NCBI GenBank assembly: GCA_009392295.1 | Contig: VFGW01000017.1 | Location: forward strand, 59,933 to 123,932 | Reading direction: 5' to 3' | Length of the DNA stretch: 64,000 bases | DNA from: SAR202 cluster bacterium | Lineage (GTDB): Bacteria; Chloroflexota; Dehalococcoidia; Lucifugimonadales; GCA-2719675 | In this document: positions 1 through 64,000 of the stretch, one piece after another | Numbering within the stretch: position 1 is the first letter of the stretch | How the letters are laid out: each line of letters begins with the position of its first letter | Position numbers and translations under genes: made by a program | Notes under the pieces: model-generated | Told to the model about the DNA's origin: nothing | Seen by the model: the letters and a program-made list of their open reading frames with translations, nothing else | Databases searched by the model: none

Positions 1-921
1 AAATTTTACGGATTCAGAAACAGCAATCTGGGCTTTTTCATCCATTTCCAAAATTTTTTCTTCGTCTGAATATCCCATATCTATCAAATATGATTTCATT
101 CTACGGATACAATCTTTTGATTTATAAAGAGCTTCTTCTTCTTCAGTTCTGTATGTTAAAGGTGGATCGGCCCCGAAATGACCTTGATATCTGTAAGTCA
201 TAGCTTCAATTAGCGTAGGGCCTTCACCGCTTCGGGCTTTTTGAATTGCAATTTTGGAGGCATGATACATTTCTACTACAGATTGTCCGTCAACATTAAT
301 TCCAGGCATGTCAAATCCAGTTGCTCTTTTAGCTACAGATTGGCCCGCCATAGAATATTCAAAGGGCGTAGCTTCTGCATATCTGTTGTTTTCGCATACA
401 AATACCACAGGAAGCTTCCATATAGATGCAAGATTCATTGATTCATAAAGAACGCCTTGGCCAACAGCTCCGTCTCCAAAGAATACAACGCTAACGTTTT
501 GGGATTTTTTAAGCTTAGCTGTTAATGCAGCACCTACAGCTACGGGAATATTAGAACCAACAACGCCATTTGCACCCAGCATTCCTTTGTTTATATCTGC
601 AATATGCATTGTTCCGCCCTTGCCTTTATTAGTTCCGGTAGCCTTGCCCAATAGTTCGGCCATCATTTCGTTTAAATTCACGCCTTTTGCAATGCAATGA
701 TGATGGCTTCTGTGTGTGCCTAGAATTTGATCTCCGTCTTTAAGGTGAGCACATATTCCTGTTGGAACAGCTTCTTGACCTATCGAAGAATGCATTCCTC
801 TAAGTTTGCCTTGATCTGCTTGTCGGCGACATTCAGCTTCAAACTTTCTGGTAGTTATCATTGTTTGATACATCCAAAGAGCTGTTGATTTATCTATTCC
901 TGTTTTTTTAGAGTTAGTCAT
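1..921 (-). CDS. TPP-dependent 2-oxoacid dehydrogenase E1 alpha subunit (pyruvate/acetoin/branched-chain type), C-terminus cut by window edge
   Basis: Absent from the ORF track because there is no stop inside the window. My translation of the minus strand from ATG 921..919 gives MTNSKKTGIDKSTALWMYQTMITTRKFEAECRRQADQGKLRGMHSSIGQEAV... It contains the TPP-binding block GDGAVGQGVLYESMNLASIWKLPVVFVCENNRYA and stays open to base 1 (307 codons). Confidence 0.85.
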   Translation of the reverse strand, partial: MTNSKKTGIDKSTALWMYQTMITTRKFEAECRRQADQGKLRGMHSSIGQEAVPTGICAHLKDGDQILGTHRSHHHCIAKGVNLNEMMAELLGKATGTNKGKGGTMHIADINKGMLGANGVVGSNIPVAVGAALTAKLKKSQNVSVVFFGDGAVGQGVLYESMNLASIWKLPVVFVCENNRYAEATPFEYSMAGQSVAKRATGFDMPGINVDGQSVVEMYHASKIAIQKARSGEGPTLIEAMTYRYQGHFGADPPLTYRTEEEEALYKSKDCIRRMKSYLIDMGYSDEEKILEMDEKAQIAVSESVKF

Positions 922-1090
922 TTAGTTTCAATCTCTGTCTGAGTTTATTATCGCATTTTTCAATAAAGGTACATCAAGCCACGAATATCATAACATAAGG
1001 GATTAATCAATAGGGAAAATGATAGTTATTTAGTTGCAATCTTTTACAAAATTACGCCAAACTATTGGAAAGATTCTAAAGGTGATTTAA

Positions 1091-2338
1091 ATGGATATAT
1101 TAATTAAGGCGGCAAAACTTATTGATGGCACAGGAAGTCGTTCAACTTCAGATGCTTTTATTCTTATTCGTAATGGAAAGATCATTGAAATTGGGTCACA
1201 AAATGATTTGTCTGAAAATCTGACCAGCGGTTTTGGAAAATTTCAGATTATGGATTTTCCAGAAGGCACGATTTTACCTGGCCTGATTGAAACTCATTCA
1301 CATATGCATTGTACAGGGAACAGTGAAGCTTCAGAAAGAATGTTGCTAGATACTGAGGAAATTTTAATAATGAGAGCAGTTAATGCGATGAGAGTATCGT
1401 TATTGTCTGGCGTAACAACGATGAGAGATTTAGGGAGCCTTAACTCAGTTGCATTTGCTATCAAAAATGCAATTATTAACAACGTAATTCAAGGTCCAAG
1501 GATTTTGGTTGCGGGGACTCCAATAACAACAACAGCTGGGCATTGTTATTTTTTTGGCACGGAAGTTAATTCGGAAAAGGAAATTTTAGAAGCAGTAAGG
1601 AAGCAAGTAAAGCTGGGAGCAGATTGTATCAAGATCATGTCTACGGGGGGCAATTTTACGCCTAGAAGTAATCCCAGGAGGGCCCAGTTTTCTCTAAGAT
1701 TTCTCCAAGAGGCTGTAGAGGATGCACATAGATTGGAAGTTCCTGTTGCTTCACATTGCCACGGTACGGAAGGGATTATAAATTCTGTGAACGCAGGAGT
1801 GGACAATTTAATTCATTGTTCTTGGATTTCATCAAACCCTTCCGAAGGATATGACTATAGAGAAGATGTTGTTGATGAAATTGCTGACAAAGGTATATTT
1901 GTTGATCCCACTATTGCCTTGGGTCACCTAAGGCAAATAGATGATCCTGAGGCAGATGTTTTTCAACGAGGAGGAGTGTTCTATGATTTAGATTCCAGAT
2001 ATGAAATGTTGCGCGATATGTGGTCTAAAGGAGTCAAATTTATTTCCGGACTTGATGCAGGAATGCATATGGGGGAATTTGGAACTCATTATAATTCTGT
2101 TTTAGTTATGATTGAAAAAATGGGAGTTTCGCCGATTGATGCAATTAAATGTGTCTCAAAAAACTCAGCTGAATGTTTGGGAATATTGCCGGAAACAGGC
2201 ACGGTAGAGAAAGGTAAATATGCAGACTTGATTGTGCTAAGTGATGATTTTGAGAAAAACCCAAATTCTTTAAAACAAGTAGATACAGTAATCAACAAAG
2301 GAGTAGTTGTTAAAAAAAATCAAATACCATTGATTTAA
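1091..2338 (+). CDS. amidohydrolase-superfamily metal-dependent hydrolase
   Basis: 415 aa. It has the N-terminal HxH metal motif (LIETHSHMH), later ASHCHG and a GLDAG region, and an ADLIVL-type C-terminus, all typical of the amidohydrolase fold. Substrate unknown. Confidence 0.75.
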   Translation: MDILIKAAKLIDGTGSRSTSDAFILIRNGKIIEIGSQNDLSENLTSGFGKFQIMDFPEGTILPGLIETHSHMHCTGNSEASERMLLDTEEILIMRAVNAMRVSLLSGVTTMRDLGSLNSVAFAIKNAIINNVIQGPRILVAGTPITTTAGHCYFFGTEVNSEKEILEAVRKQVKLGADCIKIMSTGGNFTPRSNPRRAQFSLRFLQEAVEDAHRLEVPVASHCHGTEGIINSVNAGVDNLIHCSWISSNPSEGYDYREDVVDEIADKGIFVDPTIALGHLRQIDDPEADVFQRGGVFYDLDSRYEMLRDMWSKGVKFISGLDAGMHMGEFGTHYNSVLVMIEKMGVSPIDAIKCVSKNSAECLGILPETGTVEKGKYADLIVLSDDFEKNPNSLKQVDTVINKGVVVKKNQIPLI

Positions 2339-2363
2339 AATCAGAATGTGTAAAGGAGTTTTT

Positions 2364-3443
2364 ATGAATGTCAAAAATTATAATTTTGGACAGGTAGGCT
2401 ACAGAGGAAGAGGAAAAGGGCTTGCTTCTTTTGTTGTAGAAGCAAAGGGAGCGCAGCTAGTTGCTATAGCAGACTTGGTAGGTGAGAATTTAGAAGATGC
2501 GAAATCTTTATATAGCAATATTAATGTTTATTCTAATCATTTAGATATGATCGAAGCTGAAAATTTGGATGTTTTAATAATTGCAACTGCTCCTAGATTT
2601 AGATTACCTATTGTCACTGATGCAGTTCAAAAAGGCGTTAAGGCAATTTATATGGAAAAGCCTATTGCTAACACACTTGCAGAAGCAGACCAAATGATTT
2701 CTTTGTGTAAAGACAATAGGGTTGAATTATCAATAGGACATCAACGAAGGTGGGATCCAAATTTTGTGAACATAAAAAATGCTATCAAAAATGGAGATTT
2801 AGGGACTATAACTCACGGGGTATCATATTGGACTGCCGGTAGGATTGGCGCTAACGGGACGCATTTTTTGGACATGATTAATTTTGTGCTTGATGATGAA
2901 CCAATTAGAATCAGCGGTATATCCCAATTTGGAATGAACAATAAGGCAGATTTTAATGAATCTCTAAATGAATGGATGGAAAAAGATCCGGGTGTTAGTG
3001 GATTTATAGATTATTCCAGAGGCACTAGAATTTGGATACATTGTTTTAATGATGTTATTACACCTCATACGCATATGTTTTGCGGTACTAAAGGCCGAAT
3101 AGATGTTTTTGAAGGGATGGGGGAATTTGATATGGATATATTATATAGAGCTAGCGACAAAGACAGTACTGATATGAGGGGCGTTCATATTGTTGAACCT
3201 AAGCAGTTTCCTGTTGTTACTGTTGATAAAAAACCTGAATCATTGGCATATGAGGAATTAATTCGAGTAGTTTCTGAAAGAAAAAACAATTCTTCCACCG
3301 GAGAAGACGGAAGGAAGGCTCTAGAAATGATTGTTGCGTTTCAAATTTCATCTGAGAATGGAGGCAGATCAGTAGCTCTCCCTTTGCCAGAAAGTTGTTT
3401 TAATTATGAGGTTGGGTATCATCCTAATAAGTCGGGTAAATAA
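2364..3443 (+). CDS. Gfo/Idh/MocA-family NAD(P)-dependent oxidoreductase
   Basis: Family EKP motif (AIYMEKPIANTLAEAD) and an N-terminal Rossmann region. I prefer ATG 2364 (AAGGAG at 2352..2357) over the track start at 2346. Confidence 0.75.
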   Translation: MNVKNYNFGQVGYRGRGKGLASFVVEAKGAQLVAIADLVGENLEDAKSLYSNINVYSNHLDMIEAENLDVLIIATAPRFRLPIVTDAVQKGVKAIYMEKPIANTLAEADQMISLCKDNRVELSIGHQRRWDPNFVNIKNAIKNGDLGTITHGVSYWTAGRIGANGTHFLDMINFVLDDEPIRISGISQFGMNNKADFNESLNEWMEKDPGVSGFIDYSRGTRIWIHCFNDVITPHTHMFCGTKGRIDVFEGMGEFDMDILYRASDKDSTDMRGVHIVEPKQFPVVTVDKKPESLAYEELIRVVSERKNNSSTGEDGRKALEMIVAFQISSENGGRSVALPLPESCFNYEVGYHPNKSGK

Positions 3444-3580
3444 ATCATTCTTTGATTTTTTTTAATTTGGATTAATTAAAATAAAAAAGTTTTTGTATTC
3501 TTGCAATCGGTATTGACCTGAGCAGAAACTCAGTGTAGTCTCGTTGAAAAATATCGTTTTTTAATTATTAGGAGATAAAA

Positions 3581-4612
3581 ATGGCAAATGGTAAACTCAG
3601 AGCAGGTGTAATTGGTTTGGGATTAGGCTCAAATCATGCATATGCTTATGATCAGTCGTCGCAGTATGATTTAGTGGGAGTTAGTGAAATTTCTTCGACT
3701 GTAGTGGATAGTTTTTGGGATAAAGCAAAAATTTCTAAAGGATCTATTCCTGTATATGATGATTATAAACAAATGATTGAGAAAGAAAACCTTGATGTTG
3801 TTAGCGTAACTATACCTGACCATTTGCACACAGCTCCTGTTTGTGATGCTTCTAATATGGGAGTTAAAGGTATTTTTTGTGAAAAACCTCTTTGTATCAA
3901 TCTAGAAGATGCTGACTTGATAGTTGAAACGGTAGAAAAAAATGGAACCAAAATGGCCGTTGATCATACCCGTAGTTTTGTACCTAACTATCAAATGTCA
4001 AGGAAATCCATTCGAAATGGAGAAATAGGTGGCCTGACTAGGATTATTGCCCATATGGGGGGAACTCGCGCCATGTTGTTTCGAAATGGCACTCATATAG
4101 TTGATTTGATTAATTTTTTTGCTGATGCTGATCCGGTTTGGGTTTTAGCTGTTCATGAGCAAGGCTTTGAAGACTATGGAACTGAATATAAAGGTGAAGG
4201 CGGAAAAGATCCTGCATTAGACCCTGGAAGCACATTGATTATCGAATATGCCAATGGTGTAAGAGCAATACTTAATTCTGCAAAAAAAACACTTTCTTTA
4301 TATGAGATAGACCTTATAGGTCCTAATGGAAGAATTTATTGTACAGATAAGGGTGTTACTAGGTGGCTGACAGAAAATAATAAATATGAAGGCACTCCAG
4401 TTTTAGATGAGTCTTTTACTAGTCCCGGGTACCCTGAATTTTTTGGTGACTCATTGATTCCGGCCGTGGATGAACTTGCTGATGTTGTGATAAACGATGT
4501 TGAAACTAGCTCTCCTGTTCGTAGGGCACGACATACCTTGGAAATTATGATTGGTGCTTTAAGATCTCAAGCTGGCGGAAATGTGAAAATTGACCTGCCT
4601 CTTCCAAGGTAA
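3581..4612 (+). CDS. Gfo/Idh/MocA-family oxidoreductase
   Basis: GVIGLGLGSNHA dinucleotide-fold start and the FCEKPLCINLEDAD motif. AGGAG at 3570..3574. Confidence 0.75.
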   Translation: MANGKLRAGVIGLGLGSNHAYAYDQSSQYDLVGVSEISSTVVDSFWDKAKISKGSIPVYDDYKQMIEKENLDVVSVTIPDHLHTAPVCDASNMGVKGIFCEKPLCINLEDADLIVETVEKNGTKMAVDHTRSFVPNYQMSRKSIRNGEIGGLTRIIAHMGGTRAMLFRNGTHIVDLINFFADADPVWVLAVHEQGFEDYGTEYKGEGGKDPALDPGSTLIIEYANGVRAILNSAKKTLSLYEIDLIGPNGRIYCTDKGVTRWLTENNKYEGTPVLDESFTSPGYPEFFGDSLIPAVDELADVVINDVETSSPVRRARHTLEIMIGALRSQAGGNVKIDLPLPR

Positions 4613-4660
4613 TGTAATATTTAAGGGTGTACAACAACTTAAGTTTTAGCAGATGTTTTT

Positions 4661-5485
4661 TTGTTTATGGATAGCCTGTTAGCCTTCATTGATTTTCCAA
4701 CGTGGAAGTTATTTAGTTTGTTGTTAATTTCTTTTTTTGTTGGGTTATTAGGTGGTTTTGTAGGATTAGCGTTAGGGACTATTAGATTGCCATTGCTGCT
4801 GATTTTTGGAATTCCACCATCCACAGCAGCAGGGACAAATATAATTATTAGCGCTTCGAGCTCGTTGTCTGGGATGGTGCGTCATTTTCGAGAAGGAAGA
4901 ATTGATTTTAATATTGCATTAATTATGGGTTTGCCTTCGGTATTTTCGGCTTTTATTGGAGGTTTTTTTAGCAATTACTTAAATAGCGATATTTTGATTT
5001 TATTTATTGGCAGTTTTGTGATTTGGCAAGGCGTTGAATTTATTTTAATTTCAAAAAATAAAGTTTTTCAAAAAAATAAAATTTTCAACTCAAGGAGTCA
5101 CAAAAATAGTTTTATTAGAAATTTATCTCAAGCAATAACGGGGACAGGAATTGGTTTGTTGGGAGGATTAGTAGGATTGATTCTCGGGAGTATTCGATTA
5201 CCAGCATTAATACGTCTTTTTAGAATAGAGCCTCGTATTGCGGCAGGAACTAATACAATTATTGGATTTTGCATGGGGCTTGTTGGCGGCCTAGGACACT
5301 CAATTAATGGTAGGGTAGAGTATGAATTAGTCTTGATAATGGGTTTTGCTGCCATGTTAGGGAGCAATCAAGGTGCTAGATTAACAGGAAAAGTTAATTT
5401 GAATTTGCTGTTAGCTTTTATGGGGGGGATACTTTTTATTACAGGAATTGTAATGTTTTTTAGGGGTTTGATAAATATATTTTAA
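4661..5485 (+). CDS. TauE/SafE (TSUP) family anion-export permease
   Basis: Polytopic membrane protein with two homologous halves (GGFVGLALGTIRLPLLLIFGIPPSTAAGTN versus GGLVGLILGSIRLPALIRLFRIEPRIAAGTN), as in TSUP/TauE proteins. The start is TTG 4661 or ATG 4667. Confidence 0.7.
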   Translation: MFMDSLLAFIDFPTWKLFSLLLISFFVGLLGGFVGLALGTIRLPLLLIFGIPPSTAAGTNIIISASSSLSGMVRHFREGRIDFNIALIMGLPSVFSAFIGGFFSNYLNSDILILFIGSFVIWQGVEFILISKNKVFQKNKIFNSRSHKNSFIRNLSQAITGTGIGLLGGLVGLILGSIRLPALIRLFRIEPRIAAGTNTIIGFCMGLVGGLGHSINGRVEYELVLIMGFAAMLGSNQGARLTGKVNLNLLLAFMGGILFITGIVMFFRGLINIF

Positions 5486-6220
5486 TTATCTTCCCCATTT
5501 CCCTTTTGGTGTTTCCAATAAAACTGTAACTCCCAAATCTAGATATAGCTGTCTAGTCCCAAGGTCATTTCTGAAGCATACCGAAGTGTTTGTACCCTCC
5601 AGTTCATTCACAGTAAATTGCACACAATCTTCTATAGATTTAAAGTTGTGAATTGGAGAGTTTTCCAAACTAAAAGAAAGGTCTGCAGGACCAAAAGATA
5701 AGCAATCCACGCCCGGCTTGGCAAAACTTCGGCAATTTTTAACAGCATTTACTGATTCTAATTGAAGCCATAGGGTTCCATAATTTTCCCACCAGGAGCT
5801 ATATTCTATTCTAGATGATATTTTAGAAAGACCAACTCTGTCTTGGCCACCCCAGCTACGAATACCTTTGGGTGGGTAATAAAAATTATTTAGAGTTTCA
5901 GTGACAGTTGATTCAAGCTCTATTTGAGGTATTTCAATTCCTGAAGGACCTAAATCAATGTAATTACCTGATAAAAATGCTAAATTTGTGTGTTTAATTC
6001 TAAATTGAACGTGAATATTTAATTCATTTGATAAGGAGCAAAAAGAAGTAATACTATCTTCATTGAGCGGGGAATGCTGGCCGTCAATCAGGACAAAATC
6101 ATAATTTCCGCTTTCGACGAGCTGCGTTAAGTCGTCTTTTGACATGTTAACAGAAGCCATTGTACCAACAACTGGGATTTTATTAGAAATTTTGAATTTT
6201 AAAGAATTTTGATCAATCAA
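5486..6220 (-). CDS. HpcH/HpaI-family aldolase (2-keto-3-deoxy-acid aldolase type)
   Basis: 244 aa with a DFVLIDGQHSP segment matching the family D-x-x-x-I-D-x-E-H region. TTG start at 6220. Its stop abuts the TauE-like gene stop with 0 nt between them. Confidence 0.6.
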   Translation of the reverse strand: MIDQNSLKFKISNKIPVVGTMASVNMSKDDLTQLVESGNYDFVLIDGQHSPLNEDSITSFCSLSNELNIHVQFRIKHTNLAFLSGNYIDLGPSGIEIPQIELESTVTETLNNFYYPPKGIRSWGGQDRVGLSKISSRIEYSSWWENYGTLWLQLESVNAVKNCRSFAKPGVDCLSFGPADLSFSLENSPIHNFKSIEDCVQFTVNELEGTNTSVCFRNDLGTRQLYLDLGVTVLLETPKGKWGR

Positions 6221-6229
6221 ATTTAGTGG

Positions 6230-6772
6230 TTACCTTTCCTGTCTTTGGGCATTTTTAGCTTCTATTTCTTCTTTGAGCTCTTTTCTTTTTCTGTTTCTAT
6301 CGCTACTTGATTGTTCTTCGCGCCCAACACTAGAAAACTTTTCTTCAGTGATTTGTATAGTAGATGTTAAAGCCCAAACTTCGTTAAATGTTCCATTATT
6401 TGCGTTTCCTGTGTTATTTAGAGATGGGAATCGAATTTTTGAAAGCCCGGTTGAAAATGTAGAAGTTTCTCCTGTTTCAGCGATAATGATTGTTTGAGAG
6501 CAAGTAGCTTTTTCAAGAATTTCAACACGAGTTGTTTTTTTGGTATTCATTCCTGTAGCAGCAGAGACCTGGCAAGTATTGGTGTCATTATAATTAAATT
6601 CTATCCATGCAACTAATGGTACAGGTATAGATTCTTGTGATGTTTGAATTAATATTCCTCGTTTGGCGCCACTTTTTTCAGAGCATGAAATTGAAAAACT
6701 AATTGCAAGTAATGAAATTAAGAGGATTAAAAAAAGTATTGTTGAATTGGAGAATTTATTTTGAAATTCCAT
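6230..6772 (-). CDS. hypothetical lipoprotein, paralog A (K/E/R-rich C-terminal tail)
   Basis: Signal peptide plus lipobox (FSISCS), two conserved Cys, and the core motif TGETSTFSTGLSKIRFPS shared with the adjacent ORF. I recognise no family. Confidence 0.6.
   Translation of the reverse strand: MEFQNKFSNSTILFLILLISLLAISFSISCSEKSGAKRGILIQTSQESIPVPLVAWIEFNYNDTNTCQVSAATGMNTKKTTRVEILEKATCSQTIIIAETGETSTFSTGLSKIRFPSLNNTGNANNGTFNEVWALTSTIQITEEKFSSVGREEQSSSDRNRKRKELKEEIEAKNAQRQER
6421..6480 (-). repeat. 60-nt block nearly identical to 7033..7092 (conserved core of the paralogous lipoprotein genes)
   Basis: Manual alignment: gagatgggaatcgaatttttgaaagcccggttgaaaatgtagaagtttctcctgtttcag against the copy at 7033..7092 gives 54 of 60 identical positions. 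Confidence 0.8.
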
Positions 6773-6805
6773 AAAATTATCCTTATAGCAGTTTTTTATT
6801 ACAGC

Positions 6806-7387
6806 CTATTTTTTAGCGTTTTCTTTAGCTTTTTGTTCTTGTTTTTCTTTTTCTCTTTGCTCAAGGCGTTGTTTAACTTTTTCTTCGTTTTGAACGTTGT
6901 ATCTTGCTTGTGTCCTAAGTTTTTCTTCAACAATTCTTACATTGGAAGTAAATACCCATAATTCCCAGAAAGGGCCTACACCATCTAGTTTTTCCCCGTG
7001 TGCATCATCAGCCGCATTTCCAACATTTGTTGGAGATGGGAATCGAACTTTTGAAAGCCCAGTTGAAAATTTAGAAGACTCTCCTGTTTGAGTATTAAAT
7101 ACAACTTGAGTACAGGCAGCTTCCTTAATCACTTCAACGCGAGCACCTTTTTTTAGTGCTATTGGGTTTAGTTGGTTTATTTCGTTTACGGCACAAATAT
7201 CGTTACTATTAGATTCGAATGTTTCCCATGAAGAGAAAGGAACACTTGTTTCATTTAATGTGGAAATTTGTAGTACTCCTCTAATTTTTCCTTCACCCCC
7301 CGAGCATCCTGAAAACATAATAAGAGTAACGCAGAAAATCATTAAACAGAATTTAAAGTGTGCTCGATCCAAGCCTAAGGCTTCCAT
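6806..7387 (-). CDS. hypothetical lipoprotein, paralog B (K/E/Q-rich C-terminal tail)
   Basis: Lipobox (MFSGCS), the core TGESSKFSTGLSKVRFPS, and the same Cys spacing as paralog A. The tail is EEKVKQRLEQREKEKQEQKAKENAKK. Confidence 0.6.
   Translation of the reverse strand: MEALGLDRAHFKFCLMIFCVTLIMFSGCSGGEGKIRGVLQISTLNETSVPFSSWETFESNSNDICAVNEINQLNPIALKKGARVEVIKEAACTQVVFNTQTGESSKFSTGLSKVRFPSPTNVGNAADDAHGEKLDGVGPFWELWVFTSNVRIVEEKLRTQARYNVQNEEKVKQRLEQREKEKQEQKAKENAKK
7033..7092 (-). repeat. second copy of the 60-nt conserved block (see 6421..6480)
   Basis: gagatgggaatcgaacttttgaaagcccagttgaaaatttagaagactctcctgtttgag. It encodes the TGESSKFSTGLSKVRFPS region on the minus strand. Confidence 0.8.
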
Positions 7388-7479
7388 GTGTTAATCCTTA
7401 ACAAGTAATAAATTACTTTTGATTATACATAAGAATTCGCAAGTATTCTAGATTGAATGTTTTTAAGACATTTAGAGGA

Positions 7480-7857
7480 TTATTTTTTTAATTTTTTAAA
7501 TATGGAATCAAGCCAAGTATTTTTCTCATAATCGATTTCTCGCCCTCTCCATGTTTTTTTAGTTTTAGCTGGTTTCACAAAAATTATTGAATATCCGAAA
7601 ACAACGAGAGTGAGTCCAAGCCATCCAATTGCAGGAATTAAACTAGAATCAATTTTTCTGAACAAGAAATATGAAATAATTAAAATAACGCCTATAGAAA
7701 TTATATATCCTGGTGCGACTTTCCAGTTCTTGTTAAAAAGAATTTTTTTAAATTTGCTTACAATAGAATTTGAAGGGCGAGGTGCATTGTGATGCGGATT
7801 CAGTTCTCCCGCTTGGGTTAATATTTCTTCAATTTCGTCTTTATAATCTTTTCCCAT
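7480..7857 (-). CDS. hypothetical small membrane protein (2 predicted TM segments)
   Basis: 125 aa. Acidic N-terminus (KDYKDEIEEIL), two hydrophobic stretches and a basic C-terminus. I recognise no family. Confidence 0.5.
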   Translation of the reverse strand: MGKDYKDEIEEILTQAGELNPHHNAPRPSNSIVSKFKKILFNKNWKVAPGYIISIGVILIISYFLFRKIDSSLIPAIGWLGLTLVVFGYSIIFVKPAKTKKTWRGREIDYEKNTWLDSIFKKLKK

Positions 7858-7945
7858 TAAAGTCTCAAGTTCTGATGCAGATATTGTATTTATTAATCGT
7901 AAATTAAATTTTTCTTTTATGTCAAATATTATTGGGAAAATATTG

Positions 7946-8998
7946 TTAGTTTATTTTATCTGAAGAAACTTTTTTGAGAGTTGCTGGGAACTTTTTGAGT
8001 CCTGACTTTGACCAATTGCCCATTAAGCATATTTGAATCAAGTTTCTTTTAACAAGGTATTCGCTGTTGAAGCTTAATTCAAATCCATAATGTTTAAGCT
8101 TGTTTCCTATTTTTATTGAATTTAAAACCTTTGGTAATTGAATAGTTGTAACTGCAGGAGCAGAATCACTTAAGTCTCCCAGGACATTTAGGCCTAGATC
8201 TGCAATATTTTTTCTTAAAAAATTTGAAGCTTCAACTGCTTCCAAAAACGATCTGTTGGGGTCAATTAATTTTACTGCCACTTGGAGTGCGTAAATGAGA
8301 TTTGATGAGACTGTAAAAGGAATACCTTGTTTTTCTTGATATAAGCCTAAATCTAAATTTCTCGGGAGATTATTTGAAATGATTGGTTTATATGAAGAAA
8401 AAACTAAAGCAAGCCCAGGGAAAGATCCAATTCCTTTTCCACTAACTGCTGAGGCTAAATAAACATTTTCAAGATTTACTGGCATATTGCCAATAGTACT
8501 AATACAGTCCAGGACAATTTTGACTTTTTGTTTTGAGCAAATATTTTTTAATTCAGATAAATCCGTAATTTTTCCGCTAGATGTTTCGCAATGAGTTAGC
8601 CAAATCCATTTAATGTTAGGGTTTTTTTGCAATGTTTTTTCAATTTCACCTAAATTAAAATTATCTCCCCAAGGTATAGAAAATTCTTTGAATCTTAGTT
8701 GCGCCCTAGATGCATGGTCAATAAGGCGGCCGCCAAATTCTCCGCTATTAAGAACAAGTCCTTGCCCTGTCAGGGATTTTAATTGAAGGGCTATTATGTC
8801 ATTAGCCAAGGTGCCAGAACCGGTAATGATTTGACAATAATTTGCAGAAACCATATCGCATAAGTCAGTTCGTAGTTGAGATACGTCATTAACAAAATGT
8901 GTTAAACGATGTGAGATTGGAATTTTGCTAAATTCTTCAAGTATTTCTTTTTTGATTGTTACAGGGCCAGGTAAAAAATTAAACAAAGGATTACTCAT
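7946..8998 (-). CDS. class-V pyridoxal-phosphate aminotransferase (serine-pyruvate / aminoethylphosphonate-pyruvate transaminase-like)
   Basis: FLPGPVTI...ISHR...GSGTLAND and a later SGKGIGSFPGLA (putative PLP-Lys region). I place the start at ATG 8998..8996 (MSNPLFNFLPGPV), which overlaps the upstream GNAT stop as ATGAGTAA. The track start at 9091 would run 100 nt into the GNAT gene. Confidence 0.75.
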   Translation of the reverse strand: MSNPLFNFLPGPVTIKKEILEEFSKIPISHRLTHFVNDVSQLRTDLCDMVSANYCQIITGSGTLANDIIALQLKSLTGQGLVLNSGEFGGRLIDHASRAQLRFKEFSIPWGDNFNLGEIEKTLQKNPNIKWIWLTHCETSSGKITDLSELKNICSKQKVKIVLDCISTIGNMPVNLENVYLASAVSGKGIGSFPGLALVFSSYKPIISNNLPRNLDLGLYQEKQGIPFTVSSNLIYALQVAVKLIDPNRSFLEAVEASNFLRKNIADLGLNVLGDLSDSAPAVTTIQLPKVLNSIKIGNKLKHYGFELSFNSEYLVKRNLIQICLMGNWSKSGLKKFPATLKKVSSDKIN

Positions 8999-9569
8999 TA
9001 GTATCTTTAACGATTGCATCTTTAAGAAATTTTTCAGCCCACTCGCTTGTAAGGTCTTCAAGTTTTTTATACATTGGCTGATAAGTTGCATGACCGCTTT
9101 TTACAGGGTTTCCAAAAGGAATAAATCCTAATCGTCTATATAACTTTTCTTGTGTAGCAATGCCTGAAATTAAAGCTATATCGAATCCTTTTTTGACACA
9201 AACAAGTGCAAGCTTGGTTAGTAGTCCTTGTAAAATTCTGCCACTCCTTCTGTTGTTTTCGATTGACAACAATCTGATTTCACACGGATTAAATTTATTT
9301 GAAAAAAAAGAATCTAAGTCAGGTATTTTTTGATCTAAAGAAAAGGGTCTATTTCCTCTTAACGAAACCATTGCTATTACCTGTTTATTTTCTAAGCAAA
9401 TGATATAGGTGTTTTCAGCATGAAACTTGTCTACCAAGTATTTTTTTGGATTTTGTGGATGCTGCTTAATTTCTTCTACAAAAGTTTTGTAGTTAAGTTT
9501 GTTGATTTGGTCAAATTCTTCATCTGTTGATGCAATTTTAAATTGCAATTTAGAATCTAATTTAGACAA
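8991..9569 (-). CDS. GNAT-superfamily acyltransferase (possibly N-acyl-amino-acid-synthase-like)
   Basis: 192 aa. The C-terminal half has a GNAT-like segment, RRSGRILQGLLTKLALVCVKKGFD...LYRRLGFIPFG. The N-terminal FKIASTDEEFDQINKLNYKTFVEE resembles acyl-amino-acid synthase-type GNATs (from memory, not verified). Confidence 0.6.
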   Translation of the reverse strand: MSKLDSKLQFKIASTDEEFDQINKLNYKTFVEEIKQHPQNPKKYLVDKFHAENTYIICLENKQVIAMVSLRGNRPFSLDQKIPDLDSFFSNKFNPCEIRLLSIENNRRSGRILQGLLTKLALVCVKKGFDIALISGIATQEKLYRRLGFIPFGNPVKSGHATYQPMYKKLEDLTSEWAEKFLKDAIVKDTNE

Positions 9570-9617
9570 TGATTTTACCTACTTTGATAAACTACAAAAG
9601 TTTTGAAATGTATTGTA

Positions 9618-10199
9618 CTAGCTATTCTTGGATTTTAAAATTTCTTTTAAGTTGTTTCTGTGTGCAAAAAAGACAAGTATTGCACTGATTGTAATTCCAA
9701 CCGTTTCAATTGGTTTTTGTGCAGACGCGAAAACACCAATAGGGGTCAATATAACCATCAATAGGACCCCAAGGGTTAAATTTTTGAAAATTGTTGAAGC
9801 TATAGGTATCATTATTAAGCCTAAAGTTGATACCCTCCAATTGACAATTAACATGATGCCTAAAAATGGCCCTAAACCCTTGCCCCCTTTGAATTGCATT
9901 GTTACAGGATATATGTGCCCCAAAATAACAAGTATGCCAGAAAATGCAGATATAGCTTCATGGGTGCCAAGCAATTTTAGAATCACAAACATAGCTATAG
10001 AGCCTTTTAGTATATCTGCAAGAATAGTTATTAAAAACCCTAGCTTGTCAGTGTTTCTGTAGACATTCATTGCACCTGTGCTACCTGAACCCAATTTTCT
10101 AATGTCAGTTTTTCGAAAAATTTTTGAATATAGAAATCCAGATGGGAAAGTACCCATAAAATATGAGAATAGGAATAAGATGATTGTTTCAAGTAGCAT
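9618..10199 (-). CDS. plsY: glycerol-3-phosphate acyltransferase PlsY
   Basis: 193 aa polytopic protein with GSGSTGAMNVYR and KGGKGLG motifs characteristic of PlsY. Confidence 0.85.
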   Translation of the reverse strand: MLLETIILFLFSYFMGTFPSGFLYSKIFRKTDIRKLGSGSTGAMNVYRNTDKLGFLITILADILKGSIAMFVILKLLGTHEAISAFSGILVILGHIYPVTMQFKGGKGLGPFLGIMLIVNWRVSTLGLIMIPIASTIFKNLTLGVLLMVILTPIGVFASAQKPIETVGITISAILVFFAHRNNLKEILKSKNS

Positions 10200-10397
10200 G
10201 TGTTGATTTTTTTCAGAAAATTACACTTATTATACAGTTAATATAGTTTAGGTGTCACGTAGACATTTTCTATTTTTCTAGTTGTTTTAATAGTAAAATT
10301 TTGTTAATCTTTAGCTATAGATTTGTAGGTGTTAACATTTATATTAAATAACCTAGATTCTAATATTACGTTTTAATGTTTTAAAGAGGTGCTTTAG

Positions 10398-11499
10398 ATG
10401 AACTCAGAAAGGCTGAGGATTAATAATTCGTTAGAAAGAGTTTCTAGAATCATGGTGCGTCTTTGACGCAGAATTAAAAACTAAAAAAATTCTTCAAATC
10501 GAAAAAGAAATTTCTACAGAAGGCTTCTGGGACAATTCATTTGTTGCACAAAAAAAAATGAAAGAATTATCTATTCTTAAAAATCAGTTGGACCCGTGGG
10601 TAAAATTTCGAAGGGACTTAGAAAACTTGATAGATATTTGTGATTTAGTTGAAAATGAATTTGATGAAACATTGGCAAAAGATATTGTTGTAGAATTAGA
10701 TTCTATGGACAATGATATTAATACTGAAGAATTCAAAGTTTCATTGTCAGGATCTTATGATTATAGGTCAGCTATTTTTTCAATTCATTCTGGTGCCGGA
10801 GGATTAGAAGCTGAGGATTGGGCCCAGATGTTATTTAGAATGTATACAAAATGGTCTGATCAAAAAAAATTTAATTTCACTGTACTAAGTGCTTCGGTTG
10901 GAGAAGAGGGAGGTTTAAAAAGCATAGTTGTGGAAGTTAAAGGAGATTATGCTTTCGGATATTTGAAATCTGAAAAAGGTGTGCACAGATTAGTTAGAAT
11001 TTCACCATTTGATTCTGATCACGCAAGGCATACATCCTTTGCATTGGTTGAAGTGTTGCCTGAAGTAGAAGATGATTTGGAAATTTCGATTGATCCTTCA
11101 GATCTCAAGATAGACGTGTTTAAAGCGGGTGGAGCTGGAGGTCAAAGTGTACAAAAAAACTCTACTGCTGTTCGAATCACTCATGTTCCTACAGGAATTA
11201 AGGTAAGTTGCCAAAATGAAAGATCTCAATACCAAAATAAAACAATTGCAATGAAAATACTTTCTTCTAGGTTGTTACAGCAAAATATTAATGATAAAGC
11301 CCAGGAGATTAATAAGCTTAAGGGGGAACATATTTCCGCTGAATGGGGTAATCAAATTAGAAGTTATGTTTTGCATCCTTATACTATGGTGAAAGATCAT
11401 CGGACTGGATTAAATGTATCTAATGCAGAAGCGGTTTTAAATGGAGATATACAAGGATTTATTGATGAATATTTAAGAAAGAATATTCCTGTTGAATAG
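10398..11499 (+). CDS. prfB: peptide chain release factor 2, expressed through a programmed +1 frameshift (10398..10463 joined to 10465..11499)
   Basis: Frame 0 reads MNSERLRINNSLERVSRIMVRL and then TGA at 10464..10466. The +1 frame continues DAELKTKKILQIEKEISTEGFWDN... into the track ORF (10558..11499), which carries the SPF (RISPFDS) and GGQ (GAGGQSVQ) motifs. The slippery site is CTT TGA C. Confidence 0.9.
10461..10467 (+). other. RF2 autoregulatory +1 frameshift site CTT-TGA-C
   Basis: CTTTGAC with an SD-like GGTG (10454..10457) 3 nt upstream. This is the same layout as the classical prfB recoding site. Confidence 0.85.
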
Positions 11500-11542
11500 G
11501 CTTGGTAATTGATTAAATTTTGACAGAAAGTTTTGAGGAAAA

Positions 11543-13237
11543 ATGAAAAAAATATTTATAACGTTAATAAGTTTAGCTATTTTAATGACATTAGGTTGCT
11601 CTAACGATAACCAATCTAATGTAAATCTTAATGTCAATGATTCTAATAAAGAAGAACAGTCTACTGATTCTAAATCTATGCAATCCACGGGAAATAGTGA
11701 AAAATCAGAGATTGAGTCAGCCTCCAAAAACGAAGGGGGGACATTTAGGAGGCTATGGTCTGATCCTCCTACTTTAGATCCTCATTTAACAAAAGATACG
11801 ACTTCTGCAGGAATTGTTGTTGAGATATTTAGCGGCTTAGTAGGATTAGATACTGATTTAGGCCTTGTAAACGATTTGGCAGAGAGTTGGGATCTTGATA
11901 GTACGGGAACAATTTACACATTTAAAATACGAGGCAATGCAAAATTTCATAATGGGAAAAAAGTTACGGCAGAGGATGTCAGGTGGTCTTTTGAAAGGTC
12001 AGCAAGTAAGGAAACAGCATCTCCTGTAGCAGAGACCTATCTTGGCGACATTGTGGGCTTGAAAGATTATATGGATGGAAATGCGGATAGTATAAAAGGG
12101 ATAAAAGTAATTGATGAGGAAACTATTCAGATTACTATTGATGCTCCTAAGCCATATTTTTTGGCTAAATTATCTTATCCTACTTCTTATGTTTTAGATC
12201 GGGATGTAGTTACGTCTGGGGGAAGAAATTGGTGGATGGAAAATGCAGTAGGCACCGGGCCATTTAAACTTTCAGAATATAAAATTGGAGAAAGGATAGT
12301 TTTAACCAGAAATGATGAATATCATTTGGGACCAATTGATGTTTATAAGGTAGAAATGTATTTGGGTGGCGGACAATCTATGGCAATGTATGAAAATGAT
12401 GAAATTGATATTACAGGTGTTGGTTTATTTGATTTGGAGAGGGTTTTAGATCCTAATGAGCCGCTTAATAAAGATTTAGTTATTGCGCCTCCTGGATTTA
12501 GTATTTCTTATATCGGATTCAATACAACAATGCCACCTTTTGATGACTTAAAATTTAGGCAAGCTTTAAATCATGCAATAGATAAAAAAATGATTGCTAA
12601 AGATGTTTTGTCTGATTTGGTAGTTCCTGCCTATCGTATTTTGCCTCCAGGATTTCCCGGTAGAAGCGAAGGAGTTGATGGTTTAGAATATGACGAAAAT
12701 TTAGCAAAGAAATTATTTGAAGAGTCAAAATACTCGGATCTTTCATCAATGCCAAGGATCACTGTTACCGTACCAGGTACTGGTGGCACTTTAGGCTTAG
12801 ATTTGGAAGTAATATTAGAAATGTGGAAACAAACATTAGGCATAGAAGTTGAAATCCAGCAGGTGGAATGGGCAACTTTCCTCGAAGAATTGGACAGAGA
12901 GGCTTTACAAGTTTATGCAGGCCTTGGCTGGGAGGCAGATTATCCCGATCCTCAAGACTTTTTGGATATTTTGTTCCATTCAGAAAGTTCACAAAATCAT
13001 GGACAACATTCAAACATTCAATTGGACAATATTCTTGAAAAGGCAAGAATCGAACAAGACGTAAGTAAGAGAATCGCGTTGTATCGTGATGCAGAACAAA
13101 TTATTGTTGATCAGGCCTATTGGGTTCCCTTATGGTTTACAGGGGAACAATATGCATTAGTAAAACCTAGGGTTATAGGTTATGAGTTAACCCCTATGAC
13201 CGTGCCTAAATTAAGTAAGTTGAAAATATCTGACTAG
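11543..13237 (+). CDS. ABC transporter substrate-binding lipoprotein, peptide/nickel (family 5) type
   Basis: 564 aa with a signal peptide and lipobox (LMTLGCS). Its size and sequence are typical of OppA/DppA-like binding proteins, and two Dpp/Opp-type permease genes follow. Confidence 0.85.
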   Translation: MKKIFITLISLAILMTLGCSNDNQSNVNLNVNDSNKEEQSTDSKSMQSTGNSEKSEIESASKNEGGTFRRLWSDPPTLDPHLTKDTTSAGIVVEIFSGLVGLDTDLGLVNDLAESWDLDSTGTIYTFKIRGNAKFHNGKKVTAEDVRWSFERSASKETASPVAETYLGDIVGLKDYMDGNADSIKGIKVIDEETIQITIDAPKPYFLAKLSYPTSYVLDRDVVTSGGRNWWMENAVGTGPFKLSEYKIGERIVLTRNDEYHLGPIDVYKVEMYLGGGQSMAMYENDEIDITGVGLFDLERVLDPNEPLNKDLVIAPPGFSISYIGFNTTMPPFDDLKFRQALNHAIDKKMIAKDVLSDLVVPAYRILPPGFPGRSEGVDGLEYDENLAKKLFEESKYSDLSSMPRITVTVPGTGGTLGLDLEVILEMWKQTLGIEVEIQQVEWATFLEELDREALQVYAGLGWEADYPDPQDFLDILFHSESSQNHGQHSNIQLDNILEKARIEQDVSKRIALYRDAEQIIVDQAYWVPLWFTGEQYALVKPRVIGYELTPMTVPKLSKLKISD

Positions 13238-13296
13238 TGATTATGTTTTTCTAAACTATTTGGGATTAAATCAAAATTTGAGATAAAGTATTTGAA

Positions 13297-14250
13297 ATGT
13301 GGAATTATATTATTCGTAGATTGTTTTGGGTTCCATTTTTACTTTTAGTTGTTTCTTTTGTTACTTTTTTGTTGTTTCGTATGGGGCCGGGTGATCCAGT
13401 TTTAGTGATTTTGGGAAACAAGTATGATCCCCAATCTCAATCAGCTGTAAACCTCAGGGAAGAACTTGGAATTGACAAGCCATTAATGGTTCAATTTGTC
13501 AATTATGCAAGAGATTTTTTTCAAGGAGATTTTGGGGAAAGTTATAGGTATAGAGGTCAGCCTGTGAGAGATTTGATTGCAGCAAAAATGTGGGTTTCAG
13601 CGCAATTATCTTTGGCAGCCCTTTTGATTAGTACAATTATTGGTATTCCATTGGGTTTTTTTATTGCACATAAGCAAGGTAAGTGGCAGGATCCTACGAT
13701 TGTAACTATTTGTCTTGTGGTGATGTCTATTCCTGTTATGGTATTTGTTCCAGTTCTTTTGTGGCTGTTATGTTTGAAAAATTTATGGATACCTTTTTGG
13801 GGAGGGATACCTTGTTCAGGTTGGGGAGGGTTATTTGATCAAAGAATTATTGTTCCGGCTTTATCAATGGGCCTACCCGGAGTTGCTGTTTTTGTTAGAC
13901 TTATGCGAGCGTCTACTTTAGATGTGATGAAACAGGATTATATTGTTACTGCCCACTCAAAAGGACTGAGCCCCTTTGTGATAGATATTAGGCATGTATT
14001 TCGTAATTCGGTTATTCCTATAATTACTATTTTGTCTTTTTCTTTAGCCGGATTGATAGGAGGCGCAATTATAACTGAAACAATTATGGGAATACCGGGA
14101 ATTGGAAGATTAGCAGTGCAATCAGTATTTGATAGAGATTATCCAGTAATTATGGCCATCACTTTGGTAACTGCAGGTTTTTTTGCAATCGCAAATTTAT
14201 TTGCAGATATTATGTATGCCTTAGTTGATCCTAGAATTCGATATGGATGA
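13297..14250 (+). CDS. ABC transporter permease (DppB/OppB-like)
   Basis: N-terminus MWNYIIRRLFWVPFLLLVVSFVTFLL...GPGDP and six TM segments. ATGA overlap with the next permease gene. Confidence 0.85.
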   Translation: MWNYIIRRLFWVPFLLLVVSFVTFLLFRMGPGDPVLVILGNKYDPQSQSAVNLREELGIDKPLMVQFVNYARDFFQGDFGESYRYRGQPVRDLIAAKMWVSAQLSLAALLISTIIGIPLGFFIAHKQGKWQDPTIVTICLVVMSIPVMVFVPVLLWLLCLKNLWIPFWGGIPCSGWGGLFDQRIIVPALSMGLPGVAVFVRLMRASTLDVMKQDYIVTAHSKGLSPFVIDIRHVFRNSVIPIITILSFSLAGLIGGAIITETIMGIPGIGRLAVQSVFDRDYPVIMAITLVTAGFFAIANLFADIMYALVDPRIRYG

Positions 14251-15221
14251 AATTAATGATTCATGACGAAAAAACAGAAAAAGAAATTACAACTTTTAAA
14301 AATGAAGGGCACATACATAGAGCCTTTTCAAGGCTAGTTAAAAAAAAATTAGCATTGGCATGTTTAGTAATTTTGGCAATAATTTATTTGTCAGGTATAA
14401 GCGTTGATTTTATTTCTCCTTATGGGTATACAGATCAAGATTATACTCAAATCAGACAAAGTCCAAATTCTTCTCATTGGCTAGGTACGGATCGTGCAGG
14501 AAGAGACGTGTTTACACGAGTTCTTTGGGGTGTACAAAACACATTGATTTTAACTTTTGTGAGTATGTTAACAGGAGGTTTGGTTTTAGGGATAACAATG
14601 GGCTTGTTTAGTGGGTATTTTGGTGGCTATGTAGATGCAGTTATACAAAGATCTGGAGAAGTTGTTTCTTCAATTCCTACATTTTTTTTGATTTTAATTA
14701 TTTCAGCAACTGTTAGGCCTAGGATTATTGAGTTTGTTAGGTTGATAGAAGATAATACTGTATTGGAAGGTTTGATCAGAGGTGGAATTGTTGATTATTT
14801 TGTAATTTCTTTATCCTTGGTAAGCTTTGGTTGGATAGGTACAGCTAGGTTAGTTAGAGGCCAAATACTATATCTTAAAGAGACCCAATTTATTGATGCA
14901 GCTAGATCAATAGGGGTATCAACTTTTAATATTTTGTTCAGACATTTATTGCCCAATGCAATTAGTCCTTTAATTGTTACTGTCACAATGGGAATGGGGT
15001 CAATGATTGGAGCTGAAATATTTTTGAGTTGGATAGGCCTTGGAATTCAACCTCCTAGGCCTTCATTAGGTGTGATGCTATGGGAGAGTGGTAACATTAG
15101 TGTTATTCGCACTGAACCTTGGTTAATGTTTGCACCCGGAACGGTTGCATTTTTGATGGTCTTGTCTTGGAATTTATTAGGTGATGCATTGAATGATGTT
15201 TTTAACCCTAGGACTTATTAA
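14247..15221 (+). CDS. ABC transporter permease (DppC/OppC-like)
   Basis: WLGTDRAGRDVFTRVLWG motif and a polytopic layout. Confidence 0.85.
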   Translation: MKLMIHDEKTEKEITTFKNEGHIHRAFSRLVKKKLALACLVILAIIYLSGISVDFISPYGYTDQDYTQIRQSPNSSHWLGTDRAGRDVFTRVLWGVQNTLILTFVSMLTGGLVLGITMGLFSGYFGGYVDAVIQRSGEVVSSIPTFFLILIISATVRPRIIEFVRLIEDNTVLEGLIRGGIVDYFVISLSLVSFGWIGTARLVRGQILYLKETQFIDAARSIGVSTFNILFRHLLPNAISPLIVTVTMGMGSMIGAEIFLSWIGLGIQPPRPSLGVMLWESGNISVIRTEPWLMFAPGTVAFLMVLSWNLLGDALNDVFNPRTY

Positions 15222-16626
15222 TTTTTTTTGATTTTGACGCTAAAATAATAAGCAATATAATTATTCCTCCAAAGCTTAAATCTTTTGCGGTGGACCCGCT
15301 TGTACCGCAGGATACTTGCGTAAATGGTTGAGGTTCATCATTTTTGTTTGACTTAATAGTTTCAGCACCTGGTTGAGGGGTTAATGAAAAAAGTTTAAGT
15401 TTTTTTTGTGGTACAGCCGTTGGTTTCGCTGATTGGGTTTTTTCTTTCAGATATAAGGGTGCCTTGACTGAACTGCGCCATTCATTTTCTATATCTATGA
15501 GGGTTTTTTTATAGACAATTTTGATAGCATCTGGTAATTTTGTGCCTTTTTTCATTTGGGCCATCAATTCTCTCATTTTAGGGTTCCCGTATTTTGAAAT
15601 AATCATCGAAACGAGAGATCTACTTTGTCCATAAAAAATTATTACATCTTCGGGAGAGGAAGGAACTTTTTGAGACGATGTAATTGGCGTGATCAATCTA
15701 TTTGTTCCTATAGCAAATTCTAATGCTAAATCATAGGAATAGCTTGGTTGAATGTTTCCGTATTCTGCAAGGCCTTCGTCAAGCCATTGTGGCAGTTTAT
15801 ATATTCTACCTTCACCAGCTCTATGCGATAGAATGTGAATGGCTTCGTGTGAGGCTGTTCCGGCGGCAAGTTGCCCAGAGCCAAGAACTAATACGGTACC
15901 ATATGATGTGAACGCCTGGCCTTCAGTGACCAATTCTCTACTAATTGTTTTGCTTTTAGCTGGCAGCGCGCCTATCATTTCTTTATAATTATTATATAGG
16001 GTTACCCTGATAGGTAGATTGATTTTTTCATTATCAAAATTAAAAAGAACAGGGTTCATTCTATCTACGGTTTGATTAATAGCATCCAGTACTGTTTCAG
16101 CTCTTTTTTTTACTGGCCCATGGTAGGCAACATTGACCATGTCGTTAGAAACATACTGCCATTCAAACCTAGAGTCTAAATAAAGTGTTTTTTTAGTTTT
16201 AGTTATCGATTTGTTTCCATTTATATCTGTAATTTCATAATTATAATTGATAAATGTATTTGGAGGCACATACTTAGCAGGAGTATCAGTTCTCCAGAAA
16301 AAACGTGCAGTTGTATTTCTTAAACTATTGTTTTTACCTAGCTCCATGTAGTTATAAGCTCCGCGTTCTTGAGTACCGAATTTAATCATTAATTTGATTG
16401 ATTGGATTTCATTAGGATTTGAAAATTCAGATTCAAATTTTATTCCTTGGGGGAAATCACTTGTAATTTTTTCTGATAGGATTTGAGTTGAAGTTTCTTC
16501 TGCTGAGAGAGTATTGATTTGATAATAATTTATTACAAGGAACAGAGTTAATGTTAATGAAGTAAATGAAATAAAGATAATTGTCTTTAGGCTGTAAAAA
16601 TCTTTAATATTTGTAGTTGGCTTCAT
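15208..16626 (-). CDS. membrane-anchored peptidase-MA-like zinc metalloprotease (putative)
   Basis: N-terminal TM segment, HEAIH (15835..15849) followed by WLDEGLAEY as in Peptidase_MA-type proteins, and a C-terminal hydrophobic helix plus basic tail (GGIIILLIILASKSKKINKS). Confidence 0.55.
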   Translation of the reverse strand: MKPTTNIKDFYSLKTIIFISFTSLTLTLFLVINYYQINTLSAEETSTQILSEKITSDFPQGIKFESEFSNPNEIQSIKLMIKFGTQERGAYNYMELGKNNSLRNTTARFFWRTDTPAKYVPPNTFINYNYEITDINGNKSITKTKKTLYLDSRFEWQYVSNDMVNVAYHGPVKKRAETVLDAINQTVDRMNPVLFNFDNEKINLPIRVTLYNNYKEMIGALPAKSKTISRELVTEGQAFTSYGTVLVLGSGQLAAGTASHEAIHILSHRAGEGRIYKLPQWLDEGLAEYGNIQPSYSYDLALEFAIGTNRLITPITSSQKVPSSPEDVIIFYGQSRSLVSMIISKYGNPKMRELMAQMKKGTKLPDAIKIVYKKTLIDIENEWRSSVKAPLYLKEKTQSAKPTAVPQKKLKLFSLTPQPGAETIKSNKNDEPQPFTQVSCGTSGSTAKDLSFGGIIILLIILASKSKKINKS

Positions 16627-16656
16627 TTCAGGAATTTCTCCAAAATGTTTGAATAA

Positions 16657-17271
16657 TTAATTATATTTATTTGCAGTTTTGAGCATTGAGTTTATTAGAG
16701 AAATTCTTTGAATGAAAGTTATTATTGAAAGAATTGAAATAATTATCAGGGAATATAAAATTGCATCTATAAAAAACGTTTCGATAATAATTCCTAATAC
16801 TAATACTACAATTCTTTCTCCACGAGTCATTATCCCTACACTACATTTTATGTTTAAACTTTCTGCCTTTGAACGGGCATAACTTACTAGGCCTGATAAA
16901 CTTAAGGACGTAATCAGGAAGAAGTGGTGTAGTATGTCAAAATTGCTAGAATGAAAATATATTAGAATTCCAATAAAAACTAATATTTCTCCAATTCTAT
17001 CGCAGATAGAGTCAAGTACGGCCCCAGACTTGCTGGTTTGTTTGTTTCTTCTGGCCATTTCTCCGTCAAGCAAATCAAAAAAACCCGAAAGAAGCAAAAT
17101 TAATCCTCCGTAGAACATTAAGTTTTGCGAAATTAACGTTGACGCAATCGCTGAAACTATTAGCCCTGCAACAGTTAGATGATTGGGCGTAATTTTTGTC
17201 TTTCTTAGTAGAATTACTATAGGACCTGACATGTAATTAGATATTAATTGTTTAATTTTAATTCTAGTCAA
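16657..17271 (-). CDS. CDP-alcohol phosphatidyltransferase family protein
   Basis: Signature D-G-x2-A-R-x8-G-x3-D-x3-D is present as DLLDGEMARRNKQTSKSGAVLDSICD. Polytopic, 204 aa. The alcohol substrate cannot be assigned. Confidence 0.8.
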   Translation of the reverse strand: MTRIKIKQLISNYMSGPIVILLRKTKITPNHLTVAGLIVSAIASTLISQNLMFYGGLILLLSGFFDLLDGEMARRNKQTSKSGAVLDSICDRIGEILVFIGILIYFHSSNFDILHHFFLITSLSLSGLVSYARSKAESLNIKCSVGIMTRGERIVVLVLGIIIETFFIDAILYSLIIISILSIITFIQRISLINSMLKTANKYN

Positions 17272-17666
17272 AATATTTTCCGTGTTATAAATTTAGATTA
17301 AAAATAACTGATTTTAAATTATTGAATATGTAACTCTTAGTTGAGAGACTCTTTATTATTTTATATCTAATTGTATTTGATTAAAAGCAATTGAAGTTGA
17401 ATCTAAAAATAATTACATGAATAGTGGTTATATCATAGCTTTTTATTTTAGGCATTGGAGGAAAATACCCAAGTAGTACGATAATATAACATATATTAGG
17501 CAAGTTATGATATTTTTCAATAGATTGAATTTAGCTTTATATTTGTTAGCTAAGATATAGCTGAAAATTTTATGAGGCCAAAAGATCTCATTGGGTGACT
17601 AATCTTAATATAAAATGATATAATTCTTGATATTAATAAATCCCCAAAAGTATTCTAGAGGTTTTG

Positions 17667-18449
17667 ATGCTTTTAGCTGTTGATATTGGAAATACCAATA
17701 TAAATATTGGGCTTTTTGATTTAACAAAATCAAAAGATCAATATAATCCTATTTTCACCTGGAAGATGGCTACTGCCCCGTCACGTATGGTAGACGAATA
17801 TGGAATTTTGTTCGGAGATTTATTAAGTAGCCAGGAGCTATCTGTTGATATTGTTAAAGACGTTATAGTTTCTAGTGTAGTCCCTCCGCTTACAAATGTT
17901 TTTATTGAAGTTTTTAAGAAATATTTTTCTGTTATTCCTGTTGTTGTTGGTTCTGGCATTAAGACAGGAGTGAAAATTGTTTATGACAGCCCCAGAGATG
18001 TTGGTTCAGATAGGATCGCTGATGCAGCAGCTATACTTAAACTGTATAGTAAGCCTGCTATAGTCGTCGATTTTGGAACTGCAACTGTATTTGATGCTAT
18101 TTCTGAGGAAGGACAATACATTGGGGGCTCTATTGTGCCAGGGATAGCTGTTTCAGCGGATGCTTTATATCATGGGACATCTCAATTACGTAGGGTTGAC
18201 TTGAAGATTCCCGATAAAGTTATCGGCAAAAATACTATTAACGCATTGCAATCTGGTTTAATAGTTGGTCATATTTCGATGGTTGAAGGAATGATAACAA
18301 GATTTAAGCAAGAATTGACTGGTAATCCAGTGGTGGTAGCTACAGGAGGATTTGCGGAATTAATTAATCAAAATACGAATGTTTTTGATTATGTTGATTT
18401 AAATTTAACGCTGTCAGGCTTGAGTTGTATATTTGAACTTAATCAATAG
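17667..18449 (+). CDS. coaX: type III pantothenate kinase
   Basis: LLAVDIGNTNINIG N-terminus and an ASKHA fold pattern (VVDFGTATVFD, ATGG). ATG 17667 is preferred; the track starts at TTG 17664. Confidence 0.85.
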   Translation: MLLAVDIGNTNINIGLFDLTKSKDQYNPIFTWKMATAPSRMVDEYGILFGDLLSSQELSVDIVKDVIVSSVVPPLTNVFIEVFKKYFSVIPVVVGSGIKTGVKIVYDSPRDVGSDRIADAAAILKLYSKPAIVVDFGTATVFDAISEEGQYIGGSIVPGIAVSADALYHGTSQLRRVDLKIPDKVIGKNTINALQSGLIVGHISMVEGMITRFKQELTGNPVVVATGGFAELINQNTNVFDYVDLNLTLSGLSCIFELNQ

Positions 18450-18496
18450 AAATAATATGATAATTAACAACACGAAGTTTGAATGAATTAATTAAG

Positions 18497-19696
18497 ATGA
18501 TTAAATATTTTAATAATAAAAAAATTGTAATTGGTGTTACGGGCAGTATTGCTGCATACAAAGCAGTTGATTTAGCAAGTCAATTAAAGCAAAGAGGCGC
18601 TATTGTTGATGTAATCATGACTGAAACGGCAACTAAATTCATTCATCCTTTATCTTTTCAGGCCATTACTCACCGGGAAGTGGTAGTTGATTTATATGAC
18701 CCCTCTTCAGAGATAGGTATGGATCATTTGGTTTTAGCAAACCAGGCGGATTTATTTATTGTGGCTCCAGCTACAGCTAATATTGTCTCTAAAGCAGCTT
18801 TAGGAATTGCAGATAATGCATTAATTTCAACTTTGTTAGCAACTGAGGCTCCTGTTTTGGTTTGTCCTGCAATGGACGGAGATATGTTCCAAAAACCTCA
18901 AATAAAAAATAATATTGAGAAATTAATTGAGTTTGGTTTTCATGTTTTAGGCCCCAATGAAGGAAGATTGGCTTCGGGAAATATTGGCAAAGGTAGATTA
19001 GTAGAGATATATGAAATTCAGAATATGTGTCGATACATTTTTGGGATTAAAGGAGATTATCGAGGTAAAAATATAGTTGTCACATCAGGTGGCACAAAAG
19101 AGCATATTGACCCCGTCAGATATATTTCTAACAATTCTTCTGGCAAGATGGGGAATTTCATAGCAGAAGCAGCTAGAGATAGAGGGGCTTTTGTTCAGTT
19201 AGTTTCGTCTTCATTGTCTGCTAAAAGTTCTGCCGGAATAGAATTAAAGAAAGTAAAAACTGCCGATCAAATGCTTCGAGCTGTTGAGCTTGCCTCAACG
19301 AGTGCTGATGTTTTAATTATGGCTGCAGCTGTTTCTGATTGGAAACCAATTGATGTTAGTGAGCAAAAAATAAAAAAAGATGGGCAAAAAGAAATTTCTA
19401 TTCAAATGACACAATCTTCAGATATTTTATCCACTGTTTTAAAGCCGGGGCTATTTAAGGTGGGATTTGCGGCAGAGACAGAGGATATCATTAATAATGC
19501 TTCAGAAAAATTAAATTCTAAAGGTTTGGATTTAATTGTGGCAAATGATATTTCTGATGATTCAATTGGATTTGAAAGTGACTATAATTCAGTGACAATT
19601 ATTGATAAAAATGGAATTGCAAAACAAGTTGACAGGTCTTTAAAATATGAGGTTGCAAATTTGATACTTGATGAAGTGTTAAATTTATATGTTTAA
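18497..19696 (+). CDS. coaBC: bifunctional phosphopantothenoylcysteine decarboxylase / phosphopantothenate-cysteine ligase
   Basis: GVTGSIAAYKA flavoprotein motif, PAMDGDM, and SSGKMG in the CoaB half. The start is taken at ATG 18497 (MIKYFNNKKIVIG). Confidence 0.85.
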   Translation: MIKYFNNKKIVIGVTGSIAAYKAVDLASQLKQRGAIVDVIMTETATKFIHPLSFQAITHREVVVDLYDPSSEIGMDHLVLANQADLFIVAPATANIVSKAALGIADNALISTLLATEAPVLVCPAMDGDMFQKPQIKNNIEKLIEFGFHVLGPNEGRLASGNIGKGRLVEIYEIQNMCRYIFGIKGDYRGKNIVVTSGGTKEHIDPVRYISNNSSGKMGNFIAEAARDRGAFVQLVSSSLSAKSSAGIELKKVKTADQMLRAVELASTSADVLIMAAAVSDWKPIDVSEQKIKKDGQKEISIQMTQSSDILSTVLKPGLFKVGFAAETEDIINNASEKLNSKGLDLIVANDISDDSIGFESDYNSVTIIDKNGIAKQVDRSLKYEVANLILDEVLNLYV

Positions 19697-19749
19697 GATA
19701 TTATCATGTTACTGCTACAAGATTGCAATTGATGTGTTTTGGTTGATAA

Positions 19750-19779
19750 TTGACCGTTCAAATTTGGTTATGGTACAAT
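19750..19779 (+). promoter_or_regulatory. candidate sigma-70-type promoter of the atp operon
   Basis: TTGACC (19750..19755), an 18-nt spacer, then TGgTACAAT (an extended -10; the hexamer is at 19774..19779). It lies 45 nt upstream of the first atp-operon ORF. Confidence 0.45.
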
Positions 19780-19823
19780 CTCCCGCGATGTTCAAAATTG
19801 TTTAGATTTAGGAGTGCATTTTA

Positions 19824-20015
19824 TTGCGTAATGCTCTGAGATTTCTTGGATTGGGCTGGTATGTAGTTTTATGCTTGCTTGGGGGTGGTTACGTAGGTTA
19901 TTTTTTAGACAATGGCTTGGGCACGAAACCATTTTTAACTTTATTGGGAGTTTTAGTAGGTTTGGGATTATCAGCTGCGGGAATATATCGAATGGTTAAA
20001 AATTTATATAATTAA
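19824..20015 (+). CDS. AtpZ/AtpI-like small membrane protein of the ATP synthase operon
   Basis: 63 aa with two TM segments. FLGLGWYVVLCLLGGGYVGYFLD resembles the ATPase_gene1 family. TTG start, with GGAG at 19811..19814. Confidence 0.55.
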   Translation: MRNALRFLGLGWYVVLCLLGGGYVGYFLDNGLGTKPFLTLLGVLVGLGLSAAGIYRMVKNLYN

Positions 20016-20037
20016 GAATTAATTAACACTTTAAAAA

Positions 20038-21150
20038 GTGAGTGAGGTTTTTTTGGCGAGAATATTCACAAACACGAAATTAATTGCCCTATTGGCTGTA
20101 TTGGTTCTTGTAGTAAGTATATTTGGAGGAATTCTTGGAGAAAAATTTGGTGGTGGATTTTTAGGTTCTCCCATAGCTCATATCCAGCTTCCAGCAGAGT
20201 CAATTTCTAGTTCTCCAATTATTAAATCTGAAACTTTTGGGAAAATTTATATTACCAATACGATGATAGCCACATGGATAGGAATTATCATGTTGTCCCT
20301 GGTTGCATATTTGGGCTCCCGCAAGGCTGGTGAAGTTCCTAGTAGGATGCAAGGTGTTTGGGAAATTATTTTGGAGTTTTTTATCACTACATGCGAAAGA
20401 GTAGCTGGCAAAGATAAAGGCAGGGTGTTTTTCCCCCTTGTTATGACAATATTTTTGTTTGTAGTTTCTGCTAATTGGCTTGGAATTCTTCCTGGTTTTG
20501 GGACTATTGGGAGAGTAGAAACTCCAGAGGAAGTATTCCATCACAGAGGCATTGATGTCCACTCAAAGGAACAGCATCCATCCGATGAAGATTTGGAAGG
20601 TGTTAGATTACAGGTTTTTGAAAAATTATCTGATAATGTTTTTATTCTAAATTTAGGTTCTGGACAGAGTGAGACAAATGGAAAAATCTGGATGGAAGAC
20701 CATGGTCATGGGCATAGTCATGATCACGAAGAAAAGAGTGAAAGGGCAGGATTATTGGTTCCTTATCTCCGGAGTGCTAATACCGATATTAATACACCTT
20801 TGGCGATTGCAATTGTTGCAACAATTATGATTCATTTTTGGGGATTTAGGTTTTTAGGAATCACATCCCATTTAGGAAAGTTTTTTGATTTCAAGCATGG
20901 GCCTATAGGTTTTTTTGTTGGTATATTAGAAGGTGTTAGTGAAATTGCAAGATTGGTTAGTTTTACTTTTAGGTTATTTGGGAATATTTTTGCCGGTGAG
21001 GTTTTATTGATTGCTATGGCATTTTTAATTCCTTTAGTTGGATTAATTCCATTTTTAGGTTTGGAGATATTTGTAGGAGCTATACAGGCTTTCATTTTTT
21101 CAATGTTAACTTTAGTTTTCGCAACTTCTGCTAGCGCTAGCCATCATTAG
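20038..21150 (+). CDS. atpB: F0F1 ATP synthase subunit a (unusually long, 370 aa)
   Basis: Essential-Arg helix SFTFRLFGNIFAGE and the LRSANTDINTPLAIA segment. GTG start. It contains an extra segment of about 78 aa at residues 161..238 (see findings). Confidence 0.85.
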   Translation: MSEVFLARIFTNTKLIALLAVLVLVVSIFGGILGEKFGGGFLGSPIAHIQLPAESISSSPIIKSETFGKIYITNTMIATWIGIIMLSLVAYLGSRKAGEVPSRMQGVWEIILEFFITTCERVAGKDKGRVFFPLVMTIFLFVVSANWLGILPGFGTIGRVETPEEVFHHRGIDVHSKEQHPSDEDLEGVRLQVFEKLSDNVFILNLGSGQSETNGKIWMEDHGHGHSHDHEEKSERAGLLVPYLRSANTDINTPLAIAIVATIMIHFWGFRFLGITSHLGKFFDFKHGPIGFFVGILEGVSEIARLVSFTFRLFGNIFAGEVLLIAMAFLIPLVGLIPFLGLEIFVGAIQAFIFSMLTLVFATSASASHH

Positions 21151-21164
21151 TTGTAAAATATTAG

Positions 21165-21443
<279 letters not shown>

Positions 21444-21491
21444 ATTCATGGTTGTTGCGATTCTAATTCTAAAGAAAGTTGTTGTAAAATT

Positions 21492-21989
21492 ATGGACGCA
21501 TTAGGTATAAATATTGCTACCTTGCTAACTCAAATTGTGAGTTTTTTGGTTTTGTTTTTTATTCTTTCAAAGGTACTTTATTCTCCTTTGGTTAAGATGC
21601 TCGACCAGAGAGCAGCAAAAATCAAAGAGAGTTTAGATTTAGCTGAAAAAACAAAGAACGATTCTGAGGAACAAACTCGAATAATTGAAGAGAAATTGAA
21701 TGAAGCTACTGCAGAAGGTCAGGCTATAATTGCTGAATCTAGGAAGGTTGCTCAAAAGTTTCGAGATGAGGAATTAGCTAAAGTTAAGTCAGATATTGAG
21801 GCTGAACGCACAAAGGTAGCAACTAATATCCAGAGAGAAAAAGATGCGGCTATAGAAGAAATACGCAAGGAATTTGCTGGATTGGCTGTTGCTGCGGCTG
21901 AGAGAGTAATTGGAAAATCCGTTGATTCTAAAGCTCACAAGGATTTAATTGAACAAGTTTTGAAAGAAGGTACAGAAGTTAACCAATAA
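21492..21989 (+). CDS. atpF: F0F1 ATP synthase subunit b
   Basis: Single N-terminal TM segment followed by a long charged helix, in the operon position between c and delta. Confidence 0.8.
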   Translation: MDALGINIATLLTQIVSFLVLFFILSKVLYSPLVKMLDQRAAKIKESLDLAEKTKNDSEEQTRIIEEKLNEATAEGQAIIAESRKVAQKFRDEELAKVKSDIEAERTKVATNIQREKDAAIEEIRKEFAGLAVAAAERVIGKSVDSKAHKDLIEQVLKEGTEVNQ

Positions 21990-22071
21990 AACTATGTTCT
22001 GATTGACAGGGTATAGATATTTTATGGCTTCTGTGATGGAGGTTTTAATTTAATGTGGATATGGAGATTTA

Positions 22072-22599
22072 ATGCCTAACGTTTCGTCTTCTAAAAGATA
22101 TGCCCAGGCAATTTTTGAAATTGCTTTGGAGCAAAATAATGTTGACTCTTGGGTGGAGAGCTTAACTGTTGTTGACAGTGTTCTTGATTCAGAGTCTGTT
22201 GAAATTTTAGACGCTCCACAAATCTCTAAATCTCAGAAATACAAGTTGATAAAAGATTCTTTTAAGAAAATAGATCATCAAGTGGCTATTAATTTAGTTT
22301 GTCTTTTAGCATCTAGGTGCTTGGTATATATTTTAAAAGATATTATTGTTGAATTGAACATTGTTAAAGATAAACATGATAATGTGTCGAGACCTCTTGT
22401 TGTTTCTGCAGTAAAATTAGACCAGAAACAATTAGATGATATAAAGGTAATGTCTCAAGGCTTATTTGGAGGTCAAATAATACTTGACACAGAGGTAGAT
22501 CCAAATATTATTGGCGGTTTGATTTTGAAAGTTGATGATACTGTTTTAGATGGCAGTGTTACTAAGAAGCTTCAAAATATGAAGAAAGAAATAGTTTAA
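22072..22599 (+). CDS. atpH: F0F1 ATP synthase subunit delta
   Basis: 175 aa. N-terminus SKRYAQAIFEIA, C-terminal IIGGLILKVDDTVLDGSV, and the expected operon position. Confidence 0.75.
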   Translation: MPNVSSSKRYAQAIFEIALEQNNVDSWVESLTVVDSVLDSESVEILDAPQISKSQKYKLIKDSFKKIDHQVAINLVCLLASRCLVYILKDIIVELNIVKDKHDNVSRPLVVSAVKLDQKQLDDIKVMSQGLFGGQIILDTEVDPNIIGGLILKVDDTVLDGSVTKKLQNMKKEIV

Positions 22600-22630
22600 A
22601 TATTAATAAGATAATTAATCGGAGGCTAAA

Positions 22631-24142
22631 ATGGCGGTTAAAGGGCAAGAAATAGTATCTGTTATTCGAAAACAGATTAAAGATTTTGGGGCTGATTTAT
22701 CTGTAGAAAATGTTGGAACTGTGGTTGAGGTCGGTGATGGCATAGCTACAGTCCATGGTTTGTCAAATGTAGGCGCTAACGAGCTTGTTGAATTTGATGG
22801 CGGAATTATTGGTATGGCATTAAATCTTGAAGAAGATGGAATTGGTGTAGTTATTTTGGGTGATTCAATTGCTGTAAAGGAAGGGACTGGTGTGCGAGGA
22901 ACTGGAAACGTTGTACAAGTTCCAACTGGTGATGAACTAATAGGAAGGGTAATTGATGCTTTAGGCAATCCAATTGACGGGAAAGGAGCTATAAAAAGTT
23001 CTGAGTCTAGGCCTGTAGAAATTATTGCTCCCGATGTTGCCTCTAGGCAATCAGTGAATACTCCGGTTCAAACAGGTATCAAGGCTATAGATAATATGAT
23101 TCCTGTTGGCAGAGGCCAAAGAGAGTTGATTATTGGCGACAGATCTACTGGTAAGACAGCTTTAGCTATCGATACAATTATTAACCAAAAAGGTGGAGAT
23201 TTAGTTTGTGTTTATGTTGCTATTGGCCAAAGAGTAGGTAAAGTTGCACAAACCGTAGCTAAGCTTGAAGAGTTTGGAGCTTTTGAGCATACTGTTGTTG
23301 TTTCAGCAAATGCAGCTGATCCTGCACCTATGCAATTTTTGGCACCATATACAGGTTGTGCTATTAGTGAATATTTTATGAGTCAAGGAAAAGATGCCTT
23401 GATTGTTTATGATGATTTATCTAAACATGCTTGGGCATATCGCCAGATGTCTTTGTTGTTACGTAGGCCACCTGGACGAGAAGCATACCCGGGAGATGTG
23501 TTTTATTTACATAGTCGATTACTAGAAAGAGCTGCAAGGCTATCTCCAGAATTAGGAGGTGGGTCTCTAACAGCTCTACCTATAATTGAAACTTTAGCGG
23601 GAGATGTTTCTGCCTATGTTCCTACCAATGTGATATCTATTACAGATGGTCAAATTTATTTGGAAACAGAGTTGTTTAACTCTGGCACAAGGCCTGCTGT
23701 AAATGCTGGCCTTTCTGTTTCTAGGGTTGGTGGATCTGCCCAAACAAAAGCTATTAAAAGTGTGGCAGGTCGTTTAAGATTAGACTTAGCTCAGTTTAGA
23801 GAGTTAGCTACTTTTGCTCAATTTGGAACATCTGATTTAGACGAAGCCACTAAAGCCCAATTGGAAAGAGGACAGAGAGCCGTTGAGGTTCTTAAGCAGC
23901 CAGAGAACAAACCGCTATCATTAGGTCAACAAGTGTCTATTTTATTTGCTTTGACTAATGGACATTTGGATGATGTTGATGTAGCAAAAGTTATAGATTT
24001 TGAGACATCATTTCATGAATATATGTCTTCGAACCATAAAGATTTATTAGATGAAATTCAAAAAGAAAAAGATTTGACTAAGGAAATTACAGAGTCTTTA
24101 AATTCAGCTATATCAAAGTTTAAAAAGGCAGGATTATATTGA
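22631..24142 (+). CDS. atpA: F0F1 ATP synthase subunit alpha
   Basis: Walker A GDRSTGKT. 503 aa with strongly conserved alpha-subunit sequence throughout. Confidence 0.97.
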
Positions 24143-24178
24143 TTTTTATAAGTTCAAAGTTTGCAATAGGAGTATTTT

Positions 24179-26447
<2,269 letters not shown>

Positions 26448-26465
26448 TTTAAGGATATATTATTT

Positions 26466-26717
26466 ATGTCAATTCATGTTGAAATTGCTGTTCCAGAAAA
26501 ATCTGTTTTTGTTGCTTCAGACGCAACGATGATTGTTGTACCTGGAATAGATGGTCAGTTGACTGTTTTGCCAGGACATGCCCGATTGGTAAGCCTTTTG
26601 TCTGCTGGTAAATTAACATATAAATCATCTTCAACAGAAAAAGATTTTTTAATTACAGGTGGGTCTATTTTGGTTGAGAATAATCGAGTATCAGTTTTAG
26701 CAGATGGATTGACTTAA
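26466..26717 (+). CDS. atpC: F0F1 ATP synthase subunit epsilon, N-terminal beta-sandwich domain only (83 aa)
   Basis: Operon position and a pattern typical of the epsilon N-domain (VVPGIDGQLTVLPGHARLVSLL). No C-terminal helical hairpin is encoded, and no continuation exists in any frame downstream. Confidence 0.7.
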   Translation: MSIHVEIAVPEKSVFVASDATMIVVPGIDGQLTVLPGHARLVSLLSAGKLTYKSSSTEKDFLITGGSILVENNRVSVLADGLT

Positions 26718-26794
26718 ATATTTCGGTATTTAAATTTTGTTCTTTGTTTGTATAGAAATATAAAAAACTTCACTTAAGAATTTTATTCAGCAAT

Positions 26795-27433
26795 TTAATC
26801 ATTTATTGATTGAATATATTTTACCAAATCCCATCTTTCTTTTTCTGATAACAAATATTTAAAACTAGGCATTGGAGAAGCAGATTCTCTGTTTCGGATA
26901 TGAGAAGAGAAACCCTGGCGTCCTCCATAAGATATGAAGGCAAACACTTCGCCTGCTTTTGCATTTTGTGTAGAAGCTTCTAGTAAATTAACAGGTAAAG
27001 GCCCTTTATCTATGAAAGGAACAATGCTGCCGTTACCATCCAAATTTTGTCCGTGACATACTAAACAGTTTACTCTGTAAACTTCTTTAACATGATCCTG
27101 ATTATAATTTGAAATAAATTGTTTAGGCATAGAAAGTTCTTGATATTCCTCAAGAGAGTTATACGAAATTTCTTTTCCAGTGATAGGAACAGAATCATTT
27201 GGAGGCAGTAATCTAGGTCCTTCTTGAGACCGGTAAGATTGTTGGTAATGCATTTCACTGAATACCATGACTTTATGTGATCCTGTTTTTGGAATAACTG
27301 GCAAATCAAATGAACCTACTCCACGGACAGTTGTGACACCACTTACACTATTGTAAGAAACACACCCTAAAGTCGAAAGAACTGTTAATATCGAAACTAT
27401 AAATAAAATTATATGTGTTTTGTTCTTATTCAT
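26795..27433 (-). CDS. monoheme cytochrome c lipoprotein, ActE-like subunit of alternative complex III
   Basis: Signal peptide plus lipobox (LSTLGCVS) and a single CLVCHG heme motif. It is the last gene of the ACIII-like operon. Confidence 0.65.
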   Translation of the reverse strand: MNKNKTHIILFIVSILTVLSTLGCVSYNSVSGVTTVRGVGSFDLPVIPKTGSHKVMVFSEMHYQQSYRSQEGPRLLPPNDSVPITGKEISYNSLEEYQELSMPKQFISNYNQDHVKEVYRVNCLVCHGQNLDGNGSIVPFIDKGPLPVNLLEASTQNAKAGEVFAFISYGGRQGFSSHIRNRESASPMPSFKYLLSEKERWDLVKYIQSIND

Positions 27434-27440
27434 TAATGAA

Positions 27441-27956
27441 TTATTCCCATCCTCTTTTTACTTCTTCGGCACCACTATTTTTTAAGACTTCCTCAGCTTG
27501 AAGCATTTTATCTGGACTTGAAGTTATACATATACCTATATATCCTTCGGTAATTTTTGTGTCATAAGCACCCATGAATAGTCGTGGGAGCCTAGATTCG
27601 AAAATAATTCCAAAAACCGTAAATAAAATTGCTCCCAGCATTGTGCCTTCATACATAATTATTAGCATAGGAGGAATTGATAGAAGGGGTTTCCCTCCTG
27701 TTATTAAAGGAAATGCTATTTGATTACCCGCAGTTAATAAAAGACCAACAATGAATCCGCACATAGCGCCAATAATGGGAAATCTGTAAAGTTTGTGTTT
27801 TGGTTCTTCGTCCCCAAATGTACCATCGGGGTAAGGTGTTCCAGTTAAAATTTCATATTCAGTGGATTTGAATCCTGATTCGGAAACTTTGTCGAGCGCA
27901 TCTGCAACTGAATCTTCATCTGTAAACAAACCAATTACACTTCTTTTGTTAAACAT
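27441..27956 (-). CDS. ActD-like (DUF3341-type) ACIII membrane subunit
   Basis: 171 aa. Soluble N-domain (VIGLFTDEDSVADALDKVSESGF), then two TM segments. Its position is directly after an NrfD-type subunit. Confidence 0.65.
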   Translation of the reverse strand: MFNKRSVIGLFTDEDSVADALDKVSESGFKSTEYEILTGTPYPDGTFGDEEPKHKLYRFPIIGAMCGFIVGLLLTAGNQIAFPLITGGKPLLSIPPMLIIMYEGTMLGAILFTVFGIIFESRLPRLFMGAYDTKITEGYIGICITSSPDKMLQAEEVLKNSGAEEVKRGWE

Positions 27957-27967
27957 AATTAATATCC

Positions 27968-29344
27968 TTACTCTCTAATAGAAGCAGGCACTTTTGCTCT
28001 GCCAATTTTAATTTCATCTCTTCCAACCATGCCTTCTTTTATATCAAACAATGGAATTAGCGGGAAGACTCTAGCAAACAATAGCATACCCATTAAAACC
28101 CAAGCAAACGTCATGGCGACCATAAGAATTTCTACTATACTAGGGGTATAACTTCCCCAGTTAAACATCAATGGTTGTTTTCTCATTAAGCCTGGTACGA
28201 TTATCAAGAATCTTTCAAGCCACATACCTATGTTGACAGATATAGTTGTTATAAACATCCACAAGAAATTTCTTCGTACTTTTTTAAACAACCACATTGG
28301 TACAGGGAACAGGTATGCAGTTATAACAAATATTATAAACATAGCGCTCCATGGCATCTTAAAGACCTGGAGTTCTCGCATTGCAAGTTCTGGACCCTCT
28401 AAAGTATACAATGCATATACCCACTCAAGGAAGAAGAAGAAGAACCATGCAGTAGCGACTATAATTAGTAATCTACCGATAGCATCTAAATGATCTGGGG
28501 TAATATATTTATCCCATTTAAATAACCAAACCATTACTACCATTACTGTAGCAACGGCAGATACTCCAGAATGTATAGCTCCAATGATAAAATATGGCGC
28601 AAAAATTGTTGAGTGCCATGCTTCAGGTCCAATTTGAGCGGCGAAATCCCAAGAAACTATGCTGTGCACAGACACAAAAACAGGTAAAACTAATGCGGAT
28701 AGCAATATTCCAGCTACAATTTGTAATTTCCACTGAACTGGAGTTCCACGCCAGCCTAAAGCAAGAAATCCATATATCTTGCTTACAATTCCTTTTGTTC
28801 TATCTCTAATAATGGCTAAATCGGGAATTAAGCAAACAAATACGAATAAAGAGCTAGCAGTCAGATAAGTCATTACTGCACTTGGGTCCCAAATAAAAGG
28901 AGATTTAACATTGATCCAAATTCCTCTGGAAAAATCATAAGGAAAAACCCAAAGATCAGCTCTCCAGGGCCTTCCAACGTGGACTAATGGTGCAGCTTGT
29001 AATGCTGCAATTAGAGAAAAAACGGTTAAAACTTCGGCAGCTCTAGTTATAGGCCTGCGCCATTCAGCTTGAGTTAATCTTAGAATTGCAGAAATCATAA
29101 TTCCTGCGTGACTAATTCCAATCCAAAATACGAAATTTACCATATAGAAGCCCCAGAATACAGGTCTATTAAGTCCAGTTACTCCAACGCCTTTATTAAG
29201 CATATAAGCGAAAGCGGTCATTCCTGTTAAATATACTATGAGGCAAGCTAATGTGGCTATTGGCCACCATTTAGGTGTTGAAAATATAGAACTTAGTAAG
29301 TCCGTATTAATTTGTTTGTCTGTACGATGATGATGTTCTTGCAT
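27968..29344 (-). CDS. NrfD/PsrC-family polytopic quinone-interacting membrane subunit (ActC- or ActF-like)
   Basis: 458 aa with about 10 TM segments and an NrfD-like sequence character, within the ACIII-like operon. Confidence 0.7.
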   Translation of the reverse strand: MQEHHHRTDKQINTDLLSSIFSTPKWWPIATLACLIVYLTGMTAFAYMLNKGVGVTGLNRPVFWGFYMVNFVFWIGISHAGIMISAILRLTQAEWRRPITRAAEVLTVFSLIAALQAAPLVHVGRPWRADLWVFPYDFSRGIWINVKSPFIWDPSAVMTYLTASSLFVFVCLIPDLAIIRDRTKGIVSKIYGFLALGWRGTPVQWKLQIVAGILLSALVLPVFVSVHSIVSWDFAAQIGPEAWHSTIFAPYFIIGAIHSGVSAVATVMVVMVWLFKWDKYITPDHLDAIGRLLIIVATAWFFFFFLEWVYALYTLEGPELAMRELQVFKMPWSAMFIIFVITAYLFPVPMWLFKKVRRNFLWMFITTISVNIGMWLERFLIIVPGLMRKQPLMFNWGSYTPSIVEILMVAMTFAWVLMGMLLFARVFPLIPLFDIKEGMVGRDEIKIGRAKVPASIRE

Positions 29345-29379
29345 TTTATCTCTTAGTGATAATTGATTTGGTCATTTAT

Positions 29380-30780
29380 TTATTCTGGCTTTCCAAGAAC
29401 TAAAACTTCAGTTCTATGAAATTTTTTATGGATTTTATATAGGGATAATTCTTTTTGTTGCCAAATACTAACTACGGGGATGAACTTTGTTAATAAGATA
29501 TAAGTGAGAATTACTGCACTAATTCCACCAACGATTATCATGAGATCAGGAATGTCTGGCAATATTGTTTTAGGTACGTCAGGAAGATAAAAATTATGCT
29601 TGTTAGGGTGATCGCTTAACTGATATGCAGGAACATAAATTCTAAGTCTATCTAAAAAGCTTCCAATAAGTATGAAAAAAGCTAATATTGTAGGTCCTAA
29701 AATTGATCTTCTAATTCTATTGAAGGGCATGGTAAGCAGAGGTAAAATAAATAACAAAAAGGCTGAACCTAAGAAGGGTATGAAATAAGGACCTGTCATA
29801 GATAATTCAATGATTGCTTTTTCAGTTGGTTTAGCACCATACCAAAAAATAATAAAACTAGAAAAGAAAAACCAGACCCACATCAATGATAGAGCAAACA
29901 TTAGTTTTCCTAATGCCCAAAATTGGTCAAATCCTATAAAATCTTTACAACCTCCCCATTTTCTTAAAGCATACATAGCTATAATTACAGTTGCAACACC
30001 AGCTTGAAATGAATTTGCAGTGTGAGTTGCAGGGTATAATGAGTCAATCCAACCTGGAATTAAACTCATCGCAAAATCTGAGCTAATTTGGAAATTAAGG
30101 ATGACAAGCGTCATAAAATAGAATGCCCCCAATATTCCAATTCGGTGTTTCTGTGTAAACCATTGCTTGGAAGTTCCGATCCATCGGTTAGAAAGTATTG
30201 AAAAAAGTTTTTTATTATATGTGTTTTTAGAGTTTTCTCTTAGTACTGCAAAATCAGGAACTGTTGAAATCCATAGTAAGGCTATTCCTAGTAATACTAA
30301 ACATATGAAACTAATTAAAGTAATTATATGAGGCATGTAGGCATTCATTTTTAGTGATTCAAAGAACCACAATGTTCGTCTGCCATCACTTAAACTTGGC
30401 AAAACACAAAGAACTGGTATGAACAAGAGTAAATTTATTAGCCCTAGAGGTGCAAACAATTGTGCGACCTTAGAAATCGACCTGTTCCAGTGCCCTTTAG
30501 CAATAAATGGAGCAATGGCTACCATTGGAGCGGCCTGAACAGTTGTAAGTAAGAAAACTACAAAAGTGACGTAATAGCCCCATTTTGCAGGATTATCAAA
30601 GCCATCGTTTGTAATTTTAACAATTAATCCTATTAATCCAATAATAGAAAGTACAGATAAAATAATTAGAAAAATTGTATTTTTATTATATTTAGACACA
30701 TGTAATCCAACTAATTTTGCAGTTAAATCAGCTTGTTTAGAAAATTGTGTTTGTTCGTGTGTGTTTTGGCTAGTGGACAT
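29380..30780 (-). CDS. NrfD/PsrC-family polytopic membrane subunit (ActC- or ActF-like), second paralog
   Basis: About 466 aa, polytopic. I prefer ATG 30780..30778 (MSTSQNTHEQ), which overlaps the upstream Fe-S gene by 11 nt, over the track start at 30807. Confidence 0.7.
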   Translation of the reverse strand: MSTSQNTHEQTQFSKQADLTAKLVGLHVSKYNKNTIFLIILSVLSIIGLIGLIVKITNDGFDNPAKWGYYVTFVVFLLTTVQAAPMVAIAPFIAKGHWNRSISKVAQLFAPLGLINLLLFIPVLCVLPSLSDGRRTLWFFESLKMNAYMPHIITLISFICLVLLGIALLWISTVPDFAVLRENSKNTYNKKLFSILSNRWIGTSKQWFTQKHRIGILGAFYFMTLVILNFQISSDFAMSLIPGWIDSLYPATHTANSFQAGVATVIIAMYALRKWGGCKDFIGFDQFWALGKLMFALSLMWVWFFFSSFIIFWYGAKPTEKAIIELSMTGPYFIPFLGSAFLLFILPLLTMPFNRIRRSILGPTILAFFILIGSFLDRLRIYVPAYQLSDHPNKHNFYLPDVPKTILPDIPDLMIIVGGISAVILTYILLTKFIPVVSIWQQKELSLYKIHKKFHRTEVLVLGKPE

Positions 30781-31480
30781 TATGTTCCTGCTTGGTTCCC
30801 TTCTCAACTTTTTTAAGGTAAATTACATTCGGCTCGGTTCCTAATTCTTCTAGCATTTTATAACTACGTTTTTTGCCTTTTGATTTTACTTTAGATATTT
30901 TGCTTTCTGGATCGTTTAAATTTCCAAAAACTAAAGCGTCGGTAGCACAAGCATTTGTACAAGCTGGATTTAAATCTCTCTCAGTAGATTCAGAATTTTT
31001 TGAAAATCGCCTAATTCTTTGTATACAAAATGTGCATTTTTCCATAATTCCGCGACTTCTGACTGTCACATCAGGATTGAGTTGATTTTTAAAGCTTTCA
31101 GGCCATTCAGGTTCCCAGAAATTAAAGAATCTAACTGTATATGGGCAGTTGTTAGCACAAAATCTAGTGCCAATACATCTGTTATAAACTTGTACGTTTA
31201 ATCCTTGATCATTATGGTAAGTTGCTAAAACAGGGCAGACTGGTTCACAAGGAGCTTCGTCGCAATGTTGACATAATACAGGAACATAGCGTGCTCTGAC
31301 ATTTGGGAATTCTCCTTCCCAATACCTTTCAATTCTTATCCATTCAATTGCTCTACGTTGGTTGAATATGTCTTCTGTGTTAATAGGTATGTTGTTTTCA
31401 GATTGGCAAGCAACTACACAAGATTGACATCCTGTACATTTATCTAAATCTATTACCATTCCCCACTTATTTTCAGGCAT
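30770..31480 (-). CDS. 4Fe-4S ferredoxin-type subunit (ActB2 / PsrB-NrfC-like)
   Basis: Cys clusters CTGCQSCVVAC, CQHCDEAPCEPVCP and CIGTRFCANNCP, plus CTFC and CTNAC. Confidence 0.8.
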   Translation of the reverse strand: MPENKWGMVIDLDKCTGCQSCVVACQSENNIPINTEDIFNQRRAIEWIRIERYWEGEFPNVRARYVPVLCQHCDEAPCEPVCPVLATYHNDQGLNVQVYNRCIGTRFCANNCPYTVRFFNFWEPEWPESFKNQLNPDVTVRSRGIMEKCTFCIQRIRRFSKNSESTERDLNPACTNACATDALVFGNLNDPESKISKVKSKGKKRSYKMLEELGTEPNVIYLKKVEKGTKQEHNVH

Positions 31481-31509
31481 ATGATTGTTTCTCCGTATAA
31501 TTTTTTAAA

Positions 31510-33798
31510 TTAGTGATGATGTTTACCTTCTCCATCTCCGTCGATTTTGATCACTTTTCTTTCAGGATCTTGAGGTATTTCTCCCCCTAATTCATTTTCT
31601 AATTGAGGTAATTTTTTCCAATTTCCAGTTTTAGAAATTTTGACCTTTGTTGCAGACCAAGCTAATGCTCCAGTGTTATCGTCTTTTGATGCGTCAAGTA
31701 TGGATAACACATTAGCACCTCTATTTTTTGCATAACGTCCCATTGAAGTATGTCCTTGTCCAACAGGTACACATATTGTGTTAGGAGCAGACGCGGGATT
31801 AGGGTAAGCGATAGCTTCAATGCTTACTCCGTTTTGGTTAGTAATTTTAATTATGTCGCCTTCTGTAATATCTAACTTGGTAGCATCTTTTAGGTTGATT
31901 TCAACCCAAGTAGACCATGTTGCAGTTGAAATTGGATCTGGAAGTGCTTGTAACCAAGGAAGATTAGCTCCTGAGCCATCAGATATTCCATTTGAAACAA
32001 AAGGAATTAAATGAAAATCATACTCAGGGGTATTATTAAATTTAGCTGTTGTTAATTTTTTGAATTTGGGAGGTTTGTTGATTTTATTTTTAAAGGTATT
32101 ATTAATATCCCACCAACCGCCTCTTTGCAAAAGACCGATCCAAAATGCTTTTTCAGTTTGAGCTTGTACAGAGCCTCTTTTGAGCTTAAATAGTTTTTTA
32201 GAATCTTCGAGGATTAAATCTTTAATAGAGTCTGATTCAACATTTATGTCTAAATCCATAGTTTTGGAAATTGATATAAGTGAATCTGAGAAGCTTTTAT
32301 TTCCATAATGTCTACCTTTAGACTCAAAAAATGGCCTTACCACAGGTTGCTGAAAACCTATAGTTTGATATCCAGGCCCAGGATCTGGAATATTAGATCC
32401 CCATTCTTCTAATGGATCTCCTTGTGGTAAGATCAGGTCTGCCATAGATGCAGTATCATCCATATGTTCAGAAAAACTTACAACCAAAGGGACTCTTCGG
32501 GTAGAAGATAAAGTTTCTCTGAATTTAAGGCTGGCCGGCAAGCCGTAAACAGGGTCAACATTTGAAGTTAAGAAAATACTTATTTGACCTTTTTGCATGT
32601 CATTTGCAACTTTTTCCCATTCAGAGAAACTACTAGATATTTCTCTGTTGATCAAATCTGGAAGAGCAGGTTTTGGTTGGAATATGACTCCTCCTTTTTT
32701 ACCAACATTATCAGCCAAATAGTTTAGTGAATAAATAGCAGATAAAGAATCAGCTCCATTAGTATGCGAACCTGCTGTATCCCCGCCAATAGCTAAGCTT
32801 GGTGAATGTTCCATGAATTCATTAGCTATATTGACAATTTTGTCGGGAGTTAAATAAGGGCTAATAATTTGACATACCTTATCTGGGCTATAATCTGCAA
32901 GATCAAATTTGCCATTTTCGGTTAAACTTTCTACATTAGGCTGCGGACCAAGTTTTTGCCTTATTATTACTGAAGCAATTGACATTGCAAGTAAGCCTTC
33001 AGTGCCAGGGTTAACGTAAATCCACTCATCTGCATTTGCAGATGTCATTGAATATCGAGAACTAATGTGAACCATTTTACCTCTATGATCAGTGCCTTGC
33101 CTGAAATGTCCAAAATCTCTTGAATATTTTGTGGGTGAAATCCAACTTTCAAGGAAATCAGCACCAAAAGACAGGAGGTATTTTGTATTTTTAATGTCAA
33201 AATCAGGAATTTGTTCTTGATTAAAGACATGCTTGATTGCAGATCTTAAATTCGTTGATTCGATTGGTTCATAAATTAAATTTTTACACCCTAGAGCATT
33301 TGAAAAATTATTAAGAATCAATTGTGCGTGACCGCTGATTCTGTTGTTTGCGATTAAAATGGAAGATTTATCTTCTACATTGGAAATTTGTTCTGAAACT
33401 CTTGCTATAGCGTCAGTCCAGCTAATTTGCTCCCATTTACCTGAGCCCCTAGGGCCTATTCTGACTAGGGGGCTAGATATACGATCCGGATTATATAAAG
33501 ATTGAAGAGTTGCTTCAGTTCTAGGGAAGTGTTTTCCCTGGTTTATAGGATGATCAATATTCCCTTCGACTTTTTTTGCTCGACCTTCCATAACCCTTAC
33601 TACAACTCCGTCTGTAGCAGGAGTAGTATTAATTGAAGTAGCATACCAATTATCTATACCTGTAACTAGATCTTCTGGCATTTCGAAAGGTGCTTGGATA
33701 ATTAATTCTTTTTCAGGGACACCGCAAGCTTGAAAAACAACAGCACCAATAGCTGTTCCGCCAAGCAATCCTAAAAATTTTCTTCTTGATGTAGTCAA
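31510..33798 (-). CDS. molybdopterin-oxidoreductase-fold subunit with Tat signal (ActB1-like)
   Basis: 762 aa with the twin-arginine motif TSRRKFLGLLGG followed by AVVFQACG. DMSO-reductase-family-like sequence, sitting between the pentaheme and Fe-S genes. Confidence 0.8.
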   Translation of the reverse strand: MTTSRRKFLGLLGGTAIGAVVFQACGVPEKELIIQAPFEMPEDLVTGIDNWYATSINTTPATDGVVVRVMEGRAKKVEGNIDHPINQGKHFPRTEATLQSLYNPDRISSPLVRIGPRGSGKWEQISWTDAIARVSEQISNVEDKSSILIANNRISGHAQLILNNFSNALGCKNLIYEPIESTNLRSAIKHVFNQEQIPDFDIKNTKYLLSFGADFLESWISPTKYSRDFGHFRQGTDHRGKMVHISSRYSMTSANADEWIYVNPGTEGLLAMSIASVIIRQKLGPQPNVESLTENGKFDLADYSPDKVCQIISPYLTPDKIVNIANEFMEHSPSLAIGGDTAGSHTNGADSLSAIYSLNYLADNVGKKGGVIFQPKPALPDLINREISSSFSEWEKVANDMQKGQISIFLTSNVDPVYGLPASLKFRETLSSTRRVPLVVSFSEHMDDTASMADLILPQGDPLEEWGSNIPDPGPGYQTIGFQQPVVRPFFESKGRHYGNKSFSDSLISISKTMDLDINVESDSIKDLILEDSKKLFKLKRGSVQAQTEKAFWIGLLQRGGWWDINNTFKNKINKPPKFKKLTTAKFNNTPEYDFHLIPFVSNGISDGSGANLPWLQALPDPISTATWSTWVEINLKDATKLDITEGDIIKITNQNGVSIEAIAYPNPASAPNTICVPVGQGHTSMGRYAKNRGANVLSILDASKDDNTGALAWSATKVKISKTGNWKKLPQLENELGGEIPQDPERKVIKIDGDGEGKHHH

Positions 33799-33824
33799 CT
33801 AATTCCCTTTGTTGATGTTAATTG

Positions 33825-34433
33825 TTAGTAATGACAAGTTGTACAATCTGTTGGTCCGTCATTTTTCTTGTGGCAATCGATACAATCTCCCATTTTTAAT
33901 TCTCGTGCTTGCCTGACTTTTTCCATTTCAGTTACATTGCCATGGCATATTGTACAAGTTTCAGATGGGGCTACATTATTTTTTTCAGAAAAATGTTTTA
34001 CATGGGCTTCGTGTATGAAATGGGCATGGTCTGGAACACGATGCACTCGAATCCAATCTATGGTTCCTTTAGACGCATAGATAGAACGTAATTTTTCGAT
34101 CTCTTCTAAATCATCACCTACACTTTTATGGCAAGTCATGCACAAAGTAACCGAAGGCACAGATGCTGATGCCTCTGATGTTACGGTTCTATGACAAAAT
34201 GTACAATCAAGACCTAATTCCTCAACATGAGTTTTGTGAGGAAATTTTATGGGTTGATCGGGACCTTCATTAAGGCCAAAAACGTCTAAAGGTAATCCAA
34301 GCCAGGCAGATAAAATAAAAGAAACTAATGTTATTGCAGCGGCTAAACCAATTAAACCTACTAAAGATATAATTATGAGATAGGTAACATTTTTTTTGTT
34401 ACGTTTGGGGAATTGAAAATCGCCTGGAATCAA
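33825..34433 (-). CDS. membrane-anchored pentaheme cytochrome c (ActA-like)
   Basis: N-terminal TM helix and five CxxCH motifs (CTFCH, CMTCH, CTICH, CIDCH, CTTCH). Confidence 0.8.
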   Translation of the reverse strand: MIPGDFQFPKRNKKNVTYLIIISLVGLIGLAAAITLVSFILSAWLGLPLDVFGLNEGPDQPIKFPHKTHVEELGLDCTFCHRTVTSEASASVPSVTLCMTCHKSVGDDLEEIEKLRSIYASKGTIDWIRVHRVPDHAHFIHEAHVKHFSEKNNVAPSETCTICHGNVTEMEKVRQARELKMGDCIDCHKKNDGPTDCTTCHY

Positions 34434-34468
34434 ATTAATTTAACCTCGATAAAGTTTTTAAATATTTA

Positions 34469-34804
34469 TTAAATCCAAATAGCATTATAGATTTCCTTTA
34501 CAACAGGAAGCGCACTGAAGGCTGTATATAGAAGATAAATTAAAGCAAACGAACTGATGATGCATATTGCATAGCATGTTTTTTGAATTTTTAGTAAAAA
34601 TGAAACAAATTTGGGATTTTCTAGCTTTGCTCCGTTTATTACGGATAAAGGGCTGTCTCCAGAATCAACAAGAGAAGGAATAAAAATATATCCAACCAAT
34701 AAATTTGTTGCAATAATTATTACAACACCTACTGAATAAAACATAAAGTGTAAAAATTGACTAATTTCAGCCCAATGAGAACCTGTAACAGTAATTGGAT
34801 CCAT
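34469..34804 (-). CDS. hypothetical small membrane protein upstream of actA-like gene
   Basis: 111 aa with two hydrophobic segments, on the same strand 35 nt upstream of the pentaheme gene. I recognise no family. Confidence 0.4.
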   Translation of the reverse strand: MDPITVTGSHWAEISQFLHFMFYSVGVVIIIATNLLVGYIFIPSLVDSGDSPLSVINGAKLENPKFVSFLLKIQKTCYAICIISSFALIYLLYTAFSALPVVKEIYNAIWI

Positions 34805-35104
34805 TAAATATACCTAGATTTATTTCCTTTGTAATTTAAAGTTGAATTTAAAAATGTAAATAATACAAATAACTTCAACAGGGAACAATTCTATAAATAT
34901 TGGATCAAAGTGTCAATTCAAATTTGGGAATTTAAATTGGTAAAATTACTATAAATTATTCAAACTTTTTACTAGTGATCTTTTTGTATCAAATTAGATG
35001 GTGTAACATTTTATCTTGCACACAAGGACATAAGGATATAAATGAAGGAATTAATTATGATGTGTTACAATTCAAACCAAAGTTATTGGATATACATTTA
35101 AATT

Positions 35105-36274
35105 ATGAAAGAAGCCGTAATTGTAAGTGGAGTAAGAACTGCGATCGGGAGATTTGGTGGGATTTTCAAAGATGTTTCTGCTCCTGTTTTAGGAGCAGCT
35201 GCAATTAAAAGGGCAGTAGAGAATTCGGGTGTCAATCTTAAAGATGTTGATGAAGTAGTTTTTGGTAATTCTATACAGGGCGCTGAAGCTGGATATGCTG
35301 CTAGGATGTCTTCTTTATTGTCAGGGTTGCCTCAGGAAGTTCCAGCAGTTGCAATCAATAGACAATGTGCATCAGGGCTTGAGGCAATAAACATAGCAGC
35401 TCAGTTAATAATCTCTAATCAAGCAGAGATAGTTGTAGCTGGTGGCACGGAAAGTATGAGTCAAGCTCCATTTTTAAATACATATCAATCTAGGTTTGGC
35501 GGGCATAGTACAAATTCAGATGCATTGATGAATTCAATTTCGTGTCCGGTAAATCAATATCAAATGGGTGTTACTGCTGAGAATATAGCAAGTAAATATA
35601 AAATTTCCAGAGAAGAGCAGGATCATTATGCTTTAGAAAGTCAGCGAAGGGCAATTGATGCTATTAAGAATTCAAAATTTAAGCAACAAATCGTAGGAGT
35701 AACGGTTTCTACCGAGTCGGGAGAAAAAGTTGTTGATCAAGATGAATGTCCTAGAACTGATTCTACTATAGAAAAATTAATTAATTTGCCCCCAGTATTT
35801 CAAGAAAACGGAACGGTGACTGCGGGAAATTCTTCTGTTATTAGCGATGGAGCAGCAGCGGTTGTTATGATGTCGTTGGATTTGTGTAGAAATTTGGGTA
35901 TTGAGCCGCAGTTAAAATGGATCAGTAGGGGCGTTGCAGGTGTTGATCCAGCTTTAATGGGCACTGGGCCTGTTCCTGCGTTGCGCAAGTCAATTTTGTC
36001 CGCAGGATTGAATATAGATGACCTAGATTTGATTGAATTAAATGAAGCATTCGCTGCGCAATCTATTTATTGCATAAGAGAATTAGGGCTAGATATTGAA
36101 AAAACTAATGTTAATGGTAGTGGAATAAGTTTAGGACACCCTATAGGCGCAACTGGTGCAATATTAGTGGTTAAATTAATGGAAGAAATGAATACAAAAA
36201 ATTATTTATATGGAGCGGCCTCGTTGTGTGTTGGTGGAGGACAGGGAGTATCTAGTGTTTTTGAAAATATTTGA
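35105..36274 (+). CDS. acetyl-CoA C-acetyltransferase (thiolase II)
   Basis: Active-site regions NRQCASGLEA, GHPIGATG and CVGGGQGV. 389 aa. Confidence 0.9.
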   Translation: MKEAVIVSGVRTAIGRFGGIFKDVSAPVLGAAAIKRAVENSGVNLKDVDEVVFGNSIQGAEAGYAARMSSLLSGLPQEVPAVAINRQCASGLEAINIAAQLIISNQAEIVVAGGTESMSQAPFLNTYQSRFGGHSTNSDALMNSISCPVNQYQMGVTAENIASKYKISREEQDHYALESQRRAIDAIKNSKFKQQIVGVTVSTESGEKVVDQDECPRTDSTIEKLINLPPVFQENGTVTAGNSSVISDGAAAVVMMSLDLCRNLGIEPQLKWISRGVAGVDPALMGTGPVPALRKSILSAGLNIDDLDLIELNEAFAAQSIYCIRELGLDIEKTNVNGSGISLGHPIGATGAILVVKLMEEMNTKNYLYGAASLCVGGGQGVSSVFENI

Positions 36275-36351
36275 GATTTGATTGTCTGGATTCGCCTGTA
36301 CAGAGACTGAAAAGGGTGTTTTTAAGAAAAATATGTAATTTAAGGTGGATT

Positions 36352-37515
36352 ATGAAAATTGTTAAAGTAAATCCAATTTGTATTAAAGGACAAACGGGAA
36401 GAGCTCAAATAATTGTTAAAGTAGATACGGATGTTGGAATGTATGGACTTGGAGAAGCTGGGATTCCAAATTGGGGGAAATCTGTAATAGAAGCAATTAA
36501 TCATTTGTCTGAGTTGCTTATTGGTAAAGATCCATTTCAAACAGAAAGATTGTGGCAGGATATGTTTAGGAGAGGGTTTTTTCCTGCTGATAGAGTTTAT
36601 TCATCTGCAATTAGTGCGTTAGATATAGCCCTTTGGGATATAAAAGGGAAGGCAACAGAATTACCAGTATATAAGCTGTTAGGAGGTCCGCTGAGAGATA
36701 AAATTGTATGTTATACACATTGTAATGATGCTGGTAACACAGAAAAATTAATTCAAAGTTGCGGGGAAAAAATTGAACAAGGCTGGAAGTTTTTGAGATG
36801 GAGCCAGCCTGTTTCAGGAGATGTTAATTCTCAAGGAAGTAGCATTTTTGATCCTTTAGAGTCAATTGATTTAGTTGAAAGCCAAGTAGATCAAGTTAGG
36901 AAAATTTATGGAAAAAAGATCCAAATTTGTTTAGATGTACATACAAGATTAGATACAGCAAATTCAATTACATTGTTTAAAGTTTTAGAAAAATATCGTT
37001 TGTTTTTTATTGAAGATCCACTAAGAGCGGAAAGTTCTAGGAGTTATAGGACTTTGTCTAAATATTCAACTACACCTATTGCAGCTGGTGAGCAATGGGT
37101 GGGTAAATGGGGTTTCAGAGAAGCTGTTGAAGAAGAATTAATTCAATATGCAAGAATTGATTTATGTATTGTAGGTGGATTAACAGAATCTTTAAAGATT
37201 GCACATTGGTGCGAAGCTCATTATATTGATATTGTCCCTCACAACCCTTGGGGACCTATTAGTTCAGCTGCTTGTGCAGCATTGTGTATGTCTGTAACTA
37301 ACGTGGGGGTATTAGAAATGCCAGAGATTCCGGGTAGTTTGGATCAAGATATTTTCCCAGTTCAATTAATTTGGGATAAAGGATATGCTATTCCCCAAGA
37401 CGTCCCTGGATTAGGCGTTGAAATAGACATGGATGTTGCTGAAAAATATCAAGTAACTCCTAATTCTTGGCACCCTAATCTTGTTAGGAAGGATGGTTCG
37501 TTGACGAATTGGTAG
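36352..37515 (+). CDS. enolase-superfamily enzyme (mandelate racemase/muconate lactonizing family, sugar-acid dehydratase-like)
   Basis: MKIVKV... N-terminal capping domain, GLGEAG, a barrel with CLDVH, FIEDP and AAGEQ metal-ligand-type segments. ATG 36352 follows AAGGTGG. The track start at 36271 overlaps the thiolase end. Confidence 0.8.
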   Translation: MKIVKVNPICIKGQTGRAQIIVKVDTDVGMYGLGEAGIPNWGKSVIEAINHLSELLIGKDPFQTERLWQDMFRRGFFPADRVYSSAISALDIALWDIKGKATELPVYKLLGGPLRDKIVCYTHCNDAGNTEKLIQSCGEKIEQGWKFLRWSQPVSGDVNSQGSSIFDPLESIDLVESQVDQVRKIYGKKIQICLDVHTRLDTANSITLFKVLEKYRLFFIEDPLRAESSRSYRTLSKYSTTPIAAGEQWVGKWGFREAVEEELIQYARIDLCIVGGLTESLKIAHWCEAHYIDIVPHNPWGPISSAACAALCMSVTNVGVLEMPEIPGSLDQDIFPVQLIWDKGYAIPQDVPGLGVEIDMDVAEKYQVTPNSWHPNLVRKDGSLTNW

Positions 37516-37575
37516 ACGGAGTATTACATTTGTAGTAAATTTTATACTAGCATTTTTGTTAACGGAGACGGCAAC

Positions 37576-38262
37576 ATGAAAAACATTTCAATCTCTGAAA
37601 TTTTTTGGATTTTTTCTTTTATTTTTTTGATTACTAGTTTGGGAATAGTTTTTATGTGGGCCCCAACTGATGTAAATCTTGGTGTTTCTCAAAAAATATT
37701 TTACTTACATCTTCCAACTGCAATATTAGGAATGATTAGCATAGTGATTGTTGCTTTTTTAAGTATTTTGTATCTTCTTAATTCCGAAAATAATAAATGG
37801 GATGATTTAGCATACTCATTTGCTGAAGTTGGCATGATATTTCTCACAATTGCATTAATTAGCGGGTCGTTATGGTCAAAGCCTGCTTGGGGAGTATGGT
37901 GGACATGGGAACCAAAATTAACTTTAACTTTAGCATTATGGTTTGTTTATGTTGCTTATTTGATGATGAGATCCTATATGTCTGATTTAAGAAATGAGGC
38001 GAAATTTGGAGCAATAGTTGCGTTAATTGGATCTATAGATGCACCTTTGATATACTATGCAACTGAACTTTGGCGATCAGCACATCCAGGTGCTGTTGTG
38101 GGACCCAATGCAGAACCTGGAGCGTTAGACGAAAGAATGTTTTTAGCATTGATTTTATCATTTATCGCTTTTTCGTTTATGTTCATATTTTTTGTTTCTA
38201 ACAGATATTTTTTGAGAAAAACTGAAACAAGAATGAATATGATGGTTAGGAAATTAAATTGA
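37576..38262 (+). CDS. ccmC: heme exporter protein C (System I cytochrome c maturation)
   Basis: Trp-rich signature WGVWWTWEPKLT, conserved His contexts (YLHLPTA, SAHPG) and six TM segments. Confidence 0.85.
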   Translation: MKNISISEIFWIFSFIFLITSLGIVFMWAPTDVNLGVSQKIFYLHLPTAILGMISIVIVAFLSILYLLNSENNKWDDLAYSFAEVGMIFLTIALISGSLWSKPAWGVWWTWEPKLTLTLALWFVYVAYLMMRSYMSDLRNEAKFGAIVALIGSIDAPLIYYATELWRSAHPGAVVGPNAEPGALDERMFLALILSFIAFSFMFIFFVSNRYFLRKTETRMNMMVRKLN

Positions 38263-38283
38263 TTATTTTATTGGAGGTTTAAA

Positions 38284-38421
38284 TTGGAATATTTTGCTGC
38301 GGCATATTTAATTGCAGGGTTTGTTTTTTTTGGATATTCCTTTATTTTGTCGAGAAAAATAAAAGATTTAAAAAATGACATTCAAGAGTTACAGATTCGT
38401 ATAGAGGAAAATTCTTCATGA
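38284..38421 (+). CDS. CcmD-like small membrane protein (45 codons, below the ORF-track cutoff)
   Basis: TTG start 6 nt after GGAGG (38273..38277). The product is (M)EYFAAAYLIAGFVFFGYSFILSRKIKDLKNDIQELQIRIEENSS, with one TM segment. Its stop overlaps the ccmE start as ATGA, and it occupies the position between ccmC and ccmE. Confidence 0.4.
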   Translation: MEYFAAAYLIAGFVFFGYSFILSRKIKDLKNDIQELQIRIEENSS

Positions 38422-38876
38422 ACAAACCTGAATCATTTGAAGAAAATTTAGATTTTCGCGAACAAGAAATTAGTTTCATTTATACACACAGAATTAAGCT
38501 GGTTGTTGCTGTTTTGGTGTTAGTTTTAGCCGTAGGGTATTTAGCCTTTAACGCATGGGATAGTGCAAAAGTTTACTATTACACTGTAGCAGAAATAAAA
38601 GAAATTGGCCCAACTACTGAAGGGCAATTTGTCAGGGTAAGCGGAAAATTAATTGAGGGTTCTTTTGAAAGAGTTCAAAATACTACCTTGGCGTCTTTTA
38701 TACTTACTGATGGATCCGAAACTGTTCAGGCGATACATCAAGGTATAATTCCAGACCTCTTTTTCAATGAACATTCTGAAATAATTTTAGAAGGTAGGTA
38801 TACTCAAGATAATATTTTTGAGAGTAATAACATTATAGTTAAATGTCCTTCAAAATATATTGCATCTTCAAGTTGA
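38418..38876 (+). CDS. ccmE: cytochrome c maturation heme chaperone CcmE, CxxxY variant
   Basis: N-terminal TM anchor and an OB-fold pattern (FVRVSGKLIEGSF, GIIPDLF). The C-terminal VKCPSKY aligns with the canonical AKHDENY, so Cys (38844..38846) replaces the heme-binding His. Confidence 0.8.
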   Translation: MNKPESFEENLDFREQEISFIYTHRIKLVVAVLVLVLAVGYLAFNAWDSAKVYYYTVAEIKEIGPTTEGQFVRVSGKLIEGSFERVQNTTLASFILTDGSETVQAIHQGIIPDLFFNEHSEIILEGRYTQDNIFESNNIIVKCPSKYIASSS

Positions 38877-38880
38877 AATA

Positions 38881-39792
38881 TCAGGGCAAATTGATTTTTG
38901 AGCTTATGTTAGATTCAAACTGAGTCATTTCTGAAAGAGTTTCTTTTGGCCAACTTCTATTCCATTTATCTACCACAGAAACTTTTAATTTTTCTAATCC
39001 TGTGATTTCCATTTCAATTTGGTCTCCATTTTGAATAGGTCCTAATCCGGTGTGATTTGTGCCAGTGGAGACCACATCTCCTGCCTGTAGAGTTGTTACC
39101 CAAGAAGCAAATTCTAGTACTTCGTTGACCGATCTTCCCATATCACTAGTATGAACATCTTGTCTTATTTTGTTGTTCACCCATAATCTTATTCTCAAGT
39201 TTTGAGGGTTTTTAATCTCGTCTTTAGTAACAATGCAAGGGCCCATTGGGCCGAAGGTGTCCCAAGATTTTCCCCAAAAAAAACTATTATTTCCGTTTGG
39301 TTCAATTCCTCTTGCAGAAATATCCATGAAGTTCACGTATCCAAAAATATGGTCTAGGGCTGAGTTAGGAGAAATATTTTTTGTTGTTTTTCCTATTACT
39401 ACACCCAGTTCTGCTTCATGATGGAATACTGGAGCTGGGCAATCTGGCAATATTACTTCTCCACCATGTCCTATTACAGAACTTGGGGATTTTAAAAATG
39501 CATCGCGATCTCCGACCAATGATCGTGATCCATTTTCTAAATAATTTCCAGCCATACATACCAAGCGTTTTGGTTCTGGAAGCGGAGCCTTTAACTGAAC
39601 ATCGTCAATTTTAATTTTTGGTGAAGAGATTTTTTGAATTACATCTTTATAAGATTCAAATTCTTTGATAATTCCAGACATTAAAGTTTGTCCATCAATA
39701 CAAGGAATATCAGAAACTGCTTCAGAGATATCTATTACATAGTCTCCGTCAATAATTCCAGGTATATCTTGATTGAATAGAACGAATTTCAT
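38881..39792 (-). CDS. fumarylacetoacetate hydrolase (FAH) family protein
   Basis: 303 aa with the FAH C-terminal domain pattern (HEAELGVVIGK, IFGYVNFMDISAR, GDVVSTGT). Confidence 0.8.
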   Translation of the reverse strand: MKFVLFNQDIPGIIDGDYVIDISEAVSDIPCIDGQTLMSGIIKEFESYKDVIQKISSPKIKIDDVQLKAPLPEPKRLVCMAGNYLENGSRSLVGDRDAFLKSPSSVIGHGGEVILPDCPAPVFHHEAELGVVIGKTTKNISPNSALDHIFGYVNFMDISARGIEPNGNNSFFWGKSWDTFGPMGPCIVTKDEIKNPQNLRIRLWVNNKIRQDVHTSDMGRSVNEVLEFASWVTTLQAGDVVSTGTNHTGLGPIQNGDQIEMEITGLEKLKVSVVDKWNRSWPKETLSEMTQFESNISSKINLP

Positions 39793-39819
39793 TAAAGGCT
39801 CCGGTTGTATTTAGATTTG

Positions 39820-40680
39820 TTATTTTCCTGTAGTATTAGTAAGAGTTCCTACACCTTCTACAGTACCTTCGATTACATCACCTGGATTCAAGTAAATTTC
39901 ATCATCAGTAGCACCTGCGGCAACTCCAGTGGCTATTAAGTCACCAGGTACCAAAGTACACAGATTAGATATATACTCGATTTGGCTTTCAATGTTATGA
40001 ATCATAAGCTTAGTAGTAGAAACTAATCTTTCTTCCCCATTAACCTTTGTAGTTAATTTTAAATCTGTAGGGTCCTTCAAGTCCTCTGCAGGTATAATCC
40101 AAGGTCCTACAGCGCAGTAGCCATCAAGCCATTTACCATTTAACCAATCAAACCATCCACTCCTGGCTGGGTTTTTTCTGTTAGGAGAAAAGTCTAAATC
40201 TCTTCCAGAAACATCATTAACCACAGTGTATCCAAAAATATGATCGAAGGCATTTTCTTTCTTAATATTTTTACCTGGTTTTCCAATTATTACACCAAGC
40301 TCGATTTCTTCAACTTGGTTGACTACTAACGAATTATCTGGAATTATGTCCCCATCTGCAATTAAAGCAGTTGAAGGCTTGATGAAAAACTCAGGCTCTT
40401 CAATGTTTAAATCTTTGTCTAAAGTGCCACCTACTGGAGTATAGTTTGCAGCCAGTAACAATAATTTTTTAGATCCATCAATGGGAGAGAGTAGTCTTAC
40501 ATCTCCTAAGGAATGGTGAGTCATTGATGCATTTTTTAGCTGGTTTAACCCACTTTTATCAAGTAATGGAATTGTTTCCAAATTTCCTGATGACCCAGGA
40601 ACTTCAGATATTGTTTCTCCATCTAAGATTCCAACGGCAGGCCCAGTTGAATTATTAGCGATATATCTAACTAGTTTCAT
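39820..40680 (-). CDS. FAH family protein, adjacent paralog
   Basis: 286 aa with EIELGVIIGK, IFGYTVVNDVSGRD and GDLIATG. Confidence 0.8.
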   Translation of the reverse strand: MKLVRYIANNSTGPAVGILDGETISEVPGSSGNLETIPLLDKSGLNQLKNASMTHHSLGDVRLLSPIDGSKKLLLLAANYTPVGGTLDKDLNIEEPEFFIKPSTALIADGDIIPDNSLVVNQVEEIELGVIIGKPGKNIKKENAFDHIFGYTVVNDVSGRDLDFSPNRKNPARSGWFDWLNGKWLDGYCAVGPWIIPAEDLKDPTDLKLTTKVNGEERLVSTTKLMIHNIESQIEYISNLCTLVPGDLIATGVAAGATDDEIYLNPGDVIEGTVEGVGTLTNTTGK

Positions 40681-40869
40681 TGATTTCTCCTTGAACGTTT
40701 AATTTGTTTGAAAATCATTATAGATGTTTTTTTTAATGGGATAAAGTTGTTTTTGATTTTAACATAAGAATTTTATTGGATTAATGTAAAGTCATTGAAC
40801 TTCATTGTTGTAATTCGATGCAATAAATATGTAGTATTTGTAAAAAATTGAAAATCTTGGAGTTTGGAA

Positions 40870-41961
40870 ATGAAATATACAGCAGCCGTTATAGGGTTAG
40901 GAAGAATGGGGAGCACCTTTGATGATGAAATTGATAAGGCCCATGGCCCTGGCGGAGATAGACGTGGAACATCTATTATTTTGCCTTATTGTCATGGGCC
41001 TAGCTATTTTGCATCCGATAAGATTGCCCTTGTTGCTGGCGCAGACCCGGATCCTGAAAAGCGTGAAAAATTTGGTAATCGCTGGGAAATAGAAGCTAAA
41101 AATTTATTTGAATCGCATCAAGAATTATTGAAAGTTATTAATCCTGACATATTGAGCGTTTGTACAACGGCTAAAATTAGAAGCAAAATTGTTATTGACG
41201 CAGCCCGTTCTGGAGTGAAAGCAATTTGGGCAGAAAAACCAATTTCAACAACCCTTAAAGAAGCTGATGAAATGATAGAAATTTGTGAACAAAATAATGT
41301 TGTGTTTGCAGTGAATTGTGCCAGAAGATGGAACCCATATTATTATCAGGTAAAAACAATGATTGATGAAGGGGTTTTTGGAAAGATTTTACAAATTACA
41401 GGCTATGGGTCTGCTTATGCTTCTCACAATGGGAGTCATTTAATTGACACTATGAGATTTTTAGGAGGCGGAGGTGTTTCTTGGGTTTTTGGAGAAGTTG
41501 AAAATGAAAGTCTTGATGGGGATAAAGATTTTCGTGCTAACGGCTATCTTGCTTTTAAAAATGGTGCGAGAGGCTATTTAAGGTCTATGGATTGTGGCGT
41601 AGGTAACTGGAACATTGAAGTTATAGGAGAGAAAGCGCGATTTTTATCATCTGGAGATACTGCAGTATTAGAATTTGAAAAAGTTGGGAAACAAATTTCG
41701 GGAGATTTCACAGATAATGTCAAAATTCCATTCCCCAAGCCTGCAAGATTTCAGGGTATGGGATTGACTATAATTGATGATTTAATTCATGGAATTGAAA
41801 CCGGCTCTACGCCTAGATGTTCAGGTAAAGATGGTTTGGCTGGATTGGAGATAGCTATTGCTTTGAGGGAGTCGCATTTGTCAGGTAACAAAAAGATTAT
41901 GTTGCCTATTAAAAATAGAAATTTAGGTGTTATTTCGTATGAATCTGAAGGCGGTAGATAG
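40870..41961 (+). CDS. Gfo/Idh/MocA-family oxidoreductase
   Basis: AVIGLGRMG and the IWAEKPISTTLKEADE motif. ATG 40870 has GGAG 7 nt upstream; the track start is TTG 40864. Confidence 0.75.
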   Translation: MKYTAAVIGLGRMGSTFDDEIDKAHGPGGDRRGTSIILPYCHGPSYFASDKIALVAGADPDPEKREKFGNRWEIEAKNLFESHQELLKVINPDILSVCTTAKIRSKIVIDAARSGVKAIWAEKPISTTLKEADEMIEICEQNNVVFAVNCARRWNPYYYQVKTMIDEGVFGKILQITGYGSAYASHNGSHLIDTMRFLGGGGVSWVFGEVENESLDGDKDFRANGYLAFKNGARGYLRSMDCGVGNWNIEVIGEKARFLSSGDTAVLEFEKVGKQISGDFTDNVKIPFPKPARFQGMGLTIIDDLIHGIETGSTPRCSGKDGLAGLEIAIALRESHLSGNKKIMLPIKNRNLGVISYESEGGR

Positions 41962-43032
41962 TTATTGAGTTTTCATATCATTAATATCAATATTAAAGTT
42001 TTTTGCTAATTTTGAAATTGCACCCCATGTTGCATCTTCAATTTCTACACCATGAGTAATTCGATGGCTTCTAGTATTAAATTCTATTTCACCTGGAAAA
42101 AGTATTTCATTTACTCCTTCCATTTTAGGTGTGTCTTTAACATAGTTTACGATGGCAGAAACTTCTTGGCTGAAATCGTCAATTGAAGAAATAGAGTTTA
42201 GATTGATTACTAGTATTGAGGATCCCACTTTATCTACAGTGGCTTTATTATCAGCAGAAGTAAGCCCTATACTTCCTAATACTGCGCCCATTAAAGATAC
42301 CATCATGGAAAGTCCAAAACCTTTGTGGCCGCCGATCGTACCACCTATGGGTAATATAGCGCCACCTTCATAATAGGCATTTGGATCATCTGTGGGGGTT
42401 CCATTTTTATCGATTACCCAATTGTCAGGTAATTTTTTATTTCTTGCTTTATAGACTCTGAGTTTGCCTTCGGCTGAAATTGAAGTTGCAAAGTCTATTA
42501 AAATAGGACAATTTTTTTTGTAAGGAAATGCCATTGACAGTGGGTTTGTTCCGAGTCTTCTTGCACTACCTCCAAATGGGGCAACATTATTTCCCACATT
42601 TCCTCCAACAAATCCAGTAAACATCATTCCTACCATTCCGGCATCTGCTACTATTTCTGTATATGTCCCAATTCTACCTGTATGTCCAAGGTTGCCCATT
42701 CCTATTACTGAGACTCCATGTTTTTTAGCTTTATCAATCGCTAATTGAGTAGAAAAGGACGCTACAACTTGTCCAAAAGAGTCGTTGCCATTCACTTGTA
42801 CTGTAGAACCATTATCAGAAGTTATTTCTGGAGAAGCTTTTGGATCTAGTCTACCTGTTTCAATATCATTAAAATATTGGGGAATTCTTATTAATCCATG
42901 AGAATCGTGCCCTACTAAGTTTGCATTAGATAGATGCCTTGCCACAATGTCTGCGTTATTTATTGTTGCGCCTTTTGCAGAAAGCATTGTTTTTGAAATT
43001 GAATAGATTTTTTCATGGTCTAAAATTGGCAT
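41962..43032 (-). CDS. Ldh_2-family (malate/L-lactate/sulfolactate dehydrogenase-type) oxidoreductase
   Basis: GHDSHGLIRIPQY motif and GGHKGFGLSMM. ATG 43032 follows AAGGA. Its stop abuts the stop of the previous gene. Confidence 0.8.
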   Translation of the reverse strand: MPILDHEKIYSISKTMLSAKGATINNADIVARHLSNANLVGHDSHGLIRIPQYFNDIETGRLDPKASPEITSDNGSTVQVNGNDSFGQVVASFSTQLAIDKAKKHGVSVIGMGNLGHTGRIGTYTEIVADAGMVGMMFTGFVGGNVGNNVAPFGGSARRLGTNPLSMAFPYKKNCPILIDFATSISAEGKLRVYKARNKKLPDNWVIDKNGTPTDDPNAYYEGGAILPIGGTIGGHKGFGLSMMVSLMGAVLGSIGLTSADNKATVDKVGSSILVINLNSISSIDDFSQEVSAIVNYVKDTPKMEGVNEILFPGEIEFNTRSHRITHGVEIEDATWGAISKLAKNFNIDINDMKTQ

Positions 43033-43069
43033 CAGCAATCCTTTTTTGTTTAATTAGTTGAAATTATTT

Positions 43070-43143
43070 TGGCTGCCCGGCCAGGATTTGAACCTGGACT
43101 GAAGGATTCAAAGTCCTTTGTGCTACCGTTACACCACCGGGCA
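43070..43143 (-). tRNA. tRNA-Gln (anticodon UUG), CCA encoded
   Basis: I folded it by hand. Acceptor UGCCCGG/CCGGGCA (U1-A72), D arm GUGU-AACGGUA-GCAC, anticodon arm AAGGA-CUUUGAA-UCCUU, variable CAGU, T arm CCAGG-UUCAAAU-CCUGG, discriminator G, then CCA. Total 74 nt. Confidence 0.85.
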
Positions 43144-43418
43144 TTATAAAATTAAAAACAAATAAAACTAATTATTAATTGTTTCTAATATGCTATCTGA
43201 AATCATTGATATTTTAAACGTTTTTATATTACAAATTGGATTAATTTTATGCTTAAGAGGAATATAAGAATGAAATTGTTACAGTCTAAGATTTGAATTT
43301 ATCCAAAAACGCACTAAAGTCAATATGGGTATATATTACTGACCGAATCACATATAATTGACATAGCTGTTCGTTTTCTAATATGTAAATATATATTTTA
43401 AATTAAGAGAGACCCACA

Positions 43419-44369
43419 ATGTCTGAAATATTAATTGTTAGTAAAATCGCAAAAAATATTCGAGAAAATATCCAGAAAATTATTGTTGGAAAAGATGACC
43501 AAATTAATACAGCAATCATAGCTATGTTATGCAGAGGGCATGTCTTAATTGATGATGTTCCCGGGACAGGGAAAACAAGTTTATCAAAGGCATTGGCAGA
43601 TTCTTTGGATTGTAGTTTTAATCGAGTTCAATTTACCCCAGATTTGATGCCTTCAGATATACTTGGAGTGAATATATTTGATCAAAAAAAATCGACTTTT
43701 AAATTTATTGAAGGACCTATATTTAGTCAGATTTTGTTGGCTGATGAGATTAACAGGGCGACACCTCGTACACAATCAGCAATGCTAGAAGCTATGCAAG
43801 AAAGAAGGGTAACGGTTGATGGCAATACCAGGGATTTACCGGATCCATTTATGGTCATTGCTACCCAAAATCCTATAGAAATGGAAGGTACTTTTCCTCT
43901 TCCAGAATCACAAATCGATCGTTTTATGGTGCGTATTCAGCTTGGATATCCTGGACATGATGAAGAAACACAAATTTATCGAAGATTTATGAATGAGTCT
44001 GAAGTTCCTGATTTAAAGCCTGTTTTTGATTCAAAAGAAATTAATAAAGCTGTTAATTTGATACCAACTGTTAGGGTTGATGATTTTATAGTTAAGTATA
44101 TAGTGGATTTGATTCATGTTACTAGGCAAGGTTCAGGCATTAAAGTTGGAGGTAGCCCTAGAGCTGGACTTGCATTATATAAAACATCTCAAGCATTAGC
44201 TGCATTGGAAGGAAGAGATTATGTTATTCCTGATGATGTAAAAAAAATGGCAGTACCTGTTTTGTCACATAGGTTGGTATTAGACTCTTCTGCTAAGTTA
44301 AAAGGTCAAACTGGAGAAAATTTTGTTGAAATTGTTTTGTCTAAATTAGAAGTTCCTATCTCTAAATGA
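43419..44369 (+). CDS. MoxR-family AAA+ ATPase
   Basis: Walker A DVPGTGKT, Walker B LLADEINRA, and the characteristic QFTPDLMPSDILG and VIATQNP segments. Confidence 0.9.
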   Translation: MSEILIVSKIAKNIRENIQKIIVGKDDQINTAIIAMLCRGHVLIDDVPGTGKTSLSKALADSLDCSFNRVQFTPDLMPSDILGVNIFDQKKSTFKFIEGPIFSQILLADEINRATPRTQSAMLEAMQERRVTVDGNTRDLPDPFMVIATQNPIEMEGTFPLPESQIDRFMVRIQLGYPGHDEETQIYRRFMNESEVPDLKPVFDSKEINKAVNLIPTVRVDDFIVKYIVDLIHVTRQGSGIKVGGSPRAGLALYKTSQALAALEGRDYVIPDDVKKMAVPVLSHRLVLDSSAKLKGQTGENFVEIVLSKLEVPISK

Positions 44370-45646
44370 AATACGATCAGGATTATACACAACAGGTAAA
44401 AAATAAATCTTCAGTTCCTGTTTCTGGGCTACTAATTACTAATCAATGGTTAGAAGTATTATTTGTTGCGTTTTTGGCAGTTTTGATTAGTGGGATTTTT
44501 GCTGGTAATGGTGGAGTAATAGCTTTTGGAATTATGGGAATTACAGCAGGATTACTATCTTATTTATTTAGCAGAGTAGCGCTCAATCAAGTTTTTTATC
44601 AGAAAAAATTTAATGGAAACAGATTTTTTGTAGATGAACTTGTTGAAATGCAAGTTGAGATTACAAATAAAAAACCAATTCCTGTGCCTTGGATTCGAAT
44701 GCAAGATGAAATGTCTGAATCTTTTGAGGTGGTAAACCAAGATGTTACAAATTTCATTTTCAATTCTTATACAAAAACACAGATTTTGAGACATTTTGCT
44801 TCTATGCGTTGGTATGAAAGAATTCGATGGAAATATGAATTAAAGTGCACCAGGAGGGGTGTATTTAAAATAGGTCCTAGTAAAATTGAAAGCACAGAGC
44901 CTTTTGGAATGTTTGGTTCTCAAATCAACGAGGATTCTTTTGATGAAATTATTGTTTATCCTAAAATAGTACCTCTTGATGAATTGATTTTACCTCCCTT
45001 AAAGCCGTTTGGAGAGAGTTCTGGAGGAATGGAATTAATACAAGATTTTTCTGGACCTAGAGGGTTACGAGAATATTCTTCTGGAGATAAATTAAGTACT
45101 ATAAATTGGAAATCTTCAGCTAAATTACAAAAATTGCATGTCAATTTATATGATCCAAGTTCTTCGCATACTATTATTGTAGCTGTTGCAGTTGATTCTT
45201 TAGAAACTTATTGGGCTCCCGGAGATACAGAAATTATTGAAAACATAATGTCTATGGCTGCCTCAATATCTCACCATGCCCTTTCTAACAATTACACGGT
45301 AGGTTTAGTGTCTAATGATATGCAGACTCGAGAATCAAAGGCGTTTATTGTTTCTCCAGGAAGGGGGGAATATCAATTAACAAAGATTCTTGAGTCTTTG
45401 GCAAGTATTAATACGTTAGCTTACGCACCTATGGCAGAGCATCTTGTAGAAGTTTCTAGAAGTTTTCCTATTGGTTCAACAATTACTATATGTATTTCTT
45501 ATGTTAGTGATGATTTATTGAATTCCATTAAATATTTATTGAACAAAGGCTGCCTAGTTGTTGTTTTATATTTAGGAGAAGGTGATTTGCCTAATTTTGG
45601 GCCAGATATATACGTATATGATTTTAGAAAGAAAATGAAAAAATAA
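44366..45646 (+). CDS. DUF58 (vWA-like) protein with N-terminal TM segments
   Basis: GLREYSSGDKLSTINWKSSAK matches the DUF58 signature region. ATGA overlap with moxR. Confidence 0.7.
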   Translation: MKYDQDYTQQVKNKSSVPVSGLLITNQWLEVLFVAFLAVLISGIFAGNGGVIAFGIMGITAGLLSYLFSRVALNQVFYQKKFNGNRFFVDELVEMQVEITNKKPIPVPWIRMQDEMSESFEVVNQDVTNFIFNSYTKTQILRHFASMRWYERIRWKYELKCTRRGVFKIGPSKIESTEPFGMFGSQINEDSFDEIIVYPKIVPLDELILPPLKPFGESSGGMELIQDFSGPRGLREYSSGDKLSTINWKSSAKLQKLHVNLYDPSSSHTIIVAVAVDSLETYWAPGDTEIIENIMSMAASISHHALSNNYTVGLVSNDMQTRESKAFIVSPGRGEYQLTKILESLASINTLAYAPMAEHLVEVSRSFPIGSTITICISYVSDDLLNSIKYLLNKGCLVVVLYLGEGDLPNFGPDIYVYDFRKKMKK

Positions 45647-47070
45647 TGAATTTCAAATTAAATCTTAATAAGATTAAATGGATTTCAGTTGCCCATGTGA
45701 TATCTGAAAGTTCATGGATGTTTGCCATAATGTTGATGGTTGGTGTCGCTTTTGGTAAAACTATTCCTTCTCAACAGCCAATTATTACTTGGTTTGGTGT
45801 TTTATTCTTGATGGCGGTTGGCGCATATTTGGGGCATTATGATTTCTTTGGGCTGAAAATACGTTTTCGTTCTTTGATCACGTTGTTAATGATTTATTTT
45901 ATTGTGGCTTTGACTCCAGCTCCTAATCATAGTTTTGAAATTCTTTGGCCAAATTTAATTTTCTCTAACGATAGTACAACTGGATATAAGTTTCGCTTAA
46001 TATTATCTATTTTCTTTAGTGCTCTTTTATGGTTGCGTAGTACTAGGATAGGTTCTATAGATTCTCCTGACCAAGGAATGTCAACTAGTTTTAAAATCGG
46101 AGTTTTAATTCTTAGTTTAGCGATAGTTGTAGATTTATTTAGCGCAAAGAGTTTAGGCACATTTATTTTGTCTATTATCTTTTTTGCTTCAGGTTTATTT
46201 GGTCTTGGATTTGCCAATATTGATGTTAATGATTACCAAAATGAAGACAATAATAATATAAACCCAATCACTGTGACTGTTGGAGTTTTAGTTATAATGA
46301 TTTCTTTTGTGGGGATTATTTCGACGTTTTTTCAAGGTGATATTGCTAACTATGTTTCTTTATTGATTTTTGCTTTTTACCAAGCATTTGTGTTTGCTTT
46401 TATTTGGGGATTTGTTGTTCCAATTGCGTGGCTATATGGTTTTATAGTCAATTTAATTAGACAATTATTTATGGGTTCAGGTTCTGGTGTACAGACTAGA
46501 GATGCCCCGCCTATGAATTTTTCTGAAGAAGCTATTGAGTCTATTCAAAACATTCAAAATGAAGGTGGAGTTAATCCAATTTTCTCAATAATTTTGTGGA
46601 CATTATTTACTATAGTTCTGTTGTTTATATTGTATTTGAGTATTAGGTATTTGATTAGACCTAAAAGTAAAAAAATAATTCAATCAGTTGGAGAGAGAGA
46701 GTCTTTAGTTGAAGATGCAAATGTTTTAGGAGATTTTAGAGATTTATTTTCAAGTTTGATACCTGGGATAGGAGGAAGAAGGAAAAAATCTTTATATAGT
46801 ACAGATGAAAAATCTAAAGGGATTATTGAGGTTATTATGCTTTATTATAAATTTTTAGAATTTGCAGAAACTAGGGGTGTTCACAAAAAACCATATCAAA
46901 CTACCCTTGAATTTCGAACATCTCTACAATCTGTTTTCAACAGTCATTTTGTGAAAGAAATTACGGATAGTTTTAATGATGCTTTTTATGGTTCAAAGTC
47001 TTTTGATATTGACACTATTCTGAAACTTGAAAATCAATTTGATCAAATACGTTTTGGAAAAACCAGGTAA
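45646..47070 (+). CDS. polytopic membrane protein with DUF4129-like C-terminal domain
   Basis: Third gene of the usual MoxR-DUF58 triad. Many TM segments and a C-terminal soluble region (PYQTTLEFRTSLQ...) that resembles DUF4129. I see no obvious transglutaminase Cys-His-Asp core. TAATG overlap with the previous gene. Confidence 0.5.
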   Translation: MNFKLNLNKIKWISVAHVISESSWMFAIMLMVGVAFGKTIPSQQPIITWFGVLFLMAVGAYLGHYDFFGLKIRFRSLITLLMIYFIVALTPAPNHSFEILWPNLIFSNDSTTGYKFRLILSIFFSALLWLRSTRIGSIDSPDQGMSTSFKIGVLILSLAIVVDLFSAKSLGTFILSIIFFASGLFGLGFANIDVNDYQNEDNNNINPITVTVGVLVIMISFVGIISTFFQGDIANYVSLLIFAFYQAFVFAFIWGFVVPIAWLYGFIVNLIRQLFMGSGSGVQTRDAPPMNFSEEAIESIQNIQNEGGVNPIFSIILWTLFTIVLLFILYLSIRYLIRPKSKKIIQSVGERESLVEDANVLGDFRDLFSSLIPGIGGRRKKSLYSTDEKSKGIIEVIMLYYKFLEFAETRGVHKKPYQTTLEFRTSLQSVFNSHFVKEITDSFNDAFYGSKSFDIDTILKLENQFDQIRFGKTR

Positions 47071-47156
47071 TATTTATTCGGATTTTATTACGAATATATT
47101 TTTAGATTAATCAAGGTATATAAAATGTTGTATAGTCCTTGATGATGTGACAGAAT

Positions 47157-48080
47157 ATGCAAATGAGTATTGAAGAATTTATTTTAAATAATCCGATTCC
47201 TGAAATGAAAAATACTAGGGTGGTTGCAATTTTAAAGCCTTGGATTGATGTTGGGCGAGTTGGAAGTTTGACTCTTGAGAAATTAGAAAAACTTTTAGGT
47301 GCGCAGGAGTTTTCAAAATTTCGAAAACCAGGAAAGTATTTTGATTTTACGAGAATTCGTCCGTATACCAGACAAGAAAAAGGTAGTAAGGTTTTTGATA
47401 TTCCAAATTGTTTGATTAACCACGCTAAAGATTCAGAAAACGATATAGATTATTTATTTCTACATTTAATGGAACCTCATAACAATAGTGAAGAATTTTG
47501 TGAATCGATCGTTGATTTTCTCAAGATGTTGAAGGTTAAAGAGTATTGTAGGATAGGCGGTTTTTATGATTCAGTTCCACACTCTAGGCCGTTAATTGTT
47601 ACAGGTAGTTTGACAGATGAACAAATTCAAAAAACAAATGGATTAGTTTCTCAAAACACTTCTGAATATCAAGGACCAACTAGTATAGTAAATCTAGTTG
47701 CTCAAGAGTTAGAAAAAGTGAATGATATTGAAGTAACTAGTTTAATGGTTCATTTGCCCCAGTATGTTCAATTTGAACAAGATCATCTAGGAACATTTAG
47801 GTTGTGCCAAGTACTATGTAAGATGTTTGATTTGAAATATGATCTTTCAGATGAACATAAAGGTCAAGAACAATATAAATATATTGAACAACTTATAGAG
47901 AATAACCCAAATGCGAGTAAAGATATCATTACAAAATTAGAGAAACAATATGACGGAAAATATGATGAAGATCTTGATACAGACTTTACTATTAATGATT
48001 TGCCCCTACTTCCAGATATAGAAAAGTTTTTAAGAGAGGTTGGAAACCGCCTAGATGAAAATGCTTCCGAAGATAAATAA
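47157..48080 (+). CDS. PAC2 (proteasome-assembly-chaperone-like) family protein, putative
   Basis: The pattern VAILKPWIDVGRVGS...YFDFTRIRP...YDSVPHSRPLIVTGS...YQGPTSIVN...HLPQYV resembles PAC2-family proteins (from memory, no HMM run). Confidence 0.45.
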   Translation: MQMSIEEFILNNPIPEMKNTRVVAILKPWIDVGRVGSLTLEKLEKLLGAQEFSKFRKPGKYFDFTRIRPYTRQEKGSKVFDIPNCLINHAKDSENDIDYLFLHLMEPHNNSEEFCESIVDFLKMLKVKEYCRIGGFYDSVPHSRPLIVTGSLTDEQIQKTNGLVSQNTSEYQGPTSIVNLVAQELEKVNDIEVTSLMVHLPQYVQFEQDHLGTFRLCQVLCKMFDLKYDLSDEHKGQEQYKYIEQLIENNPNASKDIITKLEKQYDGKYDEDLDTDFTINDLPLLPDIEKFLREVGNRLDENASEDK

Positions 48081-48112
48081 TTATCTGCAGAAAGATATTA
48101 AAGGAGTAACCT

Positions 48113-49036
48113 TTGGGTAACTATGATAGCTCAAAATATATAGCATATTTTAACGGAGAATGGATTCCGTATTCCGAAGTGAGAATTGATCCTTTAGACA
48201 GGGGATTTTTTTTAGGAGATAGTGTTTTCGAGGTCGAAAGAACATTTAATGGCAAAAGTTTTAAGATGCGCGAACATATAGAACGTTTATATCGTTCTTT
48301 GTCGTTTGCAAGAATTGACTCAAAAATTGATGTTCAAGAAATGATTGATATTAGCGAAGAGGCTATAGATAAAAATTTACATTTACTAGAAGAGGTTGGA
48401 GATTTTTTAATTCATCAGTTTATTACAAGGGGATTTGGTAGGAGAGCTGCAGCTGCGGTAAATCCAACTGTGTGTGTGAGGATTAATCCAATAGATTTTG
48501 AACGATATCCTATAGAAAAATATTACTCTGGGGGGCATTGTGCTATTACAAGCATATTGAGCTATTCTAATGAATCTATTGACCCAAAGGTAAAAAATTA
48601 CAGTAGGATGAATTTTAATTTAGCCGAATTAGAAGCTAATGATATTGATGAAGGATCTTATCCTATTTTAAAAGATCAATTTGGAAATATTACTGAAGGA
48701 ATTGGTTATAATGTTTTTATTGTTACTGATGGTGTTTTAAGAACACCTTCAGATAAGTCTATTTTGCAAGGTGTGTCTAGATCTATGGTATTTGATTTGG
48801 CAGATCAGTTGAATATAAAAGTATTACAAGAAGATTTGCAACCATATGATGTTTATACGGCAGATGAGGTTTTTATGACATCTACTCCATTTTGTGTTTT
48901 GCCAATCACTGTAGTGGATAATCGGAAAATAAAAGATGGAAACCCTGGCCCGATTGCCAATCAACTTTTGGCAGCATGGAGTGAAGTTGTTGGTTTAGAT
49001 ATTGTAGATCAAGTAGCTAAATTTAGTCCAAAGTAA
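48113..49036 (+). CDS. class-IV aminotransferase (branched-chain or D-amino-acid type)
   Basis: FLGDSVFEVERTFNGKSFKMREHIERLYRS and the KVKNYSRMNFNLAELEA Lys region. TTG start 6 nt after AAGGAG (48101..48106). Confidence 0.75.
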   Translation: MGNYDSSKYIAYFNGEWIPYSEVRIDPLDRGFFLGDSVFEVERTFNGKSFKMREHIERLYRSLSFARIDSKIDVQEMIDISEEAIDKNLHLLEEVGDFLIHQFITRGFGRRAAAAVNPTVCVRINPIDFERYPIEKYYSGGHCAITSILSYSNESIDPKVKNYSRMNFNLAELEANDIDEGSYPILKDQFGNITEGIGYNVFIVTDGVLRTPSDKSILQGVSRSMVFDLADQLNIKVLQEDLQPYDVYTADEVFMTSTPFCVLPITVVDNRKIKDGNPGPIANQLLAAWSEVVGLDIVDQVAKFSPK

Positions 49037-49044
49037 ATTTGAAA

Positions 49045-49389
49045 TTAATTGTTTAGCTGTTTAAATAGATCGTCAGTTTTTGCAGCCATTATGAAGTCAT
49101 TTTTGTGTAATCCATTAATCTTGTGAGTCCACCAAAGAACTTCAATGTTGCCAAATTCCACGATAATTTTTGGATGATGACCTTCTTCTTCAGAAATTTC
49201 AAAAATTAAATTTGCAAAATTCATTGATTGTTTGAAATTTTTAGTCTTGAATTTTTTTGTTAAATATGTGGCTTGTTCACGTTGTACAGTCCATGTAGGG
49301 ATATTTACGATGAGTTCTTCTATTGATTTATCATCTAATGGCGGAATTCCTCCTTTGCAGGGAACACATTTTTCGAATTTAATATCCAT
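49045..49389 (-). CDS. pterin-4-alpha-carbinolamine dehydratase
   Basis: 114 aa with the EEGHHPKIIVEFGNIEVLWWTH signature (HHP...TH). Confidence 0.85.
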   Translation of the reverse strand: MDIKFEKCVPCKGGIPPLDDKSIEELIVNIPTWTVQREQATYLTKKFKTKNFKQSMNFANLIFEISEEEGHHPKIIVEFGNIEVLWWTHKINGLHKNDFIMAAKTDDLFKQLNN

Positions 49390-49391
49390 AA

Positions 49392-49820
49392 TTAAATGGG
49401 TTTTTTACCACAACTACCACAAAAAACGGCTTCTTCATCAGGTTGGCTTGTAGCGCCGCAATGATTGCAAACATTTGAATTAGATGATGGTCTAGTATGT
49501 AAATAAATGAGATAAATTACTGGAATTAGCAACAAAAAGAATCCTAGCCAAAGTAATTGCCACCATCCTGATTTGTTTATGTCGTGCAGCCGTCTTGCAC
49601 CAACAGCTAAACTAGGTAATAGCAAACCAAGGGTTACTAAGGTTGTAATTATTCCTGTAGAATCTGGTTCTGTTCCAAGTAAAATTCTATCAGCTATTGA
49701 TCCTACAGTGCTCATTAAAAAATTGAATAAAAAGAACCACCAATATTCAGATCTAGAAGCTCTGCCACTAAAGTCGGCATATTTTTTTAAGCACGTTTCA
49801 ACTGATTGCACAAATGACAT
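49392..49820 (-). CDS. DUF805-family membrane protein with C-terminal CxxC...CxxC zinc-ribbon
   Basis: GRASRSEYWWFFLFNFL is the DUF805 hallmark. The C-terminus is CNHCGATSQPDEEAVFCGSCG. Confidence 0.7.
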   Translation of the reverse strand: MSFVQSVETCLKKYADFSGRASRSEYWWFFLFNFLMSTVGSIADRILLGTEPDSTGIITTLVTLGLLLPSLAVGARRLHDINKSGWWQLLWLGFFLLLIPVIYLIYLHTRPSSNSNVCNHCGATSQPDEEAVFCGSCGKKPI

Positions 49821-50004
49821 ACTACAAACTCCTCAACATAGAATTGTTTTATTGAAGTATATACGGAGATAAAAAAGTTATCAATTTGGTTTAGGGTTTT
49901 AAATTTATAAAATTATTAAGGCTATGTTTAAGAAAATGTATCAAATATAATAATATTATGTAGATACTTTATAAAATTTTAAATCATTTTGGTTAGGTGA
50001 CAAG

Positions 50005-50820
50005 ATGTCTATAAAAACTGCAGTTATTCCTGTTGCTGGATACGGGACACGATTTTTCCCAGCTTCTAGAGTAATTCCAAAAGCTTTATTGCCAATTTTT
50101 GATACTCCTGGAATTCAATTTGTAGTAGAAGAGGCCATAAATTCTGGCATTCAAAAGTTGATATTTGTGATTTCTAGTGATCAAGACTTAATTAGACAGT
50201 ATTTTTCAGAATCCAATAAAATTGATGAGGTTTTAAAGAAAAAAGGCATGTCTGAAAAAGTAGAAAATTTTTCACATAGTTTTAAAAACCTAGAAATTAA
50301 ATATGTTAATCAAGAAGAACAAAATGGGCTCGGCGATGCTATTTTGCAAGTGAAAAATATTGTAAATGAAGATTTTTTTACTGTTATGTTACCTGATGAT
50401 ATTATCTTTAACCCGAAGCCATTTTTAAAAGATATGATCAATTCATTTGAGGGATCTACAGGTTGTTATATAGCGCTTAAAAAAGTTTCCGATCAAATGA
50501 TACCTAATTTAGGGATTGTTGATGCAAAAAGGATAAAGTCTAATCTGTATTCTGTAAATTCTTTGATTGAGAAACCTTCTTTAGAACAAGCGCCATCTAA
50601 TTTGTCGATAATGGGTAGATATATTTTGCCAAATGAAATTTTTCATAATTTAGAAAATATTGATTTTGGAGCTAATGGCGAAAAACAATTGACGGATGCT
50701 TTAAATTTCATTCTACCTAATTCTAATTTGTTTGGATTTGAATTTTTTGGTAATCATTTTGATATTGGCACTCCTCAAGGTCTATTAGATGCATCAAATT
50801 ATTATTTATTAAATCATTGA
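50005..50820 (+). CDS. galU: UTP--glucose-1-phosphate uridylyltransferase
   Basis: AVIPVAGYGTRFFPASRVIPKALLPI N-terminus, and LGDA and MLPDD motifs. Confidence 0.85.
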   Translation: MSIKTAVIPVAGYGTRFFPASRVIPKALLPIFDTPGIQFVVEEAINSGIQKLIFVISSDQDLIRQYFSESNKIDEVLKKKGMSEKVENFSHSFKNLEIKYVNQEEQNGLGDAILQVKNIVNEDFFTVMLPDDIIFNPKPFLKDMINSFEGSTGCYIALKKVSDQMIPNLGIVDAKRIKSNLYSVNSLIEKPSLEQAPSNLSIMGRYILPNEIFHNLENIDFGANGEKQLTDALNFILPNSNLFGFEFFGNHFDIGTPQGLLDASNYYLLNH

Positions 50821-50938
50821 TTCGTTGATTTTATATTTTTTGATAAGTTTGTTTGTTATAGTAATTGTTGAAAATTAGAATAAACTATAATTAAAGATAT
50901 AATGTAGATTGTGTTTTTACAAACTGAAAGGAAAATAA

Positions 50939-51955
50939 ATGGTTGCACGAATAGGAATTAATGGTTTCGGAAGGATAGGCAGGCAAGTACTTAGAGCCAC
51001 TATCGAGAGACATCCAAATGATTTGCAAGTTGTTGCTGTTAATGATTTAGGTAGTACGTCTGCAAATGCCCATTTATTTAAATATGATAGTAATTATGGA
51101 ATTTACCCCGGGGATGTTGAGCAGACAGAAGATTCAATTATAATTGATGGCTCTTCTATAAAGATATTTTCTGAGCGAGAACCTTCTAAAATTGATTGGG
51201 GGGATCAAGGAGTTGATATTGTTGTAGAGTCAACAGGATTTTTTACAGATGGTTCGGCTGCTGCAGGGCATTTAAAAGGAGGTGCAAAAAAAGTTATTAT
51301 TTCAGCTCCGGCAAAAGGTGAAGATATTACGGTTGTATTAGGGGTTAATCAGGGCTCATATATTGCTGATAAACATAACGTTGTATCAAATGCATCATGT
51401 ACAACAAACTGTATTGCAACTATGGCTAAGGTAATTCATGATGAATTTGGTGTTGAAGAGGGATTTATGACTACTATACATTCTTATACTGGAGATCAAC
51501 AGATATTAGATAGAATGCATGAAGATCTTAGGCGCGCAAGAAATGCAGCAACTAATATCATTCCAACTACTACAGGTGCAGCTAAAGCAGTTGGTTTAGT
51601 CTTACCTGATTTGAACGGAAAAATTGATGGTATGTCGTTTAGAGTTCCTACAGCTACTGTTTCAGTAACTGATTTTGTGGCAAAATTAAAGAAGAACGCT
51701 TCGGTAGATGAAATTAATAATTCTTACCAAAAAGCTTCTAATGATAATCTTAGTGGTATTTTAGATTATACCGGTGATCCTTTAGTTAGTTCAGATTTCA
51801 GGAAAAATTATCACAGTAGTGTAATTGATGGACAATCAACAATGGCTATTGGAGGTCAATTTGTAAAGGTAGTAGGATGGTATGATAACGAATGGGGTTA
51901 TAGTTGCAGAACCTCTGATTTAGCTAAATTTATTTCCGAACAAGGATTCAATTGA
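50939..51955 (+). CDS. gap: type I glyceraldehyde-3-phosphate dehydrogenase
   Basis: INGFGRIGR, the active site SNASCTTNC, and WYDNEWGYS. Confidence 0.95.
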   Translation: MVARIGINGFGRIGRQVLRATIERHPNDLQVVAVNDLGSTSANAHLFKYDSNYGIYPGDVEQTEDSIIIDGSSIKIFSEREPSKIDWGDQGVDIVVESTGFFTDGSAAAGHLKGGAKKVIISAPAKGEDITVVLGVNQGSYIADKHNVVSNASCTTNCIATMAKVIHDEFGVEEGFMTTIHSYTGDQQILDRMHEDLRRARNAATNIIPTTTGAAKAVGLVLPDLNGKIDGMSFRVPTATVSVTDFVAKLKKNASVDEINNSYQKASNDNLSGILDYTGDPLVSSDFRKNYHSSVIDGQSTMAIGGQFVKVVGWYDNEWGYSCRTSDLAKFISEQGFN

Positions 51956-51974
51956 TTTTACTTTCAAGGGGATT

Positions 51975-52727
51975 ATGAAAATTTTTAACGATAAAATAGT
52001 GTTTGTAACAGGTGGATCTAGAGGGATTGGCAAAACTATAGCATTAGAGTTTGCTAGCCTTGGTGCTGATATAGCATTTAATTATTTTAGGCGTGATAAG
52101 CAAGCTTTAGAAACCCAAAATGAGATAGAAAAAAAAGGTGTGAGGTGTTTAAAAATACGATCAAATTTGTCAGATACTACCAAAGTAAAAGGAATGTTTC
52201 AAGAAATCAATAATTATTATGGAAAGTTAGATATTCTGATTAACAATGCTGCTTCAGGTGTACAGAAATCAGCAGCTGAATTAGAAGAAAAGCATTGGGA
52301 TTGGACAATGAATATTAATGCTAAAGCACCGTGGATTTGTTCTATAGAAGCATCAAAACTAATGTCGAGTGGCGGTAGTATTGTCAATATAACTAGCGAA
52401 GGCTCTCGGCATGTTTTACCATACTATTTTTCTGTCGGCACTTCAAAGGCTGCATTAGAGTCTTTAACAAGATATTTGGCTGTTGAATTGTCTCAGAAAA
52501 ATATTTCAGTAAATGCTGTTTCAGGTGGATATATTGAAACCGATGCTCTTGATTCCTTTCCTAATAAAGATTCTATGTTAGAATCTAGTCAAAAGACGTT
52601 GATAGATAGATCCGTAAGTAAAAAAGATGTTGCTGATGCAGTAGTTTTTTTATGTTCTGAAAAAGGCAACGCAATAAGAGGTCAGGTGATAGTTGTAGAT
52701 GGAGGTGCATCTTTAAAAGTTCTGTGA
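51975..52727 (+). CDS. fabL: SDR-family enoyl-ACP reductase, FabL-like
   Basis: 250 aa. VTGGSRGIGK, NNAASGV, EKHWDWTMNINAKAPW, and Y-x3-K in YFSVGTSKAALESLTRYLAVEL closely follow the FabL pattern as I remember it. Confidence 0.7.
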   Translation: MKIFNDKIVFVTGGSRGIGKTIALEFASLGADIAFNYFRRDKQALETQNEIEKKGVRCLKIRSNLSDTTKVKGMFQEINNYYGKLDILINNAASGVQKSAAELEEKHWDWTMNINAKAPWICSIEASKLMSSGGSIVNITSEGSRHVLPYYFSVGTSKAALESLTRYLAVELSQKNISVNAVSGGYIETDALDSFPNKDSMLESSQKTLIDRSVSKKDVADAVVFLCSEKGNAIRGQVIVVDGGASLKVL

Positions 52728-52745
52728 TTGATATTCGATTGAAAA

Positions 52746-53009
52746 TCATTTCAATTTAGATTTTAGAGCTGCTCTCATTTCTTTGACCCTATTTAAATCA
52801 GGGTGTTTGTTATCTTCTAGGCTTTTATCGTAAATTACATCGCCATCAGCTATAACTTTCAAAACTCCACTTTCACCAGGTGTCAACGTTAGGGCAATTC
52901 CATTGCCGCATTCAGCAAAAAATTCATTAGCCATCCAGGCTGCTTCAGCATGGAAACTTCAGGGTACGCAATAGATAATTTCTACATGTAGTTTGTTTTC
53001 TAAAGACAT
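52746..53009 (-). CDS. SelW/Rdx-family selenoprotein (87 aa, in-frame UGA = Sec at codon 17)
   Basis: From ATG 53009 (GGAG 7 nt upstream) the product reads MSLENKLHVEIIYCVP-U-SFHAEAAWMANEFFAECGNGIALTLTPGESGVLKVIADGDVIYDKS...FPD-like tail. The CVPU motif sits at the family's CxxC/CxxU position. The track reports only the 62 aa after the UGA. Confidence 0.7.
52959..52961 (-). other. putative selenocysteine UGA codon
   Basis: TGA on the minus strand (tca on plus), two residues after Cys14. There is family-like sequence on both sides. Confidence 0.65.
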
Positions 53010-53178
53010 AATAACTCCGTAATTATTTGAGCGATTTGAATTAATCAAATGAGATTAGCATTGGTTAATATGGATGTCAATCGAATTAGTATCGTGAGTT
53101 GTTTGCAATTTAAGTGTAAAATAGAAAGATATCAAGATTAGATTTTTTAAAAATTATAAGATATAGAGTTTACAGAAT

Positions 53179-53802
53179 ATGGAAAAAGTGAAGATTGATA
53201 TATTTGCTGATTATGCATGTCCTTTTGTTTTTAATACTTATATATGGTTAAGAAAAATTAAGAATCATTATGGAGGCAATTTAGAAATAAATTGGAGAAG
53301 TTTTTTATTAGGCATAAAAGATAAAGAAAACTTTAATTGGAAAGACTCTGAAACATTGAGTTCAAATAGATCTTTATTGTCTTTAATTGCAGGTAAAGCT
53401 GCTAAAAAACAAGGAGATGAGGTGTTTGAAAGGTATCATGATAAATTATTAATTTCTCGTCATAGACAAACAGATAGGATTCATTTAAATGATAAATCAA
53501 CTTTAATTAGATTAGCTGATGAATGTGAATTAAATGTAGAACAATTTGAGCTTGACTTAAATAATGAAAATATAATTGATGAAGTGTCTAATGATTATAA
53601 TGAAGGTTTAAAAATTGGTGTTTTTGGAACGCCAACTTTTGTGTTTGAAAATGGAAATTCTATTTATTTAAAAACTTTTATTCCGCCAGAACAAGATATG
53701 ATTAAGAGCTTCGAATATTTTTTGTTAATTTCTAAAAACTGCTCATTTATTGGTGAAATGAAGCGACCTCAGCCGCCATGGCCCAGTGGTTATAATGTTT
53801 AA
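53179..53802 (+). CDS. DsbA-like thioredoxin-fold protein with single-Cys CPFV motif
   Basis: IDIFADYACPFVFNTY sits at the position of the DsbA-family CxxC (second Cys replaced by Val). The later GVFGTPTFVF is the cis-Pro loop region. Confidence 0.6.
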   Translation: MEKVKIDIFADYACPFVFNTYIWLRKIKNHYGGNLEINWRSFLLGIKDKENFNWKDSETLSSNRSLLSLIAGKAAKKQGDEVFERYHDKLLISRHRQTDRIHLNDKSTLIRLADECELNVEQFELDLNNENIIDEVSNDYNEGLKIGVFGTPTFVFENGNSIYLKTFIPPEQDMIKSFEYFLLISKNCSFIGEMKRPQPPWPSGYNV

Positions 53803-54514
53803 TTTAAAACAGATCAGAAAATTCCAAGATATATTTGGAATTAAATTTAATAATCAAGATTTATTAGTCACAGCATTAACACATTCATCTTTTATTAATG
53901 ATTTTTATCAGGGCAATGATAAGGGTATAGAATCTAATGAAACCCTTGAATTTTTAGGAGATTCTGTGATTGGAATGATAGTATCTAAACTTATTTATGA
54001 TATGTTCCCTAAATGGGAGGAAGGTTCTTTGACTAAAGCTAGGGCTTTAATTGTAAGTGGCGATAATTTAGCAAAATTATCAAATCAATTTCGATTGTCC
54101 AATTATATATATTTGGGTAAAGGTGAAGAAAAAAATGGAGGCAGGACTAGAACTAGTAATTTGGCAAATGCTTTCGAAGCTTTGATTGGTGCATTGTTTA
54201 TTGATCAGGGGTATGGAGTTTGCTTTGATGTTATTAAAAATGCTATTAAAGAGGATCTAATATATCTTCAAAAGCAATCAGATGCGGATGAAAATTTTGG
54301 AAATTATAAGGGGATTTTGCAGGAAAAATTATTGTCTAAGAAATTAGAATTACCTATTTATAAAATCATTTCTGTAACAGGACCTGATCATAATCCTACT
54401 TTTGTTGTAAAGGTTTATATTAACGAAGAATGTTGTGGTTTAGGAGAAGGAAGAACTAAGTTAATTGCCGAACAAAATGCTGCATTAAATGTTTTGCAGG
54501 AATCTAAAATTTAA
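53795..54514 (+). CDS. rnc: ribonuclease III
   Basis: NETLEFLGDSV signature and a C-terminal dsRBD (GPDHNPTFVVKV). ATG 53795 overlaps the previous stop as ATGTTTAA; the track start is 53786. Confidence 0.9.
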   Translation: MFNLKQIRKFQDIFGIKFNNQDLLVTALTHSSFINDFYQGNDKGIESNETLEFLGDSVIGMIVSKLIYDMFPKWEEGSLTKARALIVSGDNLAKLSNQFRLSNYIYLGKGEEKNGGRTRTSNLANAFEALIGALFIDQGYGVCFDVIKNAIKEDLIYLQKQSDADENFGNYKGILQEKLLSKKLELPIYKIISVTGPDHNPTFVVKVYINEECCGLGEGRTKLIAEQNAALNVLQESKI

Positions 54515-54520
54515 GGTTTT

Positions 54521-56071
54521 TTAATTTACCAAGAAGTGATTTTCAAGATATTTTATATCTAGTTCAGGATATAAAGGAAATTGTTCCAGCAAATTTGTGA
54601 CATTAACTTTAGCTTGTTGAAGAGCTTCTTCATTTAGACTAAATTTTGCTTTTGATAATTGACCAGATCTAGCACCCTTTTTGATAGTTTCAGGTGTAGT
54701 ATTTTCCAATACAATTTTTAAGGTTTCAGCAATTATTTTCATTTCACTAGGACCCATTCCAAGTGAAGTTACTGCAGGGGTTCCCAACCTTAGGCCGCTT
54801 GTGTACCAAGGGCCATTTTTGTCAAAAGGGAGTGAATTTCGGTTAAGTGTAATTTTTGCGCTTCTAATTGCTGATTCAGCTTGTCGTCCAGTTAGGTTGA
54901 GTTGAGACACATCAATTAAAAGTAAGTGATTATCAGTTCCCCCAGTCAAAACTTCTAGACCTTGGTTGATACAATTTTCAGCTAAAGAAGATGCATTGCT
55001 AATGATATTTTTTGTATAAGTTTCGAATTCTTTAGATTGAGCTTCTTTAAATGCTAAAGCTTTAGATAGCATTACATGAGGTAATGGTCCCCCCATTACC
55101 ATAGGACACCCTTTGTTAACTTGATCAGAAAATTCTGAAGTAGATAGAACCATTCCACCCCTAGGGCCTCTTAATGTTTTGTGAGTGGTAGAGGTGATTA
55201 CATCAGCAAAAGGTACAGGGTTAAAATCCCCCGAGAATGCTTTTCCTGCAACTAATCCTGAAAAGTGAGCCATGTCAACCATAAGTACAGCTCCAATTTC
55301 ATCAGCTATTTCTTTAAAAATCCTGAAGTTAATTTTTCTTGGATAAGCACTATATCCAGCTAATAGAATTAATGGTTGAAATTTTTTAGCTTTATCTCTA
55401 ATCACATCGTAATCAATCAACATAGTTTTTTGATCGACATCATAAGATTCAACATTGAACATTCTTGAAGAAACATTGTGTCTGTATCCGTGTGTTAAAT
55501 GACCCCCAGAGTAGTAATTCATTCCTAATAATTTTTGTTCGCCAAAAGCTTTTCGTAACTCAGACCATTCATTTCCTGAAAGTTGAGACACATCTTTTTT
55601 ATCTGTTTTTGACAAAAAAGGATCTTGAATTTTTTGGTTTAATATAGACCAAAAAGCAATTAAGTTTGCGTCGGCACCGGAATGAGGTTGTACGTATGCA
55701 TTTTCTGAATTAAAAAGCTCACAAGCTGATTGAGCCGCCATATTTTCAATTTCATCAACATTGTCACATCCAGCATAAAATCTATGGAATGGAAATCCTT
55801 CAGCATATTTATCAGTGAATAGATTTCCCATTGACAACTGTACAGCTAGAGAAGAAAAATTTTCACTGGCAATCATTTTTAAATTATTTTTTTGATCTGA
55901 AAGTTCTTTTACTATAGACCTTGCAATTTCTGGAGAGATAGAATTAATATGATCAATCATAGATATATATGATATTGCTCCGGAATTAAGTTTCGATTTT
56001 GAAACAGAAGAATTTTCCAAATAATTTGTAATGAAATGATTTTGATTCATTTTTTTAAATAAAACACTCAA
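54521..56071 (-). CDS. glyA: serine hydroxymethyltransferase (long form; true start may be ATG 55960)
   Basis: MIASENFSS, GGHLTHG, and the PLP-Lys motif TSTTHKTLRGPRGG. The track ORF is 516 aa. An internal Met (MIDHINSISPEI) gives a more typical N-terminus. Confidence 0.9.
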   Translation of the reverse strand: MSVLFKKMNQNHFITNYLENSSVSKSKLNSGAISYISMIDHINSISPEIARSIVKELSDQKNNLKMIASENFSSLAVQLSMGNLFTDKYAEGFPFHRFYAGCDNVDEIENMAAQSACELFNSENAYVQPHSGADANLIAFWSILNQKIQDPFLSKTDKKDVSQLSGNEWSELRKAFGEQKLLGMNYYSGGHLTHGYRHNVSSRMFNVESYDVDQKTMLIDYDVIRDKAKKFQPLILLAGYSAYPRKINFRIFKEIADEIGAVLMVDMAHFSGLVAGKAFSGDFNPVPFADVITSTTHKTLRGPRGGMVLSTSEFSDQVNKGCPMVMGGPLPHVMLSKALAFKEAQSKEFETYTKNIISNASSLAENCINQGLEVLTGGTDNHLLLIDVSQLNLTGRQAESAIRSAKITLNRNSLPFDKNGPWYTSGLRLGTPAVTSLGMGPSEMKIIAETLKIVLENTTPETIKKGARSGQLSKAKFSLNEEALQQAKVNVTNLLEQFPLYPELDIKYLENHFLVN

Positions 56072-56186
56072 TTTTTGAAATTTAATATGTCAATTGGCAC
56101 GATATATCAATTGTATTGAAATTCTAGGGGATTAGTAAGTAAAAAATATAGGTATAATTCTAATATTTTTGAAATTTACGATATAA

Positions 56187-56786
56187 TTGTATTGTAGCTT
56201 AAAGTACGGAGATGTATTCTTTTTGGTTGATCAAGCAAAAATTAAAAAATTATTTCGTGAGATTATTTCTTCAATTGGTGAAAATCCAGATCGAGATGGA
56301 TTACTTAAAACTCCTGAAAGATTAGCTGTTTTATATGAGGAATTATTTTCAGGATTAAAACAAAATCCTGATGAAGTGTTAAATCAATCTTTTGATGAGC
56401 CTAAAAATAGTGATATGGTAGGTATCGTAGGTATTCCATTTTATTCTATTTGTGAGCACCATTTTTTGCCTTTTTGGGGCAACGTTGATGTAGCTTATAT
56501 TCCTACGAATAAAATTGCAGGAATTAGCAAAGTAGTTAAAGTAGTAGAAATATTATCTAAGCGACCTCAATTACAAGAAAGATTAGGGACTCAAATTGCT
56601 AATTGTATTTCAAATACTTTATCGCCTGCTGGGGTAGGAGTTAGGGTAGAAGCTGAGCATATGTGTATGTCCATGAGGGGTATTAAAAAACCTGGTACTA
56701 AAGTGGTTACTTTTAATAAATTTGGTTTGATTAATGAACAGGAATCTGCGCAATTAGAATTTTATGAAATATTGAGGGAAAAATAA
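56187..56786 (+). CDS. folE: GTP cyclohydrolase I (FolE type)
   Basis: GLLKTPERLA, the zinc site SICEHHFLPF, and EAEHMCMSMRG. TTG start; the exact start is uncertain. Confidence 0.85.
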   Translation: MYCSLKYGDVFFLVDQAKIKKLFREIISSIGENPDRDGLLKTPERLAVLYEELFSGLKQNPDEVLNQSFDEPKNSDMVGIVGIPFYSICEHHFLPFWGNVDVAYIPTNKIAGISKVVKVVEILSKRPQLQERLGTQIANCISNTLSPAGVGVRVEAEHMCMSMRGIKKPGTKVVTFNKFGLINEQESAQLEFYEILREK

Positions 56787-56787
56787 T

Positions 56788-57753
56788 TTGAACATTGTTG
56801 TTTTTGATCATTTTGATAAAATTTATGCTGACTGGGAAAAATTAATTGAAAACGTAGATAATTCGCCTTTTATTTCTCCGTTTTGGCAAAAGTTATGGTG
56901 GGAGCATTTTGGTGAAGGAGATTTGTATATTGCGAAGATTGTTGATGATAAAGATATTATTGGGATTGCACCATTATATTTGAACGGGAATGTTGCTAGG
57001 TTTATTGGTGGTACAGATCTTTTTGATTATCAAGATTTAATATTTTTAAAAGGGTATGAAGAATTAGGCGTTAAGGCATTTTTAAATCATATTTCCAAAC
57101 TATATTGGGATAAAATTGAATTAGTATCAATTCCAGAGGATTCGTTAAATTTAGATTTATTGAAACGTTTTAGTGAAGATTATGGGTTTATATTTGAGGA
57201 CACCAATTTAGAAACATCGCCTGGAGAATATTTGCCAGGGACATGGGAGGAATATATTTCTTCACTTTCGAAAAAAAATAGACATGAGCTCAGGAGAAAA
57301 TTAAAAAGAATTGATAGTCACGGGTATAAGTTTTATAAATCTAGCAAATTAGATATATTAAATTCTTTGCCGGATTTTTTTAGATTGCATAAATTAAGTA
57401 GCGATGACAAATCAGAGTTCATGACATTGGAAAGGGAACAATTTTTCACTGAAATTGCAATTCATCATATAGAGAAAAACCAGATGAATCTTTCTTTTTT
57501 AGAGATGTCGGGAATAAGAGTTGCTACAAGTTTTTGTTTTGATTATGGAAGCGCTACCTATTTATATAATAGTGGTTTTGATAGAAATTTTTCATCATTT
57601 AGTGTTGGATTGATATGCAATGCATTGGTGATTCAGTCTTCTATTCAGGAAGGTAAAAATTATTTTGATTTTCTTCGAGGTGATGAAAGATATAAATATC
57701 ATCTTGGAGGAGTTGATAAATCTGTTAGAAAAATTGTTTTGCATAAAAAGTAA
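56788..57753 (+). CDS. CelD/BioF2-like (FemAB-related) GNAT-fold acyltransferase
   Basis: 321 aa. The C-terminal YFDFLRGDERYKYHLGG matches the CelD-like family hallmark. TTG start 1 nt after the folE stop. Confidence 0.6.
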   Translation: MNIVVFDHFDKIYADWEKLIENVDNSPFISPFWQKLWWEHFGEGDLYIAKIVDDKDIIGIAPLYLNGNVARFIGGTDLFDYQDLIFLKGYEELGVKAFLNHISKLYWDKIELVSIPEDSLNLDLLKRFSEDYGFIFEDTNLETSPGEYLPGTWEEYISSLSKKNRHELRRKLKRIDSHGYKFYKSSKLDILNSLPDFFRLHKLSSDDKSEFMTLEREQFFTEIAIHHIEKNQMNLSFLEMSGIRVATSFCFDYGSATYLYNSGFDRNFSSFSVGLICNALVIQSSIQEGKNYFDFLRGDERYKYHLGGVDKSVRKIVLHKK

Positions 57754-57761
57754 AGGTTAAA

Positions 57762-58955
57762 ATGAAACGTATTGCGATGCTCAGTTTTCATTCTTGTCCT
57801 GTAGGTCGTCTTGGAGACTTAGATGTTGGTGGAATGAATGTTTATGTTTTGATGCTTTCAAAATATTTGGGACGCCTTGGGTTTGCTATAGATATTTTTA
57901 CTCGTAACCATGATGATTGTACTTATTCTAGAATTGGGAATATTGATTCAAATGTTAGAGTGATTCATATAGAAATTGGACAAACAAATATCTCTAAGGT
58001 TGATTTATATGATTATGTAGATCAATTTACAGTGAATGTAAATAATTTTTCTTGTGATAATGGTCTTAATTACCATTTGATTCATTCACACTATTGGTTA
58101 TCTGGATGTGTAGGTGAAAAGTTAAGCGATACCTGGCAAATAAATCATTTATTAAATTTTCATACTACTGCTCAAGCTAAATCACAAGTAAATATAATTG
58201 AAGAGAATCAACAAATTAGAAGTTTAGTAGAAAAAAATCTTTTTTTCTCAGCAGATGCAATAATTACCTCTACCTTACAAGAGGAAGAAGATTTTAAAAA
58301 ATATTTCAAAGGAGAATCACAAAATAGTTATGTGATAATTCCAGGAGTAGACTTGTCAATTTTTCATCCCGTTGACAAGTCATTTGCAAAGGAACAACTT
58401 TTGATTAACGAAGATAATGTTGTTTTATTTGTTGGAAGATTCGACCCAATCAAAGGTATTGATTTTTTAATAGAGTCTTTTTCATTTATTAAACAGCTCG
58501 AACATACAAAATTGCTTATTGTTGGAGGAGATATTAATCAAGGATACACTGAATATTTTTCAAAAATTAAAGATTTGGGGCTGGAAGACAAAGTACGTTT
58601 TGAAGGAAGTGTTAATCAGGATCAATTATATTTATATTATAGTGCATCTGATGTTTATGTTCTTGCATCACATTATGAAAGTTTTGGTTTTACAATTTTG
58701 GAGTCTATGGCTTGTAAAACACCGGTTATATCAACTCGTGTGGGTATTGCCAATGATTTGATTAAAGATGGTCAAACTGGTTTTTTAATTAATAAAAGAT
58801 CACCAAGTGAGTTGTCAAAAAAAATTGAAAATCTTTTGGAAGACGTAGATCTTAATGAAAAAATGGGTTTAAATTCTTATGATTTGGTTAAAGGAATTAA
58901 CTGGTCAAAAATGGCATTGAAATTTTCAGATTTATATCATGACTTTTTCGTTTAG
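57762..58955 (+). CDS. GT4-family (group 1) glycosyltransferase, MshA-like N-terminus
   Basis: GGMNVYVLMLSKYLGRLG near the N-terminus and the E-x7-E region ESFGFTILESMACKTPVI. Confidence 0.8.
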   Translation: MKRIAMLSFHSCPVGRLGDLDVGGMNVYVLMLSKYLGRLGFAIDIFTRNHDDCTYSRIGNIDSNVRVIHIEIGQTNISKVDLYDYVDQFTVNVNNFSCDNGLNYHLIHSHYWLSGCVGEKLSDTWQINHLLNFHTTAQAKSQVNIIEENQQIRSLVEKNLFFSADAIITSTLQEEEDFKKYFKGESQNSYVIIPGVDLSIFHPVDKSFAKEQLLINEDNVVLFVGRFDPIKGIDFLIESFSFIKQLEHTKLLIVGGDINQGYTEYFSKIKDLGLEDKVRFEGSVNQDQLYLYYSASDVYVLASHYESFGFTILESMACKTPVISTRVGIANDLIKDGQTGFLINKRSPSELSKKIENLLEDVDLNEKMGLNSYDLVKGINWSKMALKFSDLYHDFFV

Positions 58956-58973
58956 TGTTTCAAATTTTTTTGT

Positions 58974-59852
58974 TTATAGGCTTTTTTCAAACCATATTGT
59001 AGAAAGATATTTTTCAAATCCTAAATTAGTATAAAGTTTCATGGCATGGATATTTCTTTGATCAACTTCCAATGTAATAGCTTTCACATTATTTTTTTTA
59101 AGATGATCAATTCCGGCGAGAGTTGTCATTTTACCTATCCCAAGATTTTGATATTGGGGGTGTACTCCTAGCATAGAAATTTTACCTATATTTGCTTTGA
59201 GTATTTTTGTCCAATTGAAACTGATTAATTTGTTGTTTTGTTTAAGTACTATTACATCTTTAAGATTATCATTAGGGGAATATAGGGAGTGGATAACTTC
59301 TTTCACTGTGTTAGGGCAGAATCCCCATTCATTTTTGAAGGATTTATTTAAAATATTAGCAAATTTTTTTTCATTGCCGATCTGCAGGGAATCTACTTGA
59401 ATATTATTTGGTATTTTTGGAATTTGGTATTTATTTGATATATGTAACAGGCTGGAGTATTTTCTTATTTTTTTAAAACCCATTTCAATTAATGTATTTT
59501 GTGTTTGATGGTCATGTTCTTCCGTTTGGACATGCCATTTTTTTACATTAAAATTTTTTAAAAAATCATTGTTTAATTCAATTAAGGTGATTGAATGTGA
59601 TTTTGAAATTTTTGCTTGATCAAATCCGAAAAATGTTATAGCTCGAAAAATTTTTTTCTCAATAGTTGTTGAGGAGATACCAGTTAAAATATTATTTTCG
59701 TTCTTGACTGAAAAGAATTTTTTTTGCCTTAGTGAATATGTTTGAAATAAATTGTCTAGGATAGGGTGAGGTAAATTTTTTTGCCATTGAGATTGGTAAA
59801 GATTTTTTAAAAAATAGTTCCAATGGTCTATATCATTTAATTCATTATTCAT
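58974..59852 (-). CDS. two-domain GNAT acetyltransferase (MshD-like architecture)
   Basis: 292 aa. The C-terminal domain has the canonical GNAT core MLGVHPQYQNLGIGKMTTLAGIDHLKK...LEVDQRNIHAMKLYTNLGFE. The N-terminal half is a degenerate GNAT-like region. Confidence 0.55.
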   Translation of the reverse strand: MNNELNDIDHWNYFLKNLYQSQWQKNLPHPILDNLFQTYSLRQKKFFSVKNENNILTGISSTTIEKKIFRAITFFGFDQAKISKSHSITLIELNNDFLKNFNVKKWHVQTEEHDHQTQNTLIEMGFKKIRKYSSLLHISNKYQIPKIPNNIQVDSLQIGNEKKFANILNKSFKNEWGFCPNTVKEVIHSLYSPNDNLKDVIVLKQNNKLISFNWTKILKANIGKISMLGVHPQYQNLGIGKMTTLAGIDHLKKNNVKAITLEVDQRNIHAMKLYTNLGFEKYLSTIWFEKSL

Positions 59853-59896
59853 TGATTTAAAATTCGAACTTTATTTATCATTTATCATTCCTGAAT

Positions 59897-60310
59897 TTAA
59901 GCAATATTTTCTCCGAATATAATTGTTGGTGAGATTTCAATTATCATAAAATCTATTTTTTGAAGAGCATCTTTTGAATATTTTTGTCCATCTTTTTTGC
60001 CTTTATACGATACAGACATTTCTTTTACAATTTCTTGAATATTTTGTGTGTTTAATTCTGCTATGCCAGAGGCTTGTACATATTTATGAGATACATCAGA
60101 TTGGCAAATACATATTCCAACGTTTGGATTTTTTCTGATATTATTTATTTTTACAGATGTTTTTTCTGAAGCAACTATAATTTTGTTGGATTTATATAGG
60201 TACCACACAGGAGTCATGTGGGTTGTTCCATCTTGATTGAGGGTAGTGATGATTGCAATTAAGGGTTTTTTTAGAAATAAATCAATTTCTTTTTTAGTCA
60301 TTTTACTCAA
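59897..60310 (-). CDS. pyridoxamine-5-phosphate-oxidase-fold (PPOX class, possibly F420/FMN-binding) protein
   Basis: 137 aa. IAIITTLNQDGTTHMTPVWYLY is typical of the split-barrel PPOX class. Confidence 0.6.
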   Translation of the reverse strand: MSKMTKKEIDLFLKKPLIAIITTLNQDGTTHMTPVWYLYKSNKIIVASEKTSVKINNIRKNPNVGICICQSDVSHKYVQASGIAELNTQNIQEIVKEMSVSYKGKKDGQKYSKDALQKIDFMIIEISPTIIFGENIA

Positions 60311-60339
60311 TTGATCAGGCCTTTATTGATTTTGATTTG

Positions 60340-61011
60340 TCAGTGTATGTTTTTTAGTTTAGTTTCAACTGTTTCCCAAATAATTTTACTAATTTCTGTT
60401 TTATCTAAATTTGCATCAATGATTTTCCATCTATCTGGTTCGTTTTTTGCTAACTCAAGATAGCCGTTTCGAACTCTGTTTAGAAATTCATTTGATTCAG
60501 TTTCAAATCTTACTCCTTCGGTTTCCCTTTGATTTGAAGAGTCATTTAAACTGAATTCCATTTGATAAGATCCTAATCTTTGAATTCCAATTTTTGGGTT
60601 AAAATCAAGTAGAAATGTGATATCTGGCATGATATTTTGAGTTGCTAAACTATTAATTAATTTTATTTTATTTAAATCAAGTTGTCGTCCATATCCTTGA
60701 TAAGCAGTAGTTGAATCAACATATCTGTCACAGATTACAATTTTTTTTGATTTTATAAAATTAGATAATTTGTTTGATATCAAGTCTGACCTAGCTGCAG
60801 AAAACATGAATAACTCTGTAATTTCAGATATTTTTTCAGCACCTTCTAGGTCGCCTTTTAAAAGTTTTCTTATTTTTAGTCCTAACTTTGTTGTACCAGG
60901 TTCTTGAATAGATAGAACATCAAAAGATTTTTTTTCCAGCTTTTCTTTCAAGAAATCAATTTGAGTTGTTTTGCCAGTCCCTTCACAGCCTTCAAAAGAT
61001 ATGAAAAACAA
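60340..61011 (-). CDS. tmk: thymidylate kinase
   Basis: FISFEGCEGTGKTTQ P-loop, DRYVDST, and a lid region. Confidence 0.9.
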   Translation of the reverse strand: MFFISFEGCEGTGKTTQIDFLKEKLEKKSFDVLSIQEPGTTKLGLKIRKLLKGDLEGAEKISEITELFMFSAARSDLISNKLSNFIKSKKIVICDRYVDSTTAYQGYGRQLDLNKIKLINSLATQNIMPDITFLLDFNPKIGIQRLGSYQMEFSLNDSSNQRETEGVRFETESNEFLNRVRNGYLELAKNEPDRWKIIDANLDKTEISKIIWETVETKLKNIH

Positions 61012-61060
61012 ATTCTTCTCCTAATAAGGTGATATTATTGATTGAGTCTTTAATAAGATG

Positions 61061-62620
61061 TTAAGAATTATATATTATTACTTTTCTGTTTGGTTCATTC
61101 CCTGCACTTGCTGACAATAGACCTTGTTTTTTTATTAATTCGTGTTGTAACTTTCTTATGTGAGAACCTTGTGGGTTTAATTCTACTTTTGAAAATCCAT
61201 TTTCAATTTTAGATACTCCATTTTCGACGTCTTTAAGTGCTAAATCAGATTGACCAGAAGGTTTTTTAATATTTTTGTTTCGTAGGATTGCGTTAAGAAA
61301 TTGTTGTATTTGAATAGATGTGTTTTTTCTCAAAACATATACAGGTTTTTCTTTTTTTTCTGCTTCTGCTAGAGCCTTAGTCTTACGTTTGTAGAAATGT
61401 TTTGTTGTAACAATTAAGTCAGATTCTTCCATGGTGGCAACTAGTTTAAATGGTCCATATGAGTTTAGGATGCATTGTTCTAATTTCCCTTTGTTAACTC
61501 CATAAGGTAGTATTTTGATTTTTTTTAAACTGACATCGTCATTTTTATTATCTGAAACAGAGTTAAATGAAAATTTATTTGATTTTGTAACGATATTTTG
61601 AGTAGTTTCTTTGTCAATAGTTGGCTTTGTTGTTTCAATTGCGCCAGATTCGTTAATTTTTCTTAGCTCTGGGGTATATTTATTTCCCCTTAGTAAAGTG
61701 TCAACGACTGCTGCAACATTCTCGTGGATTATTAATTCATTCCAACTTTGAATTTCAATAAGAATTTCAAATGTTGGCTGAGATGTGCGTTCTAATACTG
61801 TTTTTTGTGAACCACGTCTGCGTGCTTCAATATCTCCAAGAGTGACCGTTTCAATACCTCCTATTAGATCAGACAAAGTTGGGTTAAGTATAAGGTTATG
61901 CAGTGTATTTCCATGAGCAGTTGCAACTAATTGGACGCCTCTTTCGGCAATTGTTCTTGAAGCTTCAGCTTCAAGTTCAGTTCCAATTTCGTCAATAATA
62001 ATTACTTCTGGCATGTGGTTTTCAACAGCTTCAATCATTACAGAATGCTGTTTTTCAGGTGTTTTGACTTGCATTCTTCTAGATCTTCCAATAGATGGAT
62101 GAGGAATATCTCCATCTCCAGCAATTTCATTAGATGTATCTACAATTACTACTCTTTTATTCCCTGTATCAGAGAGTACTCGTGCAATTTCTCTTAACAT
62201 CGTAGTTTTACCTACACCAGGAGGGCCTAATAAAAGTAAACTTTTACCCGTCATAATCAAATCTTCAATAATGTTGATTGTTCCAAATACAGCTCTTCCG
62301 ATTCTAATTGTTAATCCAACTATTTTTTCATTTCGATTTTTAATAGCAGAAATTCGATGAAGTGTTCTTTCAATTCCAGCTCGATTATCATTCCCAAATT
62401 CACTGATATTTTCAATCACATGATTGATGTCGTTTGTGGTAATTTCTTTTTTGCCTAATTGATGACTTGAATGTAGAAAACGTGCTTCAGGTGGCCTTCC
62501 TAAATCCATTACAATTTCTAAAAGTTCATTAATATTTTGTTGTTCAGGAATTGATTGAATTATCCAATCAGGCAGCCTTGTTTCAATAGCTTTTAAATCA
62601 TTAAATGTTTGTTTTTCCAT
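61061..62620 (-). CDS. AAA ATPase with C-terminal R3H domain (SpoIIIAA/Ycf45-like)
   Basis: Walker A GPPGVGKTT, Walker B VIIIDEIG, and a C-terminal R3H-like segment (HIRKLQHELIKKQGLLSASAGNEPNRKVIIY). ATG 62620 (MEKQTF) avoids overlap with pdxT; the track start is 62656. Confidence 0.7.
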   Translation of the reverse strand: MEKQTFNDLKAIETRLPDWIIQSIPEQQNINELLEIVMDLGRPPEARFLHSSHQLGKKEITTNDINHVIENISEFGNDNRAGIERTLHRISAIKNRNEKIVGLTIRIGRAVFGTINIIEDLIMTGKSLLLLGPPGVGKTTMLREIARVLSDTGNKRVVIVDTSNEIAGDGDIPHPSIGRSRRMQVKTPEKQHSVMIEAVENHMPEVIIIDEIGTELEAEASRTIAERGVQLVATAHGNTLHNLILNPTLSDLIGGIETVTLGDIEARRRGSQKTVLERTSQPTFEILIEIQSWNELIIHENVAAVVDTLLRGNKYTPELRKINESGAIETTKPTIDKETTQNIVTKSNKFSFNSVSDNKNDDVSLKKIKILPYGVNKGKLEQCILNSYGPFKLVATMEESDLIVTTKHFYKRKTKALAEAEKKEKPVYVLRKNTSIQIQQFLNAILRNKNIKKPSGQSDLALKDVENGVSKIENGFSKVELNPQGSHIRKLQHELIKKQGLLSASAGNEPNRKVIIYNS

Positions 62621-62627
62621 AATAGTT

Positions 62628-63221
62628 TTATTTTTTATTTTGAATTTGGTTTTCAATCATTTTGATAAAGTATTCATGAATTCTAGTGTCAGATGTTAAT
62701 TCTGGATGGAATGAACTTGCAAGTAAATTTTTTTGACGAACTAGAACAGCCTTATTATTTTTAAGTTTTGCTAAAACCTCAACATTTTTGCCAATTTCTA
62801 CGAACATTGGCGCCCTTATAAAAATACCTCGATATTTTGGTTCACCTATAGCATCAATTTTGATATCTTCTTCAAAGCTATCAATTTGTCTTCCAAAAGC
62901 GTTTCTACTTACAACAGTGTTCATAAGATTTAATGGAGTTGGCCTACTGTCTGTTAAGGAACTAGCTAGTATAATCATGCCTGCACATGTACCCCAAATT
63001 GGCATACCAGTTTCAGCTTTTTTAACAATAGCATTTTTGATGTCAAAAATATCTAACAATTGAACTATGGTAGTAGATTCACCGCCAGGAATAATCAATC
63101 CATCAATGTTTTCTAATTGATTCGGTAGTCTTACTTCAACTGTGTTGACGTCCAAGTTGGTTAACATTAGCTTATGTTCGGCAAAATCACCTTGAACAGC
63201 TAATATGCCAATTTTTAGCAA
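62628..63221 (-). CDS. pdxT: pyridoxal 5-phosphate synthase glutaminase subunit
   Basis: IGILAVQGDFAEH, the catalytic GTCAG, and FHPE. TTG start 4 nt after the pdxS stop. Confidence 0.9.
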   Translation of the reverse strand: MLKIGILAVQGDFAEHKLMLTNLDVNTVEVRLPNQLENIDGLIIPGGESTTIVQLLDIFDIKNAIVKKAETGMPIWGTCAGMIILASSLTDSRPTPLNLMNTVVSRNAFGRQIDSFEEDIKIDAIGEPKYRGIFIRAPMFVEIGKNVEVLAKLKNNKAVLVRQKNLLASSFHPELTSDTRIHEYFIKMIENQIQNKK

Positions 63222-63225
63222 ATTA

Positions 63226-64000
63226 TTACCATCCTCTTACTGATAGCTGTTCTTCTTCTGGCATTGTGCGTACATCCAATCCTGGCATGGCATCTCCAAG
63301 GCCTTTGGAAATTTCGGCAATCAATTTAGGGTCATTGTAATGAGTTGTGGCCTTAACTATCGCATTGGCCATTTTTTGCGGTTCAGATGATTTAAATATT
63401 CCAGATCCTACAAAAACGCCTTCAACTCCAATTTGCATCATTAGGGCAGCATCTGCAGGACTAGCTATCCCTCCAGCAGCAAAATTGACAACAGGTAGTT
63501 TGCCTGTTTTATGAATATTTTTGACTAATTCGAAAGGTGCTTGTAAATCACGTGCTAATGCCATCAATTCTATTTCATCCATATTTTGGATTCTTTTAAT
63601 TTCACCTAAAACTGATCTCGCGTGTCGTACAGCTTCAACAATATTTCCGGTACCTGCTTCCCCTTTGGTGCGAATCATAGCAGCGCCTTCTCCAATTCTT
63701 CGTAATGCTTCTCCGAGATTTCTTGCACCACAAACAAAAGGAACTTTAAAATCATTTTTGTTTACATGGTTGTTTTCATCTGCAGGTGTTAATACTTCAG
63801 ATTCATCAATATAATCTACTCCAAGTGATTCCAGTATTTGGGCTTCAACAAAATGGCCTATTCTACATTTTGCCATTACAGGAATAGTGACTGCTTCGGT
63901 AATTTCTACGATTTTTGTGGGATCTGACATTCTAGCAACACCACCATCTTTTCTGATGTCTGAAGGAACTCTCTCTAGAGCCATAACAGAGCATGCTCCA
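63226..64000 (-). CDS. pdxS: pyridoxal 5-phosphate synthase lyase subunit, N-terminus beyond window edge
   Basis: [31 protein letters not shown], and GEAGTGN. The frame stays open upstream of the track Met (..[10 protein letters not shown]..) to base 64000. Confidence 0.95.

Follow-up and report, generated by a model that had tools for sequence, protein, structure and literature searches.

A cysteine-type CcmE in a ccmC/ccmD-like/ccmE cassette of a SAR202 bacterium, the probable heme-loading module of a dispersed System I pathway

System I*, a variant of the System I (Ccm) pathway of cytochrome c maturation, was reportedly first defined by Allen et al. 2006 with CcmH absent from the genome, and its Cys-type CcmE is attributed to that work and to Goddard et al. 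2010. As restated in Gupta et al. 2022 (PMC9084895), the bacterial CcmE motif is either HXXXY or CXXXY; the same paper reports that in M. acetivorans heme attachment requires C120, the cysteine of the CXXXY motif, and its discussion records that E. coli H130C CcmE binds heme but does not pass it on. For the CxxxY CcmE of Desulfovibrio (D. desulfuricans), Cys-dependent covalent heme binding was established by experiment, as summarised by Stevens et al. 2011 (PMC3601427). In that review, Chloroflexi are included among the Cys-CcmE bacteria ('chloroflexi and firmicutes also feature'), CPSKY is the commonest Cys-CcmE motif, about one third of the Cys-CcmE bacteria possess CcmH, and a lack of CcmH does not characterise these bacteria as a group. 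Beyond this review, our literature searches found nothing on cytochrome c biogenesis in SAR202, Dehalococcoidia or Chloroflexi, and no biochemistry of any Chloroflexota Ccm protein.

The locus described here lies in a 64 kb stretch of DNA from a SAR202 cluster bacterium (the whole stretch, 34% GC, is called the window below) and is an ordinary member of the known Cys-CcmE variant: Cys-CcmE in Chloroflexi at the phylum level and the CPSKY motif have both been known since 2011, and the window CcmE shares phylum and motif with the Chloroflexi proteins of the review. For Dehalococcoidia and SAR202 the review does not go down to single genes; the class-wide ccmC/ccmD_alt/ccmE cassette and a separate DRTGG/ccmH-ccmF locus are described here gene by gene. 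The trio probably serves heme loading in a System I (Ccm) pathway whose genes lie dispersed, the bacterium being a marine, low-GC member of SAR202/Dehalococcoidia. The features of the window used below are as follows.

26795-34433, minus strand: Alternative Complex III (ACIII) operon (Pfam: ActD, NrfD, molybdopterin-like ActB, FeS subunit, cytochrome c7 / cytochrome c)
26795-27433, minus strand: ActE, 1 CXXCH motif
33825-34433, minus strand: ActA, 5 CXXCH motifs
37576-38262, plus strand: ccmC, 228 aa (PF01578 E 5.8e-33, TIGR01191 E 8e-38)
37708..37710, plus strand: codon of CcmC His45, which pairs with E. coli CcmC His60 (BLASTP, YLHLP / YLHVP)
37888..37911, plus strand: tryptophan-rich (WWD) motif of CcmC, WGVWWTWE, aligned with E. 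coli WGTWWVWD
38083..38085, plus strand: codon of CcmC His170, which pairs with E. coli CcmC His184 (BLASTP, SAHPG / TLHQG)
38273-38277, plus strand: GGAGG ribosome-binding site, 6 nt 5' of the TTG of the small ORF, read from the sequence
38284-38421, plus strand: ccmD-like small ORF, 45 codons, TTG start (TIGR04391, CcmD_alt_fam, E 8e-4)
38418-38876, plus strand: ccmE, 152 aa, membrane-anchored, Cys-type (PF03100 E 8.9e-23)
38844-38846, plus strand: codon tgt of CcmE Cys143, aligned with E. coli CcmE His130, the heme-binding residue (HMMER)
38856-38858, plus strand: codon tat of CcmE Tyr147, in the column of E. coli Tyr134, the heme-iron ligand (HMMER); invariant in alignment A1

The window CcmE is a member of the PF03100 family (81 bits, cut-off 24.6 bits) and matches the solved CcmE structures 8ce8_E, 1sr3_A, 1j6q_A and 2kct_A; the NCBIfam equivalog CcmE models score below their cut-offs (best 73.6 vs 126 bits), as expected of a divergent clade. 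It has the architecture of a CcmE, with an N-terminal anchor (residues 25-47 are hydrophobic and align with the E. coli membrane anchor), a periplasmic domain, and a tail with the heme-binding residue and the Tyr. C143xxxY147 of this tail lies 6-10 residues before the C-terminus; the protein ends in ...NNIIVKCPSKYIASSS (...IIVKCPSKYIASSS). In a phmmer comparison with all PDB sequences, 'vkCpskY' of the window pairs with 'akHdenY' of E. coli (8ce8_E, 1sr3_A). A profile built from 15 homologues repeats the Cys143/His130 pairing, and it aligns the Cys-type CcmE of D. vulgaris (2kct, '...TKCP') with '...VKCPS' of the window. No His was found in or beside the heme-binding column in the HMMER alignments; with Cys in the E. 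coli His130 column and His absent, the protein is a Cys-type CcmE. A preliminary description of this DNA had aligned the tail by eye, reading Cys for His (CxxxY, here CPSKY) with the Tyr retained, and had proposed an alignment of homologues as the check on this column. Since phmmer and profile give the same pairing, the by-eye alignment was right, and the Cys column has no alternative His.

The Cys form is by no means confined to the window. Among the 120 listed CcmE homologues (of 539 in all), 119 are full-length in that they extend to the C-terminus, and all 119 carry VKCPSKY. The two peptides PDLFFNEH and IVKCPSKY are matched by 314 species-level genomes (one genome per GTDB species); the best 80 of these are all labelled as Dehalococcoidia, SAR202 cluster or Chloroflexota MAGs, and Chloroflexota bacterium SP301 (PBID01000003.1) comes closest, with 84% CcmE identity. 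When HMMER was run without filters over 1.84 billion representatives of 50%-identity clusters, 2015 of them matched CcmE at E <= 1e-3 and 433 at E <= 1e-10. The best 150 span 29-58% identity; KC(P/A)(S/T)(K/R)(Y/F) is found in at least 114 of them, another ~20 have xCPSKY-type motifs, and only 2 are His-type. Judged from these sequences, the Cys form is the normal, class-wide state in Dehalococcoidia/SAR202, and the cysteine is no local substitution but was inherited from far back throughout a large clade; its invariance across homologues and in alignment A1 indicates that Cys143 is the product of neither chance nor a sequencing event. The suggestion in the preliminary description that a Cys-type CcmE was worth documenting in this lineage has accordingly lost its force, given a class-wide Cys form and the 2011 record of Chloroflexi and CPSKY (PMC3601427).

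The CcmC of the window shares 32% identity with its E. coli counterpart (BLASTP, E 3e-31) and has what marks a System I CcmC, namely the WWD motif, in which Glu replaces the E. coli Asp in the alignment, and the pair of conserved His ligands. In E. coli CcmC the heme is ligated by His60 and His184, to which His45 and His170 of the window correspond. The CcmC gene lies directly 5' of ccmE in all 87 loci compared (the window and 86 related loci).

Between the two genes lies the small ORF, whose stop codon overlaps the ATG of ccmE (ATGA). TIGR04391 is its sole family match and scores below the curated cut-off (19.3 bits vs 24 bits), and both its topology (one transmembrane helix, then a basic coiled tail) and its position between ccmC and ccmE are those of CcmD_alt_fam. 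In the two closest relatives, L001 (an ENA contig) and L007 (the locus of SP301), an AGGAG site and the TTG start are kept at the same place, and the frame stays open over 21-24 codon differences (10-11 synonymous and 11-14 non-synonymous). A jackhmmer search of the 87 loci, seeded with the corresponding core from another locus (L004), found a homologous core in 87/87, between ccmC and ccmE wherever it was located, and all 13 cores tested match TIGR04391 (best E 3.8e-12). The 45-codon, TTG-start ccmD-like ORF proposed in the preliminary description is thus in all probability a real CcmD-family gene. The majority of Dehalococcoidia have a longer form of 100-130 aa, in which a signal-like N-terminal helix and a variable linker precede the conserved helix; the window's clade has the 45-aa core alone, a probable short form of the CcmD_alt family. 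E. coli CcmD falls in TIGR03141, not TIGR04391. We note that in some members the CcmD_alt protein is fused to a Calx-beta domain.

The trio is flanked on the 5' side by a thiolase and an enolase-superfamily gene and on the 3' side by two FAA-hydrolase genes on the opposite strand; the ACIII operon lies on the upstream side, with a gap of 3.1 kb to ccmC. A Pfam sweep of window ORFs of at least 120 aa found none of ccmA, B, F, G, H, ResB and CcsA, and when E. coli CcmA-H were compared by phmmer with every window ORF of at least 40 aa, CcmC and CcmE were matched and nothing else. On these points the preliminary description, which saw an isolated ccmC/ccmD-like/ccmE set placed between unrelated catabolic genes near ACIII, was correct: no further ccm gene is found in the 64 kb, and the neighbours and the gap of about 3 kb are as it said. 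The functional link to ACIII that it implied does not follow from the adjacency, which just three of the 87 loci show, the window and the two loci nearest to it: L001 and L007 (the latter covering 10 kb on each side) have the window's gene order, ACIII is absent within 10 kb of the trio at the other 84 loci, and in more distant relatives the trio sits among wholly different genes. The proximity therefore reads as a lineage-specific accident, and the presence of the ccmC/small ORF/ccmE trio in 87/87 loci across many contexts points to selection that acts on the three genes together. The c-type cytochrome subunits of ACIII are likely clients of the trio's pathway. A promoter and terminator scan of 34400-39100 gave 17 promoter-like signals in the window vs 19.4 in shuffled sequence, and 2 vs 2.4 terminator-like ones.

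Part of the remaining pathway is found near the trio in relatives. In 18 of the 87 loci, ccmB is found at a distance of 3-7 kb, in most cases on the strand opposite to that of the trio (e.g. PF03379 E 2.4e-40 for CcmB of L069), and in 15 of these 18 ccmA is found beside ccmB (E < 1e-15); unrelated genes lie between the ccmAB pair and the trio. Two ORFs of 570 and 288 aa in the gap between ccmE and ccmBA of L069 were considered as synthetase genes and rejected, being 2-oxoacid:ferredoxin oxidoreductase subunits. According to phmmer with E. coli queries, no CcmF or CcmH is encoded within 10 kb of any ccmE in the window and the 86 related loci, and a single CcmG-like ORF is found, in L047; the synthetase genes were therefore sought elsewhere.

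For this, the CcmF motif WGGxWxWDPVEN was turned into a coding pattern biased towards AT, with which we scanned the JGI metagenome collection. Most of the hits were SAR11-like CcmF with WGGFWFWDPVEN (25-30% GC), and tetranucleotide correlation was non-discriminating for the lineage, all AT-rich contigs reaching at least 0.95. A link between contig L175 and the window (63% identity, last ORF) was also set aside, since the matching ORF is the highly conserved PdxS and the match is taxonomically uninformative. BLAST of flanking ORFs singled out L165, a contig of 5.5 kb (33% GC) with a DEAD helicase 79% identical to that of L001, a CcmH of 140 aa (PF03918 E 7.3e-29; LMCPVC aligned with E. coli LRCPKC) and a CcmF of 652 aa (PF01578 + PF16327). 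L208, a JGI contig of 61 kb (35% GC), has the order DEAD helicase (81% identical to that of L001), DRTGG-domain gene, ccmH, ccmF, followed 3' of ccmF by ORFs of 92 and 342 aa without a Pfam match. Homologues of the L165 CcmF number 7570 proteins at E <= 1e-10; wherever one of the best 120 bears a name at NCBI, it is that of a Chloroflexi or SAR202 CcmF. From their GC, the one helicase at 79-81% identity, the DRTGG/ccmH/ccmF synteny and the names of the CcmF homologues, we attribute L165 and L208 to the window's clade.

In every relative examined (L165, L208, L210 and L212), CcmH is encoded directly 5' of ccmF and has the CPxC motif (PF03918 E 7e-29 and 1.7e-28). CcmF in these relatives is unsplit, ~650 aa long, with a CcmF_C domain and histidines at ~172, 261, 303 and 503, near the positions at which E. 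coli CcmF has its four conserved ones; no CcmG was seen beside their ccmF or ccmH. Both loci occur together on a 2,890,033 bp Dehalococcoidia contig from ENA (ERZ21830300:ctg717494l), which carries ccmC, a 113-aa ORF and a CPSKY ccmE (P0056) at 1.67 Mb, and the DRTGG gene, ccmH and ccmF (P0182) at 0.36 Mb, 1.3 Mb from the trio. A 3,500,881-bp chromosome appears to bear both the trio and the DRTGG/ccmH/ccmF locus as well. The absence of CcmH that goes with System I* is therefore not seen in relatives with the same CcmE, and the tie to the systems of Desulfovibrio and archaea that lack CcmH, which the preliminary description had implied, is not borne out.

The window and its relatives share features with both described systems. 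Like the System I* of Desulfovibrio and archaea (PMC3601427, PMC9084895), the window has CPSKY, that group's commonest motif, and its CcmE aligns with 2kct; as in archaeal System I*, the ccm genes are dispersed and not in one operon. Desulfovibrio and archaea lack CcmH, whereas the relatives of the present lineage have it beside ccmF; archaeal CcmF is split and that of the relatives is not; and archaea lack CcmD, whereas the window has a probable CcmD-family gene. The likeness to the canonical System I (E. coli ccmABCDEFGH) lies in the heme-ligand histidines and WWD motif of CcmC, in the OB-fold family, membrane anchor and Tyr134 equivalent of CcmE, in the single-helix topology of CcmD and, in the relatives, in CcmAB, a CxxC-bearing CcmH and a ~650-aa CcmF with the CcmF_C domain. 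It differs from the E. coli system in the change from His130 to Cys in CcmE, in a CcmD that would belong to TIGR04391 instead of TIGR03141, and in ccm genes scattered on the chromosome, with no CcmG seen beside ccmF/ccmH.

On the reading of the trio as a heme-loading module, CcmC would hold heme b via His45, His170 and the WWD motif and offer it to CcmE on the outer face of the membrane. The OB-fold CcmE would then bind this heme covalently, using Cys143 in the VKCPSKY tail at its C-terminus, presumably by a thioether bond to a vinyl group, with Tyr147 ligating the iron. The CcmD-family protein and a CcmAB ATPase encoded elsewhere may aid the release of holo-CcmE, which would hand its heme on to a CcmF/CcmH synthetase whose genes likewise lie elsewhere, and this in turn would attach heme to CXXCH motifs, for instance those in ActA and ActE. 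For the window's own organism we infer the CcmAB and CcmF/CcmH partners, the chemistry and the clients, the presence of ccmAB and ccmH-ccmF being taken from relatives.

Several other readings of the trio were weighed. One is the minimal, CcmH-less System I*, in which the Cys-CcmE would hand heme to CcmF alone, without CcmH and CcmG; the shared CPSKY motif, the alignment with D. vulgaris CcmE and a window without ccmH or ccmG are what one would see in that case. We nevertheless consider it improbable, as a PF03918 CcmH with CPxC stands directly 5' of ccmF in four relatives, one relative has ccmH-ccmF and a CPSKY ccmE on the same contig, and about one third of the Cys-CcmE bacteria have CcmH anyway (Stevens et al. 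2011, PMC3601427). A clade that keeps CcmH and an unsplit CcmF is not of the CcmH-less flavour.

The trio could also have a partner other than CcmF/H or another role in heme trafficking, with cytochromes matured by System II (ResB/CcsA) or a second, His-type CcmE. With 64 kb of the genome in view and the genes dispersed, co-function is unreadable from an operon, which leaves some room for this idea. We rate it as very improbable nonetheless: the window contains no ResB/CcsA gene, phmmer with E. coli CcmC and CcmF queries found no second PF01578-family gene in the ~1.7 Mb of flanks of the 87 ccmE loci, Chloroflexi/SAR202 CcmF homologues are abundant (those 7570 proteins at E <= 1e-10, the names coming from the best 120), and the nearest 150 CcmE cluster representatives are almost all Cys-type. 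That the trio is the decaying remnant of a lost pathway is, in our view, extremely improbable. It does stand apart from the other ccm genes, and its CcmD copy is cut to 45 aa vs 100-130 aa in most relatives, but the three reading frames are intact with their catalytic residues retained, the motif does not vary over hundreds of genomes, the ribosome-binding site, TTG start and ATGA coupling are conserved, and likely client cytochromes are encoded 3 kb away. Heme loading within a dispersed System I pathway remains the preferred role of the trio.

It is conceivable, if rather unlikely, that Dehalococcoidia/SAR202 represent a third System I architecture, in which a thioether-bound Cys-CcmE is resolved by a CcmH-containing CcmF/H (a pairing that fails in E. 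coli with H130C CcmE, PMC9084895), together with a distinct CcmD_alt that in most members has a long exported N-terminal extension. If it is true that the clade's CcmF/H is adapted to break the Cys-heme bond, the clade would be a natural system for studying what determines heme release from CcmE.

The significance of this locus outside annotation is small. For annotation, it provides a 45-codon, TTG-start ccmD that is overlooked by gene callers, and since the ccm genes are scattered, the scoring of pathway completeness in MAGs should expect no operon. The class-wide combination of Cys-CcmE and CcmH, a pairing known since 2011, is usable as a natural contrast to the CcmH-less systems of Desulfovibrio and archaea. 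In SAR202, an abundant deep-ocean group, the respiratory cytochromes (ACIII subunits and others) would be matured by a System I with a Cys-type CcmE.

The ccmCDE trio of the window (ccmC, a ccmD-like ORF and a Cys-type ccmE) is surrounded by a dense group of catabolic paralogue families (35105-43038), including a thiolase, an enolase-superfamily MR_MLE protein, a pair of FAA hydrolases, Ldh_2 and a GFO/IDH/MocA oxidoreductase; the interval 2346-4612 holds further GFO/IDH/MocA genes. In six more distant relatives (loci L021, L029, L037, L043, L051 and L080), a homologue of MR_MLE with 56-61% identity is located no more than 10 kb from ccmCDE. The metagenome-assembled genome SRP260945_co2_388 contains two separate ccmE loci, L012 (CAZEDC010000061.1) and L085 (CAZEDC010000139.1), both matched via Cys-clade peptides; the gene may be genuinely duplicated in this genome, or the bin may mix two strains.

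CcmD-family proteins with periplasmic extensions are found among the relatives. Some Dehalococcoidia encode a longer protein (about 195-240 aa) that starts with a signal-like segment, contains a Calx-beta domain (PF03160) and finishes with the CcmD-like helix at its C-terminus; most other relatives encode a form of 100-130 aa with a variable, exported linker. Instances of the longer form are:

L037:9334-9933, plus strand, CcmD-like helix with Calx-beta domain (E 6.1e-18)
L029:9197-9916, extended CcmD-like protein
L080:9328-9924, extended CcmD-like protein

Also present in the window is a complete Alternative Complex III (ACIII) operon (26795-34433, minus strand); the genes for the F1Fo ATP synthase (20038-26447) lie immediately upstream of it. 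Its members, all on the minus strand within this interval, are:

ActA, pentaheme, 202 aa
ActB, encoded by two ORFs, one molybdopterin-like (762 aa) and one FeS (236 aa)
probable ActC, a 475-aa ORF without a Pfam match
ActF, NrfD-like, 458 aa
ActD, 171 aa
ActE, monoheme, 212 aa

The sole thiol-redox candidate within the window is a DsbA-like thioredoxin-fold protein (53179-53802, plus strand; PF01323, E 9e-15). A MoxR/DUF58-type cluster (43419-47070, plus strand) encodes a MoxR-type AAA ATPase (AAA_3) and a DUF58 protein, together with a membrane protein of 474 aa whose only matches, to DUF4129 and tetraspanin, are weak. We note that a similar MoxR and DUF58 pair is found near ccmH-ccmF in the relative's locus L212.

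A metagenome contig with 31% GC, L175, carries pdxS, pdxT, ccmF, ccmA, ccmB and ccmC, in this order, as a single cluster (1-8871). Its CcmC shares 41% identity with a SAR202 CcmC, and the contig comes from a different low-GC organism. The PdxS match between L175 and the window was rejected as a taxonomic link; it reflects only the high conservation of PdxS.

In both low-GC contigs L208 and L209, ccmF is followed by two membrane-protein ORFs of 92 aa and 342 aa (L208:8441-9747 and L209:2430-3736, both plus strand) with no significant Pfam match; in L210 and L212, ccmF is not followed by these ORFs. Each of the four Dehalococcoidia loci examined, spanning 33% GC to high GC, has upstream of ccmH-ccmF a divergently oriented gene whose product, of about 326 aa, combines DRTGG and CbiA-like domains:

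L165:1959-2939, minus strand
L208:4817-5797, minus strand
L210:3994-4989, minus strand
L212:3290-4267, minus strand

The synteny of the DRTGG/CbiA-like gene with ccmH-ccmF is conserved over these four loci.

Follow-up and report, generated by a model that had tools for sequence, protein, structure and literature searches.

SelW-like proteins carrying a CxxU motif constitute the most abundant selenoprotein family of marine prokaryotes (PMC2398784, PMC1088965, PMC9402790). The GOS data contained 427 SelW-like forms with selenocysteine (Sec) versus 56 with cysteine, and the family accounted for 11.3% of all selenoprotein genes in a later re-analysis (PMC1088965, PMC2398784, PMC9402790). Selenoproteins and tRNA-Sec have been reported in Chloroflexi (PMC1794560, PMC5389517), and BSepDB places two MAGs of Dehalococcoidia among its ten bacteria richest in selenoprotein genes, with counts of 49 and 46 (PMC13326102). 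The consensus model of the bacterial SECIS (bSECIS) comprises an apical loop of 3-9 nt, an upper stem of 4 bp or more, a G in the first two loop positions, a UGA-to-loop distance of 16-37 nt and a minimum free energy (MFE) of -7.5 kcal/mol or lower (PMC13188914), and about 13% of the bacterial selenoprotein genes catalogued in BSepDB are without a canonical SECIS.

The locus described here lies on the minus strand of a 64-kb window, by which we mean the whole stretch of DNA that was analysed, from a low-GC (about 33-34%) marine Chloroflexota organism. Judged from sequence comparison, it is with a probability of about 0.9 a genuine selenoprotein gene, an ordinary representative of the known family that calls for no new mechanism or family. 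The preliminary description presented it as a 'hidden' selenoprotein, a term that is apt for the annotation, where the gene is cut short, but not for the family itself, which is well known.

An Rdx/SelW-like reading frame with an internal UGA

ORF finders and public gene calls report a truncated ORF of 62 aa (MANEFF..., 52746..52934, minus strand) in place of the full gene. As the preliminary description had noted, the same frame continues upstream to an ATG at 53009..53007 (minus strand), and the translation reads MSLENKLHVEIIYCVP-stop-SFHAEAAWMANEFF...KSKLK-stop. The internal TGA (52961..52959, minus strand) is found two residues past Cys14 (codon 52970..52968), as described, and is the predicted Sec codon at residue 17 of a C-V-P-U motif, while the terminating TGA occupies 52748..52746. 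The full CDS (52746..53009, minus strand) comprises 87 codons including the one UGA-Sec; it is delimited by the translation, the match to Pfam Rdx and the N-terminus M-x-x-E-x-K...EIIYCVP, which is kept in the orthologues. A Shine-Dalgarno-like GGAG, presumably functional, is seen on inspection at 53018..53015 (minus strand). The motif had been placed 7 nt before the ATG, a distance that proved approximate, the real spacer being 5 nt. Taken together, 53009..52746 (minus strand) is very probably a single gene for an 87-residue thioredoxin-fold oxidoreductase of the Rdx/SelW-like type, with the predicted active site Cys14-Val-Pro-Sec17.

The assignment to the Rdx family, proposed earlier from motifs alone, was borne out by profile searches. 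With U read as C, the full product scored 48.9 bits on Pfam Rdx (PF10262; gathering score 22.6), residues 8-77 covering profile positions 1-70 of 74. The 62-aa ORF alone, which is without strand beta-1 and the redox motif, scored 20.4 bits and fell under the gathering score. The sole NCBIfam matches were two SelT/SelW/SelH models, each under its curated cut-off: TIGR02174 (CXXU_selWTH; 30.9 versus 34.2) and NF041051 (41.6 versus 88), a shortfall that is expected in the latter case because NF041051 is a Campylobacter equivalog. A phmmer search of the PDB returned six bacterial SelW-related structures (2OKA, 3DEX, 2OJL, 2FA8, 2OBK and 2P0G). In the alignment of the PDB sequences, Y-C-V-P-U superposes on the Y-C-T-Q-C of 2OKA, 3DEX and 2OJL, so that the UGA takes the position of the second redox Cys, in keeping with the suggestion that it occupies the CxxC/CxxU site after the first beta strand. 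The helix start A-A-W-[ML]-A that follows the motif is common to the window protein and the PDB Rdx proteins.

The predicted fold is in agreement with the sequence matches. A structure model was made of P0003, a natural Cys-form orthologue that is 57% identical to the window protein (AlphaFold; pLDDT 81, pTM 0.71). Its topology, b1-[CVPC]-a1-b2-b3-b4-a2, is thioredoxin-like, and motif residues 14-17 sit between strand E7-14 and helix H20-37. When the P0003 model was compared with the PDB using Foldseek, the best 21 matches were the solved bacterial Rdx structures, followed by mouse SelW (2NPB) and, only after it, by thioredoxins; TM scores were 0.70-0.87 for 2OBK, 2FA8, 2P0G, 2OJL, 2OKA, 3DEX and 2NPB.

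The gene appears to be a stand-alone unit, since its neighbourhood is absent from other lineages. Downstream lie genes for GAPDH and an SDR, and upstream a divergently transcribed gene for a DsbA-like protein, followed by RNase III and serine hydroxymethyltransferase (SHMT). The closest reference, MAG contig PBID01000003, is syntenic, with neighbouring proteins 74-99% identical, and it alone shares this arrangement; a conserved operon context was consequently rejected. The DsbA-like thioredoxin-fold protein (53179..53802, plus strand) carries C-P-F-V in place of the usual CxxC and so has one active-site Cys, and its adjacency to the selenoprotein gene is likewise retained only in PBID01000003. 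The SHMT ORF (54521..56071, minus strand) is 516 aa long when read from a TTG, about 100 aa over the usual length, and its Pfam match falls in two stretches; the true start may be further downstream, or the protein may have an N-terminal extension. Elsewhere in the window, a cluster at 27441..34804 (minus strand) encodes a QrcB/molybdopterin-like protein of 762 aa and an NrfD/DsrP-like membrane protein of 458 aa, resembling an alternative complex III-like respiratory module.

Conservation of the UGA and its place in the genetic code

The orthologue set comprised 106 sequences, the window and 105 further loci. A scan of reference genomes gave 25 Chloroflexota loci (Dehalococcoidia, SAR202 and unclassified) together with one haloarchaeal Cys homologue, and a metagenome scan gave 80 further loci. 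Chromosomes OZ242024.1, OY282442.1 and OY762633.1 and the PBID01 MAG carry an orthologue. Identity to the window protein ranges from 45 to 93%, and the codon at residue 17 is TGA in 102 of the 106 sequences, TGC in two and TGT in two; the four Cys forms (L074, L094, L095 and L101) are on metagenomic contigs. The homologues do align upstream of Met26, a point on which the first reading of the locus had made itself depend. The invariant residues of that part (E, I, Y, C, V and P) are each encoded by two to four synonymous codons, and synonymous variation at invariant residues is found on both sides of the UGA. Because such a pattern is the hallmark of a protein under selection, the 16 codons upstream of the TGA are translated in one frame with the downstream part, and the codon alignment shows protein-level selection on the reading frame to either side of the UGA.

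These data bear directly on whether the TGA might be a genuine stop, in which case the gene would be decayed or truncated and would yield a peptide of 16 residues, the product of 62 residues that starts at Met26, or no product at all. Gene callers do pick the 62-aa ORF, UGA is a normal stop in the organism and no Sec machinery is seen in the window. A true stop is nevertheless difficult to reconcile with a TGA held at the same codon in so many diverged orthologues and replaced only by Cys in the rest, with 16 upstream codons whose amino acids are conserved while their synonymous sites are free, and with a fragment that falls below the Pfam threshold once beta-1 and the redox motif are removed; a pseudogene, moreover, would not retain the covarying hairpin described below. 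The 25 residues upstream of Met26 bring 28.5 bits to the Pfam Rdx score, and the earlier argument against a chance stop therefore stands. We consider a genuine stop extremely improbable, and a Sec codon remains the preferred reading of the TGA.

A sequencing or assembly error, with TGC or TGT as the true codon of a plain CxxC protein, would take only one base change, and Cys forms do exist in four related metagenomic contigs. The chance of it is negligible: seven assemblies of the window's population, obtained independently from different samples and 99.6-100% identical in nucleotide sequence over the gene, all have TGA, as do 101 further orthologous loci. The comparison of assemblies thus settles in favour of TGA a check that had been proposed with the original description.

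TGA ends 10 of the 50 long ORFs in the window, the SelW-like gene included. The window also encodes release factor 2: the prfB ORF (10558..11499, plus strand) matches its profile only from position 47 on, and a canonical +1 frameshift site, CTT TGA C, is found upstream at about 10453..10459, extending the gene region to 10380..11499 (plus strand). The split of prfB in the ORF list is accounted for by its known autoregulatory programmed frameshift. Given an RF2 with this site and the TGA-ended ORFs, UGA is an ordinary stop in the organism, and the internal UGA of the SelW-like gene therefore needs a local signal.

It is in this light that decoding of the UGA as something other than Sec has to be weighed, either by near-cognate read-through with Trp or Cys or by reassignment of UGA as in code 4/25-like systems. 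A public gene call, P0001, is the single 87-aa public record of the protein and has Trp at the UGA, and no Sec machinery was found in the window, in the 10 kb to its left or around the orthologous loci. The Trp of P0001 is, however, a gene-caller artefact of short contigs, to which a code with UGA as Trp was applied. Reassignment would also have to accommodate the UGA-dependent autoregulatory site of RF2 and the ORFs that TGA terminates, and no other TGA-interrupted gene was seen in the 64 kb. The UGA, furthermore, falls at the catalytic Cys/Sec position, in a family for which many Sec members are on record (PMC2398784), and a dedicated downstream hairpin is maintained. Non-Sec decoding is thus very improbable, and selenocysteine insertion is favoured.

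Searches for the Sec machinery were negative within the regions covered. No selA, selB, selC (tRNA-Sec) or selD was found in the 64-kb window, which has one tRNA (Gln) and in which the 20 ORFs in the SelD, SelA and SelB size ranges are other proteins. Exact-protein look-up to the left of the window covered a further 10 kb and recovered no sel genes, nor did the flanks of the orthologous loci yield selA, selB, selD or tRNA-Sec. Weak tblastn matches with an E. coli SelD query upstream of the gene in L002, L005, L008 and L011 proved spurious; they fall in GC-rich DNA that encodes a 2-hydroxyacid dehydrogenase in another frame. That the machinery is encoded elsewhere, as the preliminary description required, is supported indirectly by the selenoprotein-rich Dehalococcoidia MAGs (PMC13326102). 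Screens of the window showed no second TGA-interrupted gene, but the coding-potential screen is too insensitive to exclude other selenoprotein genes because it missed the selW-like locus too. The only candidate outside a long gene, near 26555 (minus strand), was rejected as antisense to atpC. This short atpC (ATP synthase epsilon, 83 aa; 26466..26717, plus strand) occupies an apparent gap after atpD.

The hairpin downstream of the UGA

The candidate SECIS is a small hairpin, AGCC-UGGAU-GGCU (52941..52929, minus strand), with a 4-bp stem and a 5-nt loop that has G-G at loop positions 2-3 and begins 21 nt past the UGA. With the U of the UGA numbered 1, the first stem base is nucleotide 21 and the stem is formed by nucleotides 21-24 and 30-33. 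The element overlaps the codons for A-A-W-M-A and includes the ATG (52934) from which gene callers start the ORF. RNAalifold returned the 4-bp hairpin as the single consensus element, both with 25 sequences and with a set of 49 unique ones. Among the latter, 99% of cells are paired in the hairpin; pair 21-33 is GC in 41, AU in 5 and GU in 2 sequences, pair 23-31 is CG in 38, UG in 8 and UA in 3, and pair 22-32 occurs as G-C and G-U. Double compensatory changes are thus present in two of the four stem pairs. None of 500 shuffles matched the observed pairing or covariation, and moving the partner strand by 1-3 columns as a control reduced pairing to 0.5-56%. The hairpin proposed originally is therefore the sole structure to find support in both the RNAalifold consensus and the pair counts, and the conservation in orthologues that was expected of it was found.

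Some of the compensation is nonsynonymous. A change from AAWMA to AVWMT accompanies a change of the stem from GGCC/GGCC to AGUC/GACU, the stem of L066 is GGUC/GACC, and changes from Ala to Val or Thr preserve the base pairing. The stem-forming Ala codons are near-fixed (GCG in 22/24, GCC in 24/24 and GCC in 22/24 sequences), while other four-fold sites at invariant residues use three or four codons each. The invariance of the loop can be explained by the protein, because A-A-W-[ML]-A is a family protein motif even in the Cys-only proteobacterial members. Judging by the aligned codons, however, the protein does not explain the fixed synonymous sites and the covariation of the hairpin. A series from G-C through G-U to A-U is seen in the clade of the window and, as a separate occurrence, in L087-L091. 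In a genome with 33% GC, AT-biased drift could be partly responsible for the G-C to A-U change of the window's clade, which is at third codon positions, and since drift may contribute there, the argument from covariation is carried by the independent and nonsynonymous compensations elsewhere. These show the short, GC-rich 4-bp hairpin with its G-containing loop to be maintained by compensatory changes across the alignment.

A divergent 'ATW' clade (L092, L100 and L102-L110; motif ...HATATWMANEFFR...) keeps the UGA with a shifted register of the hairpin, [C/U]GCCA-CGUGGA-UGGC[G/A], which has a 5-bp stem and a 6-nt loop. Its closing pair covaries: five unique sequences have U-A there, and another five have C-G. 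The Cys forms are only a partial negative control for the hairpin, since L074 (the locus of P0003) retains the standard stem via a U-G wobble and L101 retains the shifted register only, whereas L094 and L095 have kept neither. The missing stem of L094 and L095 fits a relaxation of selection on the hairpin once Sec had been replaced by Cys.

The hairpin satisfies the four geometric features of the bSECIS model (loop, stem, G and spacing), with a stem length at the lower limit. In terms of stability, the hairpin alone amounts to -5.5 kcal/mol in the window and to a median of -7.8 in the orthologues, compared with the bSECIS limit of -7.5. A 60-nt fold with the hairpin enforced gave -14.7 in the window and -7.5 or lower in 69 of 70 sequences, the extra pairs being not conserved. 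The unconstrained MFE structure includes the hairpin in 46 of the 70 sequences; the window is not among them, and its MFE structure, like that of several orthologues, is a competing longer hairpin that begins right after the UGA. This long hairpin was rejected as a conserved element, as it is 72% paired, 103 of 500 shuffles were as good, and the pairs in it that never break either involve positions that His, Trp and Met codons hold fixed or are Y-G wobbles. The outer CAU...AUG helix that had been drawn around the small hairpin did not hold up: it is pairable in the window, but only 45% of its cells are paired across the orthologues, and it was dropped from the candidate SECIS. Extension of the lower stem across a 2x2 internal loop is tentative (pair 18-36 is GC in 39 and AU in 5 sequences, and pair 17-37 is 61% paired). 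The Rfam SECIS families gave no match on 52850..53020 at the gathering threshold or at E values up to 10, a miss that says little because bacterial SECIS elements are short and lineage-specific.

By analogy with the established bacterial pathway, SelB-GTP with Sec-tRNA(Sec) would bind the hairpin loop as it emerges near the ribosome and, competing with RF2, bring selenocysteine to the UGA. The product would possess a Cys14/Sec17 selenenylsulfide redox centre located between beta-1 and alpha-1, at the N-terminus of helix a1. A thiol- or glutathione-linked redox role is what the motif of the bacterial SelW-like family is generally taken to indicate. We regard it as rather unlikely that the 13-nt hairpin (4-bp GGCC/GGCC stem, UGGAU loop) on the Ala-Ala-Trp-Met-Ala codons is a minimal SECIS, without a conserved lower stem or bulge. 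Were this 13-nt element enough by itself, the SelB of marine Dehalococcoidia would make do with a smaller recognition element than in the E. coli or Moorella paradigms, and the locus would provide a clean example in which an RNA signal and a protein motif constrain each other. An unusual 8/4 tRNA-Sec has already been reported from Chloroflexi.

Annotation and comparison with known systems

In dozens of assemblies and MAGs, the public gene calls for these loci are mostly fragments of 62-69 aa that lack a Pfam domain, and the domain-less 62-aa product is recorded in at least 39 blocks of a public collection (including L114-L120). The gene is cut short by the callers because its predicted active-site selenocysteine is encoded by UGA, and the outcome is a systematic mis-annotation of a SelW-like selenoprotein in marine metagenomes. 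The chief value of the present analysis is to correct this annotation, as the truncated records hide a predicted selenium requirement of abundant marine Chloroflexota. In addition, the 70 unique Sec-form sequences, with their compact and covarying SECIS candidate, could help to extend bacterial SECIS models. The features peculiar to it are the clade, the very compact hairpin on A-A-W-M-A codons and the systematic truncation in public annotations.

The window protein has a clear kinship with the solved members of the family. It is 27-36% identical to the bacterial Rdx proteins of known structure (2OKA, 2OJL, 2FA8, 2OBK, 2P0G and 3DEX), which carry Cys and not Sec, and 15% identical to mouse SelW (2NPB). 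All share Y-C-x-x-C/U followed by the helix A-A-W-[ML]-A, and the P0003 model superposes on them with TM scores of 0.7-0.87. The mouse gene differs in having a eukaryotic SECIS in its 3'-UTR, in contrast to the coding-region hairpin found here. With respect to the RNA signal, the closest described elements are the E. coli fdhF-type SECIS and the consensus bSECIS (PMC13188914), which likewise are hairpins within the CDS just 3' of the UGA, and the 5-nt apical loop with G-G at positions 2-3 and the 21 nt from UGA to loop are also alike. The present hairpin departs from them in that its clade-wide stem has only 4 bp and lacks both a conserved bulged U and a conserved lower stem, and in the -5.5 kcal/mol of the hairpin alone.

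The closest counterparts overall are the SelW-like CxxU proteins of the Sargasso Sea and GOS data (PF10262/TIGR02174), which have the same fold, a similar size of about 85-90 aa and CxxU after beta-1, and in which the UGA is directly followed by a small G-containing hairpin. The marine habitat is shared as well, and Cys forms are similarly few (4/106 here, 56 Cys versus 427 Sec in GOS). There is no difference in kind between those systems and the locus described here, the particular features of which are its marine Dehalococcoidia/Chloroflexota clade, the C-V-P-U motif and the hairpin GGCC-UGGAU-GGCC.
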